Part shown: piece by piece, positions 1-64,000 of the stretch | Numbering within the stretch: position 1 is the stretch's first letter | Layout of the letters: each line of letters opens with the position of its first letter | DNA from: Oligoflexia bacterium | GTDB taxonomy: Bacteria; Bdellovibrionota_C; UBA2361; JBGSMV01 | Direction of reading: 5' to 3' | Length of the DNA: 64,000 nucleotides | Assembly: GCA_019694515.1 (NCBI GenBank) | Contig: JAIBBU010000010.1 | Span: 35,496 to 99,495, forward strand | Program-made: the position numbers and the translations under genes | The notes under the pieces: model-generated | Databases searched by the model: none | What the model was told of the DNA's origin: nothing | Seen by the model: the letters and a program-made list of their open reading frames with translations, nothing else

Positions 1-325
1 ATAGCAGCGGCAGGTTGTAGGCGGCTGCAAAATTCGTTGTAAAGCATGAGGCCAGCTTCGAGATCAGAGATGGAAAGAGATAGTTATCGCTATAAGCTAA
101 GGAGCGTCCGAAGGGATAAAAAAAATCGGCGTCAAAACCCTGTGATGGCCAGCTGAAAAACTTAGAAATATTGTACTGGGTGAGCCAGACATACAGCCCG
201 GGGTCGGTACGTGCTCCCCCATAGAAGGCGTGATTGAATTGATTTAGGACTGGGTTGAACTCGATCGAAAAGATAGCAAAGAGCAGGGCGAAGATGGCGC
301 AATGCTTTAGGCAGGTTTTGGACAT
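1..325 (-). CDS. Hypothetical integral membrane protein, N-terminal part only; the gene runs off the window start
   Basis: ATG at 325 on the minus strand. The open frame reads MSKTCLKHCAIFALLFAIFSIEFNPVLNQFNHAFYGGARTDPGLYVWLTQYNISKFFSWPSQGF... to position 1. It has a hydrophobic N-terminus. It is absent from the ORF track only because it has no in-window stop. Confidence 0.4.
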   Translation of the reverse strand, partial: MSKTCLKHCAIFALLFAIFSIEFNPVLNQFNHAFYGGARTDPGLYVWLTQYNISKFFSWPSQGFDADFFYPFGRSLAYSDNYLFPSLISKLASCFTTNFAAAYNLPLL

Positions 326-427
326 AACTGCTCAAAGATATGAGTTTCTGCGGGTCTTTTCCAGATGGCGGGGCTTTTTTAGCGGCATTTTATTAAGAAA
401 ATCTATTAGAGACCGATATAGGAAAGC

Positions 428-1534
428 GTGATTTTAACTGCTGTGTTCATAACTACCCTGGCTCTTCGTCTACAGACCGCGCCGCCGGAGCAAGTAGATG
501 GCTCCGTGCCGCCTGCCTTAGGGCATTATCTCGCACGCAAGAAGAAGCGACCGGCTTGCCGTGATCACCGCGACAATGACGCTGATGGCTTGATTGATTA
601 TCCAAGTGATTCCGGTTGCTCCAGCCGCAATGACAAACGTGAGGCCAATCCTCCGTCTCAGGAGGGTGTTGTAGTTGGGGAGAGCTTGGCGGGACGCCAA
701 ATTTTTCCATCCGACAATCCTTGGAATCAGGACATCTCAGGAGAACCGGTCGATTCCAACTCAGCCGTGCTGATCGCGAGCATCGGAAATGATACTGGAC
801 TGCACCCCGACTTCGGTACATTTTGGGACAATCGTCCCATGGGATTTTCATATGTAGTAGTACCGGGAACCCTAGCGAAGAGTCAGGTAAGCTTCGACTA
901 TGCGGATGAAAGCGATTCCGGACCCTATCCGATCCCGCTTAATCCGCCGATTGAAGGCGGAAAAAATTCGGATGGCGACCGCCATATATTAATGGTCGAC
1001 CGTGACAATTGGATACTCTATGAATTGTTCTATGCGTACAAGCGCAGCTCCGGATGGACCGCTGGGTCCGGCGCTATCTTCGATCTTAATTCAAATGATT
1101 TGCGGCCCGATGGTTGGACCTCTGCCGATGCGGCGGGGTTACCGATTTTACCGGGACTGGCGCGCTACGATGAAGTAGCAGAACAGGGTGAGATCACGCA
1201 CGCGCTGCGTTTTACCGCGGAAAATACTCGGCGGGCATACGTTGCGCCCGCGCGGCACTATGCCAGCAGCAATACCTCGGCTTCGCTGCCTCCGATGGGG
1301 ATGCGGGTAAGGCTAAAGGCCTCCTTCGATATCTCCGGATTTTCGGCCCACAATCAGGTGATTTTGCGGGCGCTCAAGAAATACGGAATGTTCCTTGCCG
1401 ACAACGGCTCAGATTGGTTCATTAGCGGCACCCACGATACACGCTGGGATGACGAAGATTTGAATCAACTAAAAAGCATCAAGGGGCGCAGCTTCGAGGT
1501 TGTGCAGATGGGTGCGGTGACGGTCGGGGATTAG
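428..1534 (+). CDS. Hypothetical secreted protein (GTG start, hydrophobic N-terminus, DNDADGLIDY Asp-rich calcium-binding-like motif)
   Basis: 368-aa ORF with AGGAAA 4 nt upstream of GTG and coding-like composition. I recognise no specific family. Confidence 0.5.
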   Translation: MILTAVFITTLALRLQTAPPEQVDGSVPPALGHYLARKKKRPACRDHRDNDADGLIDYPSDSGCSSRNDKREANPPSQEGVVVGESLAGRQIFPSDNPWNQDISGEPVDSNSAVLIASIGNDTGLHPDFGTFWDNRPMGFSYVVVPGTLAKSQVSFDYADESDSGPYPIPLNPPIEGGKNSDGDRHILMVDRDNWILYELFYAYKRSSGWTAGSGAIFDLNSNDLRPDGWTSADAAGLPILPGLARYDEVAEQGEITHALRFTAENTRRAYVAPARHYASSNTSASLPPMGMRVRLKASFDISGFSAHNQVILRALKKYGMFLADNGSDWFISGTHDTRWDDEDLNQLKSIKGRSFEVVQMGAVTVGD

Positions 1535-1611
1535 CGACCGCAGCTTCCAAATTATTTGGCAGGGGCGGTTCTTTTAGTAAGTTCTTGGGCATACGATCTA
1601 CTTGCCATAAT

Positions 1612-1714
1612 GGTAGGGATTGCCCGCTTCCGCTCATGCTACGGCGTGGCAGGCTTTCGCTCCGCTCGCAATGACAAGGGTTGTCATTGCGAGCGGAGCG
1701 AAGCAATCCCTACC
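1612..1714. repeat. MITE-like palindromic repeat, copy A (12-bp perfect terminal inverted repeats GGTAGGGATTGC/GCAATCCCTACC, internal 18-bp palindrome GCTCCGCTCGCAATGACA)
   Basis: Sequence read directly. It shares the core GTCATTGCGAGCGGAGCGAAGCAATCCCTAC with the copies near 8.4, 24.9, 36.2, 57.2 and 62.3 kb. It sits between the convergent genes 428..1534 and 1786..2220. Confidence 0.85.
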
Positions 1715-1785
1715 ATCATGCCTAGCAGCTCACCGGCCGAGGATGCGATTGAAGGGGGCTTCAATCGCGGAACTTCCGTTTGCCT

Positions 1786-2220
1786 CTACTTGCTTTTCCC
1801 CGGCACCACCGCCAGCGTGCATCTCGAAGCGCATACCAGTTTGTTTTCATCATCCCGAATTTCAATCTGCCAAACCTGGGTCTTTAAACCCACATGCAGC
1901 GGTGTTGCCCGTCCGGTGATGGTGCCGTCTCTAACGGCGCGGATATGATTGGCGTTGATCTCAATTCCGACCACTGCCGTGCTCTCGTCTTTGACATTGA
2001 GCCAGCCGCCGACCGAGGCCAGACTCTCAGCCAATACCACCGAAACGCCGCCATGCAGCAGTCCAAACGGCTGCTGGCTTTTCTTGGTAACCGGCATGCG
2101 GGCTTGGACGCAGTCTTTCTTCAAAATTTGGAATTCGACTCCTAGCAGGTGATCGATCGTGCCTTTCCGTTTAGCGAGCAGCGAATCAACCCGCGGTTGA
2201 AGATCTGGCGTTGTTTCCAT
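1786..2220 (-). CDS. PaaI/YbdB-family hotdog-fold acyl-CoA thioesterase
   Basis: 144 aa. The GLLHGGVSVVLAESLAS motif is typical of PaaI-type thioesterases. Confidence 0.8.
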   Translation of the reverse strand: METTPDLQPRVDSLLAKRKGTIDHLLGVEFQILKKDCVQARMPVTKKSQQPFGLLHGGVSVVLAESLASVGGWLNVKDESTAVVGIEINANHIRAVRDGTITGRATPLHVGLKTQVWQIEIRDDENKLVCASRCTLAVVPGKSK

Positions 2221-2369
2221 GCGCCAATCTTATGTCATAAGACGCTTCAGAGGAAACTTGATTTCCTACGGTCGTTTAACTAGAACTGGTCGAGCGATAT
2301 CGGTTCGAATAGCGCGTTATCGAACCCACGGTTTGTGCTCCTAAAGTAGGAGCCTCAAGAGGAACGCCC

Positions 2370-3119
2370 ATGACAGAACAAGGCAAGGTCACATCAACTC
2401 TCGATCAGGGCATTACCACCATCACATTCAGTCATCCGCGTAGTAACTCGATGCCTGGAGCGTTGCTGCGTGCACTTGCTGCAGAGATTGATCGTGCCGG
2501 CGCGGATAAGCAGTCACGCGTAATCGTACTGTCCTCTGAGGGTGAGAAAATATTCTGTGCCGGAGCTTCTTTTGATGAGATGAAGACGATCAAGTCGGTG
2601 GAGCAGGGGCTGCAGTTCTTTTCCGGATTTGCCACGGTTATTCTCGCGATGCGGCGTTGTCCGAAATTTATCGTAGCGCGCATTCAAGGCAAAGCCGCTG
2701 GCGGCGGGGTGGGAATTCTCTCCGCTTGTGACTACGTCTTCGCGCATAGCAGCGCTTCCGTCAGACTAAGTGAACTGGCGATTGGGATCGGCCCTTTTAT
2801 TATTGGTCCCGCAGTGCAGCGGAAGGTTGGTCTGGCTGCGTTCACTGAGATGGCAATCTCGGCCGATTGGCGCGACGCTCAGTGGGCAAAGTCGCACGGC
2901 CTTTTCGTCGAATGTTTTGCAACTCACAAAGAATTGGATACTGCGGTTTCCGAATTTGCAGCCAAGCTCGCGGGCTGCTCAGCCGAGGCCATGGCAAAGT
3001 TAAAGGGAGTATTGTGGGAGGGGACTGAGCACTGGGAAGATCTGCTAATTCGCCGGGCCCGATTTACCAGCGATCTGGTTCTAAGTGACTTCGTCCAGAC
3101 CACTATTTCTAAGATGTAG
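2370..3119 (+). CDS. Enoyl-CoA hydratase/isomerase (crotonase) family protein
   Basis: 249 aa with crotonase-fold motifs (VIVLSSEGEKIFCAGASFDEM ... GKAAGGGVGI). GAGGAA lies 7 nt upstream of the ATG. Confidence 0.85.
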   Translation: MTEQGKVTSTLDQGITTITFSHPRSNSMPGALLRALAAEIDRAGADKQSRVIVLSSEGEKIFCAGASFDEMKTIKSVEQGLQFFSGFATVILAMRRCPKFIVARIQGKAAGGGVGILSACDYVFAHSSASVRLSELAIGIGPFIIGPAVQRKVGLAAFTEMAISADWRDAQWAKSHGLFVECFATHKELDTAVSEFAAKLAGCSAEAMAKLKGVLWEGTEHWEDLLIRRARFTSDLVLSDFVQTTISKM

Positions 3120-3156
3120 CTAACGGCCGGCTACCCATACCAAACTGCCTCCAGGC

Positions 3157-3174
3157 TTGATGTTAGTCATACGA
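3157..3174. promoter_or_regulatory. Candidate TetR-family operator palindrome TAGTCA-N6-TGACTA upstream of the tetR-efflux operon
   Basis: Perfect 6-bp inverted arms, about 40 bp upstream of the tetR start codon. An ATACGTAT palindrome lies just downstream. Confidence 0.3.
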
Positions 3175-3210
3175 TTGACTAAATTAACTTGATACGTATA
3201 CTCAACAAAA

Positions 3211-3915
3211 TTGTTGGTATGTACCACCATGGAAGACTCTAAGAATCCATCGAAAAGCGCGCTGATTGAAGCAGCCCAAAGGCTCTTCACTGCCAAGGCT
3301 TACGAGGCGGTCAGCACTCGAGAACTGGCGGAAACTGCCGGCGTCAATCTGGGAGCAATCCAGTATTACTTCGGCTCGAAAGCCAAGCTCTTTGCGACTG
3401 CACTGCACGGCATGATGGAAGATGGGCCGATCGCCCAGGTCTATTCGCAGCTGGAGGATGAGTTTCAGAGCGGCGCCGATGCCGCCGCAGCGCTGTGCCG
3501 TTTTGTCTCCACCTGGCTTCAGTATCTGGTGGGGCAGGAGGGGCCGCATGCCTGCCGCTGCATGTTTCGTGAGATTCTATCCCAAAACAGTGACGCCGAA
3601 CTCTTCGAGGTGATCGTAGCAGAGTTTGTGGAGAACTATTCCCGACCGCTTTCGGCGCGGCTTCAGAAAGTTATTTTGACCATTAATCCGAAACTTTCGG
3701 TGGAGGAGTTAGGTTGGACCACGCATAGCGTTATCTCTCAGTGCGTCTTTTACGTTACGCACCGGCCGTTTATCGAGCATATGCGGGCGATTAACCTTTC
3801 GGAGCCGGAAGTACTGCGAAAGATTGGGATGCATGTGGCGGGATTTTCATTGCGGGGTTTGCGTTGCGAAGAGTCCTTTATCGAGCGGGCACTCGCGCAT
3901 GGTTTTGAAGCATGA
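3211..3915 (+). CDS. TetR/AcrR-family transcriptional regulator
   Basis: The N-terminal HTH signature (EAAQRLFTAKAYEAVSTRELAETAGVNLGAIQYYFGSKAKLF) is a classic TetR N-domain. It is the first gene of an efflux operon. Confidence 0.85.
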   Translation: MLVCTTMEDSKNPSKSALIEAAQRLFTAKAYEAVSTRELAETAGVNLGAIQYYFGSKAKLFATALHGMMEDGPIAQVYSQLEDEFQSGADAAAALCRFVSTWLQYLVGQEGPHACRCMFREILSQNSDAELFEVIVAEFVENYSRPLSARLQKVILTINPKLSVEELGWTTHSVISQCVFYVTHRPFIEHMRAINLSEPEVLRKIGMHVAGFSLRGLRCEESFIERALAHGFEA

Positions 3916-3932
3916 TTTTGAAAGGGTGAAAG

Positions 3933-5105
3933 ATGACTACCTCAACTGTGCGCGAAATGGCGCTTAGAAGTCCGGAGATGAAACGTATCCTTTGGCGTGT
4001 AGGTCTGGCGCTGCTCGCCGTTTTTCTACTGCTGGGCGGGATCAAGTTCTGGCAGATCTCGGCTGCAATTGCCGGTCATGCCTCGTTCAGCCCCCCACCT
4101 GAAGCTGTGACCTCAATGCGGGCGGAGCAATCTGTATGGCAGCCTGCGCTCGAGTTGGTGGGCTCACTTAACCCGTCGCGCGGCGTGACCATTAGCGCAG
4201 AGGTCGGTGGAACCGTTGCTAGAATCGGATTCGAGTCGGGCGCGGACGTCAAGCAGGGTGATTTATTGGTGCAATTGGACACCGGGGTGGAGCAAGCTCA
4301 GCTCCGGTCTGCTGAAGCGATGCACGAACTGGCGCGAGTTAAGCTGGCCCGCGCTCAAAAATTACGGGCGCAGAGCGCTGTATCTGAACAAGAGTTAAAC
4401 GATGCGGTGGCCGAGGAGCATCGCGCGGCTGCGAGCGCTGACGAACTTAAGGCCACGATCGCCAAGAAGACGATTGTCGCGCCCTTTAGTGGACGGACCG
4501 GCATCCGGATGGTCAACGTGGGTGAATTTATAAAGGAAGGAGTGGCGGTCGTTCCGCTGCATGCTTTGAATCCGCTCTTTCTCGACTTCTCCGTTCCACA
4601 GCAGCAGGTAATGCAGTTGAAGCTGGGACAGCAGATCCATTTCGCAGTTGATGTTTATCCCGGGGCAACTTTTGAGGGCGCCGTCACCGCGATCGATCCG
4701 CAGATTGATCCCGTCACTCGCAACGTCCGAGTACAGGCTACGATTCAGAATCCAGAGGAGAAGCTGCGTCCGGGTATGTTCGCGCGCGTCAGCCTGATTC
4801 TGAACGAGAAGCAGCAAGTGTTAGCCATTCCAAGTTCCTCGATTAACTACGCGCCCTACGGTAACTCGATCTATGTGATCGAAAAAATGAAGAATCCCAA
4901 GGGCGAAGAGTATTTAGGTGTGCGGCAGCAGTTCGTGCGATTGGGCAAGAGCCAGGGAGACCTGGTGGCAGTGCTGGAAGGTTTAAAACCGGGCGAAGAG
5001 GTCGTGACCTCGGGTGTCTTTAAACTGCGGCCGGGCGCTGCTGTGCAGGTCAATAATTCGGTGATGCCCGGAAGTGATGCCGCTCCAAACCCGGCCGATA
5101 CTTAG
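3933..5105 (+). CDS. RND efflux periplasmic adaptor (membrane fusion protein, HlyD/AcrA family)
   Basis: N-terminal TM segment, then biotinyl-lipoyl and beta-barrel motifs (GVTISAEVGGTVARIGFESGADVKQGDLLVQLD). It lies immediately upstream of the RND permease. Confidence 0.85.
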   Translation: MTTSTVREMALRSPEMKRILWRVGLALLAVFLLLGGIKFWQISAAIAGHASFSPPPEAVTSMRAEQSVWQPALELVGSLNPSRGVTISAEVGGTVARIGFESGADVKQGDLLVQLDTGVEQAQLRSAEAMHELARVKLARAQKLRAQSAVSEQELNDAVAEEHRAAASADELKATIAKKTIVAPFSGRTGIRMVNVGEFIKEGVAVVPLHALNPLFLDFSVPQQQVMQLKLGQQIHFAVDVYPGATFEGAVTAIDPQIDPVTRNVRVQATIQNPEEKLRPGMFARVSLILNEKQQVLAIPSSSINYAPYGNSIYVIEKMKNPKGEEYLGVRQQFVRLGKSQGDLVAVLEGLKPGEEVVTSGVFKLRPGAAVQVNNSVMPGSDAAPNPADT

Positions 5106-5118
5106 ACCGGAGGCCAAA

Positions 5119-8100
5119 GTGAAACTTACCGATATCTTCATCCGTCGTCCGGTTCTATCGATTTGTGTGAATCTGCTGATCCTGCTGGTTGGGTACGAAT
5201 CCGTGCGGGTCTTGAATGTTCGGCAGTATCCGCGCAGTGACAACGCCGTGGCCACGGTGCGGACAGTTTACATCGGCGCAAATGCCGATTTGGTGCGCGG
5301 CTTTGTGACGACGCCGGTAGAGCGGGCGGTCGCCAGCGCTGATGGTATCGATTACCTCGAGTCCTCTAGCAAACAGGGGATGAGCGAGATCGTGGCCCAT
5401 CTCAAACTCAATTATGATACGAACGCGGCTTTGGCCCAGCTCCAATCTCGCATTGCACAGGTGCGTAATGAGCTTCCGCCTGAAGCTGAATCGCCGACGA
5501 TTAGTGTGGAGACCAGCGATAATCGCTTTGCCTCGATGTATCTTAGCTTCTACTCCAAAGAGCTGGATCAGAATGAGATTACCGATTTTCTCACCCGTGT
5601 GGTTCAACCCAAGCTCACCGCCGTAAGCGGTGTGCAAAAAGCCGATATTCTGGGCGCGCGTACCTTTGCTATGCGGATCTGGCTCAAACCTGACCGCATG
5701 GCGGCTTTAGGAGTGAGCGCCACGAATGTGCGGGAAGCGCTGTCCAGCAATAATTACCTCTCAGCGGTCGGTAATACCAAGGGATCGATGATCACGGTGA
5801 ATCTCACCGCCAATACCGATTTACGCTCCAAGGAGGAATTCGAGCGGCTGGTGATCAAGGAGTCCAACGGTACGATTATCCGCTTGAGCGACATTGCTGA
5901 TGTGGTCTTAGGTGCGGAGAGCTACGACGAAGAAGTACGGTTTGACGGTGAGAAGGCCACCTTCATGGGAGTATGGGTGCTGCCCAACGCCAACTCGCTC
6001 GATGTGATTCAGCGCGTGCGGGCTGAAATGCCTGGAATTCAAGCGATCTTGCCGGCCGGCATGAAGGCCGGAATTCCCTACGACGCCACTAAGTATATTA
6101 ACGACTCGATTCATGAGGTCATCAAGACCCTGATCGAAACCATTCTGATCGTGATCTTGGTAATTTATCTATTTATCGGCTCGCTGCGTTCCGTGCTGGT
6201 GCCGATCGTTGCGATTCCGCTCTCGCTAGTCGGTGCTGCGGGAGTGATGCTGCTATTCGGCTTTACCATCAATCTTCTGACCCTGCTGGCGATTGTGCTG
6301 GCCGTGGGTTTGGTAGTGGATGACGCGATCGTAATGCTGGAAAACATCGAACGACACGTTTCCGAGGGCATGGCGCCTTTTGATGCGGCATTGAAGGGCG
6401 CGCGCGAGCTGGTGGGGCCGACCATTGCCATGACTATTACTCTGGCTGCGGTATATGCTCCGATCGGATTGCAGGGGGGACTGACCGGCACCCTTTTCCG
6501 GGAGTTCGCCTTTACACTAGCGGGCGCCGTGGTGATCTCCGGCATCGTGGCCTTGACCCTTTCGCCGATGATGTCATCCAAGCTTTTGCACACCAGTGAA
6601 AATCCTGCTCGCATGGAGCTGGTGTTAAATCGATTTTTTGAACGGCTGAGTGCGCGCTACGATAGGCTCTTGGCCCAGACCCTCTCGTATCGCCCGGCGG
6701 TGTTATTAGTAGCGGTATTTGTGATGGTGCTGCTGCCGATTTTTTACATGTTCTCGGTAAAGGAGTTAGCACCGCGCGAAGATCAAGGGGTGGTTTTTAG
6801 TATCGTGCAGGCGGCCCCCAATTCCTCGCTCGATCAAACGCTGCTCTTTACCGATAAGGTCAATCAGGCCTTCACGGCGCTTCCAGAGTTCGCCAATTCG
6901 TTTCAACTAATCGGTCCAAGTTTCGGGTTCTCGGGAGTAGTGTTGAAGCCGTGGAGCCAAAGATCCCGCACAGCGCAGGAGATTGAGGGCGAGATGTGGG
7001 GCAGTATGTCCTCGATCGCCGGAATCCGAGTAATCGTCACTACACCACCGCCGCTCCCCGGCGGCAGTGACTTTCCAGTCGAGTTCATTATCGCTTCGAC
7101 GGCAGAACCTCACCAAACCTTCGAGGTAGCACAGAAGCTGGTGATGAGCGCCTTCGAGAGCGGCATGTTTATGTTCGCCGATACCGATCTGAAATACGAT
7201 CAGCCGCAAACCGAGATCGTAATTGACCGGGATAAAGTCGCCATGTTGGGGCTGAACTTGCAGCAGATCGGAGCGGATCTGAGCGGGATGCTGGGAGGAG
7301 GATATGTTAATCGCTTCAATATACAGGGGCGGAGCTATAAGGTTATTCCCCAGGTTAAACGCAACGAGCGCTTGAACCCAGAACAGCTGATGAGCTTCTA
7401 TGTGAGCGGACCGGAGGGCAAACTTGTCCCGGTGTCGACCTTCGCTGCATTGAAGAACACCGTGGAACCCCGGCAGCTAAATCGCTTTCAGCAATTGAAC
7501 TCGGCTAAGATTCAGGGCGCGCCGGTACCCGGAGTAACGATCGATCAGGCCCTCCAGTTCCTCGAAAAGAAAGCGGCCGAGTTGTTGCCTCAGGGCTATG
7601 TGATTGACTATGCCGGCGAGTCCAGGCAGCTGCGTACTGAAGGAAATGCCCTGATTACCACCCTATTTCTGGCGTTGTTGGTGATCTTCTTGGTGCTGGC
7701 TGCGCAGTTTGAGAGCTTCCGTGATCCCTTCATCGTGTTGGCGGGCTCTGTGCCGCTGGCCCTTTCGGGTGCTTTGCTTTTCACCTTCCTTGGATTCACG
7801 ACGATTAATATTTATACCCAAGTAGGATTGATAACCTTGGTGGGGCTGGTCGCAAAGAACGGAATTCTAATTGTGGAGTTTGCGAATAAACTTCAGGAAC
7901 GCGGAAAATCAAAACTTGAGGCAGTGCAGGAAGCCGCAGCTACCCGCTTGCGTCCGATTTTGATGACCTCGGTCGCCACGGTAGCCGGCCATTTTCCGCT
8001 GATCTTGGCAACTGGGGCTGGAGCTGGCGCGAGAAACAGTATTGGTATTGTGCTTTGTACCGGTATGACTGTGGGAACGATCTTTACCTTGTTTGTAGTG

Positions 8101-8223
8101 CCCAGCATTTACATGTTAGTGGCGCGCGATTTTGCACGGCGGCGGACGGAACACTTGTCTGGCAGCGGCGTGCACACGAATGGTGCACCATTTCGAGAAG
8201 AGCTGGCGGGAGAGGCGCGGTAG
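5119..8223 (+). CDS. RND multidrug efflux permease (AcrB/HAE1 family); GTG start at 5119 preferred over the track ATG at 5074
   Basis: About 1035 aa with 12-TM RND architecture. It begins VKLTDIFIRRPVLS, which matches the MxxTxFFIxRPV RND start. GGAGG lies 5 nt upstream of the GTG. No outer-membrane factor gene follows. Confidence 0.9.
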   Translation: MKLTDIFIRRPVLSICVNLLILLVGYESVRVLNVRQYPRSDNAVATVRTVYIGANADLVRGFVTTPVERAVASADGIDYLESSSKQGMSEIVAHLKLNYDTNAALAQLQSRIAQVRNELPPEAESPTISVETSDNRFASMYLSFYSKELDQNEITDFLTRVVQPKLTAVSGVQKADILGARTFAMRIWLKPDRMAALGVSATNVREALSSNNYLSAVGNTKGSMITVNLTANTDLRSKEEFERLVIKESNGTIIRLSDIADVVLGAESYDEEVRFDGEKATFMGVWVLPNANSLDVIQRVRAEMPGIQAILPAGMKAGIPYDATKYINDSIHEVIKTLIETILIVILVIYLFIGSLRSVLVPIVAIPLSLVGAAGVMLLFGFTINLLTLLAIVLAVGLVVDDAIVMLENIERHVSEGMAPFDAALKGARELVGPTIAMTITLAAVYAPIGLQGGLTGTLFREFAFTLAGAVVISGIVALTLSPMMSSKLLHTSENPARMELVLNRFFERLSARYDRLLAQTLSYRPAVLLVAVFVMVLLPIFYMFSVKELAPREDQGVVFSIVQAAPNSSLDQTLLFTDKVNQAFTALPEFANSFQLIGPSFGFSGVVLKPWSQRSRTAQEIEGEMWGSMSSIAGIRVIVTTPPPLPGGSDFPVEFIIASTAEPHQTFEVAQKLVMSAFESGMFMFADTDLKYDQPQTEIVIDRDKVAMLGLNLQQIGADLSGMLGGGYVNRFNIQGRSYKVIPQVKRNERLNPEQLMSFYVSGPEGKLVPVSTFAALKNTVEPRQLNRFQQLNSAKIQGAPVPGVTIDQALQFLEKKAAELLPQGYVIDYAGESRQLRTEGNALITTLFLALLVIFLVLAAQFESFRDPFIVLAGSVPLALSGALLFTFLGFTTINIYTQVGLITLVGLVAKNGILIVEFANKLQERGKSKLEAVQEAAATRLRPILMTSVATVAGHFPLILATGAGAGARNSIGIVLCTGMTVGTIFTLFVVPSIYMLVARDFARRRTEHLSGSGVHTNGAPFREELAGEAR

Positions 8224-8376
8224 GTACGGGCTGTCTGACCAGCAGTTCGCGTTTGCTTGGCGCTCGATCGTATTAATTGCGGCTTCCGACTGATTATTCT
8301 CCGGGCTAATAGCGCATTTTTGAGGGAGGCTGCTCTTTTAGCGCTGGCTTAGGCAAACATACCTCGTGCCTTAGCG

Positions 8377-8446
8377 TTAGGGATTGCTTCGCTTCGCTCG
8401 CAATGACAGTGCTTTGTCATTGCGAGCGAAGCGAAGCAATCCCTAA
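8377..8446. repeat. MITE-like palindromic repeat, copy B (perfect 32-bp inverted arms TTAGGGATTGCTTCGCTTCGCTCGCAATGACA around a 6-nt centre)
   Basis: Read directly. It lies downstream of the RND operon, between convergent genes. Confidence 0.85.
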
Positions 8447-8504
8447 GGTTAAAGCAGGATGCAATCAATCCAATGTCGATTGAGAAGGGGCGCTCCGCCA
8501 GATC

Positions 8505-8999
8505 CTAGCAGGACGAACTATTATAGCACCGATTTGGATCAGGGATGGCAATACAGGTCTTGTCTCCCGCCTTGACGTAAACCGCTTTGCTCTTGGTATT
8601 GCGCTGCGCAGTGGTAGCAACAGATCCGGGGCTCTTCTTGTCGCCGCATCCCCAGCCGCCATAATAACGGGCGGCGTATGCCGATCCAGCAGGAGAATAG
8701 GACCCTAGCTTGTGCACTAAATTTCCGGCCTTGTCATATACTCCGAGACACGAAAATCGAGGCCGGGCATTTCCCCGCATAAAGATCAGCGAGGTGCTGT
8801 TCTTACGCGGATCGCCGCTGGAAAGATGATCGGAGGCCTTGGACTTCCAGATCTCGCCCCCCACCAGGTTTCGCACTACGGGGCAGACTGAGGAAAAGGA
8901 GCGAGTTGCTCTAAGCAGGGTCAGCTTCCGGTTCAGCGCCTGAGCTGACGGTGCCAGAAACATAACCAACATAGCCACGACCACAATTCGTTTTAACAT
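8505..8999 (-). CDS. Small secreted Cys-containing hypothetical protein (start moved to the internal Met that precedes the signal peptide MLKRIVVVAMLVMFLAPSAQA)
   Basis: The ORF 8505..9158 carries a clear Sec signal peptide beginning at residue 54. The corresponding ATG is at 8999. Confidence 0.45.
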   Translation of the reverse strand: MLKRIVVVAMLVMFLAPSAQALNRKLTLLRATRSFSSVCPVVRNLVGGEIWKSKASDHLSSGDPRKNSTSLIFMRGNARPRFSCLGVYDKAGNLVHKLGSYSPAGSAYAARYYGGWGCGDKKSPGSVATTAQRNTKSKAVYVKAGDKTCIAIPDPNRCYNSSSC

Positions 9000-9182
9000 T
9001 ACATATCTCCGTTTCGAGCAGTCCAAGCCGATTAACCCATTCTTAGCATGCACCAGCACGATCAACCAGTCAGGTTGCTGCCCTTGCTTAAGCCAAAAAA
9101 GTGCGCCAAAATCTGCAAACTTCCGGGGGCGAGACCCCGAGCTTCTATTCGCCCTCATTTACCGCAAAGGGGGGCACGCGCC

Positions 9183-10694
9183 TTGGCCATTATAATCGAT
9201 GACATCTCCAGAACCTTCAGAGAATTCTTGATTCTCCCTGGGCTGACCCGTAAAGAGCATATCCCCGGTAACACCAGCGTTCGCACCCCGATTCAGAGAT
9301 ATAGCAGGGAAAAAGGCCCCGGAATCTGTTTAAACGTACCCTTTACCTCGGCGGCGATGCAGGCCGTGTCGGGAACCGAGCTCGCGATTGCGCTTTCCCG
9401 TAAGGGCGGCTGCAGCTTTATTTATTGTTCGCAGCCGATTGAAGAGCAGGCCGCCATGGTGCGCAAAGTCAAGGAGCACAAGGCTGGATTTGTCGACTCG
9501 GATTCAAACTTACCGGTCTCGGCGACATTGCAGGACGCCGTCGATCTAAGACGCCGGACCGGGCATTCAACCATTGCCATCACAGCCGATGGCGGAAGGC
9601 ACTCGAAGTTGGTGGGAATTCTCACCAGCAAAGATTTTTGGGAATTCAAGGATGATCTTTCGCAGCCGATCAAGAACTATTTCACGCCGCTTGAAAAACT
9701 GGTGTTGGCCGAAGAGGGAATCTCCCTACAAGAAGCCACCGACAAACTTTGGAAACACAAGAAAGAGTGCTTGCCGATTATCGATAAAGATGGCCGGCTG
9801 CGCTCGCTGGTATTTAGACGCGACTATTTTGACCATAAGTCCAATCCGGACGAATTGACCGATGATAAGAAACGGCTTTTTGTGGGTGCCGCTCTAAATA
9901 CCTTCGATTACAAAACCCGAGCGCGCGCATTGGTTGATGCCGGTGCCGATGTGCTGTGTTTCGATTCTTCAGACGGATATTCAGAGTGGCAAACGGAGGC
10001 CGCCCGATATCTGCGGCAAGAATTCGGAGAAAAGATCATTTTAGGCGGCGGCAATGTCGTTACCCGCGAAGGCTTCAGATATCTGGCACAAGAAGCCAAG
10101 CTTGATTTTATTAAGGTTGGCATCGGGGGCGGCTCTATCTGCATTACCCGCGAGCAAAAAGGCATTGGACGTGGACAGGCTTCGGCAGTCCTAGAAGTAG
10201 CAGACGAGCGTGACAAGTACTTTAAGGAAACCGGCATTTACGTGCCGATTTGCTCGGACGGCGGATTGAACAACGACACCGAGATTATTTTGGCGATGGT
10301 TCTCGGTGCCGATTTCGTGATGATGGGGAAATATTTCGCACAAACACATGAGAGTCCTACGCCGAAAATTACCTATAAGAGCAGGGTTTATAAGCCGTAC
10401 TGGGGAGAGGGTTCAAACCGCGCCCGAAACTGGGCGCGATATAAAGAGGGAGAGAGCGGCCCGATGCTGTTTGAGGAAGGTGTTGACGCCTATGTGCCGT
10501 ACAGCGGGCACCTCTCGGACAAGGTCGATATCTCGATCGCTAAGTTGAAGGCCACGATGTGCAACAGCGGAGCTAACAATCTCAAGGAATTTCATCAGAA
10601 CACCCGAGTAACCCGCGTTTCTGAGTTGACGATTGTGGAGGGCGGGGCCTCAACGGTGGAGCAGTTAGATCGCATCTATACTGAACGTGAATAA
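9183..10694 (+). CDS. IMP dehydrogenase (IMPDH/GuaB) family protein with an inserted CBS pair; TTG start proposed (track ORF begins at 9048)
   Basis: Catalytic loop [20 protein letters not shown] (compare GIGPGSICTTR in GuaB), and [25 protein letters not shown] (compare [20 protein letters not shown]). The N-terminus [24 protein letters not shown] (compare [24 protein letters not shown]). A purine-rich stretch precedes the TTG at 9183. It diverges enough from canonical GuaB that I leave the subfamily open. Confidence 0.75.
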
Positions 10695-11092
10695 TGCCGC
10701 CAACTCGCCAGTTCATCCAAAATTGTGCGGCGCTCCAGGGACGCCTTAGGGTAGGTGAGTTGGAGCCGGGGGTGCGTGTCGCCCGCGGCTTTGCGGATCT
10801 GGGATTTGAACTCTTTATGATCTTAAGTCCGCACAAGATGGTCTCACTTTATACCGGGAAGAGTGTCGAAATTGCGGAGACGGAGCATGCTCAGTTGGTG
10901 CCGGTGCCGTCGCCTGACGAACTGGTTGATTTAATCTCCCGTAACAATTTCGATATCGATGGCCTGCATTTTATTGAGCAGCGGTATTGGCGACTGACAT
11001 TAAGAGATGTGAAAAGCGGTGCTCAGCAGCCGTTCGAGGCGGCGACTCTCGAGGAGGTGCTGCTAAAGGGGCTGGTGTATTCTCTAGGGTGA
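10694..11092 (+). CDS. Hypothetical protein, translationally coupled (TAATG overlap) to the IMPDH-family gene
   Basis: 132-aa ORF whose start overlaps the upstream stop. No recognised domain. The true start could be an internal Met (MILSPHKMVSLYTG...). Confidence 0.4.
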   Translation: MPPTRQFIQNCAALQGRLRVGELEPGVRVARGFADLGFELFMILSPHKMVSLYTGKSVEIAETEHAQLVPVPSPDELVDLISRNNFDIDGLHFIEQRYWRLTLRDVKSGAQQPFEAATLEEVLLKGLVYSLG

Positions 11093-11096
11093 ATAG

Positions 11097-11699
11097 ATGT
11101 ATCAAACTGCACCTAAAACTCGCCTGATCTTAGCCTCGGCTTCGCCGCGCCGGAGTCAACTTTTATCGGGAGTTGGCATCAATTATGAAATCATGGCGTC
11201 GGGCTGCGACGAAACACCGCTCGTAAACGAGACTGCTACTGATATGGTTAGACGCCTGGCGCTTGATAAGGCCCGCTTCGTCGCCCGTTCCCACCCCGAT
11301 GCCTGGGTAATCGGTGCGGATACGACAGTGGTGGTGGACGGCGAGATCCTCGGCAAGCCCAACAATCATGCTGATGCCGTTCGCATGCTGTCGCTGCTGC
11401 AGGGCCGCGAGCATCAGGTCGCGGGAGCGTTTGGAATCGTGTGTGCGGCCAGGGCACTGGAGGAGGTTGAGGTGCATACTTCAACAGTTCATATGGTGAA
11501 TCTCGGCAAGGAGGCAGTAGCAGCGTATGTTCACACCGGCGAGCCGATGGACAAGGCGGGGGCCTACGCTATTCAGGGAGTCGGCGCCGGACTGATCGAG
11601 GCGGTCGACGGCTCATATACCAATGTCGTGGGACTTAATCTCTCAGCGCTGCTTAAGAGACTTCTAAAGCTGCAGGTGATTAAGCTTGCTATCCCATGA
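11097..11699 (+). CDS. maf: Maf-like nucleoside triphosphate pyrophosphatase (septum formation protein Maf)
   Basis: LILASASPRRSQLL ... GADTTVVVDGEILGKP ... AYAIQG are Maf family signatures. Confidence 0.9.
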   Translation: MYQTAPKTRLILASASPRRSQLLSGVGINYEIMASGCDETPLVNETATDMVRRLALDKARFVARSHPDAWVIGADTTVVVDGEILGKPNNHADAVRMLSLLQGREHQVAGAFGIVCAARALEEVEVHTSTVHMVNLGKEAVAAYVHTGEPMDKAGAYAIQGVGAGLIEAVDGSYTNVVGLNLSALLKRLLKLQVIKLAIP

Positions 11700-12418
11700 G
11701 CGCATCAGAGCTTAAGGAAGCCTTAGCAGCTGTAGATCATAAAATCCAAGCCGCATGCCGGAAATCGGGAAGAAATCGCGATGAAGTTACCTTGGTCGCG
11801 GTTTCAAAAAGGCAGCCGCTCCAGAAAATGAAGCTCTATGAGCTAGCAGCCGCGGAACTGGAAATCCCGGTGGTCTTCGGCGAGAGCTATGTGCAGGAAC
11901 TTAGCAAGAAAAGCGCGGCGCTGGATGCGACTAGCAATTGTCATCTGATCGGTCCGCTGCAGAAGAATAAGGTGCGTGCCGCCGTGCAGGTAGCAGCGAT
12001 GATTGAAAGTATCCATACCCCGGAGATCGCAGCACTCGTCAGCTCCGAAGCGCTGCGTTTGAGAAAAACGATGCCCGTACTACTTCAGGTCAATATTTCC
12101 CGAGATCCCGCTAAGAGTGGCTTCGCGGAAGAGCAATTGATCAATTTTCTGCGTGCGGAAAGCGCGCAGCTCGGGGGTCTTGAAATTCGGGGTTTGATGA
12201 CGATTACCGAACTGTACACCGAGCCCAGCGCAGCATTGCCGGATTTTAAGGCGCTCAAAGCGCTAGGTGACGCTCTTTCCGGACAGGGATTGCTGCCCCA
12301 GAGTTTTGATTTGAGTATGGGCATGTCGGCAGATTATGTTTTTGCGATCGAAGCCGGCGCTACGCTGATTCGGGTCGGGACGGCGCTTTTCGGCGACCGC
12401 GAGAAGAGATTTGAGTAG
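11696..12418 (+). CDS. yggS: YggS-family PLP-binding protein (PLP homeostasis protein)
   Basis: VTLVAVSKRQP ... IGPLQKNKVRAAV ... LSMGMSADY..AIEAGATLIRVGTALFG. Overlaps maf by 4 nt. Confidence 0.9.
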   Translation: MSASELKEALAAVDHKIQAACRKSGRNRDEVTLVAVSKRQPLQKMKLYELAAAELEIPVVFGESYVQELSKKSAALDATSNCHLIGPLQKNKVRAAVQVAAMIESIHTPEIAALVSSEALRLRKTMPVLLQVNISRDPAKSGFAEEQLINFLRAESAQLGGLEIRGLMTITELYTEPSAALPDFKALKALGDALSGQGLLPQSFDLSMGMSADYVFAIEAGATLIRVGTALFGDREKRFE

Positions 12419-12473
12419 CATGTCGGCGCTGGTTAAGATACTCGAGCCATCTCAATTGTTAAGGTAGTTGCAT

Positions 12474-13187
12474 ATGCTAGAGCTAGCTTCAAAAACGCCC
12501 CCTGAGCTTGCCGGTGCACCCGCGGGAATTTTGAGAGTCTTAGATTCCTCGGAGCCGATCGACCTTAGTTATGCAACCATGCCGTCTCACGGCTACTATA
12601 TCGGGGAGTTCAAGGGCAGGGTTAACACACCGTATGGCCGCACTGAATTTCAGGTACAAGCGCTGCGACCCGCCGGGTTGCTGGGGATCATGCAAGATCT
12701 GCTGGCCTTGGATCCGGTCAGAGCGGGCAAACTTACAGTGCATCATGCCGAACCGCCTACCGCCAGGGTTTTGGATAAGGAAGAGGCGGATGCGCTTCTG
12801 GCGGCATGTCAGCGCCGCAAGAGTACTCATCTGCATACCATTTCCCGGGCCGTTTTAGCCTACCGCGACCAACTGCTGAGTGCCGCTCCGGCCCCCGAGC
12901 TGCTCGATCCCAGCCTGTGGCTCCGGCGTGCGGCGGCGCCCCACGAGTTTGAAGACTATAGCCGTCCAAACGGGGATGACTTTGTACGTTCAGATGGTTT
13001 AGACGGGCTATTGACGGTGCGTCTTATAAACCGTAAATCCTCGCTGGCGGCGCAGCTGTTGGCGGAATCAAAAGATGGGGCTTATTTAGAGCTGCACTAC
13101 CGGGATCAGCTGCTTGATTATAAAGAACTCTTTGAAGGGCGCTGCTTTCCCCGTATCGAATGGTTATACCGCCATCTTTCTTCTTAA
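12474..13187 (+). CDS. Hypothetical protein (no recognised domain)
   Basis: 237-aa ORF. AAGGTAG lies 6 nt upstream of the ATG at 12474. Confidence 0.5.
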   Translation: MLELASKTPPELAGAPAGILRVLDSSEPIDLSYATMPSHGYYIGEFKGRVNTPYGRTEFQVQALRPAGLLGIMQDLLALDPVRAGKLTVHHAEPPTARVLDKEEADALLAACQRRKSTHLHTISRAVLAYRDQLLSAAPAPELLDPSLWLRRAAAPHEFEDYSRPNGDDFVRSDGLDGLLTVRLINRKSSLAAQLLAESKDGAYLELHYRDQLLDYKELFEGRCFPRIEWLYRHLSS

Positions 13188-13344
13188 GATTGCTGTATGT
13201 AACGGGAAGGCGAGGCGCTCTTCAGACCCGCTCTAGGTCAGCAATTAAATCGACATCCCTAGAGTTTTCATAACAATGCACAGCCGCACCAAAATTAGCC
13301 GCTCGATCCCGAGTGGTATCTACCGGCATCGGGGCTTGTGGCGC

Positions 13345-15078
13345 TTAGTTCGGTCGGACGATCTGTACGATCTCACTGGCAGCACTGCGATTTCCTGCCA
13401 GGTCACGAGCCACGATTCGATACTCTACGTGGTCGCGCCCCTCCGGGAATTCCTCAGCAAATCCGGGACGATCCTCAGAGTTGCTTAGTTCAGCAATCAA
13501 CTCGCCATCTCTAAAGATTTCGTAATAATAAACACCTGAACCGGAATCAGCCGGACGATCCCACTCCAAATTTATCTCCACATAAGAGCCCGAGCGCCCA
13601 ATGAATGATTCAATTGCTGCCACCTGCTCCGGCGCAATCCGATCGACCCAAATCTGAATCGCTGTTGATACGCGCGGATGAACGAAAGGATCCTGATTGG
13701 AATCATCGAAATCAAACCCGATGGAGTATCGTCCGTCAGTAATTTCCGCCGGTGGTAAAACAGCGGCAGTCCCCTGCGCAAAGCTGCCCAATGAAAGTGT
13801 CATGTCAGGAAACGAGCGCATGACCCGCCAGCCATCTGGCAACGCAAAGTCAGCCCTGTAAGCGCTGCTGCTTGCGCAGTAGCGGTCTTGGTTATGAAGC
13901 GTTACCGAAAACTCTACTGGAGTCGCCGTTTGGTTGGTGCCATAGGCGCCGGGCCAGTGCCACGAATCGATGCGGACCGGCTGAATATCGCATAGCGGAG
14001 GAGCCTCCATCTCTATCTCGATCTCAGCCGATCTCTTGTTCCTAGATACCACTCTAATCCGCACTCCCCGTTCTGACTCAATAAATTCCTGTCCCAAATC
14101 GAGACGGCTCAGGAGTGCCGTGTAATTGCGGGGCAAGGTTGTATGCACAGAGACCTTCCAGGCATAGGCCTCTTCCAGATCGATTGAATAGCGATCAGCG
14201 GGGGCACGATATGAGATATAGAGTGGAGAGGAAAAAAGGGGATGAGGAATTTTCAATACTTGAGGAAAAGAGCTTGTGCCCGATTGACGTTCGAGCGCTT
14301 CAATTCTGAAACGTCCCGAGTTGTGAACTTCCTGAATTGCTGCTGTGGGGAGCCAGCCCTGTTGGACTTGATGGGGCGCGTTAAAATGTCGCCAACCGAC
14401 GAAGGCGGACCCCATCGGGCAGGAGCGATCTCCGTACTCTCCATATATAGGATCGGTCGCATGTCCAATCCCCAATTGGTGGCCAAGTTCGTGCACTATT
14501 ACGTCCGGCTCTAGATAGTTTGCGGCGCTAATAAAACTTACGCAGCGCATTTGATTGGTACAGCCGCCATCAGTCACGCCAGCCATTGGCAATAGCGAAT
14601 CGCGGGGCACGATAAAGAGAAGATGCTGATAGGGCGTCAACTGCAGGTCCTGTGACAGCGCTGCGGCCTCGGCGCGGTTCTGCCAATTCTGGAGATCAAA
14701 CGGATCGGATCGCGATAACTTCACCGTAATCGCTTCAAAGACATCGGGAGTGAGGTCTCCATTTAGATCGGTATTTAAGCGTAGTCGACCGTGCGAGCTA
14801 GAGAGGAATAGCCCCGTGATGGAATTATTGGCGCTGTCCGTTCCGAACAGCCTCCTCAGTTGCTGCAGATCGTAGACGCCTTCGGCATCGCTAAACTCAA
14901 GTGGAATTACCGCTACAGAATCAGGGATCCAATGCGGTGCGAATGAAGGCACACTTTCCACTGCCGCGTCAGGTCCAGCGGAGAGGGGGCAGGCCCATGC
15001 CGAGTCGTATCTCAGAAGGAGGCTGGCCAATAGCATTAGCCATGGCCAAAAGTGTCTGTTCGAGAGCATTTCTATCAT
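13345..15078 (-). CDS. Secreted zinc metallopeptidase (HEXXH: VIVHELGHQLGIGHA) with a C-terminal FN3-like beta domain
   Basis: N-terminal signal peptide (WPWLMLLASLLL). HELGHQLGIGHATDP is a gametolysin/M11-like zincin motif. The C-terminus GSGVYYYEIFRDGELIAEL...EYRIVARDLAGNRSAAS resembles fibronectin type III. Confidence 0.7.
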   Translation of the reverse strand: MIEMLSNRHFWPWLMLLASLLLRYDSAWACPLSAGPDAAVESVPSFAPHWIPDSVAVIPLEFSDAEGVYDLQQLRRLFGTDSANNSITGLFLSSSHGRLRLNTDLNGDLTPDVFEAITVKLSRSDPFDLQNWQNRAEAAALSQDLQLTPYQHLLFIVPRDSLLPMAGVTDGGCTNQMRCVSFISAANYLEPDVIVHELGHQLGIGHATDPIYGEYGDRSCPMGSAFVGWRHFNAPHQVQQGWLPTAAIQEVHNSGRFRIEALERQSGTSSFPQVLKIPHPLFSSPLYISYRAPADRYSIDLEEAYAWKVSVHTTLPRNYTALLSRLDLGQEFIESERGVRIRVVSRNKRSAEIEIEMEAPPLCDIQPVRIDSWHWPGAYGTNQTATPVEFSVTLHNQDRYCASSSAYRADFALPDGWRVMRSFPDMTLSLGSFAQGTAAVLPPAEITDGRYSIGFDFDDSNQDPFVHPRVSTAIQIWVDRIAPEQVAAIESFIGRSGSYVEINLEWDRPADSGSGVYYYEIFRDGELIAELSNSEDRPGFAEEFPEGRDHVEYRIVARDLAGNRSAASEIVQIVRPN

Positions 15079-15267
15079 TATACCCCACTATCCAGACCGC
15101 AGTGAAATGAACAATTTCGCCGCACCTTGATCAGGTGCAGAAGGAGCAAAGTAGGTTGTCCCGCTGCAGATACACAGGTACGCGCAACTCAGCGGATTGC
15201 TTTGACTCGTCTACATATACCTTGACTTCCACGGGGTTTGGGTTCTCAATAACTAAAGAGATACGTT

Positions 15268-15909
15268 ATGAAACGCGTGAAATCAGCGGCAGTAGTGTTG
15301 CATTCTCGCAAGCGGTCAAAACAGCGCGGCGAGATTGTGAAGCGCAAGGAGCTGCGCGCCGAAATTCAGCAGCCGGGCCAGCTTGAAAATGTGGTTGTTT
15401 ACCCCAGCTTTTTGGCGCAGCTGCATCTTGTGGCGTTGCTGCTAATTTCGTGCGTTTTTACTGTGTATGCTTCTTTGCATTTTTCTTGGGCGACCCAAAC
15501 TCTCACGCTGCCCCATCTCTTCGGGTATGAGATCTCGCTTTATGTTCCGCTCTTTGGATTGATTCCCTTGGTTGTGTTGGGCGCCCTCGCGCATCGCCTG
15601 CTCGATCGCTGCTACATACTGAGTGATGATTATATCTTGGAAATTGAGGGGCGCCTGTCATGGACTTTGCGCACTGTGCGGTTGCGCTATCTGCACATTC
15701 GGGGTCTCGAGCTCGATCGCACCATTTGGCAGCACCTCTTGGATATCGGGGACCTGCGAGTCGGCGGAGAGATCTCTCCTGAAGATACCGACGTAGTGAT
15801 GTATGGAATCTACAAGCCCCAGCGTTATAAAGATCTGATTAAGGAGCGTATTGATCTTAAGCTCAAGACTTTGACTAACCCCACGAGCTATCGCCTGGTC
15901 GGAGGCTAG
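15268..15909 (+). CDS. Membrane protein with a bacterial PH (bPH_2/YdbT-like) domain
   Basis: Two predicted TM helices are followed by YILSDDYILEIEGRLSWTLRTVRLRYLHIRGLELDRTIWQHLLDIGDLRV, which is typical of membrane-anchored bacterial PH domains. Confidence 0.5.
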   Translation: MKRVKSAAVVLHSRKRSKQRGEIVKRKELRAEIQQPGQLENVVVYPSFLAQLHLVALLLISCVFTVYASLHFSWATQTLTLPHLFGYEISLYVPLFGLIPLVVLGALAHRLLDRCYILSDDYILEIEGRLSWTLRTVRLRYLHIRGLELDRTIWQHLLDIGDLRVGGEISPEDTDVVMYGIYKPQRYKDLIKERIDLKLKTLTNPTSYRLVGG

Positions 15910-16123
15910 AGGAGCTGATCCTTTTCCGAGCGCGTCGACCTTCCTCGCCTTCTATCGCCGTCTTGATTGATGAAACTTAGGTTCAACTATAGCCCCTTCT
16001 TTCTGGCATGACCCCACGAATATTTTCCGCGCTGCGTAGTAAGCAGCGCTTTTGTTAGATTGACTCTAGAAGAGCAGAAAGAAAATTGAGATCATAGCCG
16101 ATAGTCATTTTCAGGGATTTTAT

Positions 16124-16546
16124 ATGGCTTTTCCAAAGATGCCGGATATCGCTTCGGTGATGACTCCGGTCCCGCATTTTGTTGGTCCTGAAACCAGCCT
16201 GGCCGAGGCTGTGCGGATCATGTATGCGCAGGAAATTCGGCATCTGCCTGTATGTCAGGCCGGGCGGGTCCTGGGACTTTTGTCAGATCGCGACGCTAAA
16301 CTTGCGCAGGCGGTGCTAAAGGGGCGGCTCGACGAAAGCAAACTTACGGTTGCTGATGTTTGTAATGCGGATCCTTATGTCGTTTCCCCCGATGAACGAC
16401 TGGATCGAGTAGTCGCGCATATGTACAAGAATCACATCGGCTCATCTGTGGTAGTGCGGCGCGATAAGCTGGTCGGAATATTTACAGTTTCCGATGTATG
16501 CCGGGAGATGACCGATCTTTTGCGTCGGCATTATCCTGACGCCTAG
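16124..16546 (+). CDS. CBS-pair domain protein
   Basis: Two CBS motifs (IRHLPVCQAGRVLGLLSDRD ; IGSSVVVRRDKLVGIFTVSD). Confidence 0.8.
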   Translation: MAFPKMPDIASVMTPVPHFVGPETSLAEAVRIMYAQEIRHLPVCQAGRVLGLLSDRDAKLAQAVLKGRLDESKLTVADVCNADPYVVSPDERLDRVVAHMYKNHIGSSVVVRRDKLVGIFTVSDVCREMTDLLRRHYPDA

Positions 16547-16727
16547 GTGAAAGACGCAATCACCCCCACGGTTGCATTGTACAAGTTACGGAACTCGAGA
16601 ACAAAATTCCGCTCATGCCAAGGCAGGCCTTCGCGTTGCTCGCAATGGCAGGGCTGAGCGCACGGAAAAACTAATAGCTGCTCCGAGAAGGCACACCAGA
16701 ACGATTTAATGCCAGGGCCTTAGCGCT

Positions 16728-17141
16728 CTACAGAAACAGTTCGCGCGAGGCGCGCAGCACATCAATATAGCTTACAATTCCTCGCAGCCGGCCGTTCTCG
16801 CCATCCACTACCGGAATTGCACCAACTTTGTATTCGACCATCAAATCGATCGCATCGCCGATCTCACTTTCGGTATCGATTGAAATCACATCGCTGCTCA
16901 TGTGGCGGCTGACCGGTTGATCGAGACGTTTCTCGAGGGCTTCTTCCTCGGACTCCAGCGGCGCCAGCAGAATGCGGCCCAGATCGCGGTCGCTGATAAT
17001 GCCGATTAGTTCGTTTTCGTCCACCACCGGAATATGCCGCACCTCAAATTCAGCCATTTTGTCCCTAACCTCACGCAAGGTGGCGGTTGGTCCAACACTG
17101 ACCGGATTAAGACTCATTATTTCATGAACTGATTTGACCAT
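16728..17141 (-). CDS. CBS-pair domain protein
   Basis: VRHIPVVDENELIGIISDRD ... VGAIPVVDGENGRLRGIVSYID. Confidence 0.8.
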   Translation of the reverse strand: MVKSVHEIMSLNPVSVGPTATLREVRDKMAEFEVRHIPVVDENELIGIISDRDLGRILLAPLESEEEALEKRLDQPVSRHMSSDVISIDTESEIGDAIDLMVEYKVGAIPVVDGENGRLRGIVSYIDVLRASRELFL

Positions 17142-17195
17142 CGCTAATTACCTCCATCCGCTAAAAGCTTCGTATCTAAACCCAAATAAAAAAAT

Positions 17196-17600
17196 CTAGT
17201 AGTCGGCAAAGATGCCACGCAGCCCATGCTGACCAGTCTCCATTCCGCCTTGCGCGGGAACCCAGAGCGAAAGTAGAACGACGGCTAATAGGAGCGCTAC
17301 GCCGAGCCCGGCAATGGAGCGCCTCAATACTAACTGCGGGGTACCAGCATGACCCCAGGCCTGGGCTTTGATGAATGACCAGTGTAGCCAAAGATGCACC
17401 ACCATCAGCCCCACCAGCACCATGGCGAAATAGAAATGTATTTCCGACCAGCTATGGCGCGCTAAGGACAGCCAGGTCAGCCCCATACGGCCACTGCCGG
17501 GCGGCAGCGTATAAGCCAGCACCAAACCGGTAGCGACTACCAGGATTGCGCAGAAAAACGATATGGAATCCACGCCGGAATTGATGATACTTTTTTTCAT
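17196..17600 (-). CDS. Small polytopic membrane protein (DUF4405-like)
   Basis: 134 aa with 3 or 4 predicted TM helices. The domain assignment is tentative. Confidence 0.45.
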   Translation of the reverse strand: MKKSIINSGVDSISFFCAILVVATGLVLAYTLPPGSGRMGLTWLSLARHSWSEIHFYFAMVLVGLMVVHLWLHWSFIKAQAWGHAGTPQLVLRRSIAGLGVALLLAVVLLSLWVPAQGGMETGQHGLRGIFADY

Positions 17601-17743
17601 CTATGCAGCTCTAATTCGGCATCTCATTAGTAAGCATGTTTGCCGATAATATCAATGCTTACTTTTTATTTGAGGCATCAGATCTTTTTCTTCAGCGTGT
17701 TCAAGCGCTGTAATAGACTCAAGTTGCCACAAAGGTTTTATCT

Positions 17744-19039
17744 ATGGACGATTGGAAATCAAAAGCGGTTGCTCCCGGCGATTGCATCAAGCTCTTAAAG
17801 AATAACAATAACGTATACATTCACGGCGCGGCTGCTACGCCCACGCCGTTGTTGCAGGCACTTTCGGATAACCACGACCTGCATGGACTCAAGCTTTTTC
17901 ATCTGCATCTTGAAGGGCAGGTGCCATTTGCTGAAGGCGATCGATCAGAGGGCGCGCTCTCGGTCTCCATGTTTACCGGCCCGGCGCTGCGGGCGCCGAT
18001 CGCAGCGGGCCATGCTGATTACATGCCGGTATTTCTCTCTGATATCCCGGGATTGTTTCGCAGCGGACAGATTCCGCTGGATGCTGCGCTATTGCAGCTT
18101 TCGCCGCCGGATTCGCATGGTTTCTGCTCGCTAGGGACTTCGGTTGATACTGCGCGGGCCGCGGCTGACTCGGCCAAGCTGATCATTGCGGAAATTAATA
18201 TGCGGATGCCGCGCACACACGGCAGCACCCTCGTAAAATTTGATGACATTGATGCCTTCACGATTTCTGATCGTCCCTTAATTGAGCATCAACCTCGGCC
18301 TGAAACTCCGGTAGACGGCAGAATTGGGGAGCTGATTGCAAATCTAATTGAAGACCGTTCGACCTTGCAGGTTGGTGTCGGAGCCATTCCGGATGCGGTT
18401 CTTTCCCGGCTACGAGGTAAAGCCGATTTGGGCGTGCATACCGAGACCTTTTCAGATGGCTTGGTGGAGTTGGTGCGGCTGGGAGTCGTTACGAACCGCT
18501 ATAAGGCTCTTTCGCCAGGGCGTATCGTGACCAGTTTTGTTTCTGGATCGCGCGGGGTATTAGATTTTGTGGACGATAATCCGCTTGTACATTTCTTGCC
18601 TTGTGATGAAACCAACGACACGGCTCTGATCCGGAAGAACGATAGGGTAGTTGCGGTTAATTCGGCTATACAGATCGATCTCAGTGGACAGGTTTGCGCC
18701 GACTCGATTGGGCATAAGATCTATTCGGGAATTGGAGGGCAGGTGGATTTTATCCGGGGCGCCGCGCTTTCAAAAGGCGGCAAGCCGATCATCGCATTGC
18801 CATCGACTGCACAGAAGGGGACTGTCTCCAGGATCGTAATGGAGCTTAGTCCGGGAGCGGGCGTCGTAACAACTCGCGGACATATCCACTGGGTGGTAAC
18901 CGAGTACGGCGCGGTAAATTTGCACGGCAAGACACTGCGTCAGCGAGCTGAATTGCTGATCTCGATCGCCCATCCAGACTTCAGGCAGGAGCTGCGTTCG
19001 ACCTTAGCCGGAGTGCGTCATTTTGTGGTTGGCGAGTAG
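17744..19039 (+). CDS. Acetyl-CoA hydrolase/transferase family protein (4-hydroxybutyrate/succinyl-CoA:acetate CoA-transferase-like)
   Basis: 431 aa. N-terminal KLLKNNNNVYIHGAAATPTPLLQAL and C-terminal YSGIGGQVDFIRGAALSKGGKPIIALPST are family signatures. Confidence 0.85.
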   Translation: MDDWKSKAVAPGDCIKLLKNNNNVYIHGAAATPTPLLQALSDNHDLHGLKLFHLHLEGQVPFAEGDRSEGALSVSMFTGPALRAPIAAGHADYMPVFLSDIPGLFRSGQIPLDAALLQLSPPDSHGFCSLGTSVDTARAAADSAKLIIAEINMRMPRTHGSTLVKFDDIDAFTISDRPLIEHQPRPETPVDGRIGELIANLIEDRSTLQVGVGAIPDAVLSRLRGKADLGVHTETFSDGLVELVRLGVVTNRYKALSPGRIVTSFVSGSRGVLDFVDDNPLVHFLPCDETNDTALIRKNDRVVAVNSAIQIDLSGQVCADSIGHKIYSGIGGQVDFIRGAALSKGGKPIIALPSTAQKGTVSRIVMELSPGAGVVTTRGHIHWVVTEYGAVNLHGKTLRQRAELLISIAHPDFRQELRSTLAGVRHFVVGE

Positions 19040-19065
19040 CCCGAGAGCAGCTCCTCGCCGCATCA

Positions 19066-21147
19066 CTAAGCGCTGGCTTGCTCCTCGCCGCGGCGGGTCA
19101 CCAGCTTTTCCTGCAGATGACTTGGCACATCTTGATAGTGACTGACACTCATGGTGAAGGTGCCTTGGCCTGAGGTCAAAGTCCCCAGGATCGCCCCGTA
19201 TTCAAGGAGTTCGACCATTGGCACCTGTGCTTCAATCTCTTGCGCGCCCTCGGTCGCATTGAGATTCTGCACCCGCCCGCGGCGTGATGATAAATCCTTA
19301 AGTACCTCACCGGTATACTGGTCCGGAACAATCACATCCAAGGCCATGATCGGTTCGAGCAGCACCGGATGTGCCTGCTCATAGGCCAGCTTCATCGCGA
19401 TCGCACCCGCGGTTTGAAACGCGTAATCCGACGAATCGACCTGGTGGTATGATCCGTCGTAAACCGCGACCTTCAGATCTGTCACCGGGGAACCGTTCAG
19501 TGGGCCACGCAACAACGACTCTTCGACGCCCTTCTTGATCGATCCGATATACTGGCGGGGAATCGCGCCACCGGTGACAAGATCGACAAACTCGAATCCG
19601 GAATTACGGGGCAGAGGAGTAACCTCAATGAAGCAGTTGGCAAATTGCCCGTGACCGCCGGTCTGCTTTTTGAGTTTGCCCTGCACCTTCACGGCCTTCG
19701 AGAGCGTCTCCCGGTATGGAACCTTGGGCGCTCTTAAGCGCGCCTTACCGCCATATTTTCTGGTCAAGCGCTCTAATGCAATGTCGATATGGGTCTGTCC
19801 CATGCCTGAAAGGATCATTTCGTGGGTCTGACCATCCCGATAAAGATGTAGAGTCGGATCTTCTTCAGCCAAGCGCGCTAGGCCGGCTGCTACTTTCTCT
19901 TCACTCTTGGGATCCTGGGCCTCGACTGCGTACATGATCGGGGCCTCGGCATACTTCACCTGCGGATATCGGAGGGCATTGTCGACATCACACAACGTAT
20001 CGCCGGTGGAGGTTTCATTCATCTTGGCAATTGCTCCAATCTGGCCGGCATACAATCTTTCGGTGGCCTCCAGCTTTGCGCCCTGCACCAAATAGAGGTG
20101 ACCTGAACGCTGCTCCGTCTGTTGCGTAGCATTGAGCATGCGCTGATGGGGCGCGAGTGTGCCCGATATTACGCGTACCATCGAAAGCTTTCCGGAGAAT
20201 TGATCGATCACTGTTTTTAACACGATCGCCGAGAAGGGGATTTCTGGATCGCAGCGCCGCACTTCGGTCCGTTCGGCGTCGCCTAACGCAACACCTTGGA
20301 ATGGGCGTGTGGCATCTCGATCTGGAGGCGAGGGCAAATAGTGGACAATCGCTTCCATCAGCGCCTCGATTCCGGAATTAGCGAGCGCCGAACCGCATAG
20401 GACCGGAATAAATTCTCGCGCAATTACGGAGCGTCTTAGAGCCTGCTCGATCTCCTCAATGCTGAGCTCTTCGCCTCCAAGATATTTCTCTAACAGAGCC
20501 TCGTCGTTCTCGACCACCTTTTCGACCAATTGGGTACGGAGTCGGGTGACCTCGCTCAATAAATGCCCCGGGATTTCGCAGGGAGCAGAGCGGCCATCGC
20601 GGGTGCTCCAGGCTTTCATTCTAATCAGATCGACGATCCCCAGCTCTTGAGGTCCGGTGCGAATCGGAATCACGATCGGCTGTGCGCTGGCATGCAGCTG
20701 ATCCCGGGTGCTTTGGATAGCATGCATGAAATCACTTTCCGGAAGATCGGTATGACTCATGAAGGCGATCACCGGCAGCTCCTGCTCTTCCAGCATCTTC
20801 CAGAGACGCACGGTCTCCGGTTTGACGCCATCCACCCCCGAAATCACCAAAACAGCGCCATCGGCGCCGGGGAGCACGCCCCGGGTGCCTTCTAAGAAGT
20901 TAAAATAGCCCGGCGTATCGATAATGTTGATAGTGTGATCTTTCCAATCAAAATGTCCGACGTGCGGGGTGATGGCGATCTTGTGCGCCACCTCCTCCGG
21001 CTCCACCCGCATGACAGCCGCACGCTCTTCCAGCGAATTAATGGCATGCGCCTGAAAAAGCAGCGCCTGAATTAGCGCCGTTTTACCAGCTCCGCCATGC
21101 GCAATCATGGCGACATTCCTTGTATTTTCTGCTCTGATTGGGTCCAT
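19066..21147 (-). CDS. Divergent elongation factor G-like translational GTPase (EF-G paralogue)
   Basis: 693 aa with the five-domain EF-G layout. P-loop AHGGAGKT. Switch II reads DTPGYFNF rather than DTPGH(V/M)DF, and the NKxD G4 motif is degraded to SHTD. It sits 3 nt downstream of the sigma-54 activator gene on the same strand. Confidence 0.85.
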   Translation of the reverse strand: MDPIRAENTRNVAMIAHGGAGKTALIQALLFQAHAINSLEERAAVMRVEPEEVAHKIAITPHVGHFDWKDHTINIIDTPGYFNFLEGTRGVLPGADGAVLVISGVDGVKPETVRLWKMLEEQELPVIAFMSHTDLPESDFMHAIQSTRDQLHASAQPIVIPIRTGPQELGIVDLIRMKAWSTRDGRSAPCEIPGHLLSEVTRLRTQLVEKVVENDEALLEKYLGGEELSIEEIEQALRRSVIAREFIPVLCGSALANSGIEALMEAIVHYLPSPPDRDATRPFQGVALGDAERTEVRRCDPEIPFSAIVLKTVIDQFSGKLSMVRVISGTLAPHQRMLNATQQTEQRSGHLYLVQGAKLEATERLYAGQIGAIAKMNETSTGDTLCDVDNALRYPQVKYAEAPIMYAVEAQDPKSEEKVAAGLARLAEEDPTLHLYRDGQTHEMILSGMGQTHIDIALERLTRKYGGKARLRAPKVPYRETLSKAVKVQGKLKKQTGGHGQFANCFIEVTPLPRNSGFEFVDLVTGGAIPRQYIGSIKKGVEESLLRGPLNGSPVTDLKVAVYDGSYHQVDSSDYAFQTAGAIAMKLAYEQAHPVLLEPIMALDVIVPDQYTGEVLKDLSSRRGRVQNLNATEGAQEIEAQVPMVELLEYGAILGTLTSGQGTFTMSVSHYQDVPSHLQEKLVTRRGEEQASA

Positions 21148-21149
21148 CT

Positions 21150-22181
21150 TCAGTGCTCCATTTTTGAGTTGTGATTAGCTAAACCATATCTATTCAATTT
21201 CTTCCAAAGCGTGACGCGGCTAAATCCCAACATTGCCGCTGCTTTGGTTTTGTTGCCGTCACTGGCTTCCAGTGCGTCAAGAATCGCGAGCTTCTCTTCC
21301 TCTACCGGGATAGCGTGACTAGATCGATAGTGCTGGCGTTCGACGCGCTGACTGAGGCCGGCAGGGTCGGAATGACTAAGTAAGTCGGGCAGGTGCTGCA
21401 TCTCGATTGCGCCGCTCTTTGCGATCACAAAGGCGTGCTCAAGTGCATTCTCAAGCTCGCGCACGTTGCCGGGCCATTGGTATTGCTCGAAGAGCTTTGC
21501 TACTTCGTCTGATAATCCGGTGATCGATTTTGAAAATCGCTGATTGAATTTAGAGATGAAATAGCTGCTTAGAGCCAGGATATCCTGCGAGCGGTTGCGC
21601 AATGGGGGAATACGTAAGGGGAATACATTGATGCGGTAATAGAAATCCTCCCGAATTCTTCCTCGCGCCACGAGATCTTCGAGGTGGCGATTGGTGGCGG
21701 TAATGATCCGAATGTCGGCCTTGCGGGTCAGCGCTTCGCCTACGCGAGAATATTCGTGGGATTGCAGGAGCCGGAGTAATTTTACCTGCATGTCCGGAGA
21801 GACATCTCCAATCTCATCCAGGAATATCGTACCGTCATGTGCATATTCCACGATGCCCTGCTGATCACGATGTGCATCAGTGAACGCGCCCTTAACGTGG
21901 CCGAATAGCGTGCTCTCCAGCAGGTTATGAGGGATGGTGGAGCAGTTGACCTTGGCGAATCGCCCCGCGCGCCTACCGCTCAAGTGGTGGATGGCATCAG
22001 CTACGAGTTCTTTGCCGACCCCGCTCTCGCCGTAGATGTGCACAGTTACATCCGTCGGCGCGACTAACCCGATTAATTCATAAAGATGCATCATTAAGGG
22101 GTGTGATCCGATCAGACGGTGAAATCTGTACGGAGGCTGGGACTCAAGACTGGCGGGTTGGTCGGGCATAACGGGCGGCAT
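21150..22181 (-). CDS. Sigma-54-dependent transcriptional activator of PspF/HrpS type (AAA+ sigma-54 interaction domain plus C-terminal Fis-type HTH; no N-terminal sensor or receiver domain)
   Basis: Walker A GESGVGKE, the ESTLFGHVKGAFTDA (GAFTGA-type) loop, Walker B IFLDEIGD, and the C-terminal HTH LGFSRVTLWKKLNRYGL. The protein begins about 25 residues before the AAA+ core. Confidence 0.9.
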   Translation of the reverse strand: MPPVMPDQPASLESQPPYRFHRLIGSHPLMMHLYELIGLVAPTDVTVHIYGESGVGKELVADAIHHLSGRRAGRFAKVNCSTIPHNLLESTLFGHVKGAFTDAHRDQQGIVEYAHDGTIFLDEIGDVSPDMQVKLLRLLQSHEYSRVGEALTRKADIRIITATNRHLEDLVARGRIREDFYYRINVFPLRIPPLRNRSQDILALSSYFISKFNQRFSKSITGLSDEVAKLFEQYQWPGNVRELENALEHAFVIAKSGAIEMQHLPDLLSHSDPAGLSQRVERQHYRSSHAIPVEEEKLAILDALEASDGNKTKAAAMLGFSRVTLWKKLNRYGLANHNSKMEH

Positions 22182-22476
22182 CCTTTACCACGCAGGAACC
22201 CAAAAGTGTTAACCAGCTAACCCGGCCGGGGCGGCGAGAGAACGCTCATCGGGCCTCTCCTATGTAATCATGGCCGGCTACAAATTCAAATAAAAACCGC
22301 GAAATATTTGAGTAATATTGAAACACCAAACGATGCGTCGAGAGGTTGTAAGCGGCGCGTTAACAGCAAACGCTAACTGCCGCGGCCGAACTGAAGTTCA
22401 GGTTTACACTCAAGATTTAATGAACTGATCTTTATGCTCAATTCGATGGTGAGTAAGAAATTCCTGAATGGGCGGC

Positions 22477-22492
22477 TGGCATGCAGATTGCT
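22477..22492 (+). promoter_or_regulatory. Sigma-54 (RpoN) -24/-12 promoter TGGCAT-N5-TTGCT upstream of the Hsp20 gene
   Basis: CTGGCATGCAGATTGCT matches the TGGCAC-N5-TTGCW consensus at the invariant GG and GC with correct spacing, about 85 nt upstream of the hsp20 ATG. The activator gene is transcribed divergently. An AT-rich tract (about 22285..22330) lies in between, consistent with an IHF-type bend site. Confidence 0.6.
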
Positions 22493-22576
22493 GTCCTAGA
22501 CCACGGACTCTGGGTGGTTCGTCCTGGGGCTAATCCTAGAATCCTATTTTAATCCATCTTTGGATTGGAGAATCGT

Positions 22577-23023
22577 ATGGAATTCTTCCCCAGCATTCTT
22601 CCGGAAACTCGTTCGACATTGTTTGCTCAGCCATTCCGCGCGCTAGAGGAGGCCGTGAATAAAATGTGGCCGGCCTTTAATGCTCTGGGCCAGGTGGTGC
22701 CGCGAACATTTGCATTAGACGTGGAAGAACTGCCTGACAAGTATCGGATTAAGGCCGATTTGCCAGGAATTGATCGAAAATGTGTCCATATTTCATTCGA
22801 GCAGCCAATGCTGACGATTGAAATTGAAGTCAATAAAGAGGAGGAAAGAAAAGAGGGCACTTTCTTGGCTCGCGAGAGACTGTACAGCACAACCGCGCGT
22901 TCGATTCCGCTGCCCCTCGCAGATGCGAAAGGCAATGTCGATGCGGTGATGAAGGAAGGAGTGCTAACAATTACTGTCCCCAAGAGCCACGAGAAGCAGA
23001 CCAAGACGATTGAAATACACTAG
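22577..23023 (+). CDS. Hsp20/alpha-crystallin family small heat-shock protein
   Basis: Alpha-crystallin domain (DVEELPDKYRIKADLPGIDRKCVHISFEQPMLTIEIE...GVLTITVPK). GGAGAA lies 5 nt upstream of the ATG at 22577. Confidence 0.85.
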   Translation: MEFFPSILPETRSTLFAQPFRALEEAVNKMWPAFNALGQVVPRTFALDVEELPDKYRIKADLPGIDRKCVHISFEQPMLTIEIEVNKEEERKEGTFLARERLYSTTARSIPLPLADAKGNVDAVMKEGVLTITVPKSHEKQTKTIEIH

Positions 23024-23165
23024 CGTTCAATTAAGATGCTGCTGAGGATCTTGCAGCCTGGAGCCCCCGCCCGCTTGGGGCTCGCTCCGGCGGCGCAAGA
23101 ATTCATAGCGCAGCGGTCATCGCTTCACAGATGACTGGATCTGAAGGGGCCACTTCAGATCGAAG

Positions 23166-23197
23166 GCGCGTCTAGTCCAGGCGCGCCTTTTTTTCTA
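23166..23197 (+). terminator. Rho-independent terminator after hsp20 (GGCGCGtctagtccagGCGCGCC + TTTTTTT)
   Basis: GC-rich 6 to 7-bp stem followed by a 7-T run. A second small hairpin CTGAAGgggccaCTTCAG sits just upstream. Confidence 0.6.
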
Positions 23198-23345
23198 CCC
23201 TTTTTGGAGGCTTGTAAGCTTGAAAGACGACCCTGTGGGGCACGCTCCGAGTCCGAGACAGAAGCAGTCTTATCGCTAACGAGTCCCCAAGCAGGGTAGA
23301 ACAGGTTATGGACGGCCTGCGCCATTCCGCGTAAAGATCGCGCGC

Positions 23346-23726
23346 ATGACTCTGCAGATGCTGATTGCTACCTGTGCCTGGCTGCTGCTGGTGCTCGGGT
23401 ATTGCCAACGCTACCAGCGCAGCCGGCATGTGCCCCTAGTCTTAGCCGGCATCGGGACCGATCTCGCCTTGGTACTTTACCTCCAAATCACCCGGGGTGC
23501 GGTGCAAAAGGCTCTGGCTTTTGATATGACGCTGCTAAATCAGCTGCATGTCGGATTTTCAACCGCGGCGTTGCTGCTTTACTTTCCGATCTTATACCTA
23601 GGCTTTCGTCTCGTGCGCGGGGATAAATCAGCCGCGCTTCGAATTACGCACGCGCGACTTGCTCGAGTTTGTCTGGGCCTTCGTACCGCCGGGTTTATTC
23701 TGATGTTCTCGATGTGGAAGCATTGA
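23346..23726 (+). CDS. Possible small membrane protein (hypothetical)
   Basis: 126-aa ORF with three hydrophobic segments and no clear RBS. Low confidence that it is expressed. Confidence 0.3.
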   Translation: MTLQMLIATCAWLLLVLGYCQRYQRSRHVPLVLAGIGTDLALVLYLQITRGAVQKALAFDMTLLNQLHVGFSTAALLLYFPILYLGFRLVRGDKSAALRITHARLARVCLGLRTAGFILMFSMWKH

Positions 23727-24031
23727 GGCCCAACTCCCGCTCCTCTTTACCGTGCGCAGAATCTTTTTCCGATTTCGTGGAGCGGGTGTCGAGGCAAGCT
23801 TTTTATGCAAGAGCGTGGGAAAGTCTCCAGCCCTGCGTTCTTAGTGTAAAGCTGGCTTGTTATTGCCCATTACGAGCATAAATTTTGCTGCGGTACAGCG
23901 TCTATCCTATTTTATTAGGACCGCGCTGAGCTAGAGCATTGAACCGTTGCTAAGTGCTGCCTGATCTCGCATTCTGCACTACTGCTATATCAAGTTCCGC
24001 AGGCTGCACTAAGCTTGGGAGGAGAATTTTA

Positions 24032-24676
24032 ATGGATTATTTAAGAATTTACTTCTTACGTCACGGGCAAACCGAGCAGAGCCGCGCCACACTTTTTTGC
24101 GGCTCTGGTCTTAATCCGCCGTTGACCGCCGAGGGGCTGGAGATGGCGAATTGTGTTGCAGCAGCACACGCCAAGACCGCATGGCAGGCGATCTATAGCA
24201 GTCCGCTGCTTCGCACCGTTAGCACAGCCCAGATCGTGGCGGCGCCGCACGGCTTGCAGCCGATCCTCGACGATGGACTTAAGGAGATCGGTTTCGGGGC
24301 CTGGGAAGGCAAGACCGCCGAAGCGGTTAACACGGAATTCCATGATGACTACATCCGCTGGATGGCCGATCCGGCCTGGTGCCCTCCGACTGGCGGAGAG
24401 ACGGCGACAGTAATCGCTTCCCGTGCGCTGCCCGTAATTGAAAGAATTAGAGCAGAGATACCAAAAGGTGAAGTATTGGTCGTTTCACATAAAGCTACGA
24501 TTCGAATCCTATTATGTCAGCTGCTGGGAATCGATGTGGGACGTTTTCGTTTTCGGCTTGATTGTCCGGTTTGTTCAATCAGTGTAGTGGACTTCACCAA
24601 GCAAGGGCCCTGGCTGCGGGTGCTGGCGGACCGCTCACATCTGACGGCCCGGCTGCGTGAGCTGCCGGGAACATAG
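24032..24676 (+). CDS. Histidine phosphatase superfamily protein (phosphoglycerate-mutase-like / CobC-like)
   Basis: Begins MDYLRIYFLRHGQTE (RHG catalytic motif). GGAGGAG RBS precedes it. The conserved H in VVSHKATIRIL is present. Confidence 0.8.
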   Translation: MDYLRIYFLRHGQTEQSRATLFCGSGLNPPLTAEGLEMANCVAAAHAKTAWQAIYSSPLLRTVSTAQIVAAPHGLQPILDDGLKEIGFGAWEGKTAEAVNTEFHDDYIRWMADPAWCPPTGGETATVIASRALPVIERIRAEIPKGEVLVVSHKATIRILLCQLLGIDVGRFRFRLDCPVCSISVVDFTKQGPWLRVLADRSHLTARLRELPGT

Positions 24677-24920
24677 CAGGCGCACTTACCACCCAGGCTC
24701 AAGTCCGGGCGCATAGGCCGGAGTTCCGATATTGACCAGGAGACCGTCGCGTTCTTTGGGCGGTGCCGTGATCGGCGTGGGCTGAATCCCTGCTAATGCT
24801 TGAATTAGGGCACGAAGCTCAATGCAATATGCTTCTGTCAGGAGCGCTAGCCCCGCAAAATAATTTGTTGCACAGCGCGCCGAAACGCCGGCCGCAAACC
24901 GCTGGATTTCTACTTAGTGA

Positions 24921-24990
24921 GGGATTGCTTCGCTCCGCTCGCAATGACGATACCGCGAGGCAGGCTTTCGCTGGTTTCGCAACGAAAGGG
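24921..24990. repeat. MITE-like repeat, copy C (half element: GGGATTGCTTCGCTCCGCTCGCAATGAC plus the GGCAGGCTTTCGCT module)
   Basis: Read directly. It lies in a 530-bp intergenic region. Confidence 0.7.
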
Positions 24991-25209
24991 TCGCGCATTT
25001 AGGCAGGTATGGCGTCCTAAAAATAGGGAACATCCACAGTGGGAGATGTTCCTTATGCCGCGGACAGAATTACCCCCGGTTTCGATTCAGCAAACCGAGA
25101 TCAGTCTCCGACCGCAGAGCGCCGTTAGCCAGCAGCCGAAATCAATGACGCAGTAGATTCGATCTTTGAATTGTGGAACCTCTACCGCAGCGGCCAGCGC
25201 AGCGCTGCT

Positions 25210-26982
25210 TTACAGTCGGCCTTGATCTTTGCTCTCCCCTCGCAAAATCTGCAGCGCTTTGCGGGTAAGAAGATCTAGGAGATCGTTAGAACTACCGGGA
25301 TTACCAGGCTGTTGGCGCTCCTCGGCGGCTCCGAGAAGAATTCGCGCATGCATCCGTGCCCAGCGGATCTTCTCGGGGGTATGGCAATAGTCGAGCGCGC
25401 TCTGTAGTTCGCTGTTTTCTTCCAGCCGAATTGCGCCTTTTGCCAATTTCTCACGATCGCAATTTTCCCAGGCGCGAAGAATTCTATAGGTTAAAAGATC
25501 CTCAACCTGACGGGGACTGAGGCCGGCGCGCTGCTGCTGGATCTGTTCCGTAAGTTCTCGGTAATTTACCCCCGGCCCATCAAAGAAGATCAGGATGTCA
25601 TTCAAGAGCGTTTCGCGGCGCATGGCGCGGTACTCGTCAGAATCGATTCCCGGCAGATCGGTCTCTTTAATGCGTGAGGGCAGGCTTGCTTCCTCCTGCA
25701 GCACTGATTGCCCGGCAGTTGAGGTTGCTGTATTGCGGCCGCCGCTGCTCTGTGTCGCTGTTGCTGTGGGCCTTGCACTGCGGAGGCCAGCAGCATCGCC
25801 TCGATTTGGATCGCCGCCGGTCGCCTGATCTGGAGATGGATCGCCGGATTCTTGTTGCCGCTGTCTGCGGCGGAGCAGAAATAACAAGCCTAAGGGAATC
25901 GGATAGAGAGCTTTGGAGTCGTGATCGACATGTCCCTGCACCGTCGCATCGACTCGGCGTTTCGAGTAAATTATTTCTGCTAACTCTCGATTCAGCTCGG
26001 GATCCTTAATGCGACCAGCGCAATAGGCTTTAACCATAGTGAAGATGCGCTCGTCCTCGGTTGCGCCGCTGTAGTCCATGGAGAGTTCAGTCAGGCGGCC
26101 CCAATCCTCGTCCGAGAAACCCAGCTCCCTCCCAATCACTCGAACCCGCATGGGGCTGCTCTCTTGCAGCGCATTCATGATGCGCTTCGCGGCATCGTCC
26201 CCCCGCAGAGCCCCCAGGTCTTCGTTCTCTGGGTCAGATTCCGACAAGCTCTCAGGGCCCAAAGCGGCTGGCCCTTCTGGTGACGCGTTTCCTACGGCGG
26301 TAAGCGAATCTACGGTTGAGTCATGAAGAAGTTCTGGTCCATGCGCGCGGCGATAAGCAGCCTTAGCCCAGTCGAAGCCATGCAGTTCATCTGCAACCTG
26401 GTGCAGCAGCTGTGCGCGCACGTCGGCGGCAAAGCGGTCGTGATCTTCGGGGCGCAGTGAGCGCGCCAGATCAAACTGACGTGCGTATTCGTAGGGAATT
26501 GTGAATGTACTTTCATAGCGCTGGGTCTTATGCGAAACGGTAACCAAGCTTATCGGACAAACTGCGCTCCAGAGATCGTGAAGTGCGACATGGTAGCGCC
26601 CGGTTGCAGGATCGCGCTCGATGATGTTGACGTTGATCTCTGGGAATTTGGCCTTGGCTCCCGCCGTCGAATCCAATCCTGCGGATTCCGGAAGCGTCAG
26701 CTCAACTCCCCATTTGGTCTTGAGGTCGACAAGCGAGGGGCCTGAAGCGTGAGCACGCAGCGGTGAATCGGCAGCGTGGGCAGCTATGATTGCAGGGTCC
26801 GCCTCCGCGGTTTTCGGGTGAGCTATAGCAGCAAGTAAACCAACGATCTTGGCGATGGCGCGGAAGCGCTCCGCGATGGATTGCGGCGGACCGCCAATTA
26901 CATTTAGATCTGGTGCGGCCTCGGTGTTTGAAATGAGCCGAGCTGTATCAGAACTGGGATCTTTAGGGCCATGGCCTGCCAT
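25210..26982 (-). CDS. Large hypothetical protein (about 590 aa) with a Gly/Ser/Thr/Pro-rich disordered segment and one central hydrophobic stretch; no recognised domain
   Basis: Start moved to the ATG at 26982 (GAAAGGAGctccgcATGGCAGGCCATGGC, a strong RBS). It is transcribed divergently from the RiPP precursor gene. Confidence 0.6.
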   Translation of the reverse strand: MAGHGPKDPSSDTARLISNTEAAPDLNVIGGPPQSIAERFRAIAKIVGLLAAIAHPKTAEADPAIIAAHAADSPLRAHASGPSLVDLKTKWGVELTLPESAGLDSTAGAKAKFPEINVNIIERDPATGRYHVALHDLWSAVCPISLVTVSHKTQRYESTFTIPYEYARQFDLARSLRPEDHDRFAADVRAQLLHQVADELHGFDWAKAAYRRAHGPELLHDSTVDSLTAVGNASPEGPAALGPESLSESDPENEDLGALRGDDAAKRIMNALQESSPMRVRVIGRELGFSDEDWGRLTELSMDYSGATEDERIFTMVKAYCAGRIKDPELNRELAEIIYSKRRVDATVQGHVDHDSKALYPIPLGLLFLLRRRQRQQESGDPSPDQATGGDPNRGDAAGLRSARPTATATQSSGGRNTATSTAGQSVLQEEASLPSRIKETDLPGIDSDEYRAMRRETLLNDILIFFDGPGVNYRELTEQIQQQRAGLSPRQVEDLLTYRILRAWENCDREKLAKGAIRLEENSELQSALDYCHTPEKIRWARMHARILLGAAEERQQPGNPGSSNDLLDLLTRKALQILRGESKDQGRL

Positions 26983-27252
26983 GCGGAGCTCCTTTCGTGA
27001 GACTGAACTAGGGAACGCTGCGGGCCACTCATCCAAAGTGGTCGCTTTTAGACGCTGCCTACCTTCGTTATGGAGAACCGCAGCTCTCCGTAGCATAAGG
27101 GCGCAGGGGGATTTACCTGGGGATCCCATAAAAAATCGCGCCGTATTTTCATTTTGCAGTGCCCGACAATGTGTTAGTTAAACGGCTTAACATTTGCTCC
27201 GGGAACTGAAACAAGGTTTGCGGGGCCAGCTCAAAACCTTTTTGGAGGCTTA

Positions 27253-27642
27253 ATGAAGAAGAACCGTAATTTATCGAACCTTTCGAAAGCATCACTGGCC
27301 CTCGGAGCAGTGGCGGGTCTAAGGCTAGCAGACGCCCACGCTATGCAGAGCTTTGACTATCACATGCTGGGTAGCGGCGCTGTCGTCCGGGGCGAGCTGC
27401 TGGAAAAGGCTGCTAATCCCGTTTACGCGGCGCATGAGGACGCGGAGGACGGCGAAGCCGGGTCCGGAAAGACGGTTGAAGGAAACTGCGGCGAAGGCAA
27501 GGAAAAATCGGCGGAAGCTAACTGCGGCGAAGGGAAGGATAAGGCCAAGAAGGAGCATGAGGCCGATCAGCATAAAGATAAGTCGAAGGATGCCGAAGGC
27601 AAGTGCGGTGAGGGCAAATGCGGCGAAGAGATGGATATGTAG
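27253..27642 (+). CDS. HvfA/bufferin-like RiPP precursor: small Sec-signal-peptide protein with Cys repeats NCGEGK, NCGEGK and KCGEGKCGEE
   Basis: 129 aa. Signal peptide MKKNRNLSNLSKASLALGAVAGLRLADAHA (AxA cleavage site). The mature part is Lys/Glu/Asp-rich with four Cys, all in (E)GKCG / NCGEG context. GGAGG RBS. It lies immediately upstream of the DUF692 and DUF2063 genes. Confidence 0.7.
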   Translation: MKKNRNLSNLSKASLALGAVAGLRLADAHAMQSFDYHMLGSGAVVRGELLEKAANPVYAAHEDAEDGEAGSGKTVEGNCGEGKEKSAEANCGEGKDKAKKEHEADQHKDKSKDAEGKCGEGKCGEEMDM

Positions 27643-27681
27643 CCTTTATCTGAGTCTCGGGGAGGCCTCCTCCCTGAGACA

Positions 27682-28530
27682 TTGGGAGAAATCATGCCAG
27701 CCGTAAGCGGAGTAGGGATTGGACTGCGTCGTGATTTGGCCGATGAAATCATTGCGCTAGAGAACAGTCCGATTCGTTTTCTGGAATGCGCCCCGGAGAA
27801 CTGGATGGGGGTCGGTGGATATTGGGGGAAAAAGCTGCGGCAAGCTGCTGAACATTATCCCTTCAACTGTCACGGACTGTCGCTCTCTCTGGGGAGCCCC
27901 GAGCCGCTCGATCATATCTTCTTGCAGCGGCTAAAGAAATTCTTTGCCGACTTTCCGGTGCAGATCTACTCCGAGCATCTGAGTTTCACCAAATGCGACA
28001 ACGCTCATACCTATGAGCTGCTGCCGATGCCCTTTCGTTCTGACGCGGTGCGTCATGTAGCGGGCCGCATTCGAGAGGTGCAAGAGATTTTGGAACGGCA
28101 GATCGCGATTGAAAATGTTTCTTACTACACCCCGGTAGCTCCCGAGCTGGGCGAGGCTGAATTCATCGCGGCGATTCTCAAAGAAGCCGACTGCAAGCTG
28201 CTGCTGGATGTGAACAATGTGTTCGTGAATGCCTTTAATCACGGCTATGATGCGCGCGGCTTCATCTCGGCCTTGCCCCTCGATCGTGTTGCTTACATCC
28301 ATATGGCGGGCCACGAGCAGCGCACTCCGGATCTGATTATTGATACGCATGGCGAGCCGATTATCGATCCGGTCTATGAACTTTTTGAGTGGACGATTGA
28401 GCGTTTACACCCCGTGCCGGTGCTCCTGGAGCGTGATTATAACTTCCCGGAGTTTCCGGATTTACTAGCAGAAGTTTCGAGGTTGCAAGCGATTGCTTCC
28501 AAAGTTTGGCACCAACAGGCGGCGGCTTAA
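27682..28530 (+). CDS. DUF692-family multinuclear non-heme iron oxidase (MNIO; MbnB/TglH/HvfB/BufB family RiPP maturase)
   Basis: GVGIGLRRDL, the SEHLSF motif, ENVSYY, LLLDVNNVFVNAFNHGYDA, IHMAGH and IDTHG are all hallmark DUF692 motifs in the correct order. Confidence 0.9.
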   Translation: MGEIMPAVSGVGIGLRRDLADEIIALENSPIRFLECAPENWMGVGGYWGKKLRQAAEHYPFNCHGLSLSLGSPEPLDHIFLQRLKKFFADFPVQIYSEHLSFTKCDNAHTYELLPMPFRSDAVRHVAGRIREVQEILERQIAIENVSYYTPVAPELGEAEFIAAILKEADCKLLLDVNNVFVNAFNHGYDARGFISALPLDRVAYIHMAGHEQRTPDLIIDTHGEPIIDPVYELFEWTIERLHPVPVLLERDYNFPEFPDLLAEVSRLQAIASKVWHQQAAA

Positions 28531-28532
28531 AA

Positions 28533-29294
28533 ATGGCGCTTGAAAAGAATACCACCGAAGTGATGCGTGAATTTGCGCAGTTTTGCCGCACTGGGGAGTA
28601 TCATCCGATCGCGGGGGTGCGGGACGATCGTGCCCAAGAGTATCGCCGTCTGGCATTCAATATCGTCGAGCACGCGTTGCGACGCGCATATCCTCTAACC
28701 GTCCGGGCGCTTGGAACGGAGTGGTCCGGGCTGATACAGCGCTTTTATGCCGAGTGGCCCCTGGTGAGTCCGGAGCTGTGGAAGATGCCGCGTCAGCTAT
28801 GTGATTTTGTCGGCGGCACGCAGTACGGTATGGCGACGGGGCGTCCCTGGCTTAATGACCTGCTACGTTTTGAGTGGTTGGAGATCGAGGTCTTCATGAT
28901 GGAGGATGTCGATCCTGGGGTGGTTAACGCCAAGGGGGATTTGGCCGGCCAGCCGGTAGTGCTGAATCAAGAGGTCGTTTTTTCGCGCTTTGAATATCCG
29001 GTCTTCAAAGTCGCAGCGGACCAGCTGACGGCACAGCAGGGCTGTTTTTTCCTGGCAACCTACCGTCATCCGCAAACACTAGAAGCTTGCTATACTGAGC
29101 TCTCGCTCTTATTCTTAAGGGTGCTTGAGATTCTGCAGATCCAGGAACTCTCCGGGAGTGCCGCGATCGAGCGAGCTGCTTCTGATTTGGGGATCGATCT
29201 GTCGGGCGGTGATGCGCGCCGCATGCTCGAGCTGCTCTCGGCTGCCCGGTCCGACGGTTTAATTTTAGGGGTAAGGAATGTTGATCTTCGCTAA
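28533..29294 (+). CDS. DUF2063-family partner protein of MNIO enzymes (MbnC/HvfC/BufC-like precursor-binding subunit)
   Basis: The start ATG lies 2 nt after the MNIO stop. DUF692 genes are characteristically followed by a DUF2063 gene. Sequence-level assignment is by context plus size, roughly 250 aa. Confidence 0.65.
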   Translation: MALEKNTTEVMREFAQFCRTGEYHPIAGVRDDRAQEYRRLAFNIVEHALRRAYPLTVRALGTEWSGLIQRFYAEWPLVSPELWKMPRQLCDFVGGTQYGMATGRPWLNDLLRFEWLEIEVFMMEDVDPGVVNAKGDLAGQPVVLNQEVVFSRFEYPVFKVAADQLTAQQGCFFLATYRHPQTLEACYTELSLLFLRVLEILQIQELSGSAAIERAASDLGIDLSGGDARRMLELLSAARSDGLILGVRNVDLR

Positions 29295-29628
29295 TTTGCT
29301 GCTGGCCATCGGCAAAGTTCTTGGAATGCTGCTCCAGATATTGCTTTATCTGGTGATTGCCCGTGCTATTATTTCCTGGGTCAACCCCGATCCTTATAAT
29401 CCGATCGTACGCTTTCTGCATTCATCGACCGATCCCTTTCTTCGACCGATTCGACGCTATGTACCATTGGTTGGCGGTGGCATCGATCTATCTCCGATCC
29501 TGTTGTTCGTGCTGATCATTTTCCTGCAATCCTTTTTGGTGCAAACCATGCTGGATTATTCGCTGTCGATCAGGAGCCGCTCGATTATGGTTCCGGCACC
29601 GGTAGCCGCCCCGGGATCTTTGACCTAG
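29278..29628 (+). CDS. YggT (Ycf19) family small membrane protein, translationally coupled to the DUF2063 gene
   Basis: ARAIISWVNPDPYNPIVRFLHSSTDPFLRPIRRYVPLVGGGIDLSPILLFVLIIFLQ matches the YggT consensus. It overlaps the upstream gene by 17 nt. Confidence 0.75.
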   Translation: MLIFANLLLAIGKVLGMLLQILLYLVIARAIISWVNPDPYNPIVRFLHSSTDPFLRPIRRYVPLVGGGIDLSPILLFVLIIFLQSFLVQTMLDYSLSIRSRSIMVPAPVAAPGSLT

Positions 29629-29707
29629 CGCTTAGCGGACGAGTTTTAAACCTTACACTTCAAGCATTTCGGCGCATATCCGTTGGGCTAATACAACGGA
29701 GAGTTAT

Positions 29708-30706
29708 ATGCAGCCCGAGACCGCCGTAGCACCTATACCAGATTCGCAAAATGTCTTTATCAGCGCCGCCGCGGGGGAAGAGGAAGTCTTAGCCGTCCCG
29801 CCTACCATAGACGGCCTCGATGTAAAGCGCTATCTAACCGAAATTGCGGGCCGTCACGGCCTGCTTGTCGATCCAGAGGTCGCGCTCAAAGAGACTGAGC
29901 GGCTCTTCAGTGCAATTGATCAGCCGATTGTGCGCGGAATTGTTTTGGAAGCGCTAGCACAGCGCAGTCCGGTACAATTTTATTGCCCGGCTGTTCGCGC
30001 CAAGTTTTTTGCCGCGCTTCAGCCGTATGCCGCAGATCCAGAGGTGCTGAATCTTGGAATTGAAACGCTGATGGGGGGCGATGAGCAGCCTGAGACAATT
30101 CAGGCTATCGAAAAAATCTTGAAGCAGGTCGATCTCTCCGAATTCCCGGCCTGCCAGGAGAAGTTGCATAATTGGCTGCTCCTTAATATCGCGCAGGCCC
30201 TGCCGGCGACTCTGCCTCCCACACTGGCAGCAGGATTTCGGGTAGCGGGTGGCGATGTCGAGGAGGGCGCGATCTCGAAGTCCCTGGTCGCTGCAGCTCT
30301 GCACTCTTACCGCCGCTTCCATGAGGAGACTGGATATGTGGAGGCGTTAAAGTGTCTCGGTACTCCGAAGTGCATGCGCACCTTAAGAGAAATGGCAGAG
30401 GAAACTATCTATCCCTATATGCATGAAAGCGGGCCTGCGCATCCTCCCGGCACATGCGAGACCGCGCTGCTTTTGGATATTGGTGCGGCGGTGACCGGAG
30501 GGGTCCTGGGCGGCGTTGCCACCTTTCACTTTGCATCACATCTCCCCTTCGCCGTCTTTCTTGGCGCGCTGGGTGGCCTAGTCGGCTTTACCCGTACGAG
30601 CGATTATCTGACCCATCGCTACATTATGGATCGGCCCACCAGAAAAGGACTAAATCCGGTGCAAAGCGCGAAAGCGCGCGAATTTTTGGAGAAGCCGGGA
30701 GATTAG
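29708..30706 (+). CDS. Hypothetical protein with a C-terminal double-TM/Gly-zipper segment (GAAVTGGVLGGVATFHFASHLPFAVFLGALGGLVG)
   Basis: 332-aa ORF with GGAGAG RBS. No recognised domain. Confidence 0.5.
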   Translation: MQPETAVAPIPDSQNVFISAAAGEEEVLAVPPTIDGLDVKRYLTEIAGRHGLLVDPEVALKETERLFSAIDQPIVRGIVLEALAQRSPVQFYCPAVRAKFFAALQPYAADPEVLNLGIETLMGGDEQPETIQAIEKILKQVDLSEFPACQEKLHNWLLLNIAQALPATLPPTLAAGFRVAGGDVEEGAISKSLVAAALHSYRRFHEETGYVEALKCLGTPKCMRTLREMAEETIYPYMHESGPAHPPGTCETALLLDIGAAVTGGVLGGVATFHFASHLPFAVFLGALGGLVGFTRTSDYLTHRYIMDRPTRKGLNPVQSAKAREFLEKPGD

Positions 30707-30760
30707 CCGCGGAATGGAGGTTGGAAACAGGGGCCTAGCCCGTTAAGCTGTGCTTAAGAT

Positions 30761-31942
30761 ATGACACAGCTAAAGCCGGTGCGTTTACGCCCGGCGCTTA
30801 TGAATTATGATTGGGGCAAGCGCGGCAGTAGTTCGCTTGCGGCCAAGCTTGCAGGGATTAAGACAGAAGATCCGGTAGCCGAGCTTTGGCTCGGCACCCA
30901 TGCAAAAGGTCCCGCCATAGCTGGTTCTGAGACTTTGGCCGAGTGGTTAGCACGCAGTCCGGAGCAGATCCTGGGCTCTGCCGTGCTTAGGAATTACGGC
31001 TCGACGCTGCCGTTCTTATTCAAAGTACTCTCAATTGCGGAGCCGCTCTCAATACAGCTGCATCCCAATCGAAAGCTGGCCGCGGAGCTGCACCTGCGCG
31101 ACCCCAAGCACTATCCGGATGGAAATCACAAACCCGAGATTGCAATTGCCCTGACCGAGATGCCGTTGCTCTACGGTCTGCGTTCATTTCACGATAGCGC
31201 AGAGCTGCTGTCACGGTTGCAGGCCTTGCAAGGTTTAGTCGGGGTGATTCTGCAGTTTGGCCCGGCCACCGCGCAGCATCGCGCCTTGGTGGAGAAGATC
31301 TTCGGGGCGGCTGCTACAGAACTAAAACCGATCTTAGATGCCGTGGCAGCAGAGTTGCGCAGCTGGGAGACCGGCAAGTTAAGGAAGGAAGATCTCCTGA
31401 TGATGCAGCTCCATGCTTTATACCCTGAGGGCGATCCGGGTGTGCTGGCTCCCTATCTGCTCAACTTCATCACTTTAAAACCCGGCCAAGCGATCTTTAC
31501 GGAGGCTCAGGTACCGCACGCCTACCTCGGCGGGGATTTGATCGAGTGTATGGCTAATTCAGATAACGTCGTGCGGGCGGGACTGACCCCGAAATTTAAG
31601 GATATCCCCACATTGCTGCAAATGTTGGACTTCTCTAAGGCCGGCGCACCGCCGCGCTTGATCGACGCGGAGCGACCGATCCGCGGAGTGGCGCGCTTCT
31701 CGGTTGCCGAGTGCCGGGAATTCTTGGTGGAGCAGCTGACCGGACCAGGAGACTTCGCACCATGCGGCAGCGGGTCGATCGAAATTCTGATTAGCGTGGA
31801 TGGAGTAGGGGAGTTGGCGGCGGGCGGCGAGGTATTTTCAATTAAATCCGGCGATGCGCTGGCTGTGCCGGCGCTGTGTGCTTACCAAATACGGTTAAGC
31901 GGCGGCGCTCTTTTTAGAGCTGCGGTGCCTACCGCAGCCTAG
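30761..31942 (+). CDS. manA: Mannose-6-phosphate isomerase, type I (PMI)
   Basis: LMNYDWGKRGSSSLAAKL ... LPFLFKVLSIAEPLSIQLHPN ... HKPEIAIALTE are PMI type I signatures. Confidence 0.8.
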   Translation: MTQLKPVRLRPALMNYDWGKRGSSSLAAKLAGIKTEDPVAELWLGTHAKGPAIAGSETLAEWLARSPEQILGSAVLRNYGSTLPFLFKVLSIAEPLSIQLHPNRKLAAELHLRDPKHYPDGNHKPEIAIALTEMPLLYGLRSFHDSAELLSRLQALQGLVGVILQFGPATAQHRALVEKIFGAAATELKPILDAVAAELRSWETGKLRKEDLLMMQLHALYPEGDPGVLAPYLLNFITLKPGQAIFTEAQVPHAYLGGDLIECMANSDNVVRAGLTPKFKDIPTLLQMLDFSKAGAPPRLIDAERPIRGVARFSVAECREFLVEQLTGPGDFAPCGSGSIEILISVDGVGELAAGGEVFSIKSGDALAVPALCAYQIRLSGGALFRAAVPTAA

Positions 31943-32072
31943 CCCGCAGATAGTTATTTCTGTGGCAATAATGAATCGGTCAACAGTTCTCTGATGCGGA
32001 TTGGGAATTCGGAGACGGGCACGGAAACCAGTCTCGGAATCGGGAGGAATTCCCTCCTCGCAGTACTAACAC

Positions 32073-33284
32073 CTACAGCACCCGCGATAGATCGGAAATT
32101 CGCGCCAGGTCGGCGCAGATATTTTTCTGGTGCGCCTCGCTTGTGCCGCCGCCGATCTCCAAGAGCTTGGCGTCGCGCCAGAGTCGCTCTACGACGTAAG
32201 CACCAACGTAACCATAGCCGCCCAGAACCTGAATCGCCCGCTCGGCAATCTGTTTGCCGATGCGGCTCGCAAAAAGCTTCACGCCATCGGAGTCCAGCCG
32301 TTGTCCGGCTTTATGCAGGTCGATCTTTCTAGCGGTGTTATAAACGTATGCTCGAGCAGCTTGATATTCAGAGTAACTTTCTGCAATCAGGCGTTGCACC
32401 TGGCCGAATCCCGTGAGTTTCTTACCAAAGGCTTCTCGCTCATTGGCATAGGTTACCATCACTTCAATTGAGCGCCGCGCAATTCCCAAACTCATCGCCG
32501 CTAATCCCAACCGCTCGATCTCCAAATTCCGCATCATATGGGTCAACGATTCACCCTCTCGACCCACCAAGTTCTGCAGCGGAACGCTGCAATTGTCGAA
32601 GCACAGTTCAGCCGTATTAGAAGCACGCATGCCGAGCTTGTCCGTAATCTTTTGTCCAACGGAGAAGCCGCTGAACCCGCGTTCGATGATGAATGTGGAG
32701 ATGCTGCGATCTTCTGAACTGGCGCCGTCCCGGGCGTAAAGCAGCAGCACATCGCAGGGAGTTTTCTTGTCATCAACGGTGCCGTTGGTGATCCACATCT
32801 TTCTGCCATTCAGCACATATCCGTCTTTTTGTTTTTGCGCTGTGGTAGTCATCCCCAGGACGTCGGTGCCGACGCCCGGTTCTGAGAGCCCCATTGCTCC
32901 GATCCATTCGCCGCTGCAAAGTTTAGGCAGATAGCGCCGCTTTTGTTCCTCCGAAGCATTAGCCGCGATGTTGTTGGCGCAAAGCAGGGCGTGCGCCAGA
33001 AATGCCAAGCAAAAACCGGGATCAGACGCGGAAAGCTCTTCATGCACAATGACCGCCGCCAGCGCGTCGAGTCCGGCGCCGCCATATGTTTCCGGAACGG
33101 TTATGCCGAGCAGTCCCAGTCCGCCAAGGTGCTTGAAAAGTTCGGTGTTAAAATACTCTTTACGATCGCTGCTGAGGGCTTGTGGCTCGACCTCTTCGCG
33201 GGTGAAGTTTCGGACAGTCGACCGCAGCATGCGGAACTCTTCGCTGGGATTAAATAGGTCGAGGTTTTTTAGATGCGCATCCAT
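32073..33284 (-). CDS. Acyl-CoA dehydrogenase (isovaleryl/short-branched-chain type)
   Basis: GAMGLSEPGVGTDV, YVLNGRKMWITNG, and the C-terminal LGGYGY..E..ERLWRDAKL. The ATG at 33284 has AAGGTG 6 nt upstream and is preferred over the GTG at 33293. Confidence 0.9.
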   Translation of the reverse strand: MDAHLKNLDLFNPSEEFRMLRSTVRNFTREEVEPQALSSDRKEYFNTELFKHLGGLGLLGITVPETYGGAGLDALAAVIVHEELSASDPGFCLAFLAHALLCANNIAANASEEQKRRYLPKLCSGEWIGAMGLSEPGVGTDVLGMTTTAQKQKDGYVLNGRKMWITNGTVDDKKTPCDVLLLYARDGASSEDRSISTFIIERGFSGFSVGQKITDKLGMRASNTAELCFDNCSVPLQNLVGREGESLTHMMRNLEIERLGLAAMSLGIARRSIEVMVTYANEREAFGKKLTGFGQVQRLIAESYSEYQAARAYVYNTARKIDLHKAGQRLDSDGVKLFASRIGKQIAERAIQVLGGYGYVGAYVVERLWRDAKLLEIGGGTSEAHQKNICADLARISDLSRVL

Positions 33285-33432
33285 TACCAACACCTTAGAC
33301 GAGATCAGCAGCTTAGCGGCTCCGTCTCGACAAAATCAAAAGACTAATCGCCACAGAACTGTATCCAAAATAGCTTGGTTTGTCATGGCTCTACTGCCGC
33401 TCTAAACGGCCGTATGAGCTGCGCCGCTGTGG

Positions 33433-35253
33433 TCAGTTGATTTGCGGAAGTGGATCGGGAATCTTGGTGGGAATTGTAGTCGTCGAGGTATACTTCTTCC
33501 ACATTTGCGCAAAGTTACCCTGTTTGGCCAGCAGCTCGCTCAGGTTGCCCTGCTCGATGATCTCGCCCTGAGCGAAAACGTAGATCCGATCGAACATTCC
33601 CAAAAGATGCAGTTTGTGGATCGAGGAAACGACACAGCGATCTTTGAAATGCGCTAAGAGCGCCTCGTAAATCAACACTTCGTTTTGGCTGTCGACGCTA
33701 CTCGTAGGCTCATCCAGTAAAATTATATCGCTATCTTTGGCGGAGAATACGCCGCGCGCTAATGCCAGCCGCTGCTTTTCACCGCCGCTCATGTTGATGC
33801 CTTTCTGAGCGATGTTAGTTTCCAGTCCGAAGGGCATGCGCCCCAGAACCGGTTCAAAGCGCGCCAGCTTAATGGCCTCCAGGATCTCGGCCTCGGGGGT
33901 TTCGACACCAAATGTGATGTTAAAGCGCAAAGTATCGGCGAATATCTCGGGTTCTTGCGGAATCAAGGTGGTGTGGCGCGCCAGATGTAAGAGCTTGTTT
34001 TCCATCTCTGCCCCGTCGCAGGTCACGCTGACCCGCTTGGTGAACTGCAGGCCGCGCAAAACATTCATCATGGTGGTCTTGCCGCTGCCGCTCTCCCCGA
34101 CAAAGGCGATGCGGCTGCCGCGCTTCAGATCGATCGTGACATCTTTTAATTGATGTACACGATTTGTCGGGTCTTCGTAGGTGAAACTAAGGTTATTGAT
34201 CTTAACCTCTTTCCAGCCTTCGGGGAGAAATGAGTTGCTGCTCGCTTTGCGGAAATGCCGGTAGCTGTTGTGAATGGATTCCGCACTTTGCACATCTGCG
34301 GAATAACGCACAATCGCGCTGTATTTCCCGGCGAAGTCAAAGAACGATCCGCCGATACGGCGCAGATACTCAAACAGCGTGAAAAAGGTTCCGGAGAGCA
34401 GGACCTGTCCGCTGCCCACCGTCGACCATGCATACCAGCTCAAAGCTGCCACGATCGTAATCGTCATGATCATTGTGCCGACAAACCACTTGGCCTCGCT
34501 CATGATCACATTCTTCTTATAGAGCGGGAGTGCGTCCAGCATGCGGCGGGCCACTTCGCTGATCACTCGGATTTCGAGCCGCAGCGTAATTACGGTGACG
34601 ATATTGGTGACATAGTCATGAATCGCTGAAGCAATGCGGTTTTCGAACAGATTGAGATCTTTGTATTGCTGGAAGAGCTTGCGGTCGATGGCGAAGATTA
34701 GTCCCAGTGCCACGATCGAGGAACACAGCGAGATTATGGCGGCCTGCGGAAGAAAGAAGAACAGGATTATGTGTGAACCAACCAGACGAATTAAGGTGTA
34801 GACCAATTCAAAGCTGCTTGAGACGAAATCGCTGAGCGCACCGGAAGCGCGGTTGATGCGATCGATGTTTTCCCCGGAGTGATTATCTTTATGCCATTTT
34901 ACCGGCAGCTGCGTTACGAAGGTGAAGAGCTCCTTCTTATAGTTGGTACGGATGTTGAAAGCCAAGATGCGCTCGAGAACGCGCGCTGGACCATGGAAGC
35001 ACCAGAAGGTAATCTGCAGCGCCAGATATAAACCTAGGTAGTACATGACCTTGTGAAAAATCTGAGGGCTGCTGGAGCCTTCCTGCACAGTGTTCAGCAG
35101 CTGACCGATAATGTAGGGCTCGGAGAGGCTAAGACCCTGCGCAACGCAGAGCATCAGCACATACCCGATCAGGAGCTTGCGGTAGCCTGTGGCATACTCC
35201 CAAGCTTTGGCGATCAAACTGGCAACGGCACTTTGCGGCATCGAAAAGAACAA
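33433..35253 (-). CDS. ABC transporter, fused permease plus ATP-binding protein (exporter type, MsbA-like)
   Basis: N-terminal 6-TM domain. Walker A GESGSGKTT, signature LSGGEKQRLALAR, Walker B ILLDEPTSSVD. Confidence 0.9.
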   Translation of the reverse strand: MFFSMPQSAVASLIAKAWEYATGYRKLLIGYVLMLCVAQGLSLSEPYIIGQLLNTVQEGSSSPQIFHKVMYYLGLYLALQITFWCFHGPARVLERILAFNIRTNYKKELFTFVTQLPVKWHKDNHSGENIDRINRASGALSDFVSSSFELVYTLIRLVGSHIILFFFLPQAAIISLCSSIVALGLIFAIDRKLFQQYKDLNLFENRIASAIHDYVTNIVTVITLRLEIRVISEVARRMLDALPLYKKNVIMSEAKWFVGTMIMTITIVAALSWYAWSTVGSGQVLLSGTFFTLFEYLRRIGGSFFDFAGKYSAIVRYSADVQSAESIHNSYRHFRKASSNSFLPEGWKEVKINNLSFTYEDPTNRVHQLKDVTIDLKRGSRIAFVGESGSGKTTMMNVLRGLQFTKRVSVTCDGAEMENKLLHLARHTTLIPQEPEIFADTLRFNITFGVETPEAEILEAIKLARFEPVLGRMPFGLETNIAQKGINMSGGEKQRLALARGVFSAKDSDIILLDEPTSSVDSQNEVLIYEALLAHFKDRCVVSSIHKLHLLGMFDRIYVFAQGEIIEQGNLSELLAKQGNFAQMWKKYTSTTTIPTKIPDPLPQIN

Positions 35254-35339
35254 AGGAAAAGAATTGGGGGCGGCCGCCCGATCCGAAAAAAATAAGTGGA
35301 TGTGCCGCTAGCCTTTAGTATACTGAAATTATTGGAATT

Positions 35340-35684
35340 TTGCAATTTAGTCGATTGGTGGCAGCGGCTTCTAACACTTCGGAAAAATGGCTCTGGGAAG
35401 ATGGGGATAGGCTGTATATCGCACTTTCGGTCCAGCCGGGTGCGAAGCAAGACCGGGTCAAAGGGGTGCATGGTGAACGGCTGAAAATTGCGGTCAAGGC
35501 TCCGCCCCTGGAAGGGCGTGCTAATGAAGCGGTTGTGGAGTTTTTGGCGGCATTATTGCGGCTTCCAAAACGCGCGGTTTCAGTCCGCCATGGGGAAAGC
35601 AGCCGTGAGAAATTGATCGCTGTAACCGGTCTCACGCTGCAGGCAGCCGAACAGATCCTTAAGGCGCAATTTGAGTCAGTTTGA
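35340..35684 (+). CDS. DUF167 (YggU) family protein
   Basis: LSVQPGAKQDRVKGVHGERLKIAVKAPPLEGRANEAVVEFLAALLRLPKRAVSVRHGESSREKLIAV matches the YggU consensus. The exact start is uncertain. Confidence 0.7.
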   Translation: MQFSRLVAAASNTSEKWLWEDGDRLYIALSVQPGAKQDRVKGVHGERLKIAVKAPPLEGRANEAVVEFLAALLRLPKRAVSVRHGESSREKLIAVTGLTLQAAEQILKAQFESV

Positions 35685-35753
35685 GGGCTCCCTGGGCTTG
35701 AACTTGGCAGCAGGTTTCGCTATTCAGATGCGGCAGGGAGAACCAAGAGAGCT

Positions 35754-36083
35754 ATGCCGATTTACGAATATGAGTGCCCCAAATGCGGAGTGTTTGAGGT
35801 CGTTCAGAAATTTTCTGATAAGCCTTTAGACTGCAAGCCGGATTGTGAGGTCAAGAACTGTCCGCGCAAAGCCAAGCGCTTGATCTCCATGTCCGCCTTT
35901 CACCTAAAAGGCGGAGGTTGGTATAAGACCGACTACAAATCCTCGTCGACTGCGCCGGGCAAAGCCGCCGATAAGGGGACCGAGACTTCGGCTAAGGGTG
36001 ACGGTGTCAAGGAAACCGCTGCCAAGCCCGAAAACGCCAAGCCCGAAAAGAAGGATTCTAAGGTGGATAAGAAGGAGAAGTAG
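35754..36083 (+). CDS. FmdB-family zinc-ribbon protein with a Lys-rich tail
   Basis: MPIYEYECPKCGVFEV...CPRK is a CxxC...CxxC zinc-ribbon arrangement of FmdB type. Confidence 0.75.
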   Translation: MPIYEYECPKCGVFEVVQKFSDKPLDCKPDCEVKNCPRKAKRLISMSAFHLKGGGWYKTDYKSSSTAPGKAADKGTETSAKGDGVKETAAKPENAKPEKKDSKVDKKEK

Positions 36084-36166
36084 CTCCTTCGCGGCAGCTT
36101 TGGTGAGCGGCCATGAGATCTAGCGAGCGCATGCTCCTTTAAGATCGGTTCTGGTAAGCGCAGGAA

Positions 36167-36351
36167 GTGCCATAGAGGTAGGGATTGCTTCGCTCCGCTC
36201 GCAATGACACTACCCTTCGCTCCGCTCAATGACACTACCCTTCGCTCCGCTCGCAATTGCAGATGTTCCAAGTTTCCAGGACGAAATTCGTCTCCTTGCG
36301 CGCAGCTCTGTCATTGCGAGCGGAGCGAAGCAATCCCTACCTCTATGGCAC
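36167..36351. repeat. MITE-like repeat, copy D: perfect 43-bp terminal inverted repeats (GTGCCATAGAGGTAGGGATTGCTTCGCTCCGCTCGCAATGACA) flanking a ~99-bp interior that contains an internal tandem duplication
   Basis: Read directly. The interior carries CTACCCTTCGCTCCGCTC(G)CAAT twice, and the CGAAATTCGTCTCCTTGCGCGC module also seen at about 57.19 kb. It lies between convergent fmdB-like and recO. Confidence 0.9.
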
Positions 36352-36426
36352 CACTCTGGGCACTCCAACGCTGATCTTGAAAAAGGTCTTATGACCGACC
36401 CAGCTTTGCAGCTCTCCGTTGCCGCT

Positions 36427-37005
36427 TCATGTCAGTCGTTGCAATAGTTCTTCGACTACTGCTCTGCATTTCATCGGGGTTTCTGCCGAGCGCTCGATCC
36501 AATCCATCAGCCGCAGAAAACTTTTCATGCTGGGCTGCGCCGTTTCAGCATCGGAGTGAAAGCCTGAAACCTTCAGGAGTGAAGCCAATGCTAAATGTGA
36601 GGCGCGCAGAGCGCCCTTCAAGTCAGACGACTCATTCAGCGCGGCAAGACCGAGGGCCAGGATCTCGTAAAATTCTGCCCCGTCAGGATTACCCTCCTTG
36701 ATCAACAGATCGAAGCTTTCGCAGATCAAATTTGCGAGGGCGAACTTGTCCAGATCTTCCCGCAGGCCGCGCCATGCAGGCAGCGGTGAAAAACTCTGCA
36801 GAATAGCGAGGGAGCCGCGACCGCGCTTAATTTCGAACGCACCATGGTCGAATAGGTCGAGGTTTGTCGAGAAGCGCCGCTTGCTGCTGCGGGCATATTT
36901 GGCGATCGCCGAAAGCTTGCCTTCCTGAGAGCTGAGAATCCTTAAAACCAGGTCAGACTCCCCGCTGGGAAAGGTCCGAATAACTATCCCTTCATGCATT
37001 TGCAA
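36427..37005 (-). CDS. recO: DNA repair protein RecO (shorter than typical)
   Basis: N-terminal OB-fold region GIVIRTFPSGESDLVLRILSSQEGKLSAIAKYARSSKRRF matches the RecO N-domain. The ORF is 192 aa against a typical ~240 aa. Confidence 0.65.
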   Translation of the reverse strand: MQMHEGIVIRTFPSGESDLVLRILSSQEGKLSAIAKYARSSKRRFSTNLDLFDHGAFEIKRGRGSLAILQSFSPLPAWRGLREDLDKFALANLICESFDLLIKEGNPDGAEFYEILALGLAALNESSDLKGALRASHLALASLLKVSGFHSDAETAQPSMKSFLRLMDWIERSAETPMKCRAVVEELLQRLT

Positions 37006-37056
37006 ATTCGTGTGTTAATGCTTATAGCATTGAGGCCTTAAATTGTAGAAAAGACC

Positions 37057-37686
37057 ATGGCATTCGGAAAGAAAAAGAAAGACAGCGAGGGCGAGCCGTT
37101 AGAGGCGCGCGATGCAGATTTTTCGACTCTGGACGGTGAAGAGTCGAGTACCCCTAATGGAGCTTCGGCAGAGGCGGCCGGGGCGGCGGAAGAGGAGCTT
37201 TTTAAGCTGCGGGAAGAGCTTAAGGACTCCCAGGACAAGTACCTGCGGCTGTTAGCCGAGTTTGACAATTATAAGAAGCGCGCCATCAAGGAACGAGCTG
37301 AAATTTTGAAATATCAGGGGGAGCGAATCTTCGTTGATATACTGGATATCGTCGATAATCTTGAGTTAGCACTGCAGCATAAGGACTCTGACCCAGCAAA
37401 GCTTAGGGCCGGCGTAGAGTTAATCTACAAGATGTTCATGGACGTGCTGGCGCGCTGGGAGGTTCGGGGCGAATCGGCGATTGGCAAGCTCTTCGATCCT
37501 GGGAGGCAGAACGCCATCAGCCGGGTCGAGCTGGAGGATAAGCCTCCCGGCACCGTGGTTTCTGAGCTGAAGAAAACTTACTCCTACAAGGATAAATTGT
37601 TGCGGCTGGGAGAGGTGGTGGTTGCGGCTGCGCGGGAGCCGGAAGAACCTGGCGAGTCCGATCCGGGCGAGAAGTCAGAGAGTTAA
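37057..37686 (+). CDS. grpE: Nucleotide exchange factor GrpE
   Basis: LREELKDSQDKYLRLLAEFDNYKKRAIKE ... FVDILDIVDNLELAL ... EVRGESAIGKLFDP. Confidence 0.9.
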   Translation: MAFGKKKKDSEGEPLEARDADFSTLDGEESSTPNGASAEAAGAAEEELFKLREELKDSQDKYLRLLAEFDNYKKRAIKERAEILKYQGERIFVDILDIVDNLELALQHKDSDPAKLRAGVELIYKMFMDVLARWEVRGESAIGKLFDPGRQNAISRVELEDKPPGTVVSELKKTYSYKDKLLRLGEVVVAAAREPEEPGESDPGEKSES

Positions 37687-37837
37687 CTTATTGTAATTAT
37701 TGAGCCATTAATTTTTAGGTAAGCGCTTGATAAATAAGGACTTCATGCTTACTCCTTAGATTCAAGAACGAGGAAGCAATCGAAGCTGCAACTAACCGTT
37801 TTTACATAATAAATAGAGATTAATTGGGGTTAAGATA

Positions 37838-39763
37838 ATGGGCAAAGTCATTGGAATTGATTTGGGGACAACCAACTCCTGCGTCGCCATCATGGAGGGA
37901 GGCTCTCCTACCGTGATCGCCAACAGTGAGGGCAGCCGCACGACACCGTCCGTGGTCGCGATGACTGAGTCTAACGAGCGTGTTGTTGGTCAGATCGCCA
38001 AGCGCCAAGCGGTAACTAATCCTAAGAACACCATCTTCGCCGTCAAACGGTTAATTGGGCGCAAGTTCAAATCATCCGAGGTCGACAAGGCCCGCAAGGT
38101 ATTGCCCTACGAGATTACCGAAGCCAGCAACGGTGATGCTTGGGTCAAGATGCGGGGCGAAGCCAAGAGCGCGCAAGAGGTCTCCGCCATGATCCTCACC
38201 AAGATGAAACAAACGGCGGAAGATTATTTGGGGGAGAAGATCACTGACGCCGTTATCACGGTGCCGGCTTATTTTGACGACGCTCAGCGCCAGGCCACTA
38301 AGGATGCCGGGCGCATCGCCGGGCTAAACGTCCAGCGCATTATTAACGAGCCGACCGCGGCTGCTTTGGCTTACGGTCTTGATAAGCGCGGGGAGAAGAC
38401 CGTCGCCGTATTCGATTTGGGAGGCGGTACCTTCGACGTTTCGATTCTAGAATTGGGCGACGGCGTGTTTGAGGTGAAGTCGACCAATGGCGACACGTTC
38501 TTGGGTGGTGAAGATTTCGATCTTAAGATCGTTGAATGGATCGCAGATGAATTCAAGAAACTGGAAGGCATCGATCTAAGAAAGGACACGCTAGCGCTGC
38601 AGCGCTTGAAGGAGGCCGCAGAGAAGGCCAAACACGAACTTTCTTCGTCGATCGAGACGGATATCAATCTGCCGTTTATTACGGCGGATGCTGCCGGTCC
38701 TAAGCATCTCAATATGAAACTGAGCCGTTCTAAGTTGGAGCAACTTTGCGCTGACTTATTGGCGCGGTTGGTAGCGCCCTGCCAAACGGCGCTGAAAGAT
38801 GCCGGTATGAAGCCCTCCGACATCGGTGATGTGATTCTGGTCGGTGGTATGACGCGCATGCCAGCCGTGCAGCAGAAGGTTAAGGAGATCTTCAACAAGG
38901 AGCCCTCCAAGAACGTCAACCCGGACGAGGCCGTAGCGATCGGCGCCGCGGTGCAGGCCGGAGTGTTGCAAGGCGAGGTCAAGGACGTACTGTTGCTGGA
39001 CGTCACCCCGCTCAGTCTTGGAATCGAGACCTATGGCGGCGTGTTCACCAAGCTGATCGAGAAGAATACTACGATTCCGACTAAGAAGTCGCAGATCTTC
39101 TCGACTGCGGCGGACAACCAGCCGGCTGTGTCGATTCATGTCTTGCAGGGCGAGCGTGAAATAGCCGAGCACAATAAGACGTTAGGGCGCTTTGAATTGG
39201 TTGGAATTCCACCCGCACCGCGTGGTGTGCCGCAGGTCGAAGTTACATTCGATCTCGACGCCAACGGTATCGTGCATGTGTCGGCAAAAGACCTCGGCAC
39301 AGGCAAGGAACAGTCGATTAAGATTACTGCCAGCTCTGGTCTATCTGAGGACGAGATCAAGCGCATGGTTAAGGATGCCGAGGCGCATTCCGAGGAAGAC
39401 AAGCAGCGCAAGGAGCTGGTAGAGGCGCGCAATCATCTCGACAGTTTGATTTACAGCACCGAGCGCACAGTTAACGAGTTTAAAGATAAGCTCGCTGCCG
39501 ATGATCAGGCCAAGTTAACCGCGGCTTTGGAGGAAGCTAAGAAAGCTCTCGATAGCAAAGATAAAACGGAGCTTGAGAAGGCGACCGAAAATCTCACCAA
39601 GGCCAGCCACAAACTATCTGAAGAGATGTACAAGAAGGCCGCATCCCAGCAACCCGGCGCTAACGGTGCCGCAGCCGATGGTCAGACTAATGGGGCGGCC
39701 GCTGACGGCAAACCTGACGAGAATGTCGTGGATGCCGATTTTGAAGAGGTCAAAAAGAATTAG
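37838..39763 (+). CDS. dnaK: Molecular chaperone DnaK (Hsp70)
   Basis: [35 protein letters not shown]. Full-length at 641 aa. Confidence 0.97.
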
Positions 39764-39815
39764 CGCGCGCTCTTTGCGGAGTGCGCTCGATAGCGTTGTA
39801 AGGAGGTTCTGACTG

Positions 39816-40934
39816 GTGGCGAGGCGTGATCCGTACGAAGTGCTCGGTGTATCGAGGACCGCCTCGCTAGACGAGATTAAGAAATCCTACCGCAAAAAGG
39901 CGCTGGAGCTGCATCCCGATCGAAATCCCGGCAATAAGGAGGCTGAAGAACGCTTCAAGGAAGCAGCTGAAGCCTACTCCATGCTCAGTGATCCGGAGGC
40001 GCGCCAGAAATATGATCAATATGGCTTTGCCGCATTTGAACAGGGTGCCGGATTCGGGGGCTTCCATGCCGACTTTTCCGAGTTCGAGGATATTTTCGGC
40101 GATCTATTTAGTAATTTCTTTGGCGGCGCTTTCGGGGGGTCCGGCCGACGTTCGCGCGGACGTTCCGGACGTGATCTAAAATACGATCTTGAGATTACTT
40201 TCGAGGAGGCTGCTTTTGGCGCGGAGAAGCAAATCGCCATTAGCAAACGTGTCTCTTGCGAAAGCTGTGAGGGTAGCGGCGCAGAAGGCAATTCGGGAGC
40301 TGAGACCTGCAGTCAGTGCCGGGGCAGCGGACAGATCGCATATCAACAGGGATTTTTCACGATTAGCCGTGCCTGCCATGTCTGTAGCGGCTCGGGAAAA
40401 GTGATCAAGAATCCCTGTAAGAGCTGTAGCGGCAGCGGTCTTAAGATCAAGGAGCATCAGCTAAATGTTAAGATCCCTCCGGGAATCGATAACGGCCAGC
40501 GCCTTAAGCTGCGCGGCGAAGGTGAGGCCGGCGCGCAGGGCGGATTGAACGGCGATCTCTACGTCAATATCGCGGTTAAACCACATCCAATCTTTCAACG
40601 TCAGGAAGGGGAAATTATTTGCGAGGTGCCCATATCTTACGCCACAGCAGTGTTGGGCGGCGAGGTCGAGGTGCCGACCCTGGAAGGTAAGGAAAATTTA
40701 AAGATTCCGTCAGGCACGCAGACCGGAAAAGTTTTTCGCTTGAAAAACCGCGGGATCCAGCATATCGGCAGCAGTCGCCGCGGGGACCAGCATGTACGAA
40801 TCTACGTGCGAGTCCCGAAAAAGGTTTCTGAAAAACAGCGCACACTGCTTGAGAAGCTGAAGGAATTCGAAAAAGAAGATATCAAACATGAGGACCGCGG
40901 GTTCTTCGATAAAGTTAAAGACATATTCGCGTAG
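39816..40934 (+). CDS. dnaJ: Molecular chaperone DnaJ (type I: J domain, G/F region, four CxxCxGxG zinc-finger repeats)
   Basis: [36 protein letters not shown] (with the HPD motif), and [35 protein letters not shown] start with AAGGAGG 8 nt upstream. Confidence 0.95.
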
Positions 40935-41117
40935 TCCACGCGCTTCTTGCGGGGCGCAAAAACCGCTATACTACAATTGCTTAAAGAGGTGCTGGCGGAG
41001 GCAGGAAGAGGCCTAGCAATCGGAATCTAATTGCTGGGAGCCTATGCCCGTTAGGTACTCAAAGTTGTGCTTTAAGCTTATTCTCAGGTCTTCCCAAGAT
41101 TCAGGAGTGCAAAACCA

Positions 41118-42059
41118 ATGACGGACGGCGCAGTCCTCGCAATCGGAGAGCTCTTATGGGATCTACTTCTCGATGGAGCAATGTTGGGTGGAGCTCCCGC
41201 CAATTTTGCGAATCGGGTACGCCAATTCCGGGATGCGGTGGGCTTGGTTAGTCGAGTAGGAAGCGATGAACTGGGCAGAAAGGCCACCGACCAACTTGCG
41301 AAGCAGGGCTTGCCCGTTGATCTGATTCAACTCGATCCGGTGCATTCTACGGGAACAGTTGATGTGCGGCTGTCGGCGGATGGCAGCCCGAGTTTCAGAA
41401 TTAATCCCGATGTGGCATACGATTATCTCGAACTTACTCCCGCGCTTGAAGCCGCGGTAGAGAGCGCGGGATTGATCTATTTTGGAACATTGGCCCAGCG
41501 CCAGTTCGTTACCCGCGCTGCGTTGTACCAGCTCCTGGATACGGTCCCGCACCTGCCGCGTTTTCTCGATATTAATTTACGCGCCGAATGTTTCAGTGCC
41601 GAAACTGTCGAGGCTTCACTGCGGCGCGCTACAATTCTGAAATTGAATCAAGACGAAGTGGGGCGGTTGAACTCGCTGCTCAGTCTTGGCACGGACGATG
41701 TGCTGCAGTTTTGTCAGCAGATCTTCGACCGCTTCCCGATCCAATCCGTACTAGTCACCCTGGGGGCGGGGGGAGCACTGCTTGTGCCGCGTCAGGGAGA
41801 TCCAATTTATGAGCCGGGGCTCCGGGTTAAGGTAAGCGATACGATCGGAGCCGGCGATGCTTTTGCCGCAGGCTTTGTGGTCAAGCAGCAGCAGGGCGCT
41901 CCCGCAGCAAAATGCCTCGCATTTGCGAATGCCCTAGGCTCGGCTTCCGCGATGGTAAAGGGAGGTATGGGAGTGCTTACTTCGGAACAGGTTGAAATGG
42001 TGATGAAAACGGATATTGAACGCACCACCTTGCCGCAATTCGCAAGCTACCGAAGGTAA
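41118..42059 (+). CDS. PfkB-family carbohydrate kinase (fructokinase/ribokinase-like)
   Basis: The C-terminal DTIGAGDAFAAGFV is the PfkB signature 2. Confidence 0.85.
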   Translation: MTDGAVLAIGELLWDLLLDGAMLGGAPANFANRVRQFRDAVGLVSRVGSDELGRKATDQLAKQGLPVDLIQLDPVHSTGTVDVRLSADGSPSFRINPDVAYDYLELTPALEAAVESAGLIYFGTLAQRQFVTRAALYQLLDTVPHLPRFLDINLRAECFSAETVEASLRRATILKLNQDEVGRLNSLLSLGTDDVLQFCQQIFDRFPIQSVLVTLGAGGALLVPRQGDPIYEPGLRVKVSDTIGAGDAFAAGFVVKQQQGAPAAKCLAFANALGSASAMVKGGMGVLTSEQVEMVMKTDIERTTLPQFASYRR

Positions 42060-42123
42060 GAGGTCGGTGTCGGTCGAATCATTTACCTCCCAAGGAAAAG
42101 TAAGCTCTGGAGAGAAGTAATGA

Positions 42124-43152
42124 TTAATCCGGATATCCGTCGGGGTTTCCTTTATACCAGCGCACGACAGTTTCAGCGATCTGTCGGATAGAGGTATAGC
42201 GCGGTTTCCAACCTAGAGTCTGCTGGAGGCGGGTTGAGTCAGCCACCAATTCTGGCGGATCTCCCGGTCGTCGCGGCTCAACGGAGTAGGGAACTGGGCG
42301 TCCAGCGGCTTCGCCTGCGGCTTCGATGATCTCGAGATTGCTGGCACCCTGACCGGTACCGACATTGAATACCTGAAAACCGTCGAGTCTGCGCGCAAAT
42401 AACGCTTCGAGCGCCATTACATGGGCTCTGGCCAAGTCCTCCACATGAATATAATCGCGTACGCAGGTTCCATCCGGAGTGGGATAATCATTGCCAAAGA
42501 GTTTGAGAGAAGCTCCAACGCCCAGGGCGGCCCGCACCGCGTTAGGCATAAGATGAGTTTCGGGGCGGTGATCCTCGCCCAGCAGTCCATCCTCTGAAGC
42601 GCCGCAGGCGTTGAAGTAACGCAGCGCTACCGCTCGAAAACGATCTTCGGCTGCAATGCTAGGATTAATCTGATCGCTCACGACGGTGGCCCTGAGCATC
42701 GACTCCATGGCCAACTTTGTTTCGCCGTATGGATTAGTGGGGTTAGTGGGATGTTCTTCGTCGAGGGCGCGGTCCTGGAGCGGAACCCCGTAGGTTGCAG
42801 CCGTGCTGCTAACGAGCGCCGTGTTAACTCCGGCTTTTCGCATCGCAGTAAAGAGCTGCACGGAAAGAGCCACATTGGCGTTATAGTAACGCAGCGGATC
42901 GCGCACTGAATCGGGCACGCTGGTGAGCGCGGCGAAATGGACTAAAGCGTCGAAGGCTCGCCCTTGGAAAAAGCCCTCCAACTCGGCAGGATTCTCAAGG
43001 CTGCCGCGCACCAACTCAGCATCTCTATGCACTGCGGCGGCATGCCCAAAGGAAAGATTATCAAATACCGAAACTGTGTGCCCGCTTTCGACCAATGATC
43101 GCACGGTAAAACTGCCGATGTATCCGGCTCCACCAATTACTGCTACTTTCAC
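42124..43152 (-). CDS. galE: UDP-glucose 4-epimerase GalE
   Basis: VAVIGGAGYIGS is the Rossmann motif, and YxxxK is within ...PYGETKLAMES.... The GTG start at 43152 has AGGAG 5 nt upstream; the track ORF extends to 43215. Confidence 0.9.
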   Translation of the reverse strand: MKVAVIGGAGYIGSFTVRSLVESGHTVSVFDNLSFGHAAAVHRDAELVRGSLENPAELEGFFQGRAFDALVHFAALTSVPDSVRDPLRYYNANVALSVQLFTAMRKAGVNTALVSSTAATYGVPLQDRALDEEHPTNPTNPYGETKLAMESMLRATVVSDQINPSIAAEDRFRAVALRYFNACGASEDGLLGEDHRPETHLMPNAVRAALGVGASLKLFGNDYPTPDGTCVRDYIHVEDLARAHVMALEALFARRLDGFQVFNVGTGQGASNLEIIEAAGEAAGRPVPYSVEPRRPGDPPELVADSTRLQQTLGWKPRYTSIRQIAETVVRWYKGNPDGYPD

Positions 43153-43448
43153 AAACACTCCTGCTAAAGCGGGACTAGATAGCCCGAAAGTATCGGGCGC
43201 CGGGACCGTAGTCAATCGCGCACTACAGATCCTTCTTTGGGTGCTCTTTGGAGCCAGGCAGCAATCGTCGTCCGAAATTTCGCGTGCTTGCTGATGCCAA
43301 AAGTTGAACGTTATCGCAGTAAGTGTACGAATGCGTTTAGAAATCCGGCAGGACTGGCAATGGGCCGGCCGGCATTAGCCCCCGGTGCTTTCCGGCGGCG
43401 TTCACCAGCCGACCGAATAACTCCGCCGACTGGAATATTATTGGACTT

Positions 43449-43493
43449 TGAGATAGAGCTAAGTGGATAACAGCGCGCAGGCCTATCTCAAAA
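43449..43493. promoter_or_regulatory. Inverted repeat TTGAGATAG-N27-CTATCTCAA in the divergent galE / galK promoter region
   Basis: Perfect 9-bp arms, ending about 13 nt upstream of the galK ATG. It is a candidate operator or regulatory hairpin. Confidence 0.3.
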
Positions 43494-43506
43494 AAAGGCA
43501 GGAATA

Positions 43507-44676
43507 ATGTCTGATGACCTCCCCAGCCAGCTTCGTGTGAAGTTCTCTCAGATGTACGGTGATACGGGTAATCCTGTTGAAATGTTCTTTTGCCCGGGCC
43601 GGGTGAATCTAATCGGCGATCACATTGATTATAACGGCGGAAACGTGTTTCCGATGGCATTGGAGCGGGGAATTTTCGCCGCCGCGCGGCGCCGCACCGA
43701 TCGGCTGGTGCACCTGCACTCACTTCAACGCAGCGAAGTTTGCGAGTTCGATCTCTCAAATCCGATCGTATTCAATGAAAAAGATGGATGGGGCAACTAT
43801 CCCAAAGGTGTCGCGAAGATCCTTTTGGAGGAGGGGCACGGACTACCGGGAGTCGAGATTCTATTCTCCAGTAATCTGCCGATGGCCGCGGGGGTATCCT
43901 CATCTGCCGCGCTGGAAGTGCTTACCGGCTACATACTTCTCGCTGAGGGAGCAGAACATTCAATCGATCGAGTGGCACTGGCATTGGCTGCGCAGCGTGC
44001 CGAGCGTGAATTTGTAGGGGTCAACTGCGGTATCATGGACCAGTTCAGTGTGGCGATGTCCAAGAAGGACCATGCAGTATTCTTAAACTGTGCAACATTG
44101 GAGCACCGTTATGTGCCGATTAACCTGGCTCAGCATGTAATCTGTGTGATCAACACCAACAAGCCGCGAGAATTGGCAGGCTCCAAATATAATGAGCGAC
44201 GTGGGCAGTGTGAGAGTGCGCTCGAGCTTCTGAAGAAGAGCCGGAAGCTAAACAATCTTTGCGAGGCTGACATAGAGCTGGTAGAAACTCAGATTGCGGA
44301 TCCGCTATTAAAGCGCCGCGCCCGCCATGTAGTGAACGAACAGCAGTACGTATTGGAGGCGGTTAAGGCCCTGGGCGCCAACCGGTTGGATGATTTCGGC
44401 GCGCTCCTCGTAAAGAGTCACCGCTCCCTGCAACATGATTACGAAGTGTCTTGCCCGGAGCTGGACTGCCTAGTCGATCTAAGTATCAGCCACCCCGGCT
44501 GCCTTGGGGCGCGCATGACCGGTGCCGGCTTTGGTGGCTGCGCCGTGGCCTTGGTTGAACGTAGCCAAATCAGCGATTTTGAAGCCAAAGTAGCCGCCGG
44601 CTACGCCGAGAGAACAGGTCGAACGGCGGACTTTATCTGTTCCGGGGGTGCTTCAGGGGTTTGCCAGCAAAGCTAG
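43507..44676 (+). CDS. galK: Galactokinase GalK
   Basis: GRVNLIGDHIDYNGG is the galactokinase signature. The GHMP motif PMAAGVSSSAA is also present. Confidence 0.92.
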   Translation: MSDDLPSQLRVKFSQMYGDTGNPVEMFFCPGRVNLIGDHIDYNGGNVFPMALERGIFAAARRRTDRLVHLHSLQRSEVCEFDLSNPIVFNEKDGWGNYPKGVAKILLEEGHGLPGVEILFSSNLPMAAGVSSSAALEVLTGYILLAEGAEHSIDRVALALAAQRAEREFVGVNCGIMDQFSVAMSKKDHAVFLNCATLEHRYVPINLAQHVICVINTNKPRELAGSKYNERRGQCESALELLKKSRKLNNLCEADIELVETQIADPLLKRRARHVVNEQQYVLEAVKALGANRLDDFGALLVKSHRSLQHDYEVSCPELDCLVDLSISHPGCLGARMTGAGFGGCAVALVERSQISDFEAKVAAGYAERTGRTADFICSGGASGVCQQS

Positions 44677-44771
44677 CTATCCACCCTATTTGACTAAGGA
44701 TTTATCTAGAGGTACCTTCTGGTACGTTGTTTCCGAGTTCCCTTTTCAAGTAGTTCAAAAGGTGTCGCCAC

Positions 44772-47291
44772 GTGAATAGTCCCATTACCTCTCAGGAGCT
44801 TGACCGCGCCCGTCAATGGCTTGAACAGTTTCAGAATCGGGATCTTCTCCCGCTAACTGATTTCCTTCGCAATCTCGGGATCCGAGATGTGCTTGGTTCA
44901 ATGGGTGGGGTTGAAGCCACCATTAAGATCAATCGTGAGGGCGAGGAGGAGTTGGTGACCGATGCTGACCCAAAGGTAAGCACAGCAGCATTACAGTGGA
45001 TCGCACATCGGTACCCCTACTCATTCTCCGAAGAGCATCTCCCCCCCGGCAATAATGCCGACCTTCTAGTGGCGCGAGGAATCATCGATCCTGTAGACGG
45101 TTCGCGGGAACTGCAGCTAGGACGGGTTGGCGGGGTGGCGATGTTATACGGACAGATCACGCCTCTACCTAAGTATAGCCCCGAGACCGGGACACCAGTC
45201 CTGACCCCCCAGATTACCCATGGAATTATCGTGATTCCAAGACCAGACGGGGAAGACGAGGTCTTTTATAACGATGCTTCTGCCACTTTCGAGGGCGGCG
45301 AAGCGCACGTGAAGCGCACCCTTCGATATCTGCGCGGCGGAGTCGAGACCATTTGTCCCACAGCTCGATCGATTGATGAAATCAGAGCGAGTGGTGTGCT
45401 GCGGGTGCATGTAAGAGGGGTCTTCGACGAAAAATTCGAGGAAGAGTTCCATGCGCGTCCAGGGCAGCTTCCCAAGCATGCTGATTTTAAGTTCGATGTT
45501 TCACATATCCAAGCATTTCGTGACTATTGCCGTGATCTGGCCGCCGTTCTGGGTGTCGAAGTCGAATTCGTAAGGGCCGGCGGCTCAGGATCCGGATTAG
45601 CGCAGCTGCTTTCGGGGCGGGTAGATGTGGCGATCACACTGCGCGGCGACAGAGCTAAGTTTTGGGATGTGGCTCCCGGCTTGGCGCTGGTCCCCGCTGC
45701 TGGCGGTTGGATCTGCCAGGGTTCAGGGATCGAGTTTTCAGAGCAGGCGTTGCTGTCTGGTGATTATAGCCTGCCCTCCGGCTGGGTCGCCTCGATCAGC
45801 CTTCCTCGGGAATTGATATTTAGCGCGCAGGTGGGCGGAGATCGATTGGCACCGGCGGCGGTGCGTCCATTGGAAAGCATCTCCACTCCGCGAATTGAGA
45901 TTGATCCGCGAGTTGTCCATCATCAACCGGAGCTCGCCGCTGTCATCACCGAATATCTAAGAACCTCCGAGCGCTCGGGGTTGAGTTTGCTGCAAAGAGC
46001 AAATGAGATTTGCTGGGATCAGATCGCTGCGCCCTACCAAAAGCCGGAGATCTCTCCTGACGCCGTTTCGTTGCCCTCTACTCTTTATGATCCTTCGAAG
46101 ATTGCCAGGGAGGATCGTGCGGCCTTAAGAGAATTGGGAACACGCGCCTACCGGAACGGCAAGGTAGGCTGTGCGATGGTCGCCGGAGGCCAGGGTACTC
46201 GTCTAGGATATGACGATCCTAAGGGATGCTATCCAATCTTTCAGTATACCGGACCCGGGGACCAGGTCCCCACGAACGTTAGTATCTTCGAGGTGCAGGC
46301 TGGTAAAGTTTTTGCCGCCGGTAATCGCTATGATACAGAGCTACCATTCGTAATCATGACTGGCGCCGACACCGATCGTCGGACCCGCGAGTTTTTCAAA
46401 GAGAAGCGTTACTTTGGTCTCGGGCGTGGGCAGGTGCAGTTCTTTCAGCAGGGTACTTTGCCGACGCTGGATCTTCAGGGTAGAGCGCTTTTGGCTAGCC
46501 CCGCTCGGCTCCTTGAGAATCCTGACGGCCACGGCGGATTTTTCGAGAGTGTCAATGCCTGTGGACTAGTGGAGCGGCTGCTGCATAGCGGCCAGGAATA
46601 TCTGGTCTACCTGCAGGTGGATAACATCTTAGCATTGGTTGATGACACTTTGATGGTCGGTATTGCCGAGAAGGAACGAGCCGACCTCGTGGTAAAAGTA
46701 ATTCGCAAAGCCCACCCCCAGGAGAAGCTCGGGCATCTAATTAACCGTAATGGACGCGATGAAATTTTAGAATACACCGATGTATCGGCCGATGATGTGC
46801 TGATCCCCGCAGCCGATGGCGAACCGATTTTGCGCTGGGGGAGTCCTTCGCTTTATTGCGTCAGGTTAGATTTCCTCAAGCGCGCTTATGAGGAAGGATT
46901 CCGCCTACCGATCCATCGCAGCGCCAAGACCGTTAGCGCCTTCCGCGATGGCCGCTTAGTGGAGCTGGATGGGTTCAAACAGGAGCGCTTCTTCCACGAT
47001 CTGCTACTTTGTCCCTCGGGTGTGAAAGCAGTAGGACTCGTGGTGCCGGATCGTGAACGTGAGTTCGCTCCGATCAAGAATCTGCACGGCGCGGATAGCG
47101 TCGATACGGCACGCCATCTTGCTGCGGCAGAATTCTCACGCTGGTTGATGGGGGCCGGTCTGCTGGTACCGGAAACGTCCAATATCTGGATCTCTCCGCA
47201 TCTTGCCGGCTGTCACTCGCATTTCTCGGAGCTCTATGGTCAAGGACGGGTGATGATTGACCATACCAAGGAAGGGGTACTCATCCGCTAG
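44772..47291 (+). CDS. Bifunctional fusion protein: N-terminal inositol-monophosphatase/CysQ-like sugar-phosphatase domain plus C-terminal UDP-sugar/UDP-GlcNAc pyrophosphorylase (UDPGP/UAP1-USP family) domain
   Basis: N-domain IIDPVDGSRE (the DPxDGT motif) and FWDVAPGLALVPAAGG (the WDxAAG motif). C-domain CAMVAGGQGTRLGYDDPKGCYPI, compared with UAP1 LLAGGQGTRLGVAYPKGMY. 839 aa, GTG start. It sits between galK and galT. Confidence 0.75.
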   Translation: MNSPITSQELDRARQWLEQFQNRDLLPLTDFLRNLGIRDVLGSMGGVEATIKINREGEEELVTDADPKVSTAALQWIAHRYPYSFSEEHLPPGNNADLLVARGIIDPVDGSRELQLGRVGGVAMLYGQITPLPKYSPETGTPVLTPQITHGIIVIPRPDGEDEVFYNDASATFEGGEAHVKRTLRYLRGGVETICPTARSIDEIRASGVLRVHVRGVFDEKFEEEFHARPGQLPKHADFKFDVSHIQAFRDYCRDLAAVLGVEVEFVRAGGSGSGLAQLLSGRVDVAITLRGDRAKFWDVAPGLALVPAAGGWICQGSGIEFSEQALLSGDYSLPSGWVASISLPRELIFSAQVGGDRLAPAAVRPLESISTPRIEIDPRVVHHQPELAAVITEYLRTSERSGLSLLQRANEICWDQIAAPYQKPEISPDAVSLPSTLYDPSKIAREDRAALRELGTRAYRNGKVGCAMVAGGQGTRLGYDDPKGCYPIFQYTGPGDQVPTNVSIFEVQAGKVFAAGNRYDTELPFVIMTGADTDRRTREFFKEKRYFGLGRGQVQFFQQGTLPTLDLQGRALLASPARLLENPDGHGGFFESVNACGLVERLLHSGQEYLVYLQVDNILALVDDTLMVGIAEKERADLVVKVIRKAHPQEKLGHLINRNGRDEILEYTDVSADDVLIPAADGEPILRWGSPSLYCVRLDFLKRAYEEGFRLPIHRSAKTVSAFRDGRLVELDGFKQERFFHDLLLCPSGVKAVGLVVPDREREFAPIKNLHGADSVDTARHLAAAEFSRWLMGAGLLVPETSNIWISPHLAGCHSHFSELYGQGRVMIDHTKEGVLIR

Positions 47292-47389
47292 GACTGGGCC
47301 GCAGGCGATCTCGGTTGCGGTGATCTAAACTAAACGGCACTTCACCAACACTTTTTGTCGGTGCCGGGTGCTGCAAGCAGTCGCCCAAT

Positions 47390-48427
47390 TCAGGAGATCT
47401 TCCGCCCTACGGCGCTGACTTCACGCAGTCGCGCTGCAGCCTGCTCCGGCAGCAGGTCGCGCTGCGGCTCGGCGCAGAGCTCAAAGCCCGCAATGAACTT
47501 TTTTACGCTCGCCGATCGCAGAAGCGGAGGGAAGAATACCTGATGCAACCTGAACCCCAGCCAGCTCTGCCCGTCCGATGGCGCTTGATAGAGCCCCATC
47601 GAATATGGAAATGAGCAATCAAATAAATTGTCGTATCTGATCAGCAGCTGCTGCAATAACTCTGACCAGGCAGCCACCTGCTCGGGATGCAGCTCTCCAC
47701 TATGTCTAGCCCCACGGCGGGGCAGCAGCGTTACTTCGAAGGGCCACATGGCCCAAAACGGGACCACCGCCACCCATTCCGAATTAGCACACACGATGCG
47801 CTCCGCTGCACGCAGCTCCCAATCCAGATAATCTCCTAATAGATCTCGGCCATGCGCTTGCACATAATCTGCCTGCGCCCGCGCCGATCGCAAAGGGATA
47901 TCAGGAATGTAAGAGGTGGCCCAGATCTGCCCGTGCGGATGCGGGTTCGAGCAGCCCATAATGGCGCCCTTGTTTTCGAAGATCATGGTGTGCGCGATAT
48001 CGGGCCGTCTTGAGAGCTCGCTATATTGCTGAGTCCAGCAGTTAATTACAGACTCAATTGCTGTTGCCGAGAGGTCAGTCAGAGTCAGATCGTGGCGCGG
48101 TGAGAAACAGACTACCCGGCAGATACCGTCAGCGGCTTCGGCTTTGATAAACGGGGCAGATGGAAGTTCTAAAGCGCTCTGATCCGGAGGAAGCAGCGCC
48201 GCGAAATCATTCTCGAAAACAAAGAGCTCGGTATAGTTTGGATTCTGCATGCCGTTGGCGCGCGTGTTCCCCGGGCAGAGATAGCAGCCGGAGTCGTATT
48301 TCGGACGATTCGGCGGGGGCGCCTTTTCGGCTGCGCCAAGCCAAGGCCGTGCGGCACGGTGGGGAGAAACCAGGATCCATTCCTGCCGCAGCGGATTCCA
48401 GCGTCGGTGGGGTCTATCTAAGGTCAT
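47390..48427 (-). CDS. galT: Galactose-1-phosphate uridylyltransferase GalT (type 1, HIT superfamily)
   Basis: RWNPLRQEWILVSPHRAARPW, CYLCPGN, and the HPHGQIWA active-site motif. Confidence 0.9.
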   Translation of the reverse strand: MTLDRPHRRWNPLRQEWILVSPHRAARPWLGAAEKAPPPNRPKYDSGCYLCPGNTRANGMQNPNYTELFVFENDFAALLPPDQSALELPSAPFIKAEAADGICRVVCFSPRHDLTLTDLSATAIESVINCWTQQYSELSRRPDIAHTMIFENKGAIMGCSNPHPHGQIWATSYIPDIPLRSARAQADYVQAHGRDLLGDYLDWELRAAERIVCANSEWVAVVPFWAMWPFEVTLLPRRGARHSGELHPEQVAAWSELLQQLLIRYDNLFDCSFPYSMGLYQAPSDGQSWLGFRLHQVFFPPLLRSASVKKFIAGFELCAEPQRDLLPEQAAARLREVSAVGRKIS

Positions 48428-48514
48428 GCAGCTGCAATTCTACCGGGACACGAAAGGAATGTCATCTCTCCGGATTGTGAAGTTTGGAACTAGCCCTGTT
48501 TGGCCGCGAAGGGA

Positions 48515-50188
48515 TCACTCCAACGCCAAACTGCTGGGCGGTGCCGGAGCCTGCGAGTCTCCGTCGCAAGCAAAGGCTCCTGCATAACCATTCGAGACAT
48601 GGCAGGCAGGTGGGTTTGATGAAACTCTTAGATCAAAGCTGCTGCGACTGAGAAAGGCCGGATCCCGCTCGACGGAATTGAGATCTTCTCCACGCGCCTG
48701 CCAGGCCGAAAATAGAATTGGCCCGGAATCCGATGTCGTAACTTTCACCGGAGCTGCGAAATTATAAAAGATATTGTTCGATCCGATGTAGTTGGCTGCG
48801 CCTGGCGGAGTGAGGCATTCCGAACGTATTAGCGAGCCGTCTTGCACTGCTTTAGTGCAGGCGATGATATTATTGTAGAATTCTGTGGGGCGGATCACTG
48901 GGCTGGGGGTCGCATTTATATTCACCACAAAGTTGACCGCAGGAACGTCGCTCGATTGCGAGTAAAAAGTGTTGTGTTCAAAACGCGCGCCGACTTGCGC
49001 ACCACCCAAGAGAGCAGCGTTCTCTTTTGAGGCCAGATAATTGTCCCGAAAAATTGTCTGATTGTTCTCGCCAATTGGATTCTCATTGTAGCCCTGCTGA
49101 TAAAAGGCCGGCCGATCGTTGCCAAAAATTCGATTGCCGATGAAGGCCAGTCCGCTTGGATCCGTAACTGATGCGGTATCGTTGCCCGATGCCAAGAGAA
49201 TCGTGGAATAAAACATTGCGAGCTTCGAAGGATTCTTGGTGTCGAAGCAGTTATTAGTAAAGTCAATGTTGTCCAGGTCGTCGCGCCCGTACATGGCGTT
49301 GGTGTTGCCATCTCCTACCACAGAGTTATTGGCAAAAATGTTGCGATGAGTCGGAGCGGCCTTGGAGCGCCGCCAGGTAAACACCGTCGGTTCGTCGCCG
49401 ACTTTATTACGGGTGGAATGGAAATAGTTGTTTCGGATCGTATGCTCTACCTCGGGGGTGGCATAATCAGCATTGAGGGGATTGGTCGAGATGATCGTCA
49501 CTAAGCGGAGCGCGCCTACAATCCATGCGGTCTTGAGGCAGTTGCTTTCCACGATATTACCCTCAAAGGTGAGGGGCGAAATCTTGTCCTGATGTCCGAC
49601 ACTTTGGATATGATTGGCCGCCGTGGCCATCATGCAGACACTGCTGCCGGCGTCATACGTTGTGTCCAGCTGGCTGCAGTCGCACTTAAAAGTCGAGTTT
49701 AGAATGCTGATGTTGGATCCGGCCTCTAGACTGAGCGCGCGATCGCCTTTGATCGCGCCGGAAGCGAGGTCAAAGACACTATCTCTGACGGAGATGTTCG
49801 CAAGCTGGCTTGGCAGCGCGTCACCTTTCAAACTCAAACTTCCGTAGGTCACCACATTTTGAATCGTCACGTTTTGACGATCGGTCACCGATACGTTGCC
49901 GTAGAACTGCCGGTTCTGACCCTTTAAGGTGACGTTGCTGCTGTTGATGGTGATACCGCCGCGATTAGAGCTGGACGGAGAATAATTCAGGCAATAGGTT
50001 CCAGGAGCCGAGATTACATACCCATTTGTACCCCATGCTGCCGAGTCGATAATGGTGCCGTCGACCCCAGCGGTGCAGCTCAGGACGCTAACCGGACGCG
50101 GGGCCGGAGTGGGACAGGGGTACACGCTCTGCGAAAAGACGGCCCAGGGCCATAGTAAAATACCGAATAAAACCGAACATCTAGTCAT
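48515..50188 (-). CDS. Secreted right-handed parallel beta-helix (pectin-lyase-fold) repeat protein
   Basis: Start moved to the Met before the signal peptide (MTRCSVLFGILLWPWAVFSQS). It carries multiple PbH1-type repeats (NNIIACT, NNIFYNF, NNYFHST, NNCFDTK, GNRIFGN, DNYLASK, HNTFYSQ). Confidence 0.65.
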   Translation of the reverse strand: MTRCSVLFGILLWPWAVFSQSVYPCPTPAPRPVSVLSCTAGVDGTIIDSAAWGTNGYVISAPGTYCLNYSPSSSNRGGITINSSNVTLKGQNRQFYGNVSVTDRQNVTIQNVVTYGSLSLKGDALPSQLANISVRDSVFDLASGAIKGDRALSLEAGSNISILNSTFKCDCSQLDTTYDAGSSVCMMATAANHIQSVGHQDKISPLTFEGNIVESNCLKTAWIVGALRLVTIISTNPLNADYATPEVEHTIRNNYFHSTRNKVGDEPTVFTWRRSKAAPTHRNIFANNSVVGDGNTNAMYGRDDLDNIDFTNNCFDTKNPSKLAMFYSTILLASGNDTASVTDPSGLAFIGNRIFGNDRPAFYQQGYNENPIGENNQTIFRDNYLASKENAALLGGAQVGARFEHNTFYSQSSDVPAVNFVVNINATPSPVIRPTEFYNNIIACTKAVQDGSLIRSECLTPPGAANYIGSNNIFYNFAAPVKVTTSDSGPILFSAWQARGEDLNSVERDPAFLSRSSFDLRVSSNPPACHVSNGYAGAFACDGDSQAPAPPSSLALE

Positions 50189-50365
50189 TGAAATCAGTTC
50201 CCACCCGTAGAAAGTGCTGTAGCAAAGTTGAGATGCAAAAACTATACAACGAGGCTTGGGCGCAATGCGACGGGATTTCGGATATATATTGCTGGGCGCA
50301 CAGGACATTGGCTGAGTACGCAGAACGACACCATGTGCAGCTTTCAACAAGGATCGAGGTGGCTT

Positions 50366-51454
50366 ATGGGTAGAGTATTTGCAATTTTGGTGGCGGTAAT
50401 AGTTGGTTTGAATGGGAGGCCCGCCGCGCTCAGGGCGGAGGATGCCAAGATTCGGATTGGCGTCTCGATCCCATTGTCCGGTCCGGTCGCAAACTACGGT
50501 GATGATATTAAGCGCGCCATTACCTTTGCTAATGAGCAGCTCTTTCGTCAGCGTTTCCAATTCCTGATTGAAGATGACAAGTGCGATCCTAAAGAGGCGG
50601 TCATCGTTGCGCACAAGTTCATTGCGCTAGAGAAGGTCAAATATGTGGTTGGATTTGCCTGCAGTGGGGCGTTATTCGCAGCTGCGCCGCTTTATGAAAA
50701 ATCCGGAATCATTGCCATGGGAACTCTGACTAGCGCCGCGAATATTAGCAATGCGGGAGATTTTATCTTTAGGACCTCTCCTAACGATCGCGATGCCGCC
50801 CAGACTCTGGGAGCATATCTAGCTTCGCATTACCGCCGTATCGGCGTCCTTTCGGAGGAGACGGATTACTGCGAAGGGATGTTGGTGGAATTATCTAAGA
50901 CTAAGGGTTTAGATCTAGTGACGGAGCGTTATCGTAGCGGAGAGTCCGATTTTCGGACCTTGCTTCTGCGCTTGCTTGCCAAGAAGCCTGAAGCGCTGAT
51001 GCTCAACCCGCAGTCCGATGAACCTCTGATCTCAATCGTGAAACAAATTCGCGCCGTGGATTCTAAAATTCCTCTGGTGGGCGCCTACTATCCGGGCAGC
51101 GCACAGTTTTTGGGTGCAGTAAAAGGTTTGGCCGAGGGAATGGTTTTCGTTGATATGCCCACCTCTACCCAGCTGATATCGCCAGATAAAGCCCGCCTTT
51201 ATCAACAATTTGTCGAGAAGTACGGTGCATTAAGAGGGGTCGATCTAACCTTTGTGGTTGCAGTCAATGCCATGATCGCAATTGATGGAGCGCTTAGGAG
51301 CGGTGGTGATCTGCGGCAGGCTCTATATCACGGCAAGTTTGAGGGACTAGCGGGACCGTTCAGCTTCGATCGGGACGGCAATGCTGATGGGATTAGTTTC
51401 GTGATGAAACATATCGTCGATGGCTCTCCGCAGCTGCTTCACAGTAAAAATTAA
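50366..51454 (+). CDS. ABC transporter substrate-binding protein, branched-chain amino acid (LivK/LivJ, type I PBP) family
   Basis: Signal peptide, then [33 protein letters not shown] precedes the ATG at 50366. Confidence 0.8.
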
Positions 51455-51724
51455 ATCCAAACGGAAGTTTTTCTAGCGGGGCTGTTTCTTGAGCGGGGGC
51501 GGAGCGCGGGTACGCGACATTATGTCCCGTCGCCGCTAGCTGAGCCATGCTAGCCGGTCCAGGTCAGCCGAGCTTCTTCAATCCTACGGCTTCCCGCAGG
51601 CATCTCTATCTCGTGAATCTGAGCGGTGCCGAGCTGCCGCTAAAATACTTCTAGAAATGATGTTGTAATCGTTTGCTAGGTGTCGGAGAGTTGAATCGAC
51701 AGCCTATTTCGAGGTCCAACCCCA

Positions 51725-53662
51725 GTGCTAAAGTCTTGTATATATTCAATTTTACTAATCGCCCTAGTCGGATGTTCGAGCCTGCCCGACTACCATTTCG
51801 ACATGGGAAAATCACTTTTGGGTTATCCTGATAAAGAGGAGCGCCAGCCGGGTAAGTTTCAGTCCGCACGCAAGTTGCCCTGGGAGAGCTGGAATAGCGA
51901 ACAGGATCTGCAAGGTAATCCCTTGGCGGAGCCGGCTATTTTGCGGGGTGATAACTATGCCCAGAACGGAGATTATCGGCGCGCGCTGACGGAGTACCAA
52001 TCGGTCAAACCAGCGCAGCTCCCGAGCGCTCTTGCCGAGACGTTAAGTTTGCGAATCGGTAGCATGTATTTGGCCCTTGATCAGGCCCAAGCTGCGCTGA
52101 AGGTTACTAGCGATTATTACAAAACCCGCCGACTCTCCGTTGAGCAGGTAGATTTTGCGCCATCATTATTTTTTGGATTTGCCTATGGCCGCATTCAGAA
52201 TGCTGAGCAAAGCCTGGCCTGGTTCTCCAGGGCGCGGTTGATGGCCCAAGCTGATCGTGCCCGTGCGCCATTCGTAGATTCGGGGCTGCGCATGTATCTG
52301 GGATCAATCCCCGATGATCGGCTAATTGGCCTCGAGACCGCGTGGTCCTCCGATAGCTATATCAATACCCAGATCGCCCAAGAGCGAGGCCGCAGACTAC
52401 GCAGCGGCGGACAGTCGACGACATATGCTGCTAACCGACCGTTCTGGTCTAGTCCTCTGGATACCCCGCAAGCGAATACCCCCGGCGCTTTAATAGTTCC
52501 TGACAGCTCGGGCCCGCTGGTGATTGGAGCTGTGCTGCCACTGACTGGCAAGTACGCGGCATTCGGTCAGAGTATGCAGCACGGCATCGACTTAGCACTC
52601 GATGCCTATAGCTCCGCGCCGACCGGAGGAGAAGCGCGGGCAGCAGTTAGGGACTCAGGTGCTACGGCCGATCAGGCGCGCGCCGCCACGATCGAACTGG
52701 TTGCAAGCGAGCATGCTTCAATCATTCTTGGACCGCTGCTTAGCGAGCTCAATGCGCCGGTGAGTGAGATTGCTTCCCAAAATCAGATCCCCCTGATCTC
52801 ATTCTCCAAGAGCAGCAGTTTTCAGGGCAGTTTTAATATCTTTAGACTTGGTCCAACCGTGGAAAGTCAGGTGCGGTCGCTACTCGATGAATGCGAGCGG
52901 CTGGGCTTGAAGCGCTATGCCATCGTCTATCCGACCGATGATAATGGGCGTGAGTTCGCGGACTCCTTCCGTCACCGGGCGGCGCTGCGGAGTCTGCAGA
53001 TTTCTAGTGAAAGCCCCTATACCAAAGGCGATAGCAATGCATTGCTGGCAATCGCACAGCAAATCGAAGCTGCCGGTGAGGTGGAGGCAGTTTTCCTTCC
53101 TGATGGTATTCCAGCGGCGGCGCACTTTTATTCCAGCCTTTCATCCGCGGCACGCGCCAAAATCAAGCTGTTGGGGACCGCCAGTTGGGATAATCAGGGA
53201 GAGTTGGCAAATTCGCGTACCGCCCTAGATGGCGCAATATTCGTAAGTCCGTTCTTTAGCGCCAGTCCGAAGCCGGTGATTAGTCAATTCGTCAAAGCGT
53301 ATCAGGCGAAATACGGAAAGACTCCAGATTTCCTAGCTGCACAAGGCTTCGATGCGGCGACCATGGCGCTCTCTGCCTTGGTGCGTGGGCGTGGGCAGGG
53401 CAATGGATTTTCACAGGCAATTTTCGAAATCGAGCGCTACGATGGATTGACCGGATCGATTCATGCGGTTCAGGATGGCGAGCTGGAAAGAACCTTCAGC
53501 GTGGTCCAGCTCAATGGGGAATCATTGGTTTCGCCGCCTGCAGCCGCAGTCCCCTCTTTTAGTGTAAGTGGGGATTCTGGAATCATCCGTTCCGGAATTC
53601 CGCCGATAGTAGATAAAGGCACAGCTAACTCGAATTCAGGTGATTTTGCGCTGCAGCGCTAA
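51725..53662 (+). CDS. LpoA-like outer-membrane lipoprotein (N-terminal TPR-like domain plus C-terminal type-I periplasmic-binding-protein fold); putative penicillin-binding-protein activator
   Basis: Lipobox LIALVGC|SS. TPR-like helices are followed by LVIGAVLPLTGKYAAFGQSMQHGIDLALDAY, a LivK-like fold. Size and architecture match LpoA. Confidence 0.55.
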   Translation: MLKSCIYSILLIALVGCSSLPDYHFDMGKSLLGYPDKEERQPGKFQSARKLPWESWNSEQDLQGNPLAEPAILRGDNYAQNGDYRRALTEYQSVKPAQLPSALAETLSLRIGSMYLALDQAQAALKVTSDYYKTRRLSVEQVDFAPSLFFGFAYGRIQNAEQSLAWFSRARLMAQADRARAPFVDSGLRMYLGSIPDDRLIGLETAWSSDSYINTQIAQERGRRLRSGGQSTTYAANRPFWSSPLDTPQANTPGALIVPDSSGPLVIGAVLPLTGKYAAFGQSMQHGIDLALDAYSSAPTGGEARAAVRDSGATADQARAATIELVASEHASIILGPLLSELNAPVSEIASQNQIPLISFSKSSSFQGSFNIFRLGPTVESQVRSLLDECERLGLKRYAIVYPTDDNGREFADSFRHRAALRSLQISSESPYTKGDSNALLAIAQQIEAAGEVEAVFLPDGIPAAAHFYSSLSSAARAKIKLLGTASWDNQGELANSRTALDGAIFVSPFFSASPKPVISQFVKAYQAKYGKTPDFLAAQGFDAATMALSALVRGRGQGNGFSQAIFEIERYDGLTGSIHAVQDGELERTFSVVQLNGESLVSPPAAAVPSFSVSGDSGIIRSGIPPIVDKGTANSNSGDFALQR

Positions 53663-53675
53663 AACCAGGAGATTT

Positions 53676-56156
53676 ATGGCAGCTAAGAAGAAGACTCAGA
53701 AGCGGGGACTTAAGAAGAAGGGCGCTCAGGAGCGTTCTAACGGTAGGGCCGGGCGGGTGTTGGGCGAGGCCGAGATCTCGCTTCCCGCAACTCTTCCAGT
53801 TCTGCCGGCCCGAGATCTGGTCGCTTTCCCATCGGTCATGATGTCGCTCTATGTTGGCAGGCCCTCGAGTGTAAAAGCGGTCGAAAATGCTAATGATAGC
53901 GACAAGCTAATCTTGATCCTGGCCCAGCGTGATGTGGAGACCGAGGAACCGCAGCCTAAAGATCTATTTAAGATTGGTGTGGTGGCGCACATCGTGCGAT
54001 CGCTGCAGGTGCCGGACGGGCGTCTAAAGGTTCTGATGCAGGGTATCGTACGCGCGCGCATCAACAAACTCGAGCGTGAGGGCAATTATTACGTCGCTTC
54101 GATCGAGCCGTTGCCTGCTTCGGATAAGATCAAGATTACTGCGGAAGACGAAGTTATCGTCAACCGCATCCGGGAAAATTTGCAGGTTTTAGTGCAGTAC
54201 GAACATTTGCCCGAAGAGATGCTGCTGGTAACCGAGGAGGTCCAGGAGCCGGGGATGTTGTCGGATGTTATTCTGGCGCACTATAAGCTGGACCACTTCC
54301 AGGCTCAGAACGCCTTAGAAGAGCTTGATCCGCTAAAACGCTTGCGCTTAACCGACAAAATTATTACCGACGATCTAAATCAGTTCTTGGTTTCGGAGCG
54401 CATTAAAGACAAGACTCAGCATGAAATGGCCAAGGGCCAGCGGGAATATTATCTGCGGGAGCAGATTAAGCAGATCCAGCGGGAACTCGGTGAGAATGAA
54501 GCCAGTCCGGACGATCTGGGACAGCTCAAGCAGGCGCTCAATACCGCAGATCTACCGGAGTATGCGCTGGCCGAAGCTAAAAAGCAGCTAACCCGCCTAG
54601 AACGCATGTCGATGGAGTCTTCCGAATATGCGCTGCTTAGAACCTACCTAGAGTGGATCTTGGATCTGCCCTGGTCGAAGCGCACCAAGGATCGCATCGA
54701 GCTAAAATTAGCGCAGCGTATCTTAGATGAAGATCATTACGGACTGGAAAAGGTCAAAGATCGCATCCTGGAATATCTGAGCGTCAGAAAATTGAACCCT
54801 GATTCCAAGGGGCCGATTCTCTGTTTTGTCGGTCCTCCGGGAGTTGGCAAGACTTCGCTTGGCAAATCGATTGCGCGAGCATTGAATCGTAAGTTTTACC
54901 GTATGTCGCTGGGCGGGATGCGTGATGAGGCCGAAATTCGTGGGCATCGGCGCACCTACGTAGGGGCACTGCCCGGCCGCATTCTGCAGGGCATGAAACA
55001 GGCCGGCAGCATTAATCCGGTTTTCGTATTGGATGAGTTGGATAAGGTCGGCGCGGATTTTCGCGGTGACCCCGCTTCGGCGCTGCTGGAGGTTTTAGAC
55101 CCGCAGCAGAACAAGGAGTTTACCGATCACTATCTTAACATGAGCTACGATCTCTCTGAGGTGATGTTCGTGGCAACTTCGAATACGATCGATACGATTC
55201 CGGAAGCGCTGCTTGATCGGCTGGAGGTAATCTACATCTCCGGCTATACCACCGAGGAAAAGGTCAAGATTGCGGAGCGTTTCCTAATTCCGCGCCAGAT
55301 GACGGAGAATGGAATTCAAAAGAAAGATGCAGTCGTGGTTACCGACAAAGCGCTGCTGCTGCTGATCGAACGCTATACTCGTGAAGCCGGCGTAAGAAAC
55401 CTGGAGCGTGAGATCGGGTCGCTGTGCCGGAAGCTCGCCCGGGAACAGGCGGAGAAAGGCAAACTCACCAAGAAAATTACCGAAGAAGCTGTGCTGCGGC
55501 TCCTCGGCCCGACCAAGTATGATCCCGAGACGACCGAATCGGGCGATGCGATTGGCCTGGTGCGCGGTTTGGCCTGGACGGCAGTCGGCGGAGAGGTTAT
55601 GCCGGTGGAAGCCTCGGTGGCGAAAGGCAGCGGCACGCTTAATCTGACCGGCCAGCTAGGCAGCGTCATGCAAGAGTCCGCTCAGGCAGCGCTCTTTTTC
55701 GCCCGTTCCAACGCTGAGATGCTGGGACTGGATACTGGTTTTCATCAGAAACTCGATATCCACATTCATGTTCCGGGGGGCGCTACTCCCAAAGATGGAC
55801 CATCTGCGGGAATCACGATTGTCACGGCGCTGGTTTCGGCGCTCTCGAAGCGTAAAGTTTCGCGTGACTACGCCTTGACCGGAGAGGTGACGTTGCGGGG
55901 GAATGTGCTGCCTATCGGCGGTTTAAAGGAAAAAGCACTTGCAGCTTTGAGATACGGGATTAATAAGGTCATCATCCCCTACGAAAACATCAAAGACTTG
56001 GAAGAGATTCCAAAGGAGCAGCGCGACAAAATTAAGTTCATTCCAGTAAAGCACGTTAGCGAAGTGCTGAAGATGGTGTTGATCGGCGACGCGCCGAAGA
56101 AGCAGATCAAGCGCAGCGCTAAACGGCGCATCAAGCCGATTCGTGCGAATGTATGA
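53676..56156 (+). CDS. lon: ATP-dependent protease Lon (LonA)
   Basis: Lon N-domain (LPVLPARDLVAFPSVMMSLYVGRPSS), AAA+ Walker A GPPGVGKTS, and protease domain DGPSAGITIVTALVSAL with the catalytic Ser and Lys. AGGAG precedes the ATG at 53676. Confidence 0.95.
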   Translation: MAAKKKTQKRGLKKKGAQERSNGRAGRVLGEAEISLPATLPVLPARDLVAFPSVMMSLYVGRPSSVKAVENANDSDKLILILAQRDVETEEPQPKDLFKIGVVAHIVRSLQVPDGRLKVLMQGIVRARINKLEREGNYYVASIEPLPASDKIKITAEDEVIVNRIRENLQVLVQYEHLPEEMLLVTEEVQEPGMLSDVILAHYKLDHFQAQNALEELDPLKRLRLTDKIITDDLNQFLVSERIKDKTQHEMAKGQREYYLREQIKQIQRELGENEASPDDLGQLKQALNTADLPEYALAEAKKQLTRLERMSMESSEYALLRTYLEWILDLPWSKRTKDRIELKLAQRILDEDHYGLEKVKDRILEYLSVRKLNPDSKGPILCFVGPPGVGKTSLGKSIARALNRKFYRMSLGGMRDEAEIRGHRRTYVGALPGRILQGMKQAGSINPVFVLDELDKVGADFRGDPASALLEVLDPQQNKEFTDHYLNMSYDLSEVMFVATSNTIDTIPEALLDRLEVIYISGYTTEEKVKIAERFLIPRQMTENGIQKKDAVVVTDKALLLLIERYTREAGVRNLEREIGSLCRKLAREQAEKGKLTKKITEEAVLRLLGPTKYDPETTESGDAIGLVRGLAWTAVGGEVMPVEASVAKGSGTLNLTGQLGSVMQESAQAALFFARSNAEMLGLDTGFHQKLDIHIHVPGGATPKDGPSAGITIVTALVSALSKRKVSRDYALTGEVTLRGNVLPIGGLKEKALAALRYGINKVIIPYENIKDLEEIPKEQRDKIKFIPVKHVSEVLKMVLIGDAPKKQIKRSAKRRIKPIRANV

Positions 56157-56179
56157 CCAGGCCCGGAGCTCGGCGCTTA

Positions 56180-57166
56180 ATGCCTAGGTCGCTATTAGCG
56201 CTGCTCCTCGCTGGAACGCTTGTGGCTGCTTCGCTGCAAGCCGAACCGCAGATCTGTGTTTACACCAATGCTAAGGGCGGGGTCGAACAGACCAACGATC
56301 TGAATCAGATCCCGGCGCGCTTCAAATCAACGGCCAAGTGTTTCACCCCTAAACAGATCAGCGGGAAGATGGAGAAGCCTGCTGAGATCGCCCTGAAGGG
56401 CAATGTGCGGGAGGAGCATATGGGGTCTTCTTTGGGCCCGATCAATTTACGCTGGCCGAGAAAGGTCGAAGTGCTGTTCGGTCGCACACCGCAGCGCGCC
56501 GTGGCGGAAGCGGCTACCGCCGTCAGCCGGGCATTAAAGCACGGCGGATTCTCGGTTGAGCTGCAACGCCTCAGTTTGCCCTGGGAAATTGTGTTCATGG
56601 ACGAAGAGCTGCCTGAAAAGCAGATTCCGGCTTATCTCGTGAGCAATTGCCATCCGGCCTGGATGACTCCGCCCGCTAATATTTATGTGGTGGGTCAGCG
56701 GGTAGTCGCAGGCTGCGGCGATAAGACGCGTCCATCAACCTCTGTAGCCGACGGTCAGTTGGCGCAGGTTCTGATTCACGAAATGGGACACGCCGTTGAG
56801 TATCAGTTGCTGCAAGGAAAGGCCACCCAAGAGCGCATGCTGGCAGAGGGGTTTGCCTGCTGGTTCGAACAGTATGCTTCCGATTTTGCGGCGGTTTTAT
56901 CGAAGGGGCAGGTTGAGCGGCAATACATGACCTGGGCTAAAGAGGCGCTGCGACAGGCGCCTTTCGGAGGGGCGTTTAGTCCCACTGCGCACGAGTATGC
57001 TAAGGCCTCGCTGCTTTTTCATGCGCTCGTTAATCGCGGGGGAATTAGCCGCCTGAGTGATGTGTATGGACGCATGGCAGAGGAGCGGCTGGATTTTTAT
57101 GCTGCTGTGAAACGCACCCTAGGCTGGGATTTGGCAAAACTTTACGCCGAAGCTGCGCGGTTCTAG
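56180..57166 (+). CDS. Secreted putative gluzincin metallopeptidase (HEXXH...E: VLIHEMGHAVEY...EGFACWFE), family unknown
   Basis: Signal peptide MPRSLLALLLAGTLVAASLQA. HEMGH, plus a Glu 22 residues downstream. It lies 24 nt after the lon stop. Confidence 0.55.
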   Translation: MPRSLLALLLAGTLVAASLQAEPQICVYTNAKGGVEQTNDLNQIPARFKSTAKCFTPKQISGKMEKPAEIALKGNVREEHMGSSLGPINLRWPRKVEVLFGRTPQRAVAEAATAVSRALKHGGFSVELQRLSLPWEIVFMDEELPEKQIPAYLVSNCHPAWMTPPANIYVVGQRVVAGCGDKTRPSTSVADGQLAQVLIHEMGHAVEYQLLQGKATQERMLAEGFACWFEQYASDFAAVLSKGQVERQYMTWAKEALRQAPFGGAFSPTAHEYAKASLLFHALVNRGGISRLSDVYGRMAEERLDFYAAVKRTLGWDLAKLYAEAARF

Positions 57167-57169
57167 GGG

Positions 57170-57300
57170 CAATATTTCGAGAACGGAATTCGTCTCCTTG
57201 CGCGCGGTTCTGTCATTGCTGTACGAGTTATGCAATTCGAGGACAGATTTTCTGTCATTGCGAACCCTAGCTTGGCGAGGGTGAAGCAATTCCTAACATT
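57170..57300. repeat. MITE-like repeat, degenerate copy F (CGAATTCGTCTCCTTGCGCGC and TGTCATTGC modules)
   Basis: Read directly. A further partial copy G (CCGCTCATGCTACGGCG...CGCAATGACAGC) lies at about 57437..57500. Confidence 0.6.
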
Positions 57301-57581
57301 AGGTCGATGTAGGCTTTGTCTCCAGATAAACGTAAAAGTTTCTTACGAGCATTCAGACTACGGCGATTGACTGGAAAATGTGCAGAAAATTCTCCTAACT
57401 TTTTCAGTCCAGAGACCATTACGACTTAAAGTTAGGGTTTCTCCGCCTCCGCTCATGCTACGGCGAGGCGGGCATTCGCTCCTATCGCAATGACAGCTCA
57501 ACGCGCACTTGCAGGAACTTCATCAACAGCGCAGCAATGCTGTCCTCGAATTACGTAACCCGTACCTTTTCCAGCCTCGTC

Positions 57582-58472
57582 CTAAGATCCAAAAAGGCGC
57601 GCAACGGATTTAAGATCGATATCTTCAGTGCTGCGCAGCGAGGATCCCACATTCCGGACTCTGGTGCGCCACGCAGCATCATCAAGGTTGGTTCGCAGGT
57701 TGCTCAAAAATTCTCTCTCATCTTGGTAAAGCACTTTGTCCCGATCTGGGCCGCTGTAGAGCTGCCGCATTTCATTAATCGCGAGGCGTCGTAAATTCTC
57801 TTCAGACCAGCTTTGGGGGGAGGGTATTTTTCTTTGATGGGGCCATTCCCAACCGGTCTTGTGGATGGAGATCTCCATGCGGCCACCCGGATCAGGACGG
57901 AACTGAATGTGATAGTCGCCAATTTCAGCGTCCGCACAGGCCAATTCGCAGCTCGAAGTTAAGTGTGCTTGTTCAACATATCTACCCGCTTGATTAATGA
58001 CCGTATAACTTGAAAATTTCCACATGCGCTCCACTCTCTGCATCACCTGCTGATCTAGACTCAAAACCTGGTCAATCTTTCGCCCGAGTCTGGAGAGATT
58101 TTCTTCCTTTAGGTATGCGTGGATGCGGCCTGCAACGAGACGTTTTACCAAAGGATTGCTCGCATCCCATGATTCGAGCGCCACTGCAACATGCAAGTCA
58201 TCAACATAGGCAATCTCTCCTCCCAACAGCTTTGTTAAAGCTGGGGAATAGCTGTGATTCGCTCCGCTGGATAGACCGATTGACTGCATGAGCTGCCTGG
58301 CCAGACCGTCATATCCTGTACTTTGAGCCGATTCGGCGGAGCGAGCATTCGCTGTAGCCGCGTTTTTTATGCCGGGCAGGGTCGCGGCGTGCAGGGCGGG
58401 GATCTCGGCGCCGCTAAGTAGAGTGCCGGTGGTTTGAAGCACCAAATTCAATTTACGAAAAAGGTCGCGCAT
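57582..58472 (-). CDS. Hypothetical protein (no recognised domain)
   Basis: Start uncertain: the ATG at 58472 has GGAGA 10 nt upstream, and the track ORF extends to 58508. Confidence 0.5.
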   Translation of the reverse strand: MRDLFRKLNLVLQTTGTLLSGAEIPALHAATLPGIKNAATANARSAESAQSTGYDGLARQLMQSIGLSSGANHSYSPALTKLLGGEIAYVDDLHVAVALESWDASNPLVKRLVAGRIHAYLKEENLSRLGRKIDQVLSLDQQVMQRVERMWKFSSYTVINQAGRYVEQAHLTSSCELACADAEIGDYHIQFRPDPGGRMEISIHKTGWEWPHQRKIPSPQSWSEENLRRLAINEMRQLYSGPDRDKVLYQDEREFLSNLRTNLDDAAWRTRVRNVGSSLRSTEDIDLKSVARLFGS

Positions 58473-58600
58473 ATGGCTGCAATCTCCAAGGGTAACTGCC
58501 TCTCTCAAGTTATGCGGCGATGGCGGGCGATGTGCGCCAGGTTCCTGCTCGCATTCAACTAACTTATTGATTGTGTTCGAAAACGGTCGCGCCAGCGGGC

Positions 58601-60118
58601 CTACTCGCTACGCACAAAGATCGTAACCGAGTTTACGCTCTTGGCCGGCAGGTAGCCGGAAGACTCTATTCTTGCGTGTGTTATCCCCCCGATTTTCTTC
58701 CCCCGCATCACGATGTATTGAGGTTCTTTAGCCTCAATTGCGCGCTGCATCCCGCCGGGGGATAGGATCTTGTAGCGATCACTTCTTTCTACTCCGAGTC
58801 GTTGTGCTGCCGGCCAGCCAAAATGATTCTCGGTGTACGGCAGAGCCACGGCGTCGGTACCGAAGATATATCCGGGCCAAAAAGACAGAACTACTGCGCC
58901 GGGATTTATCAAAGTCTCGATTTGGGCCGCTACCTCGTTGACCGCAGGAATGTTCCAATCTCTGGCATTGCGCGGATTATCTATTCCGATCACTCCATCG
59001 CCGGTCCTGGTGAAGCGCTCATAGTCATGGGGAAATGGCAGCGCAAAAATCATGAGGAGCAATGCGCTGCCTGCGAACCCTAACCGCCGTTGCAGATTAG
59101 AGCTGAGCAAGTCAGTCCAGAGCCCTTGCAGCGCCCTCAAAATACAGATGATCAAGAAGGGCACTACCACGCAAAAATACTGTACGTAGGATGGATCTGG
59201 TAACAGGCTTATCCCGATTAACAGTATCGCCATTGTTACCTCGGAATAGATCTTTCGTTGCCGAAAAAATGTGTAGGCAGCGCCGGCAAAACTAATCCAC
59301 AGTAGCAATGCCATCTGAGAGCTTTGCAGTTGGTCGGAGGACTCAAATCCCAGCAATTTTTGGATGATTAGATTTTTGCTTGCTAACTCACGGTGCAAAG
59401 AATGGGGGCTGCGGGTTAAGTGATAGCCGAGGTTGTTAAAGAGGAAGGCATCCGTATCAGATATTAGCAGCGCTCCTACGGGGAGGCCGATCAAAGCACT
59501 GCCAGCAAAGAAATACAGGAGTTCTTTGAAACGCAACCGGCCCCCCAACCAGAGCATCCACAACAGCACCGGAAGACATACCACTAGATAAGCGCGGCAC
59601 CCGACGGCGAGCGCGAAACTCAATCCGCAACCAACGTAAGTTAAGGGGCTGCGTTTCGGAGCCGCCGGGTCGGCTAGGCAGAATGCCAGCAATAAGAAGA
59701 AAGTGGAGGAGGCATAACCCTTGGCCAGAGTCAGCCAGGGAAAGGTCATGCTGCTCACACAAAAAATTAGAACTGCTGCCAGCGCTGCTGTGCGCACCTG
59801 CCAAAAGCGTCTGACCTGCAGATAAACGATCACGCCTGATAGCGCAGCGAACACGCCCGAGAGCGCCCGTCCGCTCTGCCAGCTGATCCCGAATAGCTTC
59901 ATCCAGATGCCATAAAGGTAGGGCAGGACCGGCATCTGGGGGTAAAAAAAGTCGAGGTAGGGAATGCGGCCCTCCATCACCAGGCGCGAGGCCATCAGGT
60001 AGAATCCCTCATCAGGAGCGATCAGGCGGCGCTGACTTAGCACAACAAAAAAAAACGTCAAGAGTATGACGAGGATACTCAAAATTAGAGCATCGTTGCG
60101 GTTGTGCTTTTCAGTCAT
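58601..60118 (-). CDS. GT-C superfamily membrane glycosyltransferase (ArnT/PMT GT39/GT83-like)
   Basis: About 12 predicted TM helices. A DEGFY motif sits in the first extracytoplasmic loop (RLIAPDEGFYLMASRL). Confidence 0.6.
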   Translation of the reverse strand: MTEKHNRNDALILSILVILLTFFFVVLSQRRLIAPDEGFYLMASRLVMEGRIPYLDFFYPQMPVLPYLYGIWMKLFGISWQSGRALSGVFAALSGVIVYLQVRRFWQVRTAALAAVLIFCVSSMTFPWLTLAKGYASSTFFLLLAFCLADPAAPKRSPLTYVGCGLSFALAVGCRAYLVVCLPVLLWMLWLGGRLRFKELLYFFAGSALIGLPVGALLISDTDAFLFNNLGYHLTRSPHSLHRELASKNLIIQKLLGFESSDQLQSSQMALLLWISFAGAAYTFFRQRKIYSEVTMAILLIGISLLPDPSYVQYFCVVVPFLIICILRALQGLWTDLLSSNLQRRLGFAGSALLLMIFALPFPHDYERFTRTGDGVIGIDNPRNARDWNIPAVNEVAAQIETLINPGAVVLSFWPGYIFGTDAVALPYTENHFGWPAAQRLGVERSDRYKILSPGGMQRAIEAKEPQYIVMRGKKIGGITHARIESSGYLPAKSVNSVTIFVRSE

Positions 60119-61042
60119 GATCGGTAGATAACTAATGCCCGAGTATCTCAGATTTGAGTCAGCCTTGGGAGAGCGCTATTATAGAAGCGCAGTATTATAG
60201 AAGCGCAGTCGCGGTGAGCAGTGTCGATTAGAAGTGCCGATGAGCAACGCGCATTGCTGATCATCGCACAATTTGAACACAAGAAGGCTTCAGCCGCTGC
60301 GTTGATCGCTCTTGGAGCGATGAACGAGGCAGGTTGGGATGCAGGTTTGTCGAGCTTGGCCAGCTCTAAATCCGAAAGGAGATTTAAATTAGGCCTTTTT
60401 TGCGTCTCGATTGCTGGTCACAAACACTTGCTTGGGCAGGAGATCATAACTGCCCAACGGCCACCTTTCCCACTGGAGTCTTAGGCAGTGAGCCATCGGA
60501 GGGTTCATTGAGTACCGGGGAATCTCGGCTTGCCGAGAGCGTGTTGACTTCAGGATCGCTGAGAACTTCAGCACTGGAAACGGGTGATACGGCAGAGATC
60601 CGAATTGATGGATCGCTGCTGAAGCTGCGTCTGGTCTCGGCTGAGAACAGCGTGCTCACCCGGCGAAAGAAGGAGACCGGTAAGGAAGTGCGATGCTGCC
60701 TGTTGATGCCCTTCGACACCAAGGACCACAAGCGTAGCGGAATGCTGGGTCCTTACCATGCGAGCTTCGTTCGCGCCGGTCGGGAACTGACGGGTGAAGT
60801 GAAGCTGCACGGAGTCCAGGTCTTCTGGCGAAAGGTGTTCCTGGACGAGTCCGAGTAGCAGCAGCAGTAGTTTGACCGGCAGCATGGGATGGGACAGGTT
60901 TTTCGCCTTCAAGGGAAAGAAACCCCAACCTGCCTCATCCCTTTCGATCAAGAGATCGCCGGGAGAGAGGTTCCCAACGCAGCACTTCAATGATCTCGTG
61001 CTCCCGGTTCCCCCTAAGCAAGATCCTCTAAGCTAACTCAAA

Positions 61043-61594
61043 TCAATTCGACGATCCCTTGACCCCCGCTTTAGCCAACAGTTCACCCAGCGATACCGGC
61101 GACTTCTTAGCCTGTTCGGCAGACTCGGCGGTATGCGATTCCCCGCAGTGTACACAGCTGCCATCTTGATTGAGCTGGGGATGCCAAAATTGATCCATCG
61201 CTAAGATCAGGCTCTGTTCCAATGTATCTCTCAAATCCAGCCCGTCACCTTCAAAGAATACGATGCCGATGTCATCCAAGCTCTCTGGCGATTGACCGAA
61301 CTCCTTGGAGTGGATCTGCTGCAGCACATAGTCGGCTGACACTTCAATATGTCTTGGTACGTCGCGGGCGCAAAGTGAGCAGCCTTGGGTGAAGGTGCCT
61401 TTGATTTTGCCCTTAGTATCCGCACCGCTTGGTGTTCGCGTAACGTGCAGCGACACTTTTGGGGCAGCGGTGAAGCGTATATCGGTCTCGTGTCCTTCCT
61501 GCATACGCTGGTTCAACGCCTCGAAATCCAGGGTATCGTCAATGGCCAGCCCCTCGGGCCCGATGTCGGCAATTCGAATCTTCATGGCAATCAA
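61043..61594 (-). CDS. yceD: YceD/DUF177 family protein (23S rRNA accumulation protein-like)
   Basis: CxxC ... CxxC pairs (GCSLCARD ... SCVHCGES) and an acidic C-terminal region. The overall pattern matches YceD. Confidence 0.7.
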   Translation of the reverse strand: MIAMKIRIADIGPEGLAIDDTLDFEALNQRMQEGHETDIRFTAAPKVSLHVTRTPSGADTKGKIKGTFTQGCSLCARDVPRHIEVSADYVLQQIHSKEFGQSPESLDDIGIVFFEGDGLDLRDTLEQSLILAMDQFWHPQLNQDGSCVHCGESHTAESAEQAKKSPVSLGELLAKAGVKGSSN

Positions 61595-61733
61595 GAATAA
61601 TCAGGGCAATCTGAAAAAGTTCGACTTTTTCGGTAAAAACCCCTATATATTTGTCCGGAAACTTTTAGGCTGAATGCTCGAAAAAGTAAATGTGCCTGTC
61701 AATTTATCGTGCTTGAAGAGGTAGTAGGAAATT

Positions 61734-62207
61734 ATGGCTATTAACAAGGTAATGCTGCTTGGAAATCTCGGTAAGGATCCCGAGCTTCGCTACACCAACC
61801 AACAGTTCCCCGTCGCAAAATTCAGCCTCGCTACTGGTGAGCGCCGCAAGGACGCCTCAGGAAATTGGGGTGAACATACGGAATGGCATAATATTGTAGC
61901 TTTCGGAAAGACAGCAGAGCTTTGCTCGCAATATCTTAAGAAGGGTCGCCAGGTCTTTATCGAAGGACGGATTCAAACCCGTAAGTGGCAAGATAAGGAG
62001 GGCAAGGATCGCTGGACTACCGAGATAATTGCCAATAACGTGCAGTTTGTGGGTAATAAGCCCGGAGCAGGCACCGATAGCGGTGCTAGCTACACCGTCG
62101 AGACTACCAACGCCGGAAATGAACTGCTGGATTCGCTGCCGAGTGCTGACCAGGTCAGCGCCGCCGCCGAACCTCCGGCGTTTGATGACGACGATATTCC
62201 GTTTTAG
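61734..62207 (+). CDS. ssb: Single-stranded DNA-binding protein SSB
   Basis: OB-fold N-terminus (MAINKVMLLGNLGKDPELRYT) and a C-terminal acidic tip DDDIPF. Confidence 0.95.
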   Translation: MAINKVMLLGNLGKDPELRYTNQQFPVAKFSLATGERRKDASGNWGEHTEWHNIVAFGKTAELCSQYLKKGRQVFIEGRIQTRKWQDKEGKDRWTTEIIANNVQFVGNKPGAGTDSGASYTVETTNAGNELLDSLPSADQVSAAAEPPAFDDDDIPF

Positions 62208-62314
62208 CCTGGGTGCCCGTCTTGTAGGCGGGTCGGTACGATCGGTCGGATCGGCTTGGCGCCTTCCAGTGGTGCCAAGCTCCTTCAATACGCTCCTTGG
62301 TATATGTAAATAGT

Positions 62315-62403
62315 GCCATAGAGGTAGGGATTGCTTCGCTTTGCTCGCAATGACGATTCGGTGTCATTGCGAGCAAAGCGAAGCAATCCCTACCTCTATG
62401 ACA
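62315..62403. repeat. MITE-like repeat, copy E (about 38-bp inverted arms CATAGAGGTAGGGATTGCTTCGCTTTGCTCGCAATGAC around an 8-nt centre)
   Basis: Read directly. It lies between convergent ssb and the NUDIX gene. Confidence 0.85.
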
Positions 62404-62620
62404 TTAGTTGCTAGGATCAATGGGAGTATCGAAGGAAAGCCAACCCCAATGAAAATGGCGCCTCATCCTTCGGCTGCGCTATAGCCCATTTCAAAAATGT
62501 GCTCCTGCCCATTTTTGAATCGTTCCCAGTTTGGCAGGGAGACTAAAATGCCCGCGCCTCGCGTCGCCCCAGGAGCCAGCTGCGTTTACCGCACCATTCA
62601 TCCAGCCAGACATGGCGCGG

Positions 62621-63199
62621 CTAGGAGCCATTTTTGAGATGGCTCCTAGGACCTGCATGCTGTAGCTGAAAGAGTGCAAACGCTGCTACTACCAAAGCGT
62701 GCGAGATCGTTCCGGCTGCGATCATATCAATCACTTTCGATAGATCCTGCAGTTCAATAGTGATGTCCTCTCCGGGATCAAGAGCAGGGGCGGAAATTTT
62801 TCGGCACTCTTCCGCAACATACACATGCAGCTGCATGCTCTGCATCGCAGGATTGGGATAGAGCAATCCAAGTTTTTTCAGGCGCGCGCACTCAAATCCG
62901 GTCTCCTCTACTAGCTCCCGGCGGGCGCTCTCTTCCGGGTGCTCCTCTTTCTCAACGCAACCGCCAGGGGTCTCAATCGTATACTCCTCACTGCCATGGC
63001 GGTATTGCCGCACTAATACAACCTTATTGTCCGGCGTCAAGGGGATCACATTGACCCAATTTAGCCCGCGCATCAGAAAGAATTCGAACGGCAAGCCAGT
63101 CCGCGGATTGCGGCGCGTCGAGCGCCGGGCCTCAAAGATCTTGAACTTTGCAGCGAGCTCTTCAGACAGTATCTCCCATCCGGCTTTATTGGTTGGCAT
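62621..63199 (-). CDS. NUDIX hydrolase (ADP-ribose pyrophosphatase-like)
   Basis: The Nudix box GGCVEKEEHPEESARRELVEETGFE is present. Confidence 0.85.
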   Translation of the reverse strand: MPTNKAGWEILSEELAAKFKIFEARRSTRRNPRTGLPFEFFLMRGLNWVNVIPLTPDNKVVLVRQYRHGSEEYTIETPGGCVEKEEHPEESARRELVEETGFECARLKKLGLLYPNPAMQSMQLHVYVAEECRKISAPALDPGEDITIELQDLSKVIDMIAAGTISHALVVAAFALFQLQHAGPRSHLKNGS

Positions 63200-63285
63200 A
63201 CCTCGAATCTACTTGATTTGTCCCGCAAAAGGGAGTCAAAGCGCCGATGGATTTAAGACCGGCCAACCTGTTATGCTGAGCAAGC

Positions 63286-64000
63286 ATGCAAAAGTTCGAC
63301 TTTTTGGTGATTGGCGGCGGGGTAGCAGGGTTAACCTACGCGTTAGAGGTTGCTTCGCACGGTACTGTGGCGGTGCTGTTCAAGCGCGATCTCGAAGATT
63401 CTTCTACGAGTTGGGCGCAGGGCGGAGTCGCCGCTGTGGCCACTGAAAAGGACAGCTTCGAGCTTCATATCCAGGATACCTTGGTGGCGGGGGCTGGAAT
63501 CTGTTCGCAGGACACCGTGCGCATGGTGGTTGAGGAAGGACCTGCGCGCATCGCGGATCTGATTCGCTTTGGCGCGGAGTTCGACCGCCGGGATAAAGGC
63601 GATTATCATCTGCATCAGGAAGGGGGCCATTCACGCCGACGCATCTACCATGCGGCTGATGCAAGCGGGCGGGTGATCCAGCGCTCGCTACTGAATGCCT
63701 GCTTAAATCACTCCAATATTAAGTTCATCACCAACGCGATTGCGATCGATCTGATCACCACCCATAAACTCGGCATGCAGCGTAAAGAACAGAACTGCGT
63801 ACTCGGTGCATATGTAATGCATGCCGGCCGGATAGATTCGTATGTGGCGAAAAGAGTCTTGGTGGCTACCGGGGGAGCCGGAAAGGTTTATCTTTATACC
63901 TCGAATCCCGATATTGCGACCGGCGATGGCATTGCAATGTGCTACCGTGCTGGAGTCGCGGTTGCGAACCTCGAATTTTTCCAATTTCATCCGACCTGCC
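63286..64000 (+). CDS. nadB: L-aspartate oxidase NadB, N-terminal part; the gene continues beyond the window end
   Basis: MQKFDFLVIGGGVAGL (FAD-binding GxGxxG), TSWAQGG, and HYxMGG-like motifs. No stop before position 64000. Confidence 0.9.
   Translation, partial: MQKFDFLVIGGGVAGLTYALEVASHGTVAVLFKRDLEDSSTSWAQGGVAAVATEKDSFELHIQDTLVAGAGICSQDTVRMVVEEGPARIADLIRFGAEFDRRDKGDYHLHQEGGHSRRRIYHAADASGRVIQRSLLNACLNHSNIKFITNAIAIDLITTHKLGMQRKEQNCVLGAYVMHAGRIDSYVAKRVLVATGGAGKVYLYTSNPDIATGDGIAMCYRAGVAVANLEFFQFHPTC

Follow-up and report, generated by a model that had tools for sequence, protein, structure and literature searches.

A putative hvfABC cluster without a DoxX gene directly upstream of yggT in an uncultured Oligoflexia bacterium

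Results

The window analyzed here is a 64-kb stretch of DNA from an Oligoflexia MAG, in which locus tags K1X83_06955-06980 cover the genes of interest and their neighbours. A check of the open reading frames in the window recovers all four that the original prediction had named (precursor, MNIO, DUF2063 and YggT) at the same coordinates. The claim of three tightly packed co-directional genes, the last overlapped by a YggT gene, was confirmed by re-reading coordinates and junctions in the sequence: the hvfB stop codon TAA ends at 28530 and the ATG of hvfC lies at 28533, leaving a gap of 2 nt, and the yggT ATG at 29278 overlaps the end of hvfC (stop codon 29292-29294) by 17 nt. Farther away the window also contains yggS and yggU, the latter likewise part of the classical yggS-yggT-yggU neighbourhood. 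The features are as follows:

11696..12418, + strand: yggS, PLP-binding, Ala_racemase_N fold (PF01168, 67 bits)
25210..26982, - strand: p590, 590-aa protein, divergently oriented (ORF, no family match)
27253..27642, + strand: hvfA-like precursor, 129 aa (NF050137 match, GGAGG ribosome binding site, x-Cys-Gly sites)
27253..27342, + strand: predicted signal peptide, residues 1-30, MKKNRNLSNLSKASLALGAVAGLRLADAHA (inspection and hydropathy scan)
27655..27679, + strand: hairpin with 11-bp stem and 3-nt loop, no T-run (RNA folding)
27694..28530, + strand: hvfB, MNIO (DUF692) maturase, 278 aa (PF05114, NF003818, motifs)
28533..29294, + strand: hvfC, DUF2063 / PME1 partner, 253 aa (PF09836, PF22106, fold match)
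29278..29628, + strand: yggT, 116 aa, two TM segments (PF02325, 82 bits)
29708..30706, + strand: p332, 332-aa protein with one C-terminal hydrophobic segment (ORF, no family match)
35340..35684, + strand: yggU (DUF167) (PF02594, 85 bits)

The precursor gene has its GGAGG motif 5' of the start. Four cysteines are present in the protein (C79, C91, C118 and C123), each as x-Cys-Gly, and their contexts are EGNCGEGK, EANCGEGK and EGKCGEGKCGEE. Where the original prediction spoke of EGKCG-type Cys repeats, we find the double canonical motif EGKCGEGKCG in one copy rather than a run of EGKCG; the other two cysteines sit in N-C-G half motifs. The KCGExKCG_twice model NF050137 matches two stretches of the precursor at 35.4 bits (cutoff 19.5). 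For the HvfA equivalog NF050188 the score is 24.4 bits against a cutoff of 95, with the C-terminal repeat region alone aligning, and on this below-cutoff score an orthologue of HvfA proper (H. influenzae NTHI1441) was rejected. A Pfam search of the precursor gave no match, hence no DUF2282.

Judged by eye and with a hydropathy scan, the N-terminus of the precursor is Sec-like: K2, K3, R5 and K12, a hydrophobic segment at residues 13-23, and AHA followed by M31, with cleavage predicted after AHA30. The orthologous precursor in the related locus L103 has the same ...DAHA end, and Sec signal peptides are a feature of the precursor family (PMC12452194, PMC11252979). The N-terminal motif LGSGAVVR is conserved, as 82 of 91 related precursors contain LGSGxxxR. 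In line with the original prediction, the precursor ORF is retained beside the DUF692 and DUF2063 genes: among 103 related loci an ORF search finds 91 with a Cys-Gly-repeat ORF 5' of hvfB, and tblastn also places precursor homologues upstream of hvfB. These 91 precursors contain 3 to 10 cysteines (four in 25 of them). The N-C-G context is rare among relatives (7 of 471 Cys-Gly sites), and such sites also occur in the precursors of L014, L033 and L084.

Between precursor and hvfB the spacer contains a hairpin. The 65 nt around it (27636-27700) fold at -26 kcal/mol, with a z-score of -2.8 against shuffles. It was not found in the L103 spacer, the one orthologous spacer compared, and on that comparison is not conserved. 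A possible role is that of an attenuator or stabiliser by which the ratio of precursor to enzyme is set.

For the MNIO gene, originally given as 27682..28530, the enzyme family and the stop codon stand, but the start is likelier to be ATG 27694 than TTG 27682; the former agrees with GenBank MBX7137709.1 and with metagenome gene calls. The TTG falls within the folded stretch of the spacer hairpin. A search with the DUF692 model, proposed along with the original prediction, gives a match of 332.5 bits (PF05114, cutoff 25, E 2e-99). The HvfB equivalog NF003818 is passed (379.3 bits, cutoff 360), whereas the equivalogs for BufB (NF050167, 274.9 against 310) and MbnB (TIGR04159, 39.2 bits against 325) are not. 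PDB entry 3BWW matches with an E-value of 1e-71. Alignment with 3BWW and 101 relatives shows that HvfB retains HGLS, EHLS, IEN, LDVNN, IHMAGH, DTHGE, LLERD and LRRD. These cover all conserved metal-site motifs as well as the Arg-Arg pair and an Asp proposed as the catalytic base. Beside this base an Asp-Tyr replaces Asp-Phe, a variant common to 23 of the 101 relatives. Some of the residue roles are familiar from MbnB. For the catalytic Asp and for the Arg-Arg pair that gates the substrate, the assignment is that of PMC12668002.

The third protein matches both Pfam domains of HvfC, namely HvfC_N (PF09836, 42.2 bits, cutoff 27.2) and HvfC_C (PF22106, 30.1 bits, cutoff 27). Its top and sole NCBIfam match is the HvfC equivalog NF050145, which covers profile positions 3-235 of 237 (E 2.5e-28) at 99.5 bits, below the cutoff of 142; the nearest relatives are 38-46% identical. 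On these sequence scores HvfC is a divergent family member. An AlphaFold model (pLDDT 83.7) was compared by Foldseek and finds TglI (8HCI_A, E 8e-7, probability 1.00) and NGO1945 (3DEE, E 8e-7, TM 0.59/0.73, probability 1.00); MbnC is a weak fold match (E 0.14). Given the HMM E-values, the matches of the cluster genes to their families are not due to chance.

The original prediction counted the flanking 590-aa and 332-aa proteins among the repertoire of a variant system. No family in Pfam or NCBIfam matches p332 or p590, and neither protein was found in any related locus, L103 included. A search of 5.8 billion proteins with p332 returned itself alone. Six distant relatives of ~443 aa were found among 1.84 billion representatives, and the single context inspected has neither hvf genes nor yggT. 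The 90% cluster of p590 holds copies from the same organism only. Both are lineage-specific neighbours and not part of the hvf system.

The same prediction regarded the exchange of DoxX for YggT as a departure from the norm. With our own DoxX HMM no match is found in the 64 kb of the genome covered by the window, beyond which a distant doxX, like a second yggT, may lie. Nor is the gene universal elsewhere: it is present in 59 and absent from 40 of 99 other related loci, and in the published set of over 24,000 loci 67.8% contain it (~32% do not). Because it is present in just 67.8% of the published loci, DoxX is not a defining gene of the cluster, and its absence is common. Oligoflexia and Bdellovibrionota loci are already counted in the same published dataset.

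What remained of the proposed undescribed variant was YggT as an accessory protein. Among ~104 other hvfBC loci yggT follows hvfC in one (L103); in the ~103 others, from many phyla, tblastn and our own YggT HMM find no YggT within 10 kb. Thus the co-occurrence that was to be checked is limited to a single syntenic locus for YggT and is seen nowhere for p332 and p590. Conversely, yggS-yggT occurs without hvf genes: the order (IMPDH-x-Maf-)YggS-YggT(-Zn_ribbon) is found hvf-less in four distinct relatives (L104/L105, L107/L108, L114 and L115). The window YggT is 58-68% identical to YggTs that directly follow yggS without hvf genes, and its identity to the L103 YggT (62%) is not above that range.

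In L103 hvfABC lies exactly between yggS and yggT. In the window yggS, the ancestral upstream neighbour of yggT, is found ~15 kb off; its product is 43-44% identical to YggS of L103 and L104, and the order IMPDH-x-Maf-YggS is the same. Window and L103 share backbone synteny (identities: IMPDH 77%, Maf 50%, YggS 44%, ABC 78%, Zn_ribbon 59%, RecO 44%, GrpE 54%), and it is this synteny that lets the hvfC-yggT adjacency be explained by one insertion followed by descent. The hvf proteins of the two loci have diverged to 43-69% identity. We conclude that yggT is probably the housekeeping yggT of the organism, from the yggS-yggT(-yggU) neighbourhood, and not a RiPP component. As the hvf cassette now lies directly upstream, yggT is probably read from the same transcript and so co-transcribed with hvfABC.

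Could YggT instead have been recruited, within an Oligoflexia clade, as a working membrane component in the place of DoxX, resulting in a four-gene variant hvfABC-yggT? We consider this very unlikely. Both genomes show a tight junction (the 17-nt overlap in the window, a 3-nt gap in L103) and both lack DoxX, although tight overlap by itself is no evidence of shared function. The adjacency has also outlasted the divergence of HvfC and HvfA to 43% identity each; a functional link would look alike, but so far as the shared synteny goes a single insertion accounts for it. The ~103 loci without a nearby YggT argue against recruitment, as do the genes of the nearest relatives of HvfC, after which comes a DoxX or DoxD-like gene (P0130, P0131) or, in the ~120 nt of contig remaining after hvfC, no yggT (P0129). 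Moreover, the closest YggT homologues follow yggS in the absence of hvf genes, hvf-linked YggTs form no separate clade, MNIO and YggT were not found mentioned together in the literature searched, and a text search of the supplementary files of two landscape papers did not find YggT.

Discussion

Judged from sequence, the trio is a member of the HvfABC / Buf_EGKCG-oxazolin / "captophorin" family, which is already described and very widespread. The curated models and the HvfC fold matches agree in this, which bears out the original prediction of a precursor, MNIO and DUF2063 trio of the HvfA/bufferin kind. In our view the locus very probably represents the EGKCG/'Lys-Cys' group of hvfABC clusters, here without DoxX, and lies directly upstream of housekeeping yggT in an uncultured Oligoflexia bacterium.

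A close known system is that of nontypeable Haemophilus influenzae, HvfABC (oxazolin), described by Manley et al. 2024 (PMC11252979). Both systems combine a precursor containing KCGEGKCG, whose signal peptide is a predicted one in the window, with an HvfB-type MNIO gene and, immediately after it, a DUF2063/RRE partner gene; conversion of Cys to 5-thiooxazole and Cu(I) binding would, by analogy, also be expected for the window product. The window differs in its host (Oligoflexia, not Pasteurellaceae), in the lack of a DoxX (HvfX) gene and in its divergent HvfC. Its precursor has four cysteines rather than eight, two of them in N-C-G; the N-region also differs, containing LGSGxxxR but lacking the Cys38/Cys43 disulfide.

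Buf_EGKCG/oxazolin precursors (Leprevost et al. 2025, PMC12452194) correspond to the captophorin 'Lys-Cys' group (Gadgil et al. 2025, PMC12668002), of which fontiphorin and gonophorin are examples (PMC12668002). The clusters of this group contain RiPP, MNIO, DUF2063 and DoxX genes 'in various combinations'. The window shares with them the gene trio, the motif class and the Arg-Arg pair and catalytic Asp of the MNIO. It differs in a precursor with few repeats that lacks the 17-residue repeat / beta-helix type, in Asp-Tyr for Asp-Phe, and in its position upstream of yggT.

Other known systems fit less well. Bufferins Buf1 (DUF2282) and Buf2 (6/12Cys), which come with BufB, BufC and DoxX, were rejected on the missing Pfam match of the precursor and the failed BufB equivalog. 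Methanobactin MbnABC likewise uses an MNIO and a partner to turn cysteines of a ribosomal peptide into a copper ligand, but it has a leader peptide instead of a Sec signal, oxazolone/thioamide chemistry and a product that, once secreted, serves copper uptake as a chalkophore; it was rejected on the MbnB score and the weak MbnC fold match.

Chemistry, export and copper binding can be proposed by homology with characterised members. HvfA would be synthesised with its Sec signal peptide and bound in the cytoplasm by HvfC, for which the N-terminal LGSGxxxR motif is a possible recognition site. HvfC would enable the iron cofactor of HvfB, which together with O2 would convert the Cys of x-Cys-Gly to 5-thiooxazole (-4 Da each) at up to four sites. 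The modified peptide would then be exported via Sec with cleavage of the signal after AHA30, and the acidic mature peptide of ~99 aa would sequester Cu(I) in the periplasm. As for the chemistry, the original prediction allowed either oxazolone/thioamide or thiooxazole groups; for HvfA the former is out of date and the latter is current (PMC12668002), the modification having been revised to 5-thiooxazole (PMC12668002; bioRxiv 10.64898/2026.07.17.739211). The predicted periplasmic, Cys-modified copper binder is what would be expected from the family, and by analogy the product is probably a periplasmic copper-buffering peptide that carries at most four 5-thiooxazoles.

That the cluster is of the known type but serves a non-copper role (another metal or oxidative stress), or that the C-terminal KCGEGKCG pair alone is modified, seems highly improbable. 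With respect to the role, some bufferin fusions hint at metals such as mercury and DoxX at other stresses (PMC12452194), but the characterised MNIO-PME1 products all carry 5-thiooxazoles and all bind Cu (PMC12668002). Partial modification would agree with the scarcity of N-C-G sites in relatives and with the observation that some non-canonical 5-mers are modified only in part by FonBC (PMC12668002); the two N-C-G cysteines may indeed be poorly modified. Nevertheless, the recurrence of N-C-G in three other precursors (see Results) suggests that these sites are used.

Conclusions

The GenBank names of the three proteins are still 'hypothetical', 'DUF692 domain-containing' and 'DNA-binding domain-containing'; these could be renamed as HvfA-family precursor, HvfB-family MNIO maturase and HvfC-like partner. 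It is most improbable that in the small Oligoflexia clade of the window and L103 the housekeeping YggT has come to serve a captophorin system without DoxX as its membrane partner, making hvfABC-yggT a functional unit of four genes and not a chance result of insertion. If it were true, YggT might act at the inner membrane, for example by coupling the export of the modified peptide or its hand-off of copper. The precursor is an Oligoflexia example of a minimal four-Cys form with two N-C-G sites, and could be a compact substrate on which to test site selectivity. The occupied and empty yggS-yggT sites provide a clean natural case in which a housekeeping operon has gained or lost an hvfABC cassette.

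Gene layout

An ORF scan of the window gives four closely packed plus-strand genes:

27253-27642, plus strand: precursor gene hvfA, 129 aa
27682 or 27694 (two candidate starts) to 28530, plus strand: hvfB, MNIO maturase
28533-29294, plus strand: hvfC
29278-29628, plus strand: yggT

The junctions are as originally described: hvfB ends with its stop codon at 28530, hvfC begins with an ATG at 28533, and the ATG of yggT, at 29278, gives a 17-nt overlap with the end of hvfC. The same scan places the start of a 332-aa ORF (p332, 29708-30706, plus strand) 80 nt after yggT, and the upstream divergent ORF (p590, 25210-26982, minus strand) encodes 590 aa in public gene calls. Public locus tags are K1X83_06955 to _06980 (proteins MBX7137707-710), and two ENA metagenome assemblies contain the same contig.

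The spacer that separates the precursor gene from hvfB holds a strong hairpin at 27655-27679 (stem of 11 bp, loop of 3 nt, T-run absent). The surrounding 65 nt (27636-27700), which take in the alternative TTG start of hvfB, fold at -26 kcal/mol (z -2.8). The hairpin is missing from the orthologous spacer of L103, the sole other locus found with hvfC beside yggT.

Maturation proteins

The core reading of the original prediction, a precursor with an MNIO enzyme and a DUF2063 partner, proved right on Pfam and NCBIfam profiles and on a fold match for HvfC. HvfB scores 332 bits against Pfam MbnB_TglH_ChrH and exceeds the cutoff of the NCBIfam HvfB-family MNIO maturase equivalog (379 against 360); it falls short of the BufB, ApyH, ChrH and MbnB equivalogs in the same profile comparison. 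The closest solved structure is 3BWW, a DUF692 protein of Histophilus somni (E 1e-71). All conserved metal-site motifs are retained, as are the Arg-Arg pair and the Asp beside the LLER motif, which is the catalytic base according to Gadgil et al. (PMC12668002). HvfC carries the Pfam domains HvfC_N and HvfC_C, both above cutoff; its sole NCBIfam match is the HvfC model, at 99.5 and thus below the equivalog cutoff of 142. An AlphaFold model of HvfC from a six-sequence alignment (pLDDT 83.7) resembles two MNIO partner proteins, TglI and NGO1945, at a match probability of 1.00 each.

The proposed catalytic Asp of HvfB is followed by Tyr (D247-Y248 in the 278-aa form; window 28432-28437), where most relatives have Asp-Phe: among 101 relatives this position reads DF in 75, DY in 23 and DH in 3. 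Gadgil et al. (PMC12668002) found that selectivity for the residues flanking the modified Cys is tuned at this Phe position, and Asp-Tyr might be related to the N-C-G sites of the precursor.

Precursor

The precursor scores above the cutoff of the HvfA-family domain model (35.4 against 19.5) and below that of the HvfA equivalog (24 against 95). Its N-terminus is basic, followed by a short hydrophobic stretch and a predicted AHA cleavage motif, after which come FDYHMLGSGAVVRGELL and a Lys/Glu-rich tail. Cys79 and Cys91 of this tail stand in N-C-G, Cys118 and Cys123 in K-C-G.

Loss of the precursor in relatives that keep the hvfBC pair would have spoken against the assignment; a Cys-Gly-repeat ORF is instead found directly 5' of hvfB in 91 of the 103 related hvfBC loci (for example L004 4319-4690 and L103 3969-4409). 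These 91 precursors hold 3 to 10 Cys, four being as common as any count (25 cases), and their Cys-Gly sites are predominantly K-C-G (404), with N-C-G occurring 7 times. An LGSGxxxR-type motif is common to 82 of them. Judged by these features, the window precursor is typical of its branch.

In the 82 precursors the motif reads F/L-x-Y-x-x-LGSGxE(V/L)R and stands right after the signal peptide (window 27367-27390). Their hosts belong to Bacteroidota, Chlorobiota, Calditrichota and Bdellovibrionota. The motif, which may be what HvfC recognises in this branch, does not align with the HvfA equivalog profile of H. influenzae. It is missing from nine precursors, all of them short forms (L083, L087, L089-L091, L094, L097, L098 and L101). 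In two of these, L083 8765-9115 and L087 4030-4350, the hydrophobic segment is immediately followed by a Cys (…ASLFASCNTE…), which suggests that some family members are processed as lipoproteins and not by signal peptidase I. One MAG, Calditrichaceae CA_2019_TPIn_91, holds two separate hvfABC loci (L003 and L006), with precursors of 8 and 7 Cys.

Relatives of the cluster and the absence of DoxX

Relatives were found at up to 68% identity for HvfB in the genome scan and up to 35% for HvfC in the metagenome scan; five HvfC relatives, at 30-46%, were retrieved by a word-index search. The best relative of the cluster, L103, was reached only via YggT: its HvfB (69% identical) and its precursor (43%) are the closest found, and its HvfC is 43% identical.

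In 53 of 99 other loci the gene after hvfC encodes DoxX. With an HMM built from these hvfC-following genes DoxX is detected within 10 kb in 59 loci, and neither in the 64-kb window nor in L103. YggT in the place usual for DoxX had been taken to suggest a variant, a reading that is not supported. As many as 40 of the 99 loci have no DoxX within 10 kb: its absence is not unusual and the DoxX-less arrangement is common. In published surveys, over 24,000 MNIO-PME1 loci include DoxX in 67.8% of cases, with Oligoflexia already among the hosts (Gadgil et al., PMC12668002), and Buf_EGKCG/oxazolin clusters comprise the four genes 'in various combinations' (Leprevost et al., PMC12452194). As to the three nearest HvfC relatives from the word-index search, hvfC is followed by a convergent ORF in the first (46% identical; its short contig runs on for 120 nt, which hold no yggT), by DoxX in the second (39%) and by a DoxD-like gene in the third (38%).

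YggT as a housekeeping neighbour

The window shares its backbone with L103, at protein identities of 44% to 78%. It also holds Zn_ribbon, RecO, GrpE, DnaK and DnaJ, besides:

9048-10694: IMPDH
11097-11699: Maf
11696-12418: YggS
33433-35253, minus strand: ABC transporter
35340-35684: YggU

L103 reads IMPDH-x-Maf-YggS-[precursor-MNIO-HvfC]-YggT-...-ABC-Zn_ribbon-RecO-GrpE. The same neighbourhood is found with no hvf genes in L104/L105 and L107/L108 (IMPDH-x-Maf-YggS-YggT), in L114 (YggS-YggT) and in L115 (YggS-YggT-Zn_ribbon), the last carrying the YggT most similar to that of the window (68%). L102, from an Oligoflexia genome, has YggT-Zn_ribbon-RecO-GrpE-DnaK-DnaJ.

YggT was found in none of the 99 hvfBC loci from two collection scans by tblastn with the window's YggT; an HMM built from 120 homologues likewise found none in these loci or in those of the three closest HvfC relatives. 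The protein itself is an ordinary short YggT with two TM segments; its homologues at about 60% identity number in the thousands and span many phyla. It is 62% identical to YggT of L103 and 58-68% to hvf-less YggTs; L103 and L104 share 71%, and the YggT closest to that of L103 (85%) is from L106, a contig that starts 33 nt before yggT. Measured by identity, the hvf-linked YggTs are no closer to each other than to hvf-less ones. No paper pairing MNIO with YggT was found in the literature searched, and YggT/PF02325 is not in the supplements of two published landscape papers.

The evidence says that yggT is a housekeeping neighbour of hvfABC and probably not an accessory of the system. The idea of a non-canonical accessory gene is not borne out, as only the syntenic L103 shares the arrangement and relatives have an hvf-less yggS-yggT. 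Because the window and L103 share both the backbone and the closest hvf proteins, the hvfC-yggT adjacency in these two related genomes is explained by a single insertion between yggS and yggT, or by loss of the insert from that site in the other genomes. Since the hvfC-yggT junction is tight, yggT is probably co-transcribed with hvfABC; such a junction is expected of a cassette dropped into an operon and is not evidence for shared function.

The distance between yggS and yggT is 10-75 nt in relatives against about 15 kb in the window. The interval 12419-27252 contains an M11-like peptidase, a CoA-transferase, an EF-G paralogue, a sigma-54 activator, HSP20, a histidine phosphatase and p590, and has the appearance of an insertion or rearrangement hotspot within a conserved backbone.

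Flanking proteins

Neither flanking protein travels with the hvf cluster; their proposed place in its repertoire is not supported. p590 has no family match and is absent from every related locus, L103 included. p332 has no family match either; by word-index search only itself matched in a set of 5.8 billion proteins, and a full HMMER search gave six remote relatives, each about 443 aa long. No hvf or yggT gene surrounds the one relative whose context was examined. p332 and its relatives form a small uncharacterised family specific to an environment or lineage.

The nearest p332 relative (443 aa, 33% identical) is at L113 2413-3744 (ENA ERZ28613422 scaffold_31293), among unannotated genes, and stems from a metagenome sample that also yielded one copy of the window's contig.

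Promoter, transfer and repeat scans

A candidate sigma-54 promoter upstream of hvfA, CGGCTTAACATTTGCT (27183-27198), has the right GG-N10-GC spacing and 3 mismatches; it was rejected because matches of this quality are about as frequent as chance predicts (287 observed, 285 expected). Counts in a sigma-70 promoter and terminator scan of 26800-32100 were at or below shuffle expectation and are therefore uninformative on operon limits. No direct or inverted repeats marking a mobile cassette flank hvfABC, the only repeats seen being internal ones of 36 nt and 15 nt in the precursor gene. The GC content of hvfABC (0.551) is similar to that of the window (0.539) and thus gives no sign of recent transfer.

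The best sigma-54 match among those listed, TGGCATGCAGATTGCT (22477-22492, plus strand, 1 mismatch), lies about 70 nt upstream of an HSP20 small heat-shock protein gene (22565-23023) and adjoins a divergent sigma-54 activator gene (21150-22181, minus strand). From its sequence context, hsp20 looks sigma-54-controlled.

Proposed mechanism and placement

By analogy with characterised relatives, the cluster most likely works as follows. HvfC would bind the precursor and enable the mixed-valent diiron state of HvfB (after bioRxiv 10.64898/2026.07.17.739211), which would turn the Cys of x-Cys-Gly sites into 5-thiooxazoles at -4 Da each; 5-thiooxazole is the revised structure of oxazolin (PMC12668002; mass data in PMC11252979). 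The peptide would be exported by the Sec system, and the acidic mature form (about 99 aa, pI 4.8) would bind Cu(I) in the periplasm. With four heterocycles, were all four Cys converted, it may bind about two Cu, or form intermolecular networks as proposed for EGKCG peptides. Aggregation induced by Cu is reported for the related fontiphorin.

Overall, the genes and core reading of the original prediction stand, and its non-canonical accessory repertoire is not supported. The locus is a somewhat divergent new member of the known HvfABC / oxazolin / captophorin family, a DoxX-less cluster lying next to a housekeeping yggT.

Follow-up and report, generated by a model that had tools for sequence, protein, structure and literature searches.

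A minimal hvfABC-type locus in an Oligoflexia genome and its probable Lys-Cys captophorin precursor with two Asn-Cys units

Described captophorins and their relation to the locus

HvfA (oxazolin) of nontypeable Haemophilus influenzae, the founding member of its family, was first reported to carry oxazolone/thioamide pairs on six Cys residues situated in AEGKCGEGKCG repeats, with one Cu(I) bound per heterocycle pair and with two unmodified Cys residues (Cys38-Cys43) that are disulfide-bonded (PMC11252979). The modification has since been reassigned by two groups to a 5-thiooxazole, with a signature of -4 Da per Cys and absorbance at 302-305 nm, and oxazolin, fontiphorin, gonophorin and the bufferins have been brought together under the name 'captophorins' (10.64898/2026.06.05.730506; PMC13097082). 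An oxazolone/thioamide reading of the chemistry is thus outdated. The names of the models NF050137 and NF050188 still say 'oxazolone/thioamide-modified' and, given the reassignment, automated annotation of the precursor gene would carry the outdated chemistry as well. Approximately 2,000 Buf_EGKCG/oxazolin precursors were counted in one survey (PMC12452194), and a survey by the Mitchell laboratory included 17 Bdellovibrionota clusters, four of them in Oligoflexia (PMC13097082 SI).

The locus described here lies in a stretch of 64,000 nt from an Oligoflexia genome (contig JAIBBU010000010.1 of assembly GCA_019694515.1), which in its full length is referred to as the window. It comprises a precursor gene, a gene for a multinuclear non-heme iron-dependent oxidase (MNIO, DUF692) and a gene for a partner protein. 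With the hvf cluster it has in common an AEGKCGEGKCG-type motif and a maturase that passes the HvfB-family model. The peptide of the window has one Cys pair whereas HvfA has three, it lacks the N-terminal disulfide pair of HvfA, the locus is without the DoxX gene (HvfX) of the hvf cluster, and its MNIO is only 42% identical to HvfB.

The closest characterised enzyme is FonB of the fontiphorin system FonA/FonBC from Fontimonas thermophila (PMC13097082), with 50% identity to the MNIO of the window. These two systems have the EGKCG core in common, the Arg-Arg and catalytic Asp motifs of the enzyme are conserved between them, and the FonA leader VFQASDLGAGYMVAS aligns with the leader FDYHMLGSGAVVRGE of the window peptide. 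They differ in that all seven Lys-Cys sites of FonA occur in pairs or triples, whereas the window peptide has Asn-Cys singletons, and in that the window MNIO has Tyr in place of Phe250 of FonB. In the layout of the precursor, a parallel is found in gonophorin (NgoA/NgoBC) from Neisseria gonorrhoeae (PMC13097082), which has a Sec signal peptide, an adjacent MNIO (45% identical) and a DUF2063 partner, and in which N-terminal X-Cys-Gly singletons without a preceding Lys are followed by EGKCGEGKCG pairs, as in the window peptide. In NgoA, two EGKCGEGKCG pairs come after three (Q/E)GSCGA singletons, and seven of seven Cys are converted to 5-thiooxazole (PMC13097082 SI Fig. S18). The singletons are therefore Ser-Cys-Gly-Ala in NgoA as against Asn-Cys-Gly-Glu in the window peptide, which has four Cys and one pair only; NgoA also lacks the LGSG-type leader, and the ngo cluster has DoxX, unlike the window.

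Also related are the bufferins (BufA1 with DUF2282, and BufA2), which like the product proposed for the window are Sec-exported copper-binding RiPPs with an MNIO-installed 5-thiooxazole, but the window peptide has no DUF2282 match and its MNIO lies below the BufB cutoff. Methanobactin is related through MbnB, a member of the same MNIO superfamily; the window MNIO falls far under the MbnB cutoff, and the methanobactin precursor MbnA consists of leader and core without a signal peptide, whereas one is predicted for the window precursor.

We put a probability of roughly 85% on the reading that this is a minimal hvfABC-type captophorin cluster and that its precursor belongs to the Lys-Cys captophorins (the oxazolin/fontiphorin/gonophorin class), because the peptide passes the HvfA-family model and is followed by an HvfB-type MNIO gene and by a gene for a DUF2063/NGO1945_C protein. 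The same adjacent genes lend support to the proposal, made in a first-pass annotation of this DNA, of an HvfA-type MNIO substrate, which on these sequence grounds appears to be correct. The gene order and the family membership of the three proteins were computed here, as were the conservation of the motifs and the duplication behind the Asn-Cys units. If this reading is right, the locus is one more Oligoflexia example in a RiPP class with tens of thousands of predicted clusters.

The precursor gene and its peptide

The features of the precursor gene up to the end of its leader are as follows.

27244-27248, + strand: Shine-Dalgarno sequence GGAGG, with a 4-nt spacer to the ATG of the precursor gene (direct reading of the sequence)
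27253-27642, + strand: hvfA-like gene, 129 aa, probable Lys-Cys captophorin precursor (ORF listing and NF050137)
27253-27342, + strand: predicted Sec signal peptide, residues 1-30, cleaved between AHA and MQ (charge, hydropathy and AxA rule; heuristic)
27352-27402, + strand: post-signal leader FDYHMLGSGAVVRGELL, residues 34-50, conserved in homologues

The translated 129-aa peptide has an exact counterpart in an Oligoflexia MAG, K1X83_06960 (hypothetical protein), and agrees with the sequence quoted in the first-pass annotation. Against the NCBIfam HvfA-family model NF050137 it scored 35.4 bits (cutoff 19.5, E = 6e-9), with residues 109-126 as the best-matching stretch. Its score of 24.4 bits against the strict HvfA equivalog NF050188 is below the cutoff of 95, so it is to be regarded as a member of the HvfA family and not as an orthologue of H. 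influenzae HvfA (oxazolin). A search of the precursor against Pfam gave no match, and a six-frame motif scan of the window found no second precursor copy.

To place the peptide among its relatives, the 80 genome loci that hold the nearest relatives of the window MNIO (59-68% identity) were taken from Bacteroidota, Calditrichota, Chlorobiota/Ignavibacteria and Bdellovibrionales, and in these loci 78 distinct precursors were found directly upstream of the MNIO gene. The closest of the precursor relatives is not above 40% identity. Nearly all 78 have the leader motif F.Y..LGSG..VR..L, which is also present in the window peptide, and in an alignment of 20 homologues L39 and G42 of this leader are invariant. 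The conserved leader is presumed to be the region recognised by the partner protein. These uncharacterised hvfABC-like clusters of the FCB group and Bdellovibrionota resemble the window both in leader motif and in the gene order of precursor, hairpin, MNIO and partner. Three clade-level descriptions for FCB/Bdellovibrionota are obtained from the survey, namely the leader motif, the spectrum of residues at position -1 to Cys, and the hairpin between precursor and MNIO genes.

The 129-aa frame, its ribosome-binding site, the family-model match and the 78 syntenic precursors together mark the ORF as real. It is very improbable that it is instead a low-complexity frame arisen by chance, or what is left of a pseudogene that has lost its expression or processing. 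Such a reading would fit with the database record, which says only hypothetical protein, and with the 123-nt gap upstream of the precursor, in which no sigma-70 promoter was recognisable. A scan upstream of the precursor gene for sigma-70 promoters and intrinsic terminators gave no convincing candidate, the counts being at the level of shuffled sequence. The chance or pseudogene reading is opposed by the strong Shine-Dalgarno sequence at the correct spacing, a family HMM score above cutoff, an intact frame with a predicted signal peptide and a conserved leader, a position upstream of the MNIO gene that is conserved in 78 relatives, and a GC3 value resembling that of the neighbouring gene.

Cleavage of a signal peptide after ADAHA, as predicted earlier, was supported by heuristic means: the n-region carries four positive charges, residues ~13-24 are hydrophobic, A-H-A stands at -3/-1, and in the alignment this site falls in the region where the homologues have ANA/ASA/AKA-type sites, immediately before the conserved leader. 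The predicted mature part of 99 aa has a pI of 4.8 and contains 24 Asp+Glu, 13 Lys and 4 His (residues 37, 61, 102 and 108), which agrees with its earlier description as highly charged. An AlphaFold2 model of the precursor (20-sequence alignment) gave a mean pLDDT of 49.6, and its sole helix, of low confidence, spans residues 42-54 within the conserved leader. The model is consistent with a precursor that is essentially disordered, as expected of such RiPP precursors.

Maturase, partner protein and genomic neighbourhood

Downstream of the precursor gene, the following features were identified up to the end of a membrane protein gene.

27650-27685, + strand: strong stem-loop without a U-tract between precursor stop and MNIO start (MFE folding)
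27694-28530, + strand: hvfB-like MNIO (DUF692) maturase gene, 278 aa from ATG (NF003818, PF05114)
28506-29294, + strand: hvfC-like partner gene (PME1: DUF2063 N-domain and NGO1945_C), start at TTG 28506 or ATG 28533
29278-29628, + strand: YggT-family membrane protein gene, overlapping the hvfC stop by 17 nt, with an alternative Met17 start at 29326

The MNIO gene starts 52 nt after the precursor gene. Its product scored 379.3 bits against the HvfB equivalog NF003818 (cutoff 360) and 332 bits against PF05114, and was under cutoff for the BufB, ApyH, ChrH and MbnB models, with 274.9 bits against BufB model NF050167 (cutoff 310) and 39 bits against MbnB model TIGR04159 (cutoff 325). It also matches PDB entry 3bww, a DUF692 structure from Haemophilus somnus, at E = 1e-71. 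The enzyme keeps GIGLRRD as its RR motif and, in LLERD-Y, the motif of the catalytic base with the catalytic Asp. In FonB, selectivity is shaped by Arg15, Arg16 and Phe250, and the Arg-Arg pair acts in substrate gating (PMC13097082); at the position of Phe250 the window MNIO has Tyr, residue 249 (LLERDYNFP).

For the partner protein, the scores against PF09836 (42.1 bits, threshold 27.2) and PF22106 (30 bits, threshold 27) are both above the gathering thresholds. Against the NCBIfam HvfC equivalog NF050145 it reached 99 bits, below the cutoff of 142, which makes it a divergent partner; its identity to FonC is 27%, and no PDB sequence match was obtained at E <= 0.01.

The chemistry, export order, copper stoichiometry and physiological role of the system can be proposed from its characterised relatives. 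By this analogy, the peptide would be made with a Sec signal peptide, then the conserved leader and a disordered charged core. In the cytoplasm, the HvfC-like DUF2063-type partner would bring it, via the conserved leader, to the HvfB-like MNIO, which with its iron cofactor and O2 would oxidise Cys and the carbonyl of the preceding residue to a 5-thiooxazole, with a change of -4 Da each. The product would be exported by Sec and its signal peptide cut after Ala30, and in the periplasm the thiooxazole thiolates and nitrogens would bind Cu(I). At roughly one Cu per two heterocycles, this would give up to ~2 Cu per peptide, or intermolecular networks might form. The likely role would be copper sequestration or stress protection.

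The stem-loop between precursor and MNIO genes folds with an MFE of -29.6 kcal/mol over positions 27630-27700 (z = -3.1). When the 60 nt after each precursor stop were compared in the related loci (L001-L084), a comparable hairpin was found in 56 of 78 (z < -2; median MFE -18.75 kcal/mol), and several of these carry U-tracts. From this recurrence, an attenuator or stabiliser shared across the clade may be suspected, by which precursor transcripts would be kept in excess. An Rfam scan of positions 26800-29700 returned no RNA family at E <= 1.

The neighbourhood of the cluster is of a housekeeping nature, with genes for an EF-G-like GTPase, a sigma-54 activator, Hsp20, phosphomannose isomerase, acyl-CoA dehydrogenase and GrpE-DnaK-DnaJ. 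Several genes and ORFs around the cluster are given below in order of position.

19066-21147: EF-G-like GTPase gene, with the sigma-54 activator gene directly downstream
21150-22181, - strand: sigma-54 activator gene; the listed ORF has only AAA+ and Fis-type HTH domains, without a receiver or sensor domain
22565-23023, + strand: Hsp20 gene, divergent from the sigma-54 activator
25210-27129, - strand: 639-aa ORF, divergent from the precursor gene, with Pro/Ala/Gly/Ser-rich low-complexity stretches
29708-30706, + strand: 332-aa ORF whose C-terminal region is hydrophobic

The 639-aa and 332-aa ORFs were considered as members of the cluster and rejected, since neither matched a Pfam or NCBIfam family or had a homologue in the related loci. 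Genes for DoxX, an ECF sigma factor or copper resistance were absent within about 13 kb (scan of the ORFs between 13.3 and 42 kb). Among the related loci, DoxX is present in 48 of 84 and was undetected in the remaining 36, and it therefore does not define HvfA-family clusters. Where it occurs, it holds the position that the YggT-family gene has in the window. None of the 84 related loci was found to have a YggT gene; replacement of DoxX by YggT was therefore rejected and the adjacency is treated as local. A YggU/DUF167 gene is situated at 35340-35684 of the window.

Cysteine sites and the histidine-containing spacer

The precursor has four Cys residues, as had been described: Cys79 in EGNCGEGK, Cys91 in EANCGEGK, and Cys118 and Cys123 in EGKCGEGKCG. 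The protein does not end directly after CGEE, as was also claimed, but three residues further on (...KCGEEMDM, then the stop). Nor is the presence of only four Cys noteworthy in itself, four being the modal count in the clade (23 of 78 precursors). The Cys sites are encoded as follows.

27468-27539, + strand: two tandem 36-nt units encoding KTVEGNCGEGKE and KSAEANCGEGKD, the Asn-Cys singletons Cys79 and Cys91 (repeat search)
27595-27624, + strand: paired canonical site EGKCGEGKCG, Cys118 and Cys123 (best stretch of the NF050137 match)

Modification of the canonical pair is close to certain under the captophorin reading, and C118, G119, C123 and G124 are invariant in homologue alignment A2. The Asn-Cys sites require more consideration. 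It had been pointed out that Asn stands before two of the four Cys, and this holds for Cys79 and Cys91, but not as two independent sites: the units at 27468-27503 and 27504-27539 are 81% identical and arose by one 36-nt tandem duplication, so they are non-independent and count as one event. AAC encodes Asn in each unit, and a single transversion separates it from the Lys codons AAG/AAA. Judged from the sequence, the Asn-Cys state goes back to a single mutational event that was duplicated afterwards.

Across the 413 Cys of the related precursors, the residue at -1 is K in 359 cases, S in 22, T in 13, A in 9, N in 6, E in 2, Q in 1 and G in 1. Singleton Cys lack a preceding Lys in 37 of 86 cases (43%), often having N, S, T or A instead, and all six Asn-Cys, which come from six related FCB-type loci, are singletons. 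In more distant relatives of gammaproteobacterial type (P0014, P0022, P0025 and P0027), EGNCGE units are likewise followed by terminal EGKCGEGKCG pairs, and P0014 lies directly upstream of genes for an MNIO, a 258-aa protein and DoxX, making it part of a bona fide MNIO/DoxX cluster. Non-Lys singletons followed by a terminal EGKCGEGKCG pair are, on the sequences compared, a recurrent layout in the family, found in NgoA too. The divergent core proposed at first is hence an overstatement, and the Asn-Cys sites are a recurring variation inside a described family and not a new one. A further HvfA-family precursor (P0026, L086 4001-4348, from a Woeseiaceae MAG) has EGNCGGDK, EGSCGGDK and EGACGGDK singletons; it adjoins an ECF sigma factor and DUF3379 anti-sigma pair and, with no MNIO gene within 3 kb downstream, appears as a stand-alone precursor gene.

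Cys79 and Cys91 (E[GA]NCGEGK) are probable targets of the maturase, although with appreciably less assurance than the pair, in view of the Gly at +1, the Glu-Gly/Ala frame, the modified non-Lys singletons of gonophorin and the tolerance of FonBC. The latter accepts Ala, Arg and Thr at -1 to Cys and refuses Phe, Glu and Pro; it needs a small residue after Cys, and it once modified an NVCGG variant (PMC13097082). A somewhat unlikely alternative, with the same cluster and chemistry, is that modification is confined to the C-terminal EGKCGEGKCG pair, which would provide one Cu site, the Asn-Cys singletons being poor substrates or none. Cys79 and Cys91 would then lie in decayed half-repeats (EGKCGEGKCG to EGNCGEGK[ED]K) and would either keep their thiols free or be joined in a Cys79-Cys91 disulfide. 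Each Asn-Cys unit does resemble a double repeat minus its second Cys, Asn at -1 is rare in the related precursors (6/413), and a shortened substrate with a single EGKCG repeat was left unmodified by FonBC in vitro (PMC13097082). The two unmodified, disulfide-bonded Cys of HvfA offer a precedent; these, however, precede Val and not Gly, whereas Cys79 and Cys91 both lie in Cys-Gly-Glu-Gly-Lys. All three Ser-Cys-Gly singletons of NgoA are modified, position -1 is permissive in FonBC, and singleton X-Cys-Gly units recur family-wide, which argues for their retention by selection. With its single canonical pair and its two Asn-Cys singletons, the peptide could be of modest practical value as a compact natural substrate: it could serve to test Asn at -1 for HvfB-type MNIOs, a residue outside the published FonBC scans, and the need of singleton sites for a neighbouring half-repeat.

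The spacer rich in His, Asp and Glu had been put forward as a source of further metal ligands. The His share of the mature peptide is 4.0% as compared with a family median of 0.7%, and in His content the precursor is second among 79 family members, only one of its 78 relatives being equally high. The spacer as a conserved ligand region was rejected: its His positions are conserved in neither homologue alignment A1 nor A2, and it is in total His content alone that the peptide is unusual. A metal-ligand role for these residues is speculation.

It is improbable, at a level well below that of modification limited to the pair, that the Asn-Cys sites, the acidic His spacers and the Tyr of the MNIO pocket mark a distinct subtype with another metal preference or with His/Asp/Glu/Asn ligands. 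Equally doubtful is its more specific form, an acidic, His-assisted Bdellovibrionota subtype in which the Asn-Cys-Gly singletons would become Asn-derived 5-thiooxazoles, whose carboxamide together with the His-rich acidic spacers would alter coordination or metal preference. Such a subtype would account for the high rank in His content, for a peptide that is acidic while most FCB/Bdellovibrionota relatives are Lys-rich and basic, and for the replacement of the FonB selectivity residue by Tyr. No homologue alignment, however, shows conservation of the His residues, and the idea that Tyr tracks Asn-Cys substrates was rejected: of 82 related FCB/Bdellovibrionota loci, 23 have Tyr, none of these 23 with Asn-Cys, and the six Asn-Cys substrates are all paired with Phe enzymes.

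The single relative that matches the window peptide in His content is a precursor from a Bdellovibrionales-like MAG (L029 1256-1645), which has a His-rich stretch, THAAETHEGHEHDD, directly before the core, and this hints at a Bdellovibrionota-specific tendency.

Follow-up and report, generated by a model that had tools for sequence, protein, structure and literature searches.

What are the short palindromes that recur between the genes of this Oligoflexia bacterium, and to which class of repeats do they belong? In the window, i.e., the whole 64-kb stretch of DNA that was analyzed, a preliminary description had recognized a dispersed, non-coding palindromic family without an internal transposase, and this much stands. 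The same description called the members MITE-like elements with terminal inverted repeats. The feature is real and was correctly spotted, but it was mislabeled: the arms of the elements are two inverted copies of one structured unit of about 30 nt, and REP-like, meaning a CGTC-tagged REP or an Ssn-related motif, is a better label than MITE. We consider it probable that the elements are gene-less, mostly head-to-head copies of this unit, and that they belong to the superfamily of CGTC-tagged REPs, the repeats associated with Ssn nucleases. Both the repeat family and its Ssn partner have already been described, and the window is a new example in a new host lineage.

Palindromic elements of the window

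The core GTCATTGCGAGCRRAGCGAAGCAATCCCTA occurs eight times in the window when at most one mismatch is allowed, against an expectation of zero from shuffled sequences, and the heads of the units read TGTC in six cases and CGTC in two. The elements, which are short, non-coding, and AT-poor, fill seven intergenic sites (Table 1), of which four hold head-to-head dimers and one a tail-to-tail composite. Eight loci had originally been listed, at a density of about one per 8 kb; the exact core is present at five of them, whereas the other three (16590-16650, 57170-57300, and 57437-57500) are degenerate or long-loop variants, and the seven sites counted here correspond to about one per 9 kb. The open reading frames that cross the elements are artefacts, and no substantial ORF lies inside any of them.

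Table 1. Repeat elements of the window and their parts; positions are counted from the first nucleotide of the window.
Feature	Position	Strand	Composition	Inverted repeat	Neighboring genes
Core GTCATTGCGAGCRRAGCGAAGCAATCCCTA	1683, 8416, 36310, 62363	+			
Core GTCATTGCGAGCRRAGCGAAGCAATCCCTA	8378, 24919, 36179, 62325	-			
Copy A	1595-1731		head-to-head dimer	1656-1677 / 1681-1702, 22 nt perfect, within a 41-nt pair at 76%	convergent 428-1534 (+) and 1786-2220 (-, thioesterase)
Copy A, left arm	1612-1677	-	long-loop unit; 32-nt insert with the CCGCTCATGCTACGGCG module, between GAGCGGAGCGAA and GCAATCCCTA		
Copy A, right arm	1682-1712	+	intact short unit TGTCATTGCGAGCGGAGCGAAGCAATCCCTA		
Copy B	8364-8459		compact head-to-head dimer, 6-nt spacer; units 8378-8408 (-) and 8415-8445 (+), both GA variant	8364-8408 / 8415-8459, 45 nt, 91% complementary, gap 6 nt	141 nt past the stop of AcrB-type gene 5074-8223
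Copy C	16609-16650	-	single degenerate long-loop unit; head GCCATTGCGAG, module CCGCTCATGCCAAGGCA		convergent CBS-domain genes 16124-16546 (+) and 16728-17141 (-)
Copy D	24919-24995	-	intact short unit 24919-24949, CGTC head; degenerate long-type remnant 24950-24995, same orientation	no inverted partner	convergent 23954-24676 (+) and 25210-27129 (-)
Copy E (flagged)	36167-36351		head-to-head dimer; units 36179-36209 (-) and 36309-36339 (+)	36167-36209 / 36309-36351, 43 nt, 100% complementary, 99 nt apart	Zn-ribbon gene 35754-36083 (+) and recO 36427-37005 (-)
Copies F+G	57187-57565		one composite in one intergenic spacer		convergent 56153-57166 (+) and 57582-58508 (-)
F+G, 5' parts	57187-57254		module AATTCGTCTCCTTGCGCGC 57187-57205; unit-like clamp GTCATTGC-12 nt-GCAAT about 57213-57239; second module 57221-57254		
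Unit F	57253-57293	+	inner hairpin 24 nt; then 140 nt to G		
Unit G	57430-57497	-	long-loop unit; then second module inverted, 57532-57565		
Copy H	62281-62436		head-to-head dimer, 8-nt spacer; units 62325-62355 (-, CGTC head) and 62362-62392 (+, TGTC head), both AA variant	62281-62354 / 62363-62436, 74 nt, 82% complementary, gap 8 nt	ssb 61734-62207 (+) and NUDIX gene 62621-63199 (-)

The perfect 43-bp inverted repeat ascribed to copy E was recovered in full, and in the head-to-head dimers as a group 3-8 nt separate the two heads, except for the 99 nt of this copy. Its interior contains a 25-nt piece of the left unit repeated in tandem (2.5 copies, 36188-36252), which confirms an internal duplication that had been reported for a "copy D"; if that letter followed the order of the list it would denote 24921-24990, where the duplication is not found. 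The ends CATAGAGGTAGGG and CCCTACCTCTATG, said to be common to all full copies, are true only of the copies at 36167 and 62315. As for the interiors, they are mosaic, and the modules said to be shared between copies are indeed shared: AATTCGTCTCCTTGCGCGC lies at 36285-36303, immediately 5' of the head of the right unit of copy E, and again at 57187, while CCGCTCATGCTACGGCG lies at 1630 and 57449 and, with three mismatches, at 16609. Intergenic mosaics of palindromic units and a few shared spacer modules are also known as the BIMEs and RIMEs of enterobacteria and rhizobia, but the unit sequences and module sets of these, by their general description, differ from those of the window.

On either strand the dimers fold as hairpins of 32-40 bp with z-scores of about -13. 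Copy B, for instance, forms a 32-bp perfect hairpin plus extensions, with a single-strand DNA energy of -47.2 kcal/mol (z = -13.2), and the corresponding values are z = -12.9 for the RNA fold of copy E and z = -13.0 for copy H.

All seven sites lie in junctions between convergent genes, at 4-243 nt from the stop codons, so that elements occupy 7 of about 13 convergent junctions vs none of about 41 others. A scripted count gave 6 of 13 vs 0 of 41 (Fisher p = 7e-5), copy E becoming the seventh convergent site after the artefact ORF that covered it was replaced by the Zn-ribbon gene. The nearest relative that was fetched (RecO 49% identical, dnaJ-dnaK-grpE/recO synteny kept) has no units in 20.6 kb, a finding that makes the unit load look lineage-specific and suggests an expansion specific to the lineage. 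In that relative, the junction matching copy E holds two extra genes and no spacer, and the two loci do not make a clean filled/empty pair.

Anatomy, fold, and distribution of the repeat unit

In 137 instances from other genomes, the conserved stretch of about 30 nt is built from a (C/T)GTC head, a 5-bp clamp ATTGC...GCAAT, an invariant C, and a short tail. Within the clamp the unit has a GA/GAA internal loop and a distal mini-hairpin, and the class can be written as GGGATTGC...GCAATGAC. Inside the clamp the window units read GA-GC-GNA-GC-GAA, and their tail is C-rich, namely CCCTA and often CCCTACC. The GA/GAA loop has the potential to form tandem sheared G.A pairs. Among 281 units from other genomes, GTC is preceded by C in 68% and by T in 30%, while the loop opens with G in 89%, has any of the four bases in the middle, and ends with A; the loop is accordingly read as a GNA triloop, and GCGNAGC has been described as an "extraordinarily stable" DNA mini-hairpin (PMC13037366).

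The covariation of the distal pairs and of the clamp shows the unit to be a conserved hairpin whose base is fixed and whose tip is free. Among 74 distinct units of one fixed-length class, each of the five distal pairs varies on both sides, with 41 cells vs 5.6 in shuffled data and none of 500 shuffles reaching this value, and from class to class the clamp covaries as well (ATTGC/GCAAT, ATTCT/AGAAT, and ATCCT/AGGAT). In addition, 100 distinct inner segments found beside the GIY-YIG genes discussed in the next section fit the scheme GA-(GC-rich stem of 2-15 bp plus loop)-G(AA/TG); these segments fold better than their shuffles (p = 1e-7), and their stem sequences are unrelated to one another. 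Two points count against the reading that we favor: nearest-neighbor folding of a single unit yields only -2.7 kcal/mol with z = 0, although this value comes from a model that ignores G.A pairs and GNA loops, and the fold of the single units would face competition from the long hairpin wherever the dimer is perfect.

The unit occurs in several geometries: singly, as in copy D and at positions 4768-4793 of an independent contig (L322); head-to-head; and, in other genomes, with its heads pointing out, a tail-to-tail arrangement of two units around a spacer of 10-30 nt being seen in Bradyrhizobium, sphingomonads, and many others. Because both dimer geometries are widespread, the 43-nt "terminal inverted repeat" of copy E is to be read as the unit plus some shared flank, present twice in inverted orientation.

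The single unit on contig L322 is a further copy, located 7 kb upstream of the window and again in a convergent junction. Together with very many other genomes, it places the family beyond the window. Indeed, at least 120 genome loci, drawn from many phyla, contain the 26-mer GTCATTGCGAGCNNAGCGAAGCAATC, which has two free positions. Among the matches listed are Bradyrhizobium, sphingomonads, Legionellales, and other Alpha- and Gammaproteobacteria, as well as Desulfobacterota, Bacteroidota (Bacteroidia), Chloroflexota (Chloroflexi), Planctomycetota, Omnitrophota, Fibrobacterota (Fibrobacter), and Bacillota; many of these source genomes are MAGs, and single taxon assignments are to be taken with caution. 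At least 120 IMG/VR contigs carry the 26-mer too. The bases that follow it are CAG (i.e., CCAG in the unit) in 123 of the 281 units, TC in many others, and CCC in only 8, and this rarity of the window-type tail elsewhere counts against reading the window elements as Ssn repeats. A full-text literature search for the repeat sequence returned only unrelated primers.

The window-type unit as the end of a GIY-YIG cassette

In other genomes, the window-type unit, exact 26-mers included, forms both inverted ends of a cassette that encodes an Ssn-type GIY-YIG protein. This partner emerged from clustering the ORFs that neighbor units in the genome loci at distances of up to 2.5 kb, which yielded a single small family common to three phyla, a GIY-YIG protein of about 95 aa (Pfam E = 6e-18), and otherwise common families only, such as ABC transporters, dehydrogenases, and regulators. 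Three GIY-YIG genes were met in the unit-centered loci. Two of them are flanked precisely by inverted ATTGC-type units, the forward one some 12 nt ahead of the start codon and the inverted one some 8 nt beyond the stop, and the third has the same layout with the clamps ATTCT and ATCCT (locus L081).

The association was also examined in reverse, starting from 80 metagenome loci of the GIY-YIG protein. In 56 of 78 cases (72%) the 130 nt upstream of the gene contain a forward unit, in 60 of 76 (79%) an inverted unit follows downstream, and in 45 of 74 both are present, compared with a background density of 0.64 units per kb on both strands. Of the 80 loci, 10 have the short window-type 26-mer, GTCATTGCGAGC-NN-AGCGAAGCAATC, as a cassette end; the GG, GA, or AA variants of the window itself are present in six of these ten, and two have 29 nt in common with copy B. 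Several loci have a head-to-head dimer on either side of the GIY-YIG gene as a direct repeat, and around one cassette 126 nt of the target are duplicated, with one copy on each side.

The GIY-YIG protein is 44% identical, ungapped and over the whole length, to the SsnA orthologue of N. gonorrhoeae, and its Y9, Y20, and E67 align with Y6, Y17, and E64 of that orthologue, the residues mutated in the work on SsnA (PMC11893778). The gonococcal ssnA orthologue is flanked by NTS repeats matching the published pattern, and isolate replicons of Rhizobium, Sphingobium, Novosphingobium, and Planktothrix have the repeat-gene-repeat layout with other clamp sequences. NCBIfam and PADLOC hold no family for the protein, giving only sub-threshold matches (a group I intron endonuclease model and PDC-S14), and the sole solved relative by sequence is 1zg2, UPF0213. 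A protein-pattern scan of the viral contigs detected no relative of the gene.

No ssn or GIY-YIG gene, nor a remnant of one, occurs in the 64-kb window, composites included (tblastn at E up to 5 returned noise only), or in the 7 kb upstream, i.e., over 71 kb, and for this reason it is by way of the other genomes that we infer the Ssn link in this Oligoflexia MAG.

The published systems with which these observations are best compared are the CGTC-tagged REPs and the Ssn-related motifs. The former are described as repeats with an unpaired CGTC tag (often TGTC or CCTC), stems that begin with A-T pairs and comprise 8-9 Watson-Crick pairs, loops of 4-5 nt, and a tail that is mostly CCA; they form mostly inverted dimers, are found past the ends of ORFs, where the flanking genes converge or run in the same direction, abound in Alphaproteobacteria while also present in other phyla, and apparently lack a dedicated transposase (PMC3733652). 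The window unit resembles them in its CGTC/TGTC tag, in a stem that starts with A-T, T-A, and T-A, in part in its short C-rich tail, and in sites that are mostly inverted dimers at convergent junctions with no transposase attached. It differs in having five Watson-Crick pairs, the GA/GAA loop, a 2-bp stem, and a 3-nt GNA loop, which makes nine levels if the G.A pairs are counted, and in its CCCTA tail in place of CCA, as judged from the description in that paper, which distinguishes four families.

Regarding Ssn, the dRS3/NTS repeats of Neisseria are CGTC-1 REPs and flank ssnA (Chenal et al. 2025, PMC11893778). SsnA is a GIY-YIG enzyme of 94 aa; according to the same report, it binds the hairpin on one strand, does so only when the DNA is single-stranded, and nicks it a few nucleotides 5' of the GTC head. 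Cleavage depends on the three nucleotides that precede the palindrome on its 5' side, and binding on the C that directly follows it on the 3' side. Both determinants, GTC on the 5' side and C on the 3' side, are invariant in the sequences of the unit class. The report further describes thousands of ssn homologues flanked by Ssn-related motifs (SRMs), and homologues encoded by 81% of the genomes with more than 200 such repeats (PMC11893778). What has been demonstrated for Neisseria Ssn is a nuclease that modulates transformation, and not the moving or copying of repeats.

The likeness to the NTS/SRM system extends to the repeat-gene-repeat layout, to GTC directly 5' and C directly 3' of the palindrome, to a hairpin of 20-50 nt, and to the partner, which in the other genomes is a single-domain GIY-YIG protein of about 95 aa with the same predicted catalytic residues and spacing. 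The differences are the sequence of the unit (ATTGC-GA...GAA-GCAAT vs ATTCCCGCG...CGCGGGAAT), its non-Watson-Crick GA/GAA loop and variable tip, and the absence of the nuclease gene from the window.

The published SRM pattern, HGTCWYN(0-2)YYVSBRHN(0-5)WNVSBRGN(0-2)RNCYNB (PMC11893778), does find the repeats of Neisseria, Rhizobium, and Sphingobium. In the window it has no match, and only its ends, HGTCWY and RNCYNB, fit the unit; it matches none of the 154 flanks of g1-type GIY-YIG genes either, vs 116 of the 154 that contain the ATTGC-GA unit. The unit class is hence a variant that lies outside the SRM pattern and outside the set that was formally tested, and since the pattern misses the ATTGC-GA class, the published counts of Ssn-repeat associations are probably underestimates.

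Origin of the elements and competing readings

Under the reading that we favor, copies of the Ssn-associated CGTC-tagged repeat, an Ssn encoded elsewhere in this Oligoflexia genome would recognize the units whenever the DNA is single-stranded, i.e., during replication, repair, or transformation. The units may spread or persist as non-autonomous derivatives of cassette ends, and they would accumulate between convergent genes, where an insertion is presumed to be harmless and where transcribed units would fold into 3' hairpins of great stability. When two units stand head-to-head, the nicks predicted about 3 nt 5' of each head, on both strands, would fall in the central spacer of 3-8 nt.

A bolder version of this picture, possible but in our judgment unlikely, holds that the Ssn-type GIY-YIG proteins are the enzymes of a distinct class of mobile cassettes that move via single-stranded DNA. 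The window palindromes would then be junctions in which a right end has been joined to a left end, either excision scars or docking sites comparable to attC, with the spacer as the nick site on both strands. Hints in this direction are the dimers repeated on both sides of the gene, the 126-nt target duplication, and the composite at 57187-57565, in which F and G stand tail-to-tail with their heads out, the geometry of a cassette devoid of its gene, and which resembles a cassette that has lost it. The attC sites of integrons are likewise imperfect palindromes that are read as folded single strands and lie between small gene cassettes, whereas here there is no integrase and no array of unrelated cassettes, and the enzyme is a nuclease rather than a tyrosine recombinase. 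If this reading is true, only the mechanism and the junction interpretation would be new, because Chenal et al. have already raised the comparison with insertion sequences.

Alternatively, the palindromes could be host RNA elements, i.e., bidirectional 3'-end hairpins selected in place because they halt read-through or protect mRNAs where genes converge, with no present mobility and no nuclease partner. The position of every site between convergent genes, a short distance from their stop codons, and the high stability of the hairpins on both strands agree with such a role, which has been proposed for REPs elsewhere (PMC3733652). Nevertheless, no T-run follows the hairpins in the flanks of copies B, E, and H, so that they are not canonical intrinsic terminators, and a terminator scan around copy E is blank at the element. 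Rfam has no match at the gathering threshold over the window, the copy E region giving only a chance lncRNA match (E = 0.74). Selection in place, moreover, leaves unexplained both the 26-mer shared across phyla and its use as the end of GIY-YIG cassettes, and taken as the whole explanation we regard it as improbable. As a secondary, exapted function, an RNA role is compatible with an origin from Ssn-associated repeats.

More doubtful still is the proposal that the elements are REPINs copied by a RAYT, an IS200-like Y1 transposase encoded elsewhere, given that several copies, read on the opposite strand, start GTAG-GGATTGC... and could be GTAG-tagged REP doublets. Two inverted REP-like units and a spacer that fold into a long hairpin do constitute the REPIN architecture (PMC3116915), and in copies A, E, and H the clamp is preceded by GGTAGGG when the opposite strand is read. 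The parallels with the REPIN-RAYT system (Bertels & Rainey 2011; Nunvar et al. 2010) include inverted hairpin doublets that make a larger hairpin and are non-autonomous, and a partner gene located elsewhere that has such repeats on its own flanks and whose product acts on hairpins of single-stranded DNA. However, the partner here is a GIY-YIG nuclease and not an HUH/Y1 enzyme, the tag is CGTC and not GTAG, and the unit crosses phyla, unlike the lineage-specific REPIN families. GTAG itself is present at only three of the seven sites, the rest reading TTAG or GTGAG, and it is absent elsewhere, where the tails are CCAG or TC. The window contains no RAYT or transposase gene, and a profile built from three RAYTs identified no Y1 transposase beside the units, either there or in about 2.2 Mb of unit-bearing loci; by contrast, the GIY-YIG genes are flanked by units in 72-79% of cases. 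Di Nocera, De Gregorio & Rocco (2013) found no RAYT with CGTC repeats on its flanks (PMC3733652).

The classical MITE, an internally deleted insertion-sequence copy moved in trans by a DDE transposase and bounded by target-site duplications, is the reading that we find very hard to sustain: non-coding elements that are short and AT-poor, with perfect inverted ends of up to 43 nt and mosaic interiors, would suit it, yet flanks read by eye reveal no direct repeats bounding any copy, the supposed terminal repeat is a self-contained unit that also exists alone and in both dimer geometries, a 26-mer identical across many phyla with a covarying internal hairpin is not how insertion-sequence ends behave, and no parent insertion sequence with such ends is seen in the window or in the unit-bearing loci, where the unit-flanked gene is a GIY-YIG gene and not the transposase of a known insertion sequence.

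Read as Ssn-associated, CGTC-tagged repeats, the elements of the window extend the host range of CGTC-type REPs to a poorly sampled lineage, represented by an Oligoflexia MAG. They also draw attention to a widespread class of units, characterized by the ATTGC clamp, the GA/GAA loop, and the GNA mini-hairpin, which flanks most genes of a large Ssn subfamily while escaping the published pattern. The g1-type subfamily provides further candidate pairs of a single-strand nuclease and its recognition hairpin, a side result that leaves the known picture unchanged. At a more practical level, the palindromes account for spurious ORFs with peptides such as CHCERSEAIP, and for the break at position 36280, inside copy E, where an independent assembly ends.

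Head-to-head dimers and cassette ends

In five metagenome loci (L276, L281, L258, L270 and L244), an identical head-to-head dimer, consisting of an inverted unit, a spacer of 8–14 nt and a forward unit, is found on each side of the GIY-YIG gene, i.e., as a direct repeat. Because the same dimer is directly repeated on both sides of this gene, the head-to-head dimers look like junctions between cassette ends.

A direct repeat, 126 nt long and with 96% identity between its copies, brackets the GIY-YIG cassette in a Planctomycetota MAG contig (L024). This repeat corresponds to the duplicated 5' end of a gene that, read by eye, is putatively pheT; the downstream copy runs on into the intact gene, and the upstream copy is truncated. 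It arose either through recombination or as a target duplication, which would then be a very long one.

The tail-to-tail dimers of Bradyrhizobium (genome loci such as L005, L013, L025 and L036) are heterodimers in which a short unit, GAGCGNAGCGAA, is joined to a longer one, GAGGAGCGAAGCGACGAA, so that perfect pairing between the two arms is impossible. In contrast, each dimer of the window has one variant (GG, GA or AA) in both arms.

Distribution of the units and their gene neighbourhoods

At least 120 contigs that IMG/VR classes as viral (L122–L241), whether true phage genomes or host DNA, contain the exact 26-mer, and among the IMG/VR contigs listed only one, L157, has a GIY-YIG match, which is fragmentary. 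In a Planktothrix agardhii plasmid (L325), an Ssn-like GIY-YIG gene lies between GTCATTCTGAG...GAAGAATC units, and its neighbours are an MmeI-type restriction-modification gene on one side and the DISARM gene drmA on the other, which is a defence-island setting.

Coordinates of the features discussed in this part
Feature	Sequence	Position	Details
Additional copy	L322, independent contig	4598-4793	7 kb upstream of the window; intact GT-variant unit on the - strand and degenerate long-loop unit
Bracketing repeat with cassette	L024, CAYWBA010000025.1	4877-5561	
Cassette with both units	L024	about 5003-5435	
GIY-YIG gene	L325, NZ_LR882964.1	18847-19131	
GIY-YIG match	L157	10487-10889	
recO	window	36427-37005	76 nt from element
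ssb	window	61734-62207	74 nt from element
Gap between divergent long ORFs	window	50614-51725	1.1 kb; crude gene list
Sole ORF overlapping the gap	window	50228-51454	TTG start; crude gene list

Copies and their surroundings in the source organism

An assembly made independently for this organism breaks off within the 36167-36351 element, at window position 36280 (start of L001, ENA scaffold_10250), which is consistent with a repeat present in multiple copies in the genome. The intact unit of the additional copy carries the CATAATGGTAGGG flank, and both of its units lie again in a convergent junction, here between AMP-binding and DCC1-like genes.

Over the whole 64 kb (window 1-64000), no Rfam family, tRNA included, reached the gathering score. 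Two of the seven window elements adjoin the 3' ends of genes for the handling of single-strand DNA, namely recO and ssb, a proximity that may be due to chance, given seven sites.

What the first reader, a model, noticed from the sequence alone, without database searches (positions are those of the whole stretch)
44772..47291. Fusion of an IMPase/CysQ-like phosphatase domain to a UAP1/USP-type UDP-sugar pyrophosphorylase, embedded in the galE-galK-galT cluster
Seen in sequence: the N-terminal half has DPVDGSRE and WDVAPG..AAGG, the metal-binding and substrate motifs of the inositol monophosphatase / fructose-1,6-bisphosphatase / CysQ fold. The C-terminal half has the GGQGTRLG...PKG nucleotidyltransferase signature of eukaryotic-type UDP-GlcNAc/UDP-sugar pyrophosphorylases. 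It sits between galK and galT. Inference: the cell may run an Isselbacher-type route (Gal-1-P plus UTP giving UDP-Gal) in parallel with, or instead of, the GalT exchange reaction. The fused phosphatase is unexpected, since it would oppose sugar-1-P formation unless it acts on a different phosphate (for example sugar-6-P or PAP) or is a pseudo-enzyme regulatory domain. I am not aware of this fusion as a described enzyme.
Basis: partly seen in the sequence, partly recalled or inferred. Interest (0 to 1): 0.65.

Follow-up and report, generated by a model that had tools for sequence, protein, structure and literature searches.

The report
Phosphatase–UDP-sugar pyrophosphorylase fusion in galactose operon
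A single 839-residue bacterial protein joins an intact inositol-monophosphatase-type phosphatase to a complete eukaryote-type UDP-sugar pyrophosphorylase; it lies directly after galactokinase in three distantly related genomes, so it is a real, very rare and undescribed bifunctional enzyme of galactose metabolism whose phosphatase substrate is still unknown.

Summary
ORF 44772-47291 (+) encodes 839 aa. Residues ~57-350 match Pfam Inositol_P, and every metal-ligand motif is intact. A 33-aa linker follows. Residues ~384-839 are a complete UAP1/AGX-type UDPGP pyrophosphorylase (AF2 pLDDT >95; Foldseek E 1e-36).

It is not a frameshift artefact. Two independent assemblies carry the same fusion at 32-35% identity. 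All three share the layout galE, galK, fusion, then a convergent galT. A fourth contig has the phosphatase alone, still beside galT. The phosphatase half is as conserved as the pyrophosphorylase core.

Only three fusions appeared in a library standing for ~15 billion proteins. I found no paper describing the architecture. NCBI names the protein only 'UTP--glucose-1-phosphate uridylyltransferase'.

My best reading is inferred, not shown. The protein acts on hexose-1-phosphates. The C-domain uridylylates Gal-1-P and/or Glc-1-P, priming or bypassing GalT. The N-domain hydrolyses surplus hexose-1-P as a relief valve, as some IMPase-fold enzymes do with Gal-1-P.

Rivals remain open: a bisphosphate or nucleotide substrate, PPi removal, a regulatory domain, or an amino-sugar role. 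No usable model of the N-domain was obtained. Verdict: new variant of known kinds, moderately interesting.

The parts
44772..47291 (+). Whole fusion gene: 839 aa, GTG start, stop codon included
   Evidence: ORF list. The protein is identical to NCBI MBX7137725.1 from an Oligoflexia MAG.
44772..45821 (+). N-terminal IMPase-superfamily phosphatase domain (aa 1-350; conserved core aa 57-350). It carries two family-specific insertions relative to canonical IMPase and CysQ.
   Evidence: Pfam Inositol_P 50.3 bits. A family profile hits IMPase 1 (2bji) at E 4e-8. Alignment with a canonical IMPase and a canonical CysQ.
45030..45035 (+). E87-E88 of the 'SEEH' motif, equivalent to the metal-binding and catalytic Glu70/Glu71 of human IMPase
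   Evidence: Invariant in all family members and in the canonical IMPase and CysQ.
45087..45110 (+). D106-P-V-D109-G-S-R-E113, the IMPase motif A (DPxDG[ST]) that supplies metal ligands
   Evidence: E113 is invariant in the family.
45576..45596 (+). A269-GGSGSG-275, the counterpart of the IMPase 'GSAAL' and BPNT1 'GGAGNK' substrate and phosphate loop
   Evidence: Invariant in the three fusions. G271-S272 are invariant across the superfamily alignment.
45663..45668 (+). W298-D299, the IMPase motif 'WD' (human Asp220, a metal ligand)
45822..45920 (+). Inter-domain linker (aa 351-383), rich in Pro and Ala and not conserved
   Evidence: Linkers are 32-40 aa long with 10-23% identity. AF2 pLDDT is about 30. 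The N-termini of stand-alone pyrophosphorylases map to about aa 373-380.
45921..47288 (+). Complete UAP1/AGX-type UDP-sugar pyrophosphorylase (aa 384-839): N-terminal helical part, Rossmann-like core and C-terminal domain
   Evidence: Pfam UDPGP. PDB sequence hits to UAP1 at 5e-46. AF2 pLDDT >95. Foldseek against UAP1/AGX gives E about 1e-36 and TM 0.8.
46185..46226 (+). Nucleotide-binding loop G472-GQGTRLG-479 ... P483-K-G485, including the equivalents of AGX1 Arg115 and Lys122
   Evidence: G473 and R477 are invariant in 54 homologues.
46518..46538 (+). N583-PDGHGG-589 sugar and uridine loop. UAP1 has PDGNGG; His587 replaces AGX1 Asn223.
46995..46997 (+). His742 at the position of the AGX1 N-acyl 'gatekeeper' Phe383
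   Evidence: Position mapped from the UAP1 alignment. His occurs in 5 of 54 homologues, namely the three fusions, P0014 and P0018. The gatekeeper role is described in PMC7276986.
43507..44676 (+). galK (galactokinase), 95 nt upstream on the same strand and probably co-transcribed
   Evidence: NCBIfam NF003705 447 bits against a cutoff of 385. No convincing terminator or promoter in the gap. The same order is seen in L002 and L003.
47390..48427 (-). galT (UDP-glucose--hexose-1-phosphate uridylyltransferase), convergent with the fusion
   Evidence: NCBIfam NF008724 469 bits against a cutoff of 448. galT is convergent in L001, L002 and L003 as well.
42124..43215 (-). galE (UDP-glucose 4-epimerase), with Leu at the substrate-size gatekeeper position
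   Evidence: TIGR01179 365 bits against a cutoff of 262. Gatekeeper motif GDPPELVAD.

Best explanation
SHOWN. This is a genuine, evolutionarily retained two-enzyme polypeptide that belongs to the Leloir galactose cluster. Its C-terminal 456 residues are a complete UAP1/AGX-fold UTP:sugar-1-phosphate uridylyltransferase with all catalytic residues. Its N-terminal ~350 residues are a very divergent member of the Mg2+-dependent IMPase phosphomonoesterase superfamily with every metal ligand intact.

INFERRED. Both domains act on the hexose-1-phosphates of the pathway. GalK makes Gal-1-P. The C-domain converts hexose-1-P plus UTP into UDP-hexose. With Glc-1-P as substrate this primes GalT with UDP-Glc. 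With Gal-1-P it is an Isselbacher-type bypass. The N-domain is a lower-affinity hexose-1-phosphatase, most likely acting on Gal-1-P. It would drain the toxic, pyrophosphorylase-inhibiting Gal-1-P pool and release trapped phosphate when UTP or UDP-Glc is limiting. The fusion fixes the two competing fates of one metabolite at a 1:1 enzyme ratio.

Sub-confidences: the fusion is real, 0.97; it has a role in galactose metabolism, 0.85; both domains are catalytically active, 0.75; the N-domain substrate is a hexose-1-P, about 0.35-0.4.
For: The ORF and both domains are confirmed. Two independent fusions, P0012 and P0015, have the same architecture. The order galE-galK-fusion with a convergent galT is conserved, although the gal proteins are only 45-61% identical between loci. 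The nearest stand-alone pyrophosphorylases are not in gal clusters. In L001 the phosphatase is a stand-alone gene that is still convergent with galT, so it has its own gal-linked function. The metal-ligand motifs are invariant. The N-domain core is as conserved as the pyrophosphorylase core: 43-45% against 35-41% pairwise identity, and 32% against 26% invariant columns. The best solved relatives by profile are mammalian IMPase 1 and 2. Literature precedents: brain IMPase is a galactose-1-phosphatase, and a Dictyostelium IMPase is a Gal-1-P-specific phosphatase (PMC12875667). Gal-1-P is an alternative IMPase substrate and inhibits UDP-Glc pyrophosphorylase (PMC3882048). USP removes Gal-1-P by the Isselbacher route, and a plant UAP isozyme also uses Glc-1-P (PMC6329318). 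The C-domain is modelled at pLDDT >95 with a UAP1 fold, and its catalytic residues are intact. The AGX1 N-acyl gatekeeper Phe383 is His in the fusions, which is consistent with a non-acetylated sugar.
Against: No assay has been done, and there is no reliable N-domain model (pLDDT 30-77 and 39). A Gal-1-P phosphatase co-expressed with GalK risks a futile ATP-burning cycle. The N-domain also looks like PAP and bisphosphate phosphatases: DGSRE, GGSGSG, and a C-terminal part that matches SAL1 and BPNT1 best. It also has family-specific invariant basic residues (R199, R211, H213, R215, H245) that could bind a second anionic group. L003 has a separate, weakly YihX-like HAD gene (glucose-1-phosphatase-like) beside galT. 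The characterised relatives of the C-domain are UDP-GlcNAc/GalNAc enzymes. GalE has a small gatekeeper residue, Leu, so an amino-sugar role is not excluded. Whether the genome has pgm, galU, glmU or ppa is unknown, because only 64 kb was seen.
Confidence: 0.37

Rival explanations
1. The N-domain acts on a doubly charged substrate rather than on a hexose-1-P. It might remove a distal phosphate from a sugar bisphosphate such as hexose-1,6-bisphosphate, so that the resulting sugar-1-P is passed to the fused pyrophosphorylase; this is the logic of GmhB followed by HldE in ADP-heptose synthesis. Alternatively it might hydrolyse a phosphorylated nucleotide, as CysQ and BPNT1 do.
For: Fusions usually join consecutive steps (general knowledge). 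The motifs DPVDGSRE and GGSGSG resemble BPNT1 (DPVDGTKE, GGAGNK), and the C-terminal part of the domain matches PAP phosphatases best. The family-specific invariants R199, R211-x-H213-x-R215 and H245 could form a second anion site. This reading avoids a futile cycle with GalK.
Against: No enzyme that would make a hexose bisphosphate is conserved in the clusters. GalK already delivers Gal-1-P directly. The profile search ranks IMPase 1 and 2 above CysQ and BPNT1. No NCBIfam CysQ, FBPase or HisN model is matched near its cutoff. In L001 the domain works without a fused pyrophosphorylase.
Confidence: 0.2
2. The cluster, or at least the fusion, serves amino-sugar activation. The C-domain is a true UDP-GlcNAc/UDP-GalNAc pyrophosphorylase, a eukaryote-like replacement or supplement for GlmU. 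It would work with a GalE that also epimerises UDP-HexNAc. The phosphatase would act on a hexosamine phosphate.
For: The best solved relatives by sequence and by fold are all UAP1/AGX enzymes. JGI names homologues UDP-GlcNAc/GalNAc diphosphorylase. glmS lies directly upstream of galE in L002. The GalE gatekeeper is Leu, not the bulky Tyr of E. coli (the gatekeeper rule is recalled from memory).
Against: galK and galT score above NCBI's equivalog cutoffs for galactokinase and Gal-1-P uridylyltransferase. The AGX1 N-acyl gatekeeper Phe383 is replaced by His, and Asn223 by His, as in USP and UGP-type enzymes (the USP/UGP comparison is from memory). The glmS linkage is seen in only one locus.
Confidence: 0.15
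3. The N-domain is not a phosphatase in vivo. It would be a ligand-sensing or oligomerisation module, since the IMPase fold forms dimers and tetramers, that regulates the pyrophosphorylase in response to a sugar phosphate.
For: The domain is extremely divergent: word-indexed searches find no close relatives. It has large insertions. Moonlighting IMPases such as SuhB, which acts as a Nus factor, appear among the PDB hits.
Against: All metal-binding and catalytic residues are invariant across sequences that are only 32-45% identical. The domain persists as a stand-alone gene next to galT in L001. Pseudo-enzymes usually lose their metal ligands (general knowledge).
Confidence: 0.12
4. The N-domain pulls the pyrophosphorylase reaction forward by hydrolysing the PPi it releases, acting as a built-in pyrophosphatase.
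For: The thermodynamic logic is sound, because the uridylyltransferase reaction is freely reversible. The di- or tri-metal site and the extra basic residues could in principle bind PPi.
Against: To my knowledge no IMPase-superfamily member is a pyrophosphatase. The stand-alone L001 version has no fused PPi source. There is no similarity to PPase families.
Confidence: 0.07
5. The fusion is an artefact: two adjacent genes joined by an assembly or sequencing error in a MAG.
For: The source is a metagenome-assembled genome, and the protein is a singleton cluster.
Against: Three independent assemblies encode the same continuous architecture, with collinear alignment through both domains. The N-termini of the stand-alone enzymes map just after a typical 33-aa linker.
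Confidence: 0.02

Closest known systems
UAP1/AGX1/AGX2 (eukaryotic UDP-GlcNAc/GalNAc pyrophosphorylase, Pfam UDPGP)
   Same: The C-domain shares the whole three-part fold (Foldseek E about 1e-36, TM about 0.8). It also shares the GGQGTRLG...PKG loop, the EY pair and the catalytic Lys.
   Different: The protein is bacterial and is fused to a phosphatase. AGX1 Asn223 is His here. The N-acyl gatekeeper Phe383 is His here. There is an 8-residue insert after PKG. It lies in a gal cluster. Its substrate is unknown.
UDP-sugar pyrophosphorylase (USP; plants, Leishmania, Bifidobacterium BLUSP), the Isselbacher route
   Same: It belongs to the same Pfam family. The proposed job is the same: Gal-1-P or Glc-1-P plus UTP gives UDP-hexose, which removes Gal-1-P (PMC6329318).
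   Different: It is much more distant in sequence and fold (PDB E 1e-5 to 1e-12; Foldseek 1e-23). USP is not fused to a phosphatase. Here GalT is also present.
IMPase-fold galactose-1-phosphatases (brain IMPase; Dictyostelium DdGal1Pase; plant VTC4 for L-Gal-1-P)
   Same: They share the superfamily, the metal-ligand motifs and a proposed two-metal mechanism. They have a documented link to Gal-1-P (PMC12875667; PMC3882048).
   Different: The N-domain is about 80 residues longer, with two insertions. Its best match to IMPase 1 reaches only E about 1e-8, and only with a family profile. It cannot be assigned to IMPase proper, CysQ, FBPase or HisN. Its activity is untested.
CysQ/BPNT1/SAL1 3'(2'),5'-bisphosphate nucleotidases
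   Same: They share the superfamily. They also share the DPxDG[ST]xE and GG[AS]G motifs and have the best local match to the C-terminal part of the N-domain.
   Different: The profile score is lower than for IMPase. No CysQ NCBIfam model is hit. There is no sulfur-assimilation context. An ordinary CysQ found in a genome scan (L011) is clearly a different protein.
Bifunctional sugar-activating enzymes (FKP fucokinase/GDP-fucose pyrophosphorylase; GlmU; HldE with the GmhB phosphatase step)
   Same: They follow the same principle of fusing a nucleotidyltransferase to another enzyme of the same sugar pathway (FKP papers listed; GlmU, HldE and GmhB are from established knowledge).
   Different: In those enzymes the partner is a kinase or an acetyltransferase that feeds the transferase. 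Here the partner is a phosphatase, which at face value competes with the transferase for its substrate.

Membership tests
IMPase superfamily (Pfam PF00459 Inositol_P; Mg2+-dependent, Li+-sensitive phosphomonoesterases) | Significant match to the family HMM above the curated cutoff | tested here: met
   50.3 bits against a gathering score of 27. P0012 scores 54.1 bits. A family profile hits IMPase 1 at E 4e-8.
IMPase superfamily | Metal ligands and catalytic residues: Glu70/71, Asp90-Pro-x-Asp93-Gly-Thr95 and Trp219-Asp220 (human IMPase numbering) | tested here: met
   E87/E88, D106-P-V-D109-G-S111 and W298-D299 align with the canonical IMPase and CysQ and are invariant in the family.
IMPase superfamily | Alpha-beta-alpha-beta-alpha sandwich fold | tested here: inconclusive
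   The AF2 N-domain has pLDDT 30-77 in the full-length model and 39 alone. Foldseek finds nothing significant; FBPases are the top hits, but only at E 0.2.
IMPase superfamily | Phosphatase activity | not testable with these tools
   This needs an enzyme assay.
Specific subfamilies: IMPase/SuhB, CysQ, HisN, FBPase | Match to an NCBIfam equivalog model at or above its cutoff | tested here: not met
   The only hit is HisN TIGR02067, at 28 bits against a cutoff of 275. There is no CysQ, SuhB or FBPase hit. I therefore do not file the domain under any of these.
UDPGP family (Pfam PF01704), UAP1/AGX branch | HMM match, complete three-domain fold and nucleotide-binding loop | tested here: met
   114 bits against a cutoff of 22. 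UAP1 chains hit at E 5e-46. pLDDT is >95 and Foldseek TM is 0.8. G473, R477, K484, D617, E667/Y668 and K769 are conserved.
UDPGP family, UAP1/AGX branch | Residues that recognise the N-acetylhexosamine: AGX1 Asn223, and the gatekeepers Phe381/Phe383 around the N-acyl group | tested here: not met
   Asn223 is His587. Phe381 is kept as F740. Phe383 is His742. The gatekeeper role comes from PMC7276986. The protein works like a UAP, but its GlcNAc/GalNAc specificity is doubtful.
UDPGP family | UTP:sugar-1-P uridylyltransferase activity and sugar specificity | not testable with these tools
   This needs an assay with Gal-1-P, Glc-1-P, GlcNAc-1-P and GalNAc-1-P.
Leloir gal cluster | Conserved adjacency to galK, galT and galE in independent genomes | tested here: met
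   The window, L002 and L003 all show it. L001 shows the linkage to galT. The stand-alone pyrophosphorylase relatives lack this context.

The most novel reading that the evidence does not exclude
The N-domain founds a new subfamily of IMPase-fold enzymes that evolved as dedicated D-galactose-1-phosphate (hexose-1-P) phosphatases inside bacterial gal operons. Fusing it to a UDP-hexose pyrophosphorylase creates a single-protein 'partition valve'. The valve would decide, according to UTP availability, whether Gal-1-P is activated or dephosphorylated. It would be a natural anti-galactosaemia device and the first native Gal-1-P phosphatase tied to the Leloir pathway.
Probability: 0.3. Interest if true: 0.65.

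Novelty: new variant of a known kind. Interest (0 to 1): 0.5.

Why it matters
Gal-1-P toxicity is a general problem from E. coli to humans, where it underlies classic galactosaemia. No dedicated natural Gal-1-P phosphatase is known within a Leloir operon. The only Gal-1-P-selective enzyme, a Dictyostelium IMPase, was found by screening in 2025 and was used to reverse the Leloir pathway for tagatose production (PMC12875667). A phosphatase physically coupled to a UDP-hexose pyrophosphorylase would be a new way of controlling a toxic sugar-phosphate node. It could also serve as a one-protein tool for UDP-sugar synthesis or for sugar-phosphate detoxification. If the phosphatase has a different substrate, the fusion still marks an unrecognised step attached to bacterial galactose metabolism, and it defines a new, very divergent branch of the IMPase superfamily. 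On the practical side, the current public annotation, 'UTP--glucose-1-phosphate uridylyltransferase', misses half of the protein.

Tried and rejected
1. Frameshift or misassembly: rejected, because three independent fusions exist.

2. Word-indexed protein searches with the N-half alone and with a 3-sequence N-domain profile returned nothing useful. They did not even recover the known fusions, only a distant Chloroflexota IMPase, P0161. This reflects a limit of the tool as well as the divergence of the domain.

3. Two GTDB genome scans with N-domain peptide patterns found no family member. The single hit, L011, is an ordinary 286-aa CysQ.

4. Structure of the N-domain. The full-length AF2 model gave pLDDT 30-77 for this half. 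The N-domain-only AF2 model gave pLDDT 39. Foldseek with the poor model gave nothing significant. No structural inference about the substrate pocket was therefore possible.

5. I looked for other IMPase or nucleotidyltransferase genes in the window to deepen the alignment or to find paralogues. There are none.

6. I looked for pgm, galU, glmU, galM or a sugar transporter in the 64-kb window to constrain the pathway. None was found.

7. Rfam and tRNA scans of the window found nothing.

8. Promoter and terminator scans around the cluster gave counts no higher than in shuffled sequence.

9. I considered inositol-related roles, such as UDP- or CDP-inositol or supply for a galactinol-like product. 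I rejected them as unsupported, because no inositol or glycosyltransferase genes are conserved in the clusters.


Full report
OBSERVATION

It spans 44772..47291 on the + strand and encodes 839 aa from a GTG start, with an AAAGG about 10 nt upstream.

Pfam finds two domains above their curated cutoffs:
- Inositol_P (PF00459): 50.3 bits against 27, E 2.9e-13.
- UDPGP (PF01704): 114.3 bits against 22, E 7e-33, at aa 463-771.

The quoted motifs are in place: DPVDGSRE at aa 106-113, WDVAPG..AAGG at aa 298-312, and GGQGTRLG...PKG at aa 472-485.

The neighbours all score above NCBI's equivalog cutoffs:
- galK, 43507-44676 (+), 95 nt upstream on the same strand.
- galT, 47390-48427 (-), convergent with the fusion.
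- galE, 42124-43215 (-).

A pfkB-family sugar kinase (41118-42059) lies next to galE. The cluster sits among housekeeping genes, with recO and grpE-dnaK-dnaJ upstream and lon downstream, so it is chromosomal. The protein is identical to NCBI MBX7137725.1 from an Oligoflexia MAG, where it is annotated only as 'UTP--glucose-1-phosphate uridylyltransferase'.

IS THE FUSION REAL?

Yes. I ran an exhaustive HMMER search of 1.84 billion cluster representatives with the whole protein. It returned two further proteins that align end to end:
- P0012: 929 aa, aligned over query 37-836.
- P0015: 827 aa, aligned over query 12-836.

Both carry the Inositol_P and UDPGP architecture. They come from independent Logan assemblies of different sequencing runs.

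The N-termini of the stand-alone pyrophosphorylases map to about residue 373-380 of the fusion. The architecture is therefore a full phosphatase domain (to about aa 350), a linker, and a full pyrophosphorylase. The linker is 32-40 residues long, rich in Pro and Ala, and not conserved. A frameshift or assembly artefact would have to have happened three times, so it is effectively excluded.

HOW RARE IS IT, AND IN WHAT CONTEXT?

Each of the three fusions is a singleton at the 90% identity level. I saw no other fusion among the top hits.

The gene context is strikingly conserved:
- L002: glmS-galE-galK-fusion, then one hypothetical gene, then a convergent galT.
- L003: galE-galK-fusion, then a convergent galT.

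Between loci the gal proteins are only 45-61% identical, and the fusion only 32-35%. The arrangement is therefore old and has been retained.

The nearest stand-alone pyrophosphorylases are P0014, P0016 and P0018, at 42-46% identity. They are not in gal clusters. The gal linkage is therefore a property of the fusion itself, and specifically of its phosphatase half. On metagenome contig L001, a relative of L002 that shares the galT-dam-mraZ synteny, the phosphatase-like protein ends in the linker with a stop codon. It has no pyrophosphorylase domain, yet it is still convergent with galT.

Two scans of the GTDB representative genomes with N-domain peptide patterns found no member. The one hit, L011, is an ordinary CysQ.

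THE C-DOMAIN

The AF2 model has pLDDT above 95 from about aa 380 to 839. Foldseek places it with UAP1/AGX1/AGX2 at E about 1e-36 and TM about 0.8 on the target. That is well ahead of Leishmania USP at E about 1e-23, and sequence searches give the same ranking.

The catalytic and nucleotide-binding residues are intact: G473, R477, K484, Q560, D617, E667/Y668 and K769.

Two sugar-side positions differ from UAP1:
- AGX1 Asn223 is His587, so PDGNGG becomes PDGHGG. This holds for nearly all bacterial homologues.
- The AGX1 N-acyl gatekeeper Phe383 is His742.

Phe381 and Phe383 gate the N-acyl group of GlcNAc/GalNAc-1-P (PMC7276986). His at this position occurs in only 5 of 54 homologues: the three fusions and their two closest stand-alone relatives. 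This hints at a non-acetylated, or differently substituted, sugar, but it does not prove it. A plant UAP isozyme is known to use Glc-1-P as well, and USP provides an Isselbacher route for removing Gal-1-P (PMC6329318).

In the other direction, all three GalE proteins have Leu at the size-gatekeeper position (GDPxxLVA). E. coli has Tyr299 and human GALE has Cys307 there (both from memory). N-acetylated UDP-sugars therefore cannot be excluded.

THE N-DOMAIN

It is extremely divergent. Word-indexed searches with it found essentially nothing. As a single sequence it reaches only E about 0.03 against PDB chains.

A four-sequence family profile gives mammalian IMPase 1 (2bji, E 4e-8). IMPA2, SuhB and CysQ (1e-5) and BPNT1/SAL1 (about 3e-4) follow. 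The PAP phosphatases match the C-terminal part of the domain best. No NCBIfam equivalog for SuhB, CysQ, HisN or FBPase is approached.

I aligned the family with a canonical IMPase (P0161) and a canonical CysQ (from L011). Every catalytic position is kept: D66, E87/E88, D106-P-x-D109-G110-S/T, G271-S272, D285 and W298-D299. The alignment also shows two large family-specific insertions.

Across the three fusions the N-domain core is at least as conserved as the pyrophosphorylase core:
- Pairwise identity: 43-45% against 35-41%.
- Invariant columns: 32% against 26%.

This argues strongly against a decaying pseudo-domain.

The family has its own invariant residues: R199, the strand R211-x-H213-x-R215, H245, and the AGGSGSG loop. 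I could not interpret them, because both AF2 attempts gave unreliable N-domain models (pLDDT 30-77 and 39) and Foldseek gave no significant match.

MECHANISM

What is shown:
- The protein is a real, conserved polypeptide.
- It has two catalytically competent-looking domains.
- It is linked to galK, galT and galE.

What is inferred is that it works on the hexose-1-phosphates of the Leloir pathway. The only phosphomonoesters in that pathway are Gal-1-P and Glc-1-P.

IMPase-fold enzymes have a documented Gal-1-P phosphatase activity. Examples are brain IMPase and a Gal-1-P-specific Dictyostelium enzyme that can pull the Leloir pathway backwards (PMC12875667). Gal-1-P is toxic and inhibits UDP-Glc pyrophosphorylase (PMC3882048).

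My best reading (confidence about 0.37) has two parts. The C-domain makes UDP-hexose from Glc-1-P and/or Gal-1-P, which primes or bypasses GalT. The N-domain is a lower-affinity hexose-1-phosphatase that relieves overload of Gal-1-P, or possibly of Glc-1-P. The fusion fixes the ratio of the two fates.

The main difficulty is the potential futile cycle with GalK.

The rivals are:
- A bisphosphate or nucleotide substrate, in the style of GmhB/HldE or CysQ (0.2).
- An amino-sugar role for the cluster (0.15; this is not exclusive of the others).
- A regulatory, non-catalytic domain (0.12).
- A built-in pyrophosphatase (0.07).
- An artefact (0.02).

COMPARISON WITH KNOWN SYSTEMS, AND NOVELTY

Each half belongs to a well-known superfamily. 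The combination was not found in the literature searched, and the public annotation does not reflect it.

Other UDPGP fusions do exist, with D-Ala-D-Ala ligase, PMI or PGI. Kinase-pyrophosphorylase fusions such as FKP are known. A phosphatase partner is unusual, because at face value it competes with the transferase for its substrate.

I rate this a new variant of known kinds. It includes a new, very divergent IMPase-superfamily branch and is of moderate interest (0.5). Interest would rise to about 0.65 if the domain proves to be a dedicated Gal-1-P phosphatase.

LIMITS
- Nothing was assayed.
- There is no usable structure for the N-domain.
- Only 64 kb of the genome was visible, and it contains no pgm, galU or glmU.
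N-domain-only homologues scoring below about 186 bits were therefore hidden beneath the 150 listed hits.

Noticed in passing
L001:2-1033 (+) and L001:1079-2179 (-): This is a stand-alone version of the unusual IMPase-like protein, cut at the 5' end of the contig. It ends with a stop codon in what is the linker of the fusions and is convergent with galT. Synteny (galT, dam methylase, mraZ) matches L002, so the pyrophosphorylase half has been lost or was never gained in a close relative.
   Followed up: yes
L003:13975-14622 (-): A 215-aa HAD-IA hydrolase lies directly beside galT. Its best NCBIfam match is the YihX-type glucose-1-phosphatase, at 90 bits, far below the cutoff of 295. This hints that hexose-1-P phosphatases recur around these gal clusters.
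   Followed up: partly
L008:8001-13467: The stand-alone relative P0018, which also has His at the AGX1 Phe383 position, sits in a row with a 353-aa HAD hydrolase, a hexokinase-family protein and a type I phosphomannose isomerase. This looks like a different sugar-activation cassette built around the same pyrophosphorylase subfamily.
   Followed up: partly
window 42124-43215 (-); L002:2287-3309; L003:7695-8693: All three GalE proteins have Leu at the substrate-size gatekeeper position (motif GDPxxLVA). E. coli has Tyr299 and human GALE has Cys307 there (both recalled from memory). These epimerases may therefore also accept UDP-GlcNAc and UDP-GalNAc.
   Followed up: partly
window 48515-50614 (-): A large ORF lies next to galT with no Pfam or NCBIfam match. 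It has an internal Met followed by a signal-peptide-like segment (MTRCSVLFGILLWPWAVFSQS), which suggests a secreted protein of about 567 aa. It is rich in N-x-S/T and 'NVT' repeats reminiscent of right-handed beta-helix carbohydrate-active proteins. The listed ORF start is probably too far upstream, and the ORF overlaps the ORF at 50228-51454 on the other strand.
   Followed up: partly
window 27682-29294 (+): An MbnB/TglH/ChrH (DUF692) RiPP-modification enzyme (332 bits) is followed, with overlap, by a DUF2063/NGO1945_C protein. This pair is typical of bufferin-like copper-related RiPP cassettes (from memory). I did not look for the small precursor ORF upstream.
   Followed up: no
window 41118-42059 (+): A pfkB-family sugar kinase lies adjacent to galE. 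Its best NCBIfam hits, all below cutoff, are tagatose kinase and fructokinase. It is not conserved next to the fusion in L002 or L003.
   Followed up: partly
proteins P0013, P0019, P0065, P0068 and P0077: Other unusual UDPGP architectures appeared among the homologues. There are giant proteins of 1888 and 1447 aa with three and two UDPGP stretches respectively, plus PH and ADH_N domains. There are also fusions of UDPGP to D-Ala-D-Ala ligase, to phosphomannose isomerase and to phosphoglucose isomerase.
   Followed up: no
L002:70-1905 (+): glmS (GATase plus SIS domains) lies immediately upstream of galE-galK-fusion in L002. This is a possible link between the cluster and amino-sugar synthesis, seen in only one locus.
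   Followed up: no
window 1-64000: No tRNA, tmRNA or Rfam family reaches threshold anywhere in the 64-kb window.
   Followed up: yes
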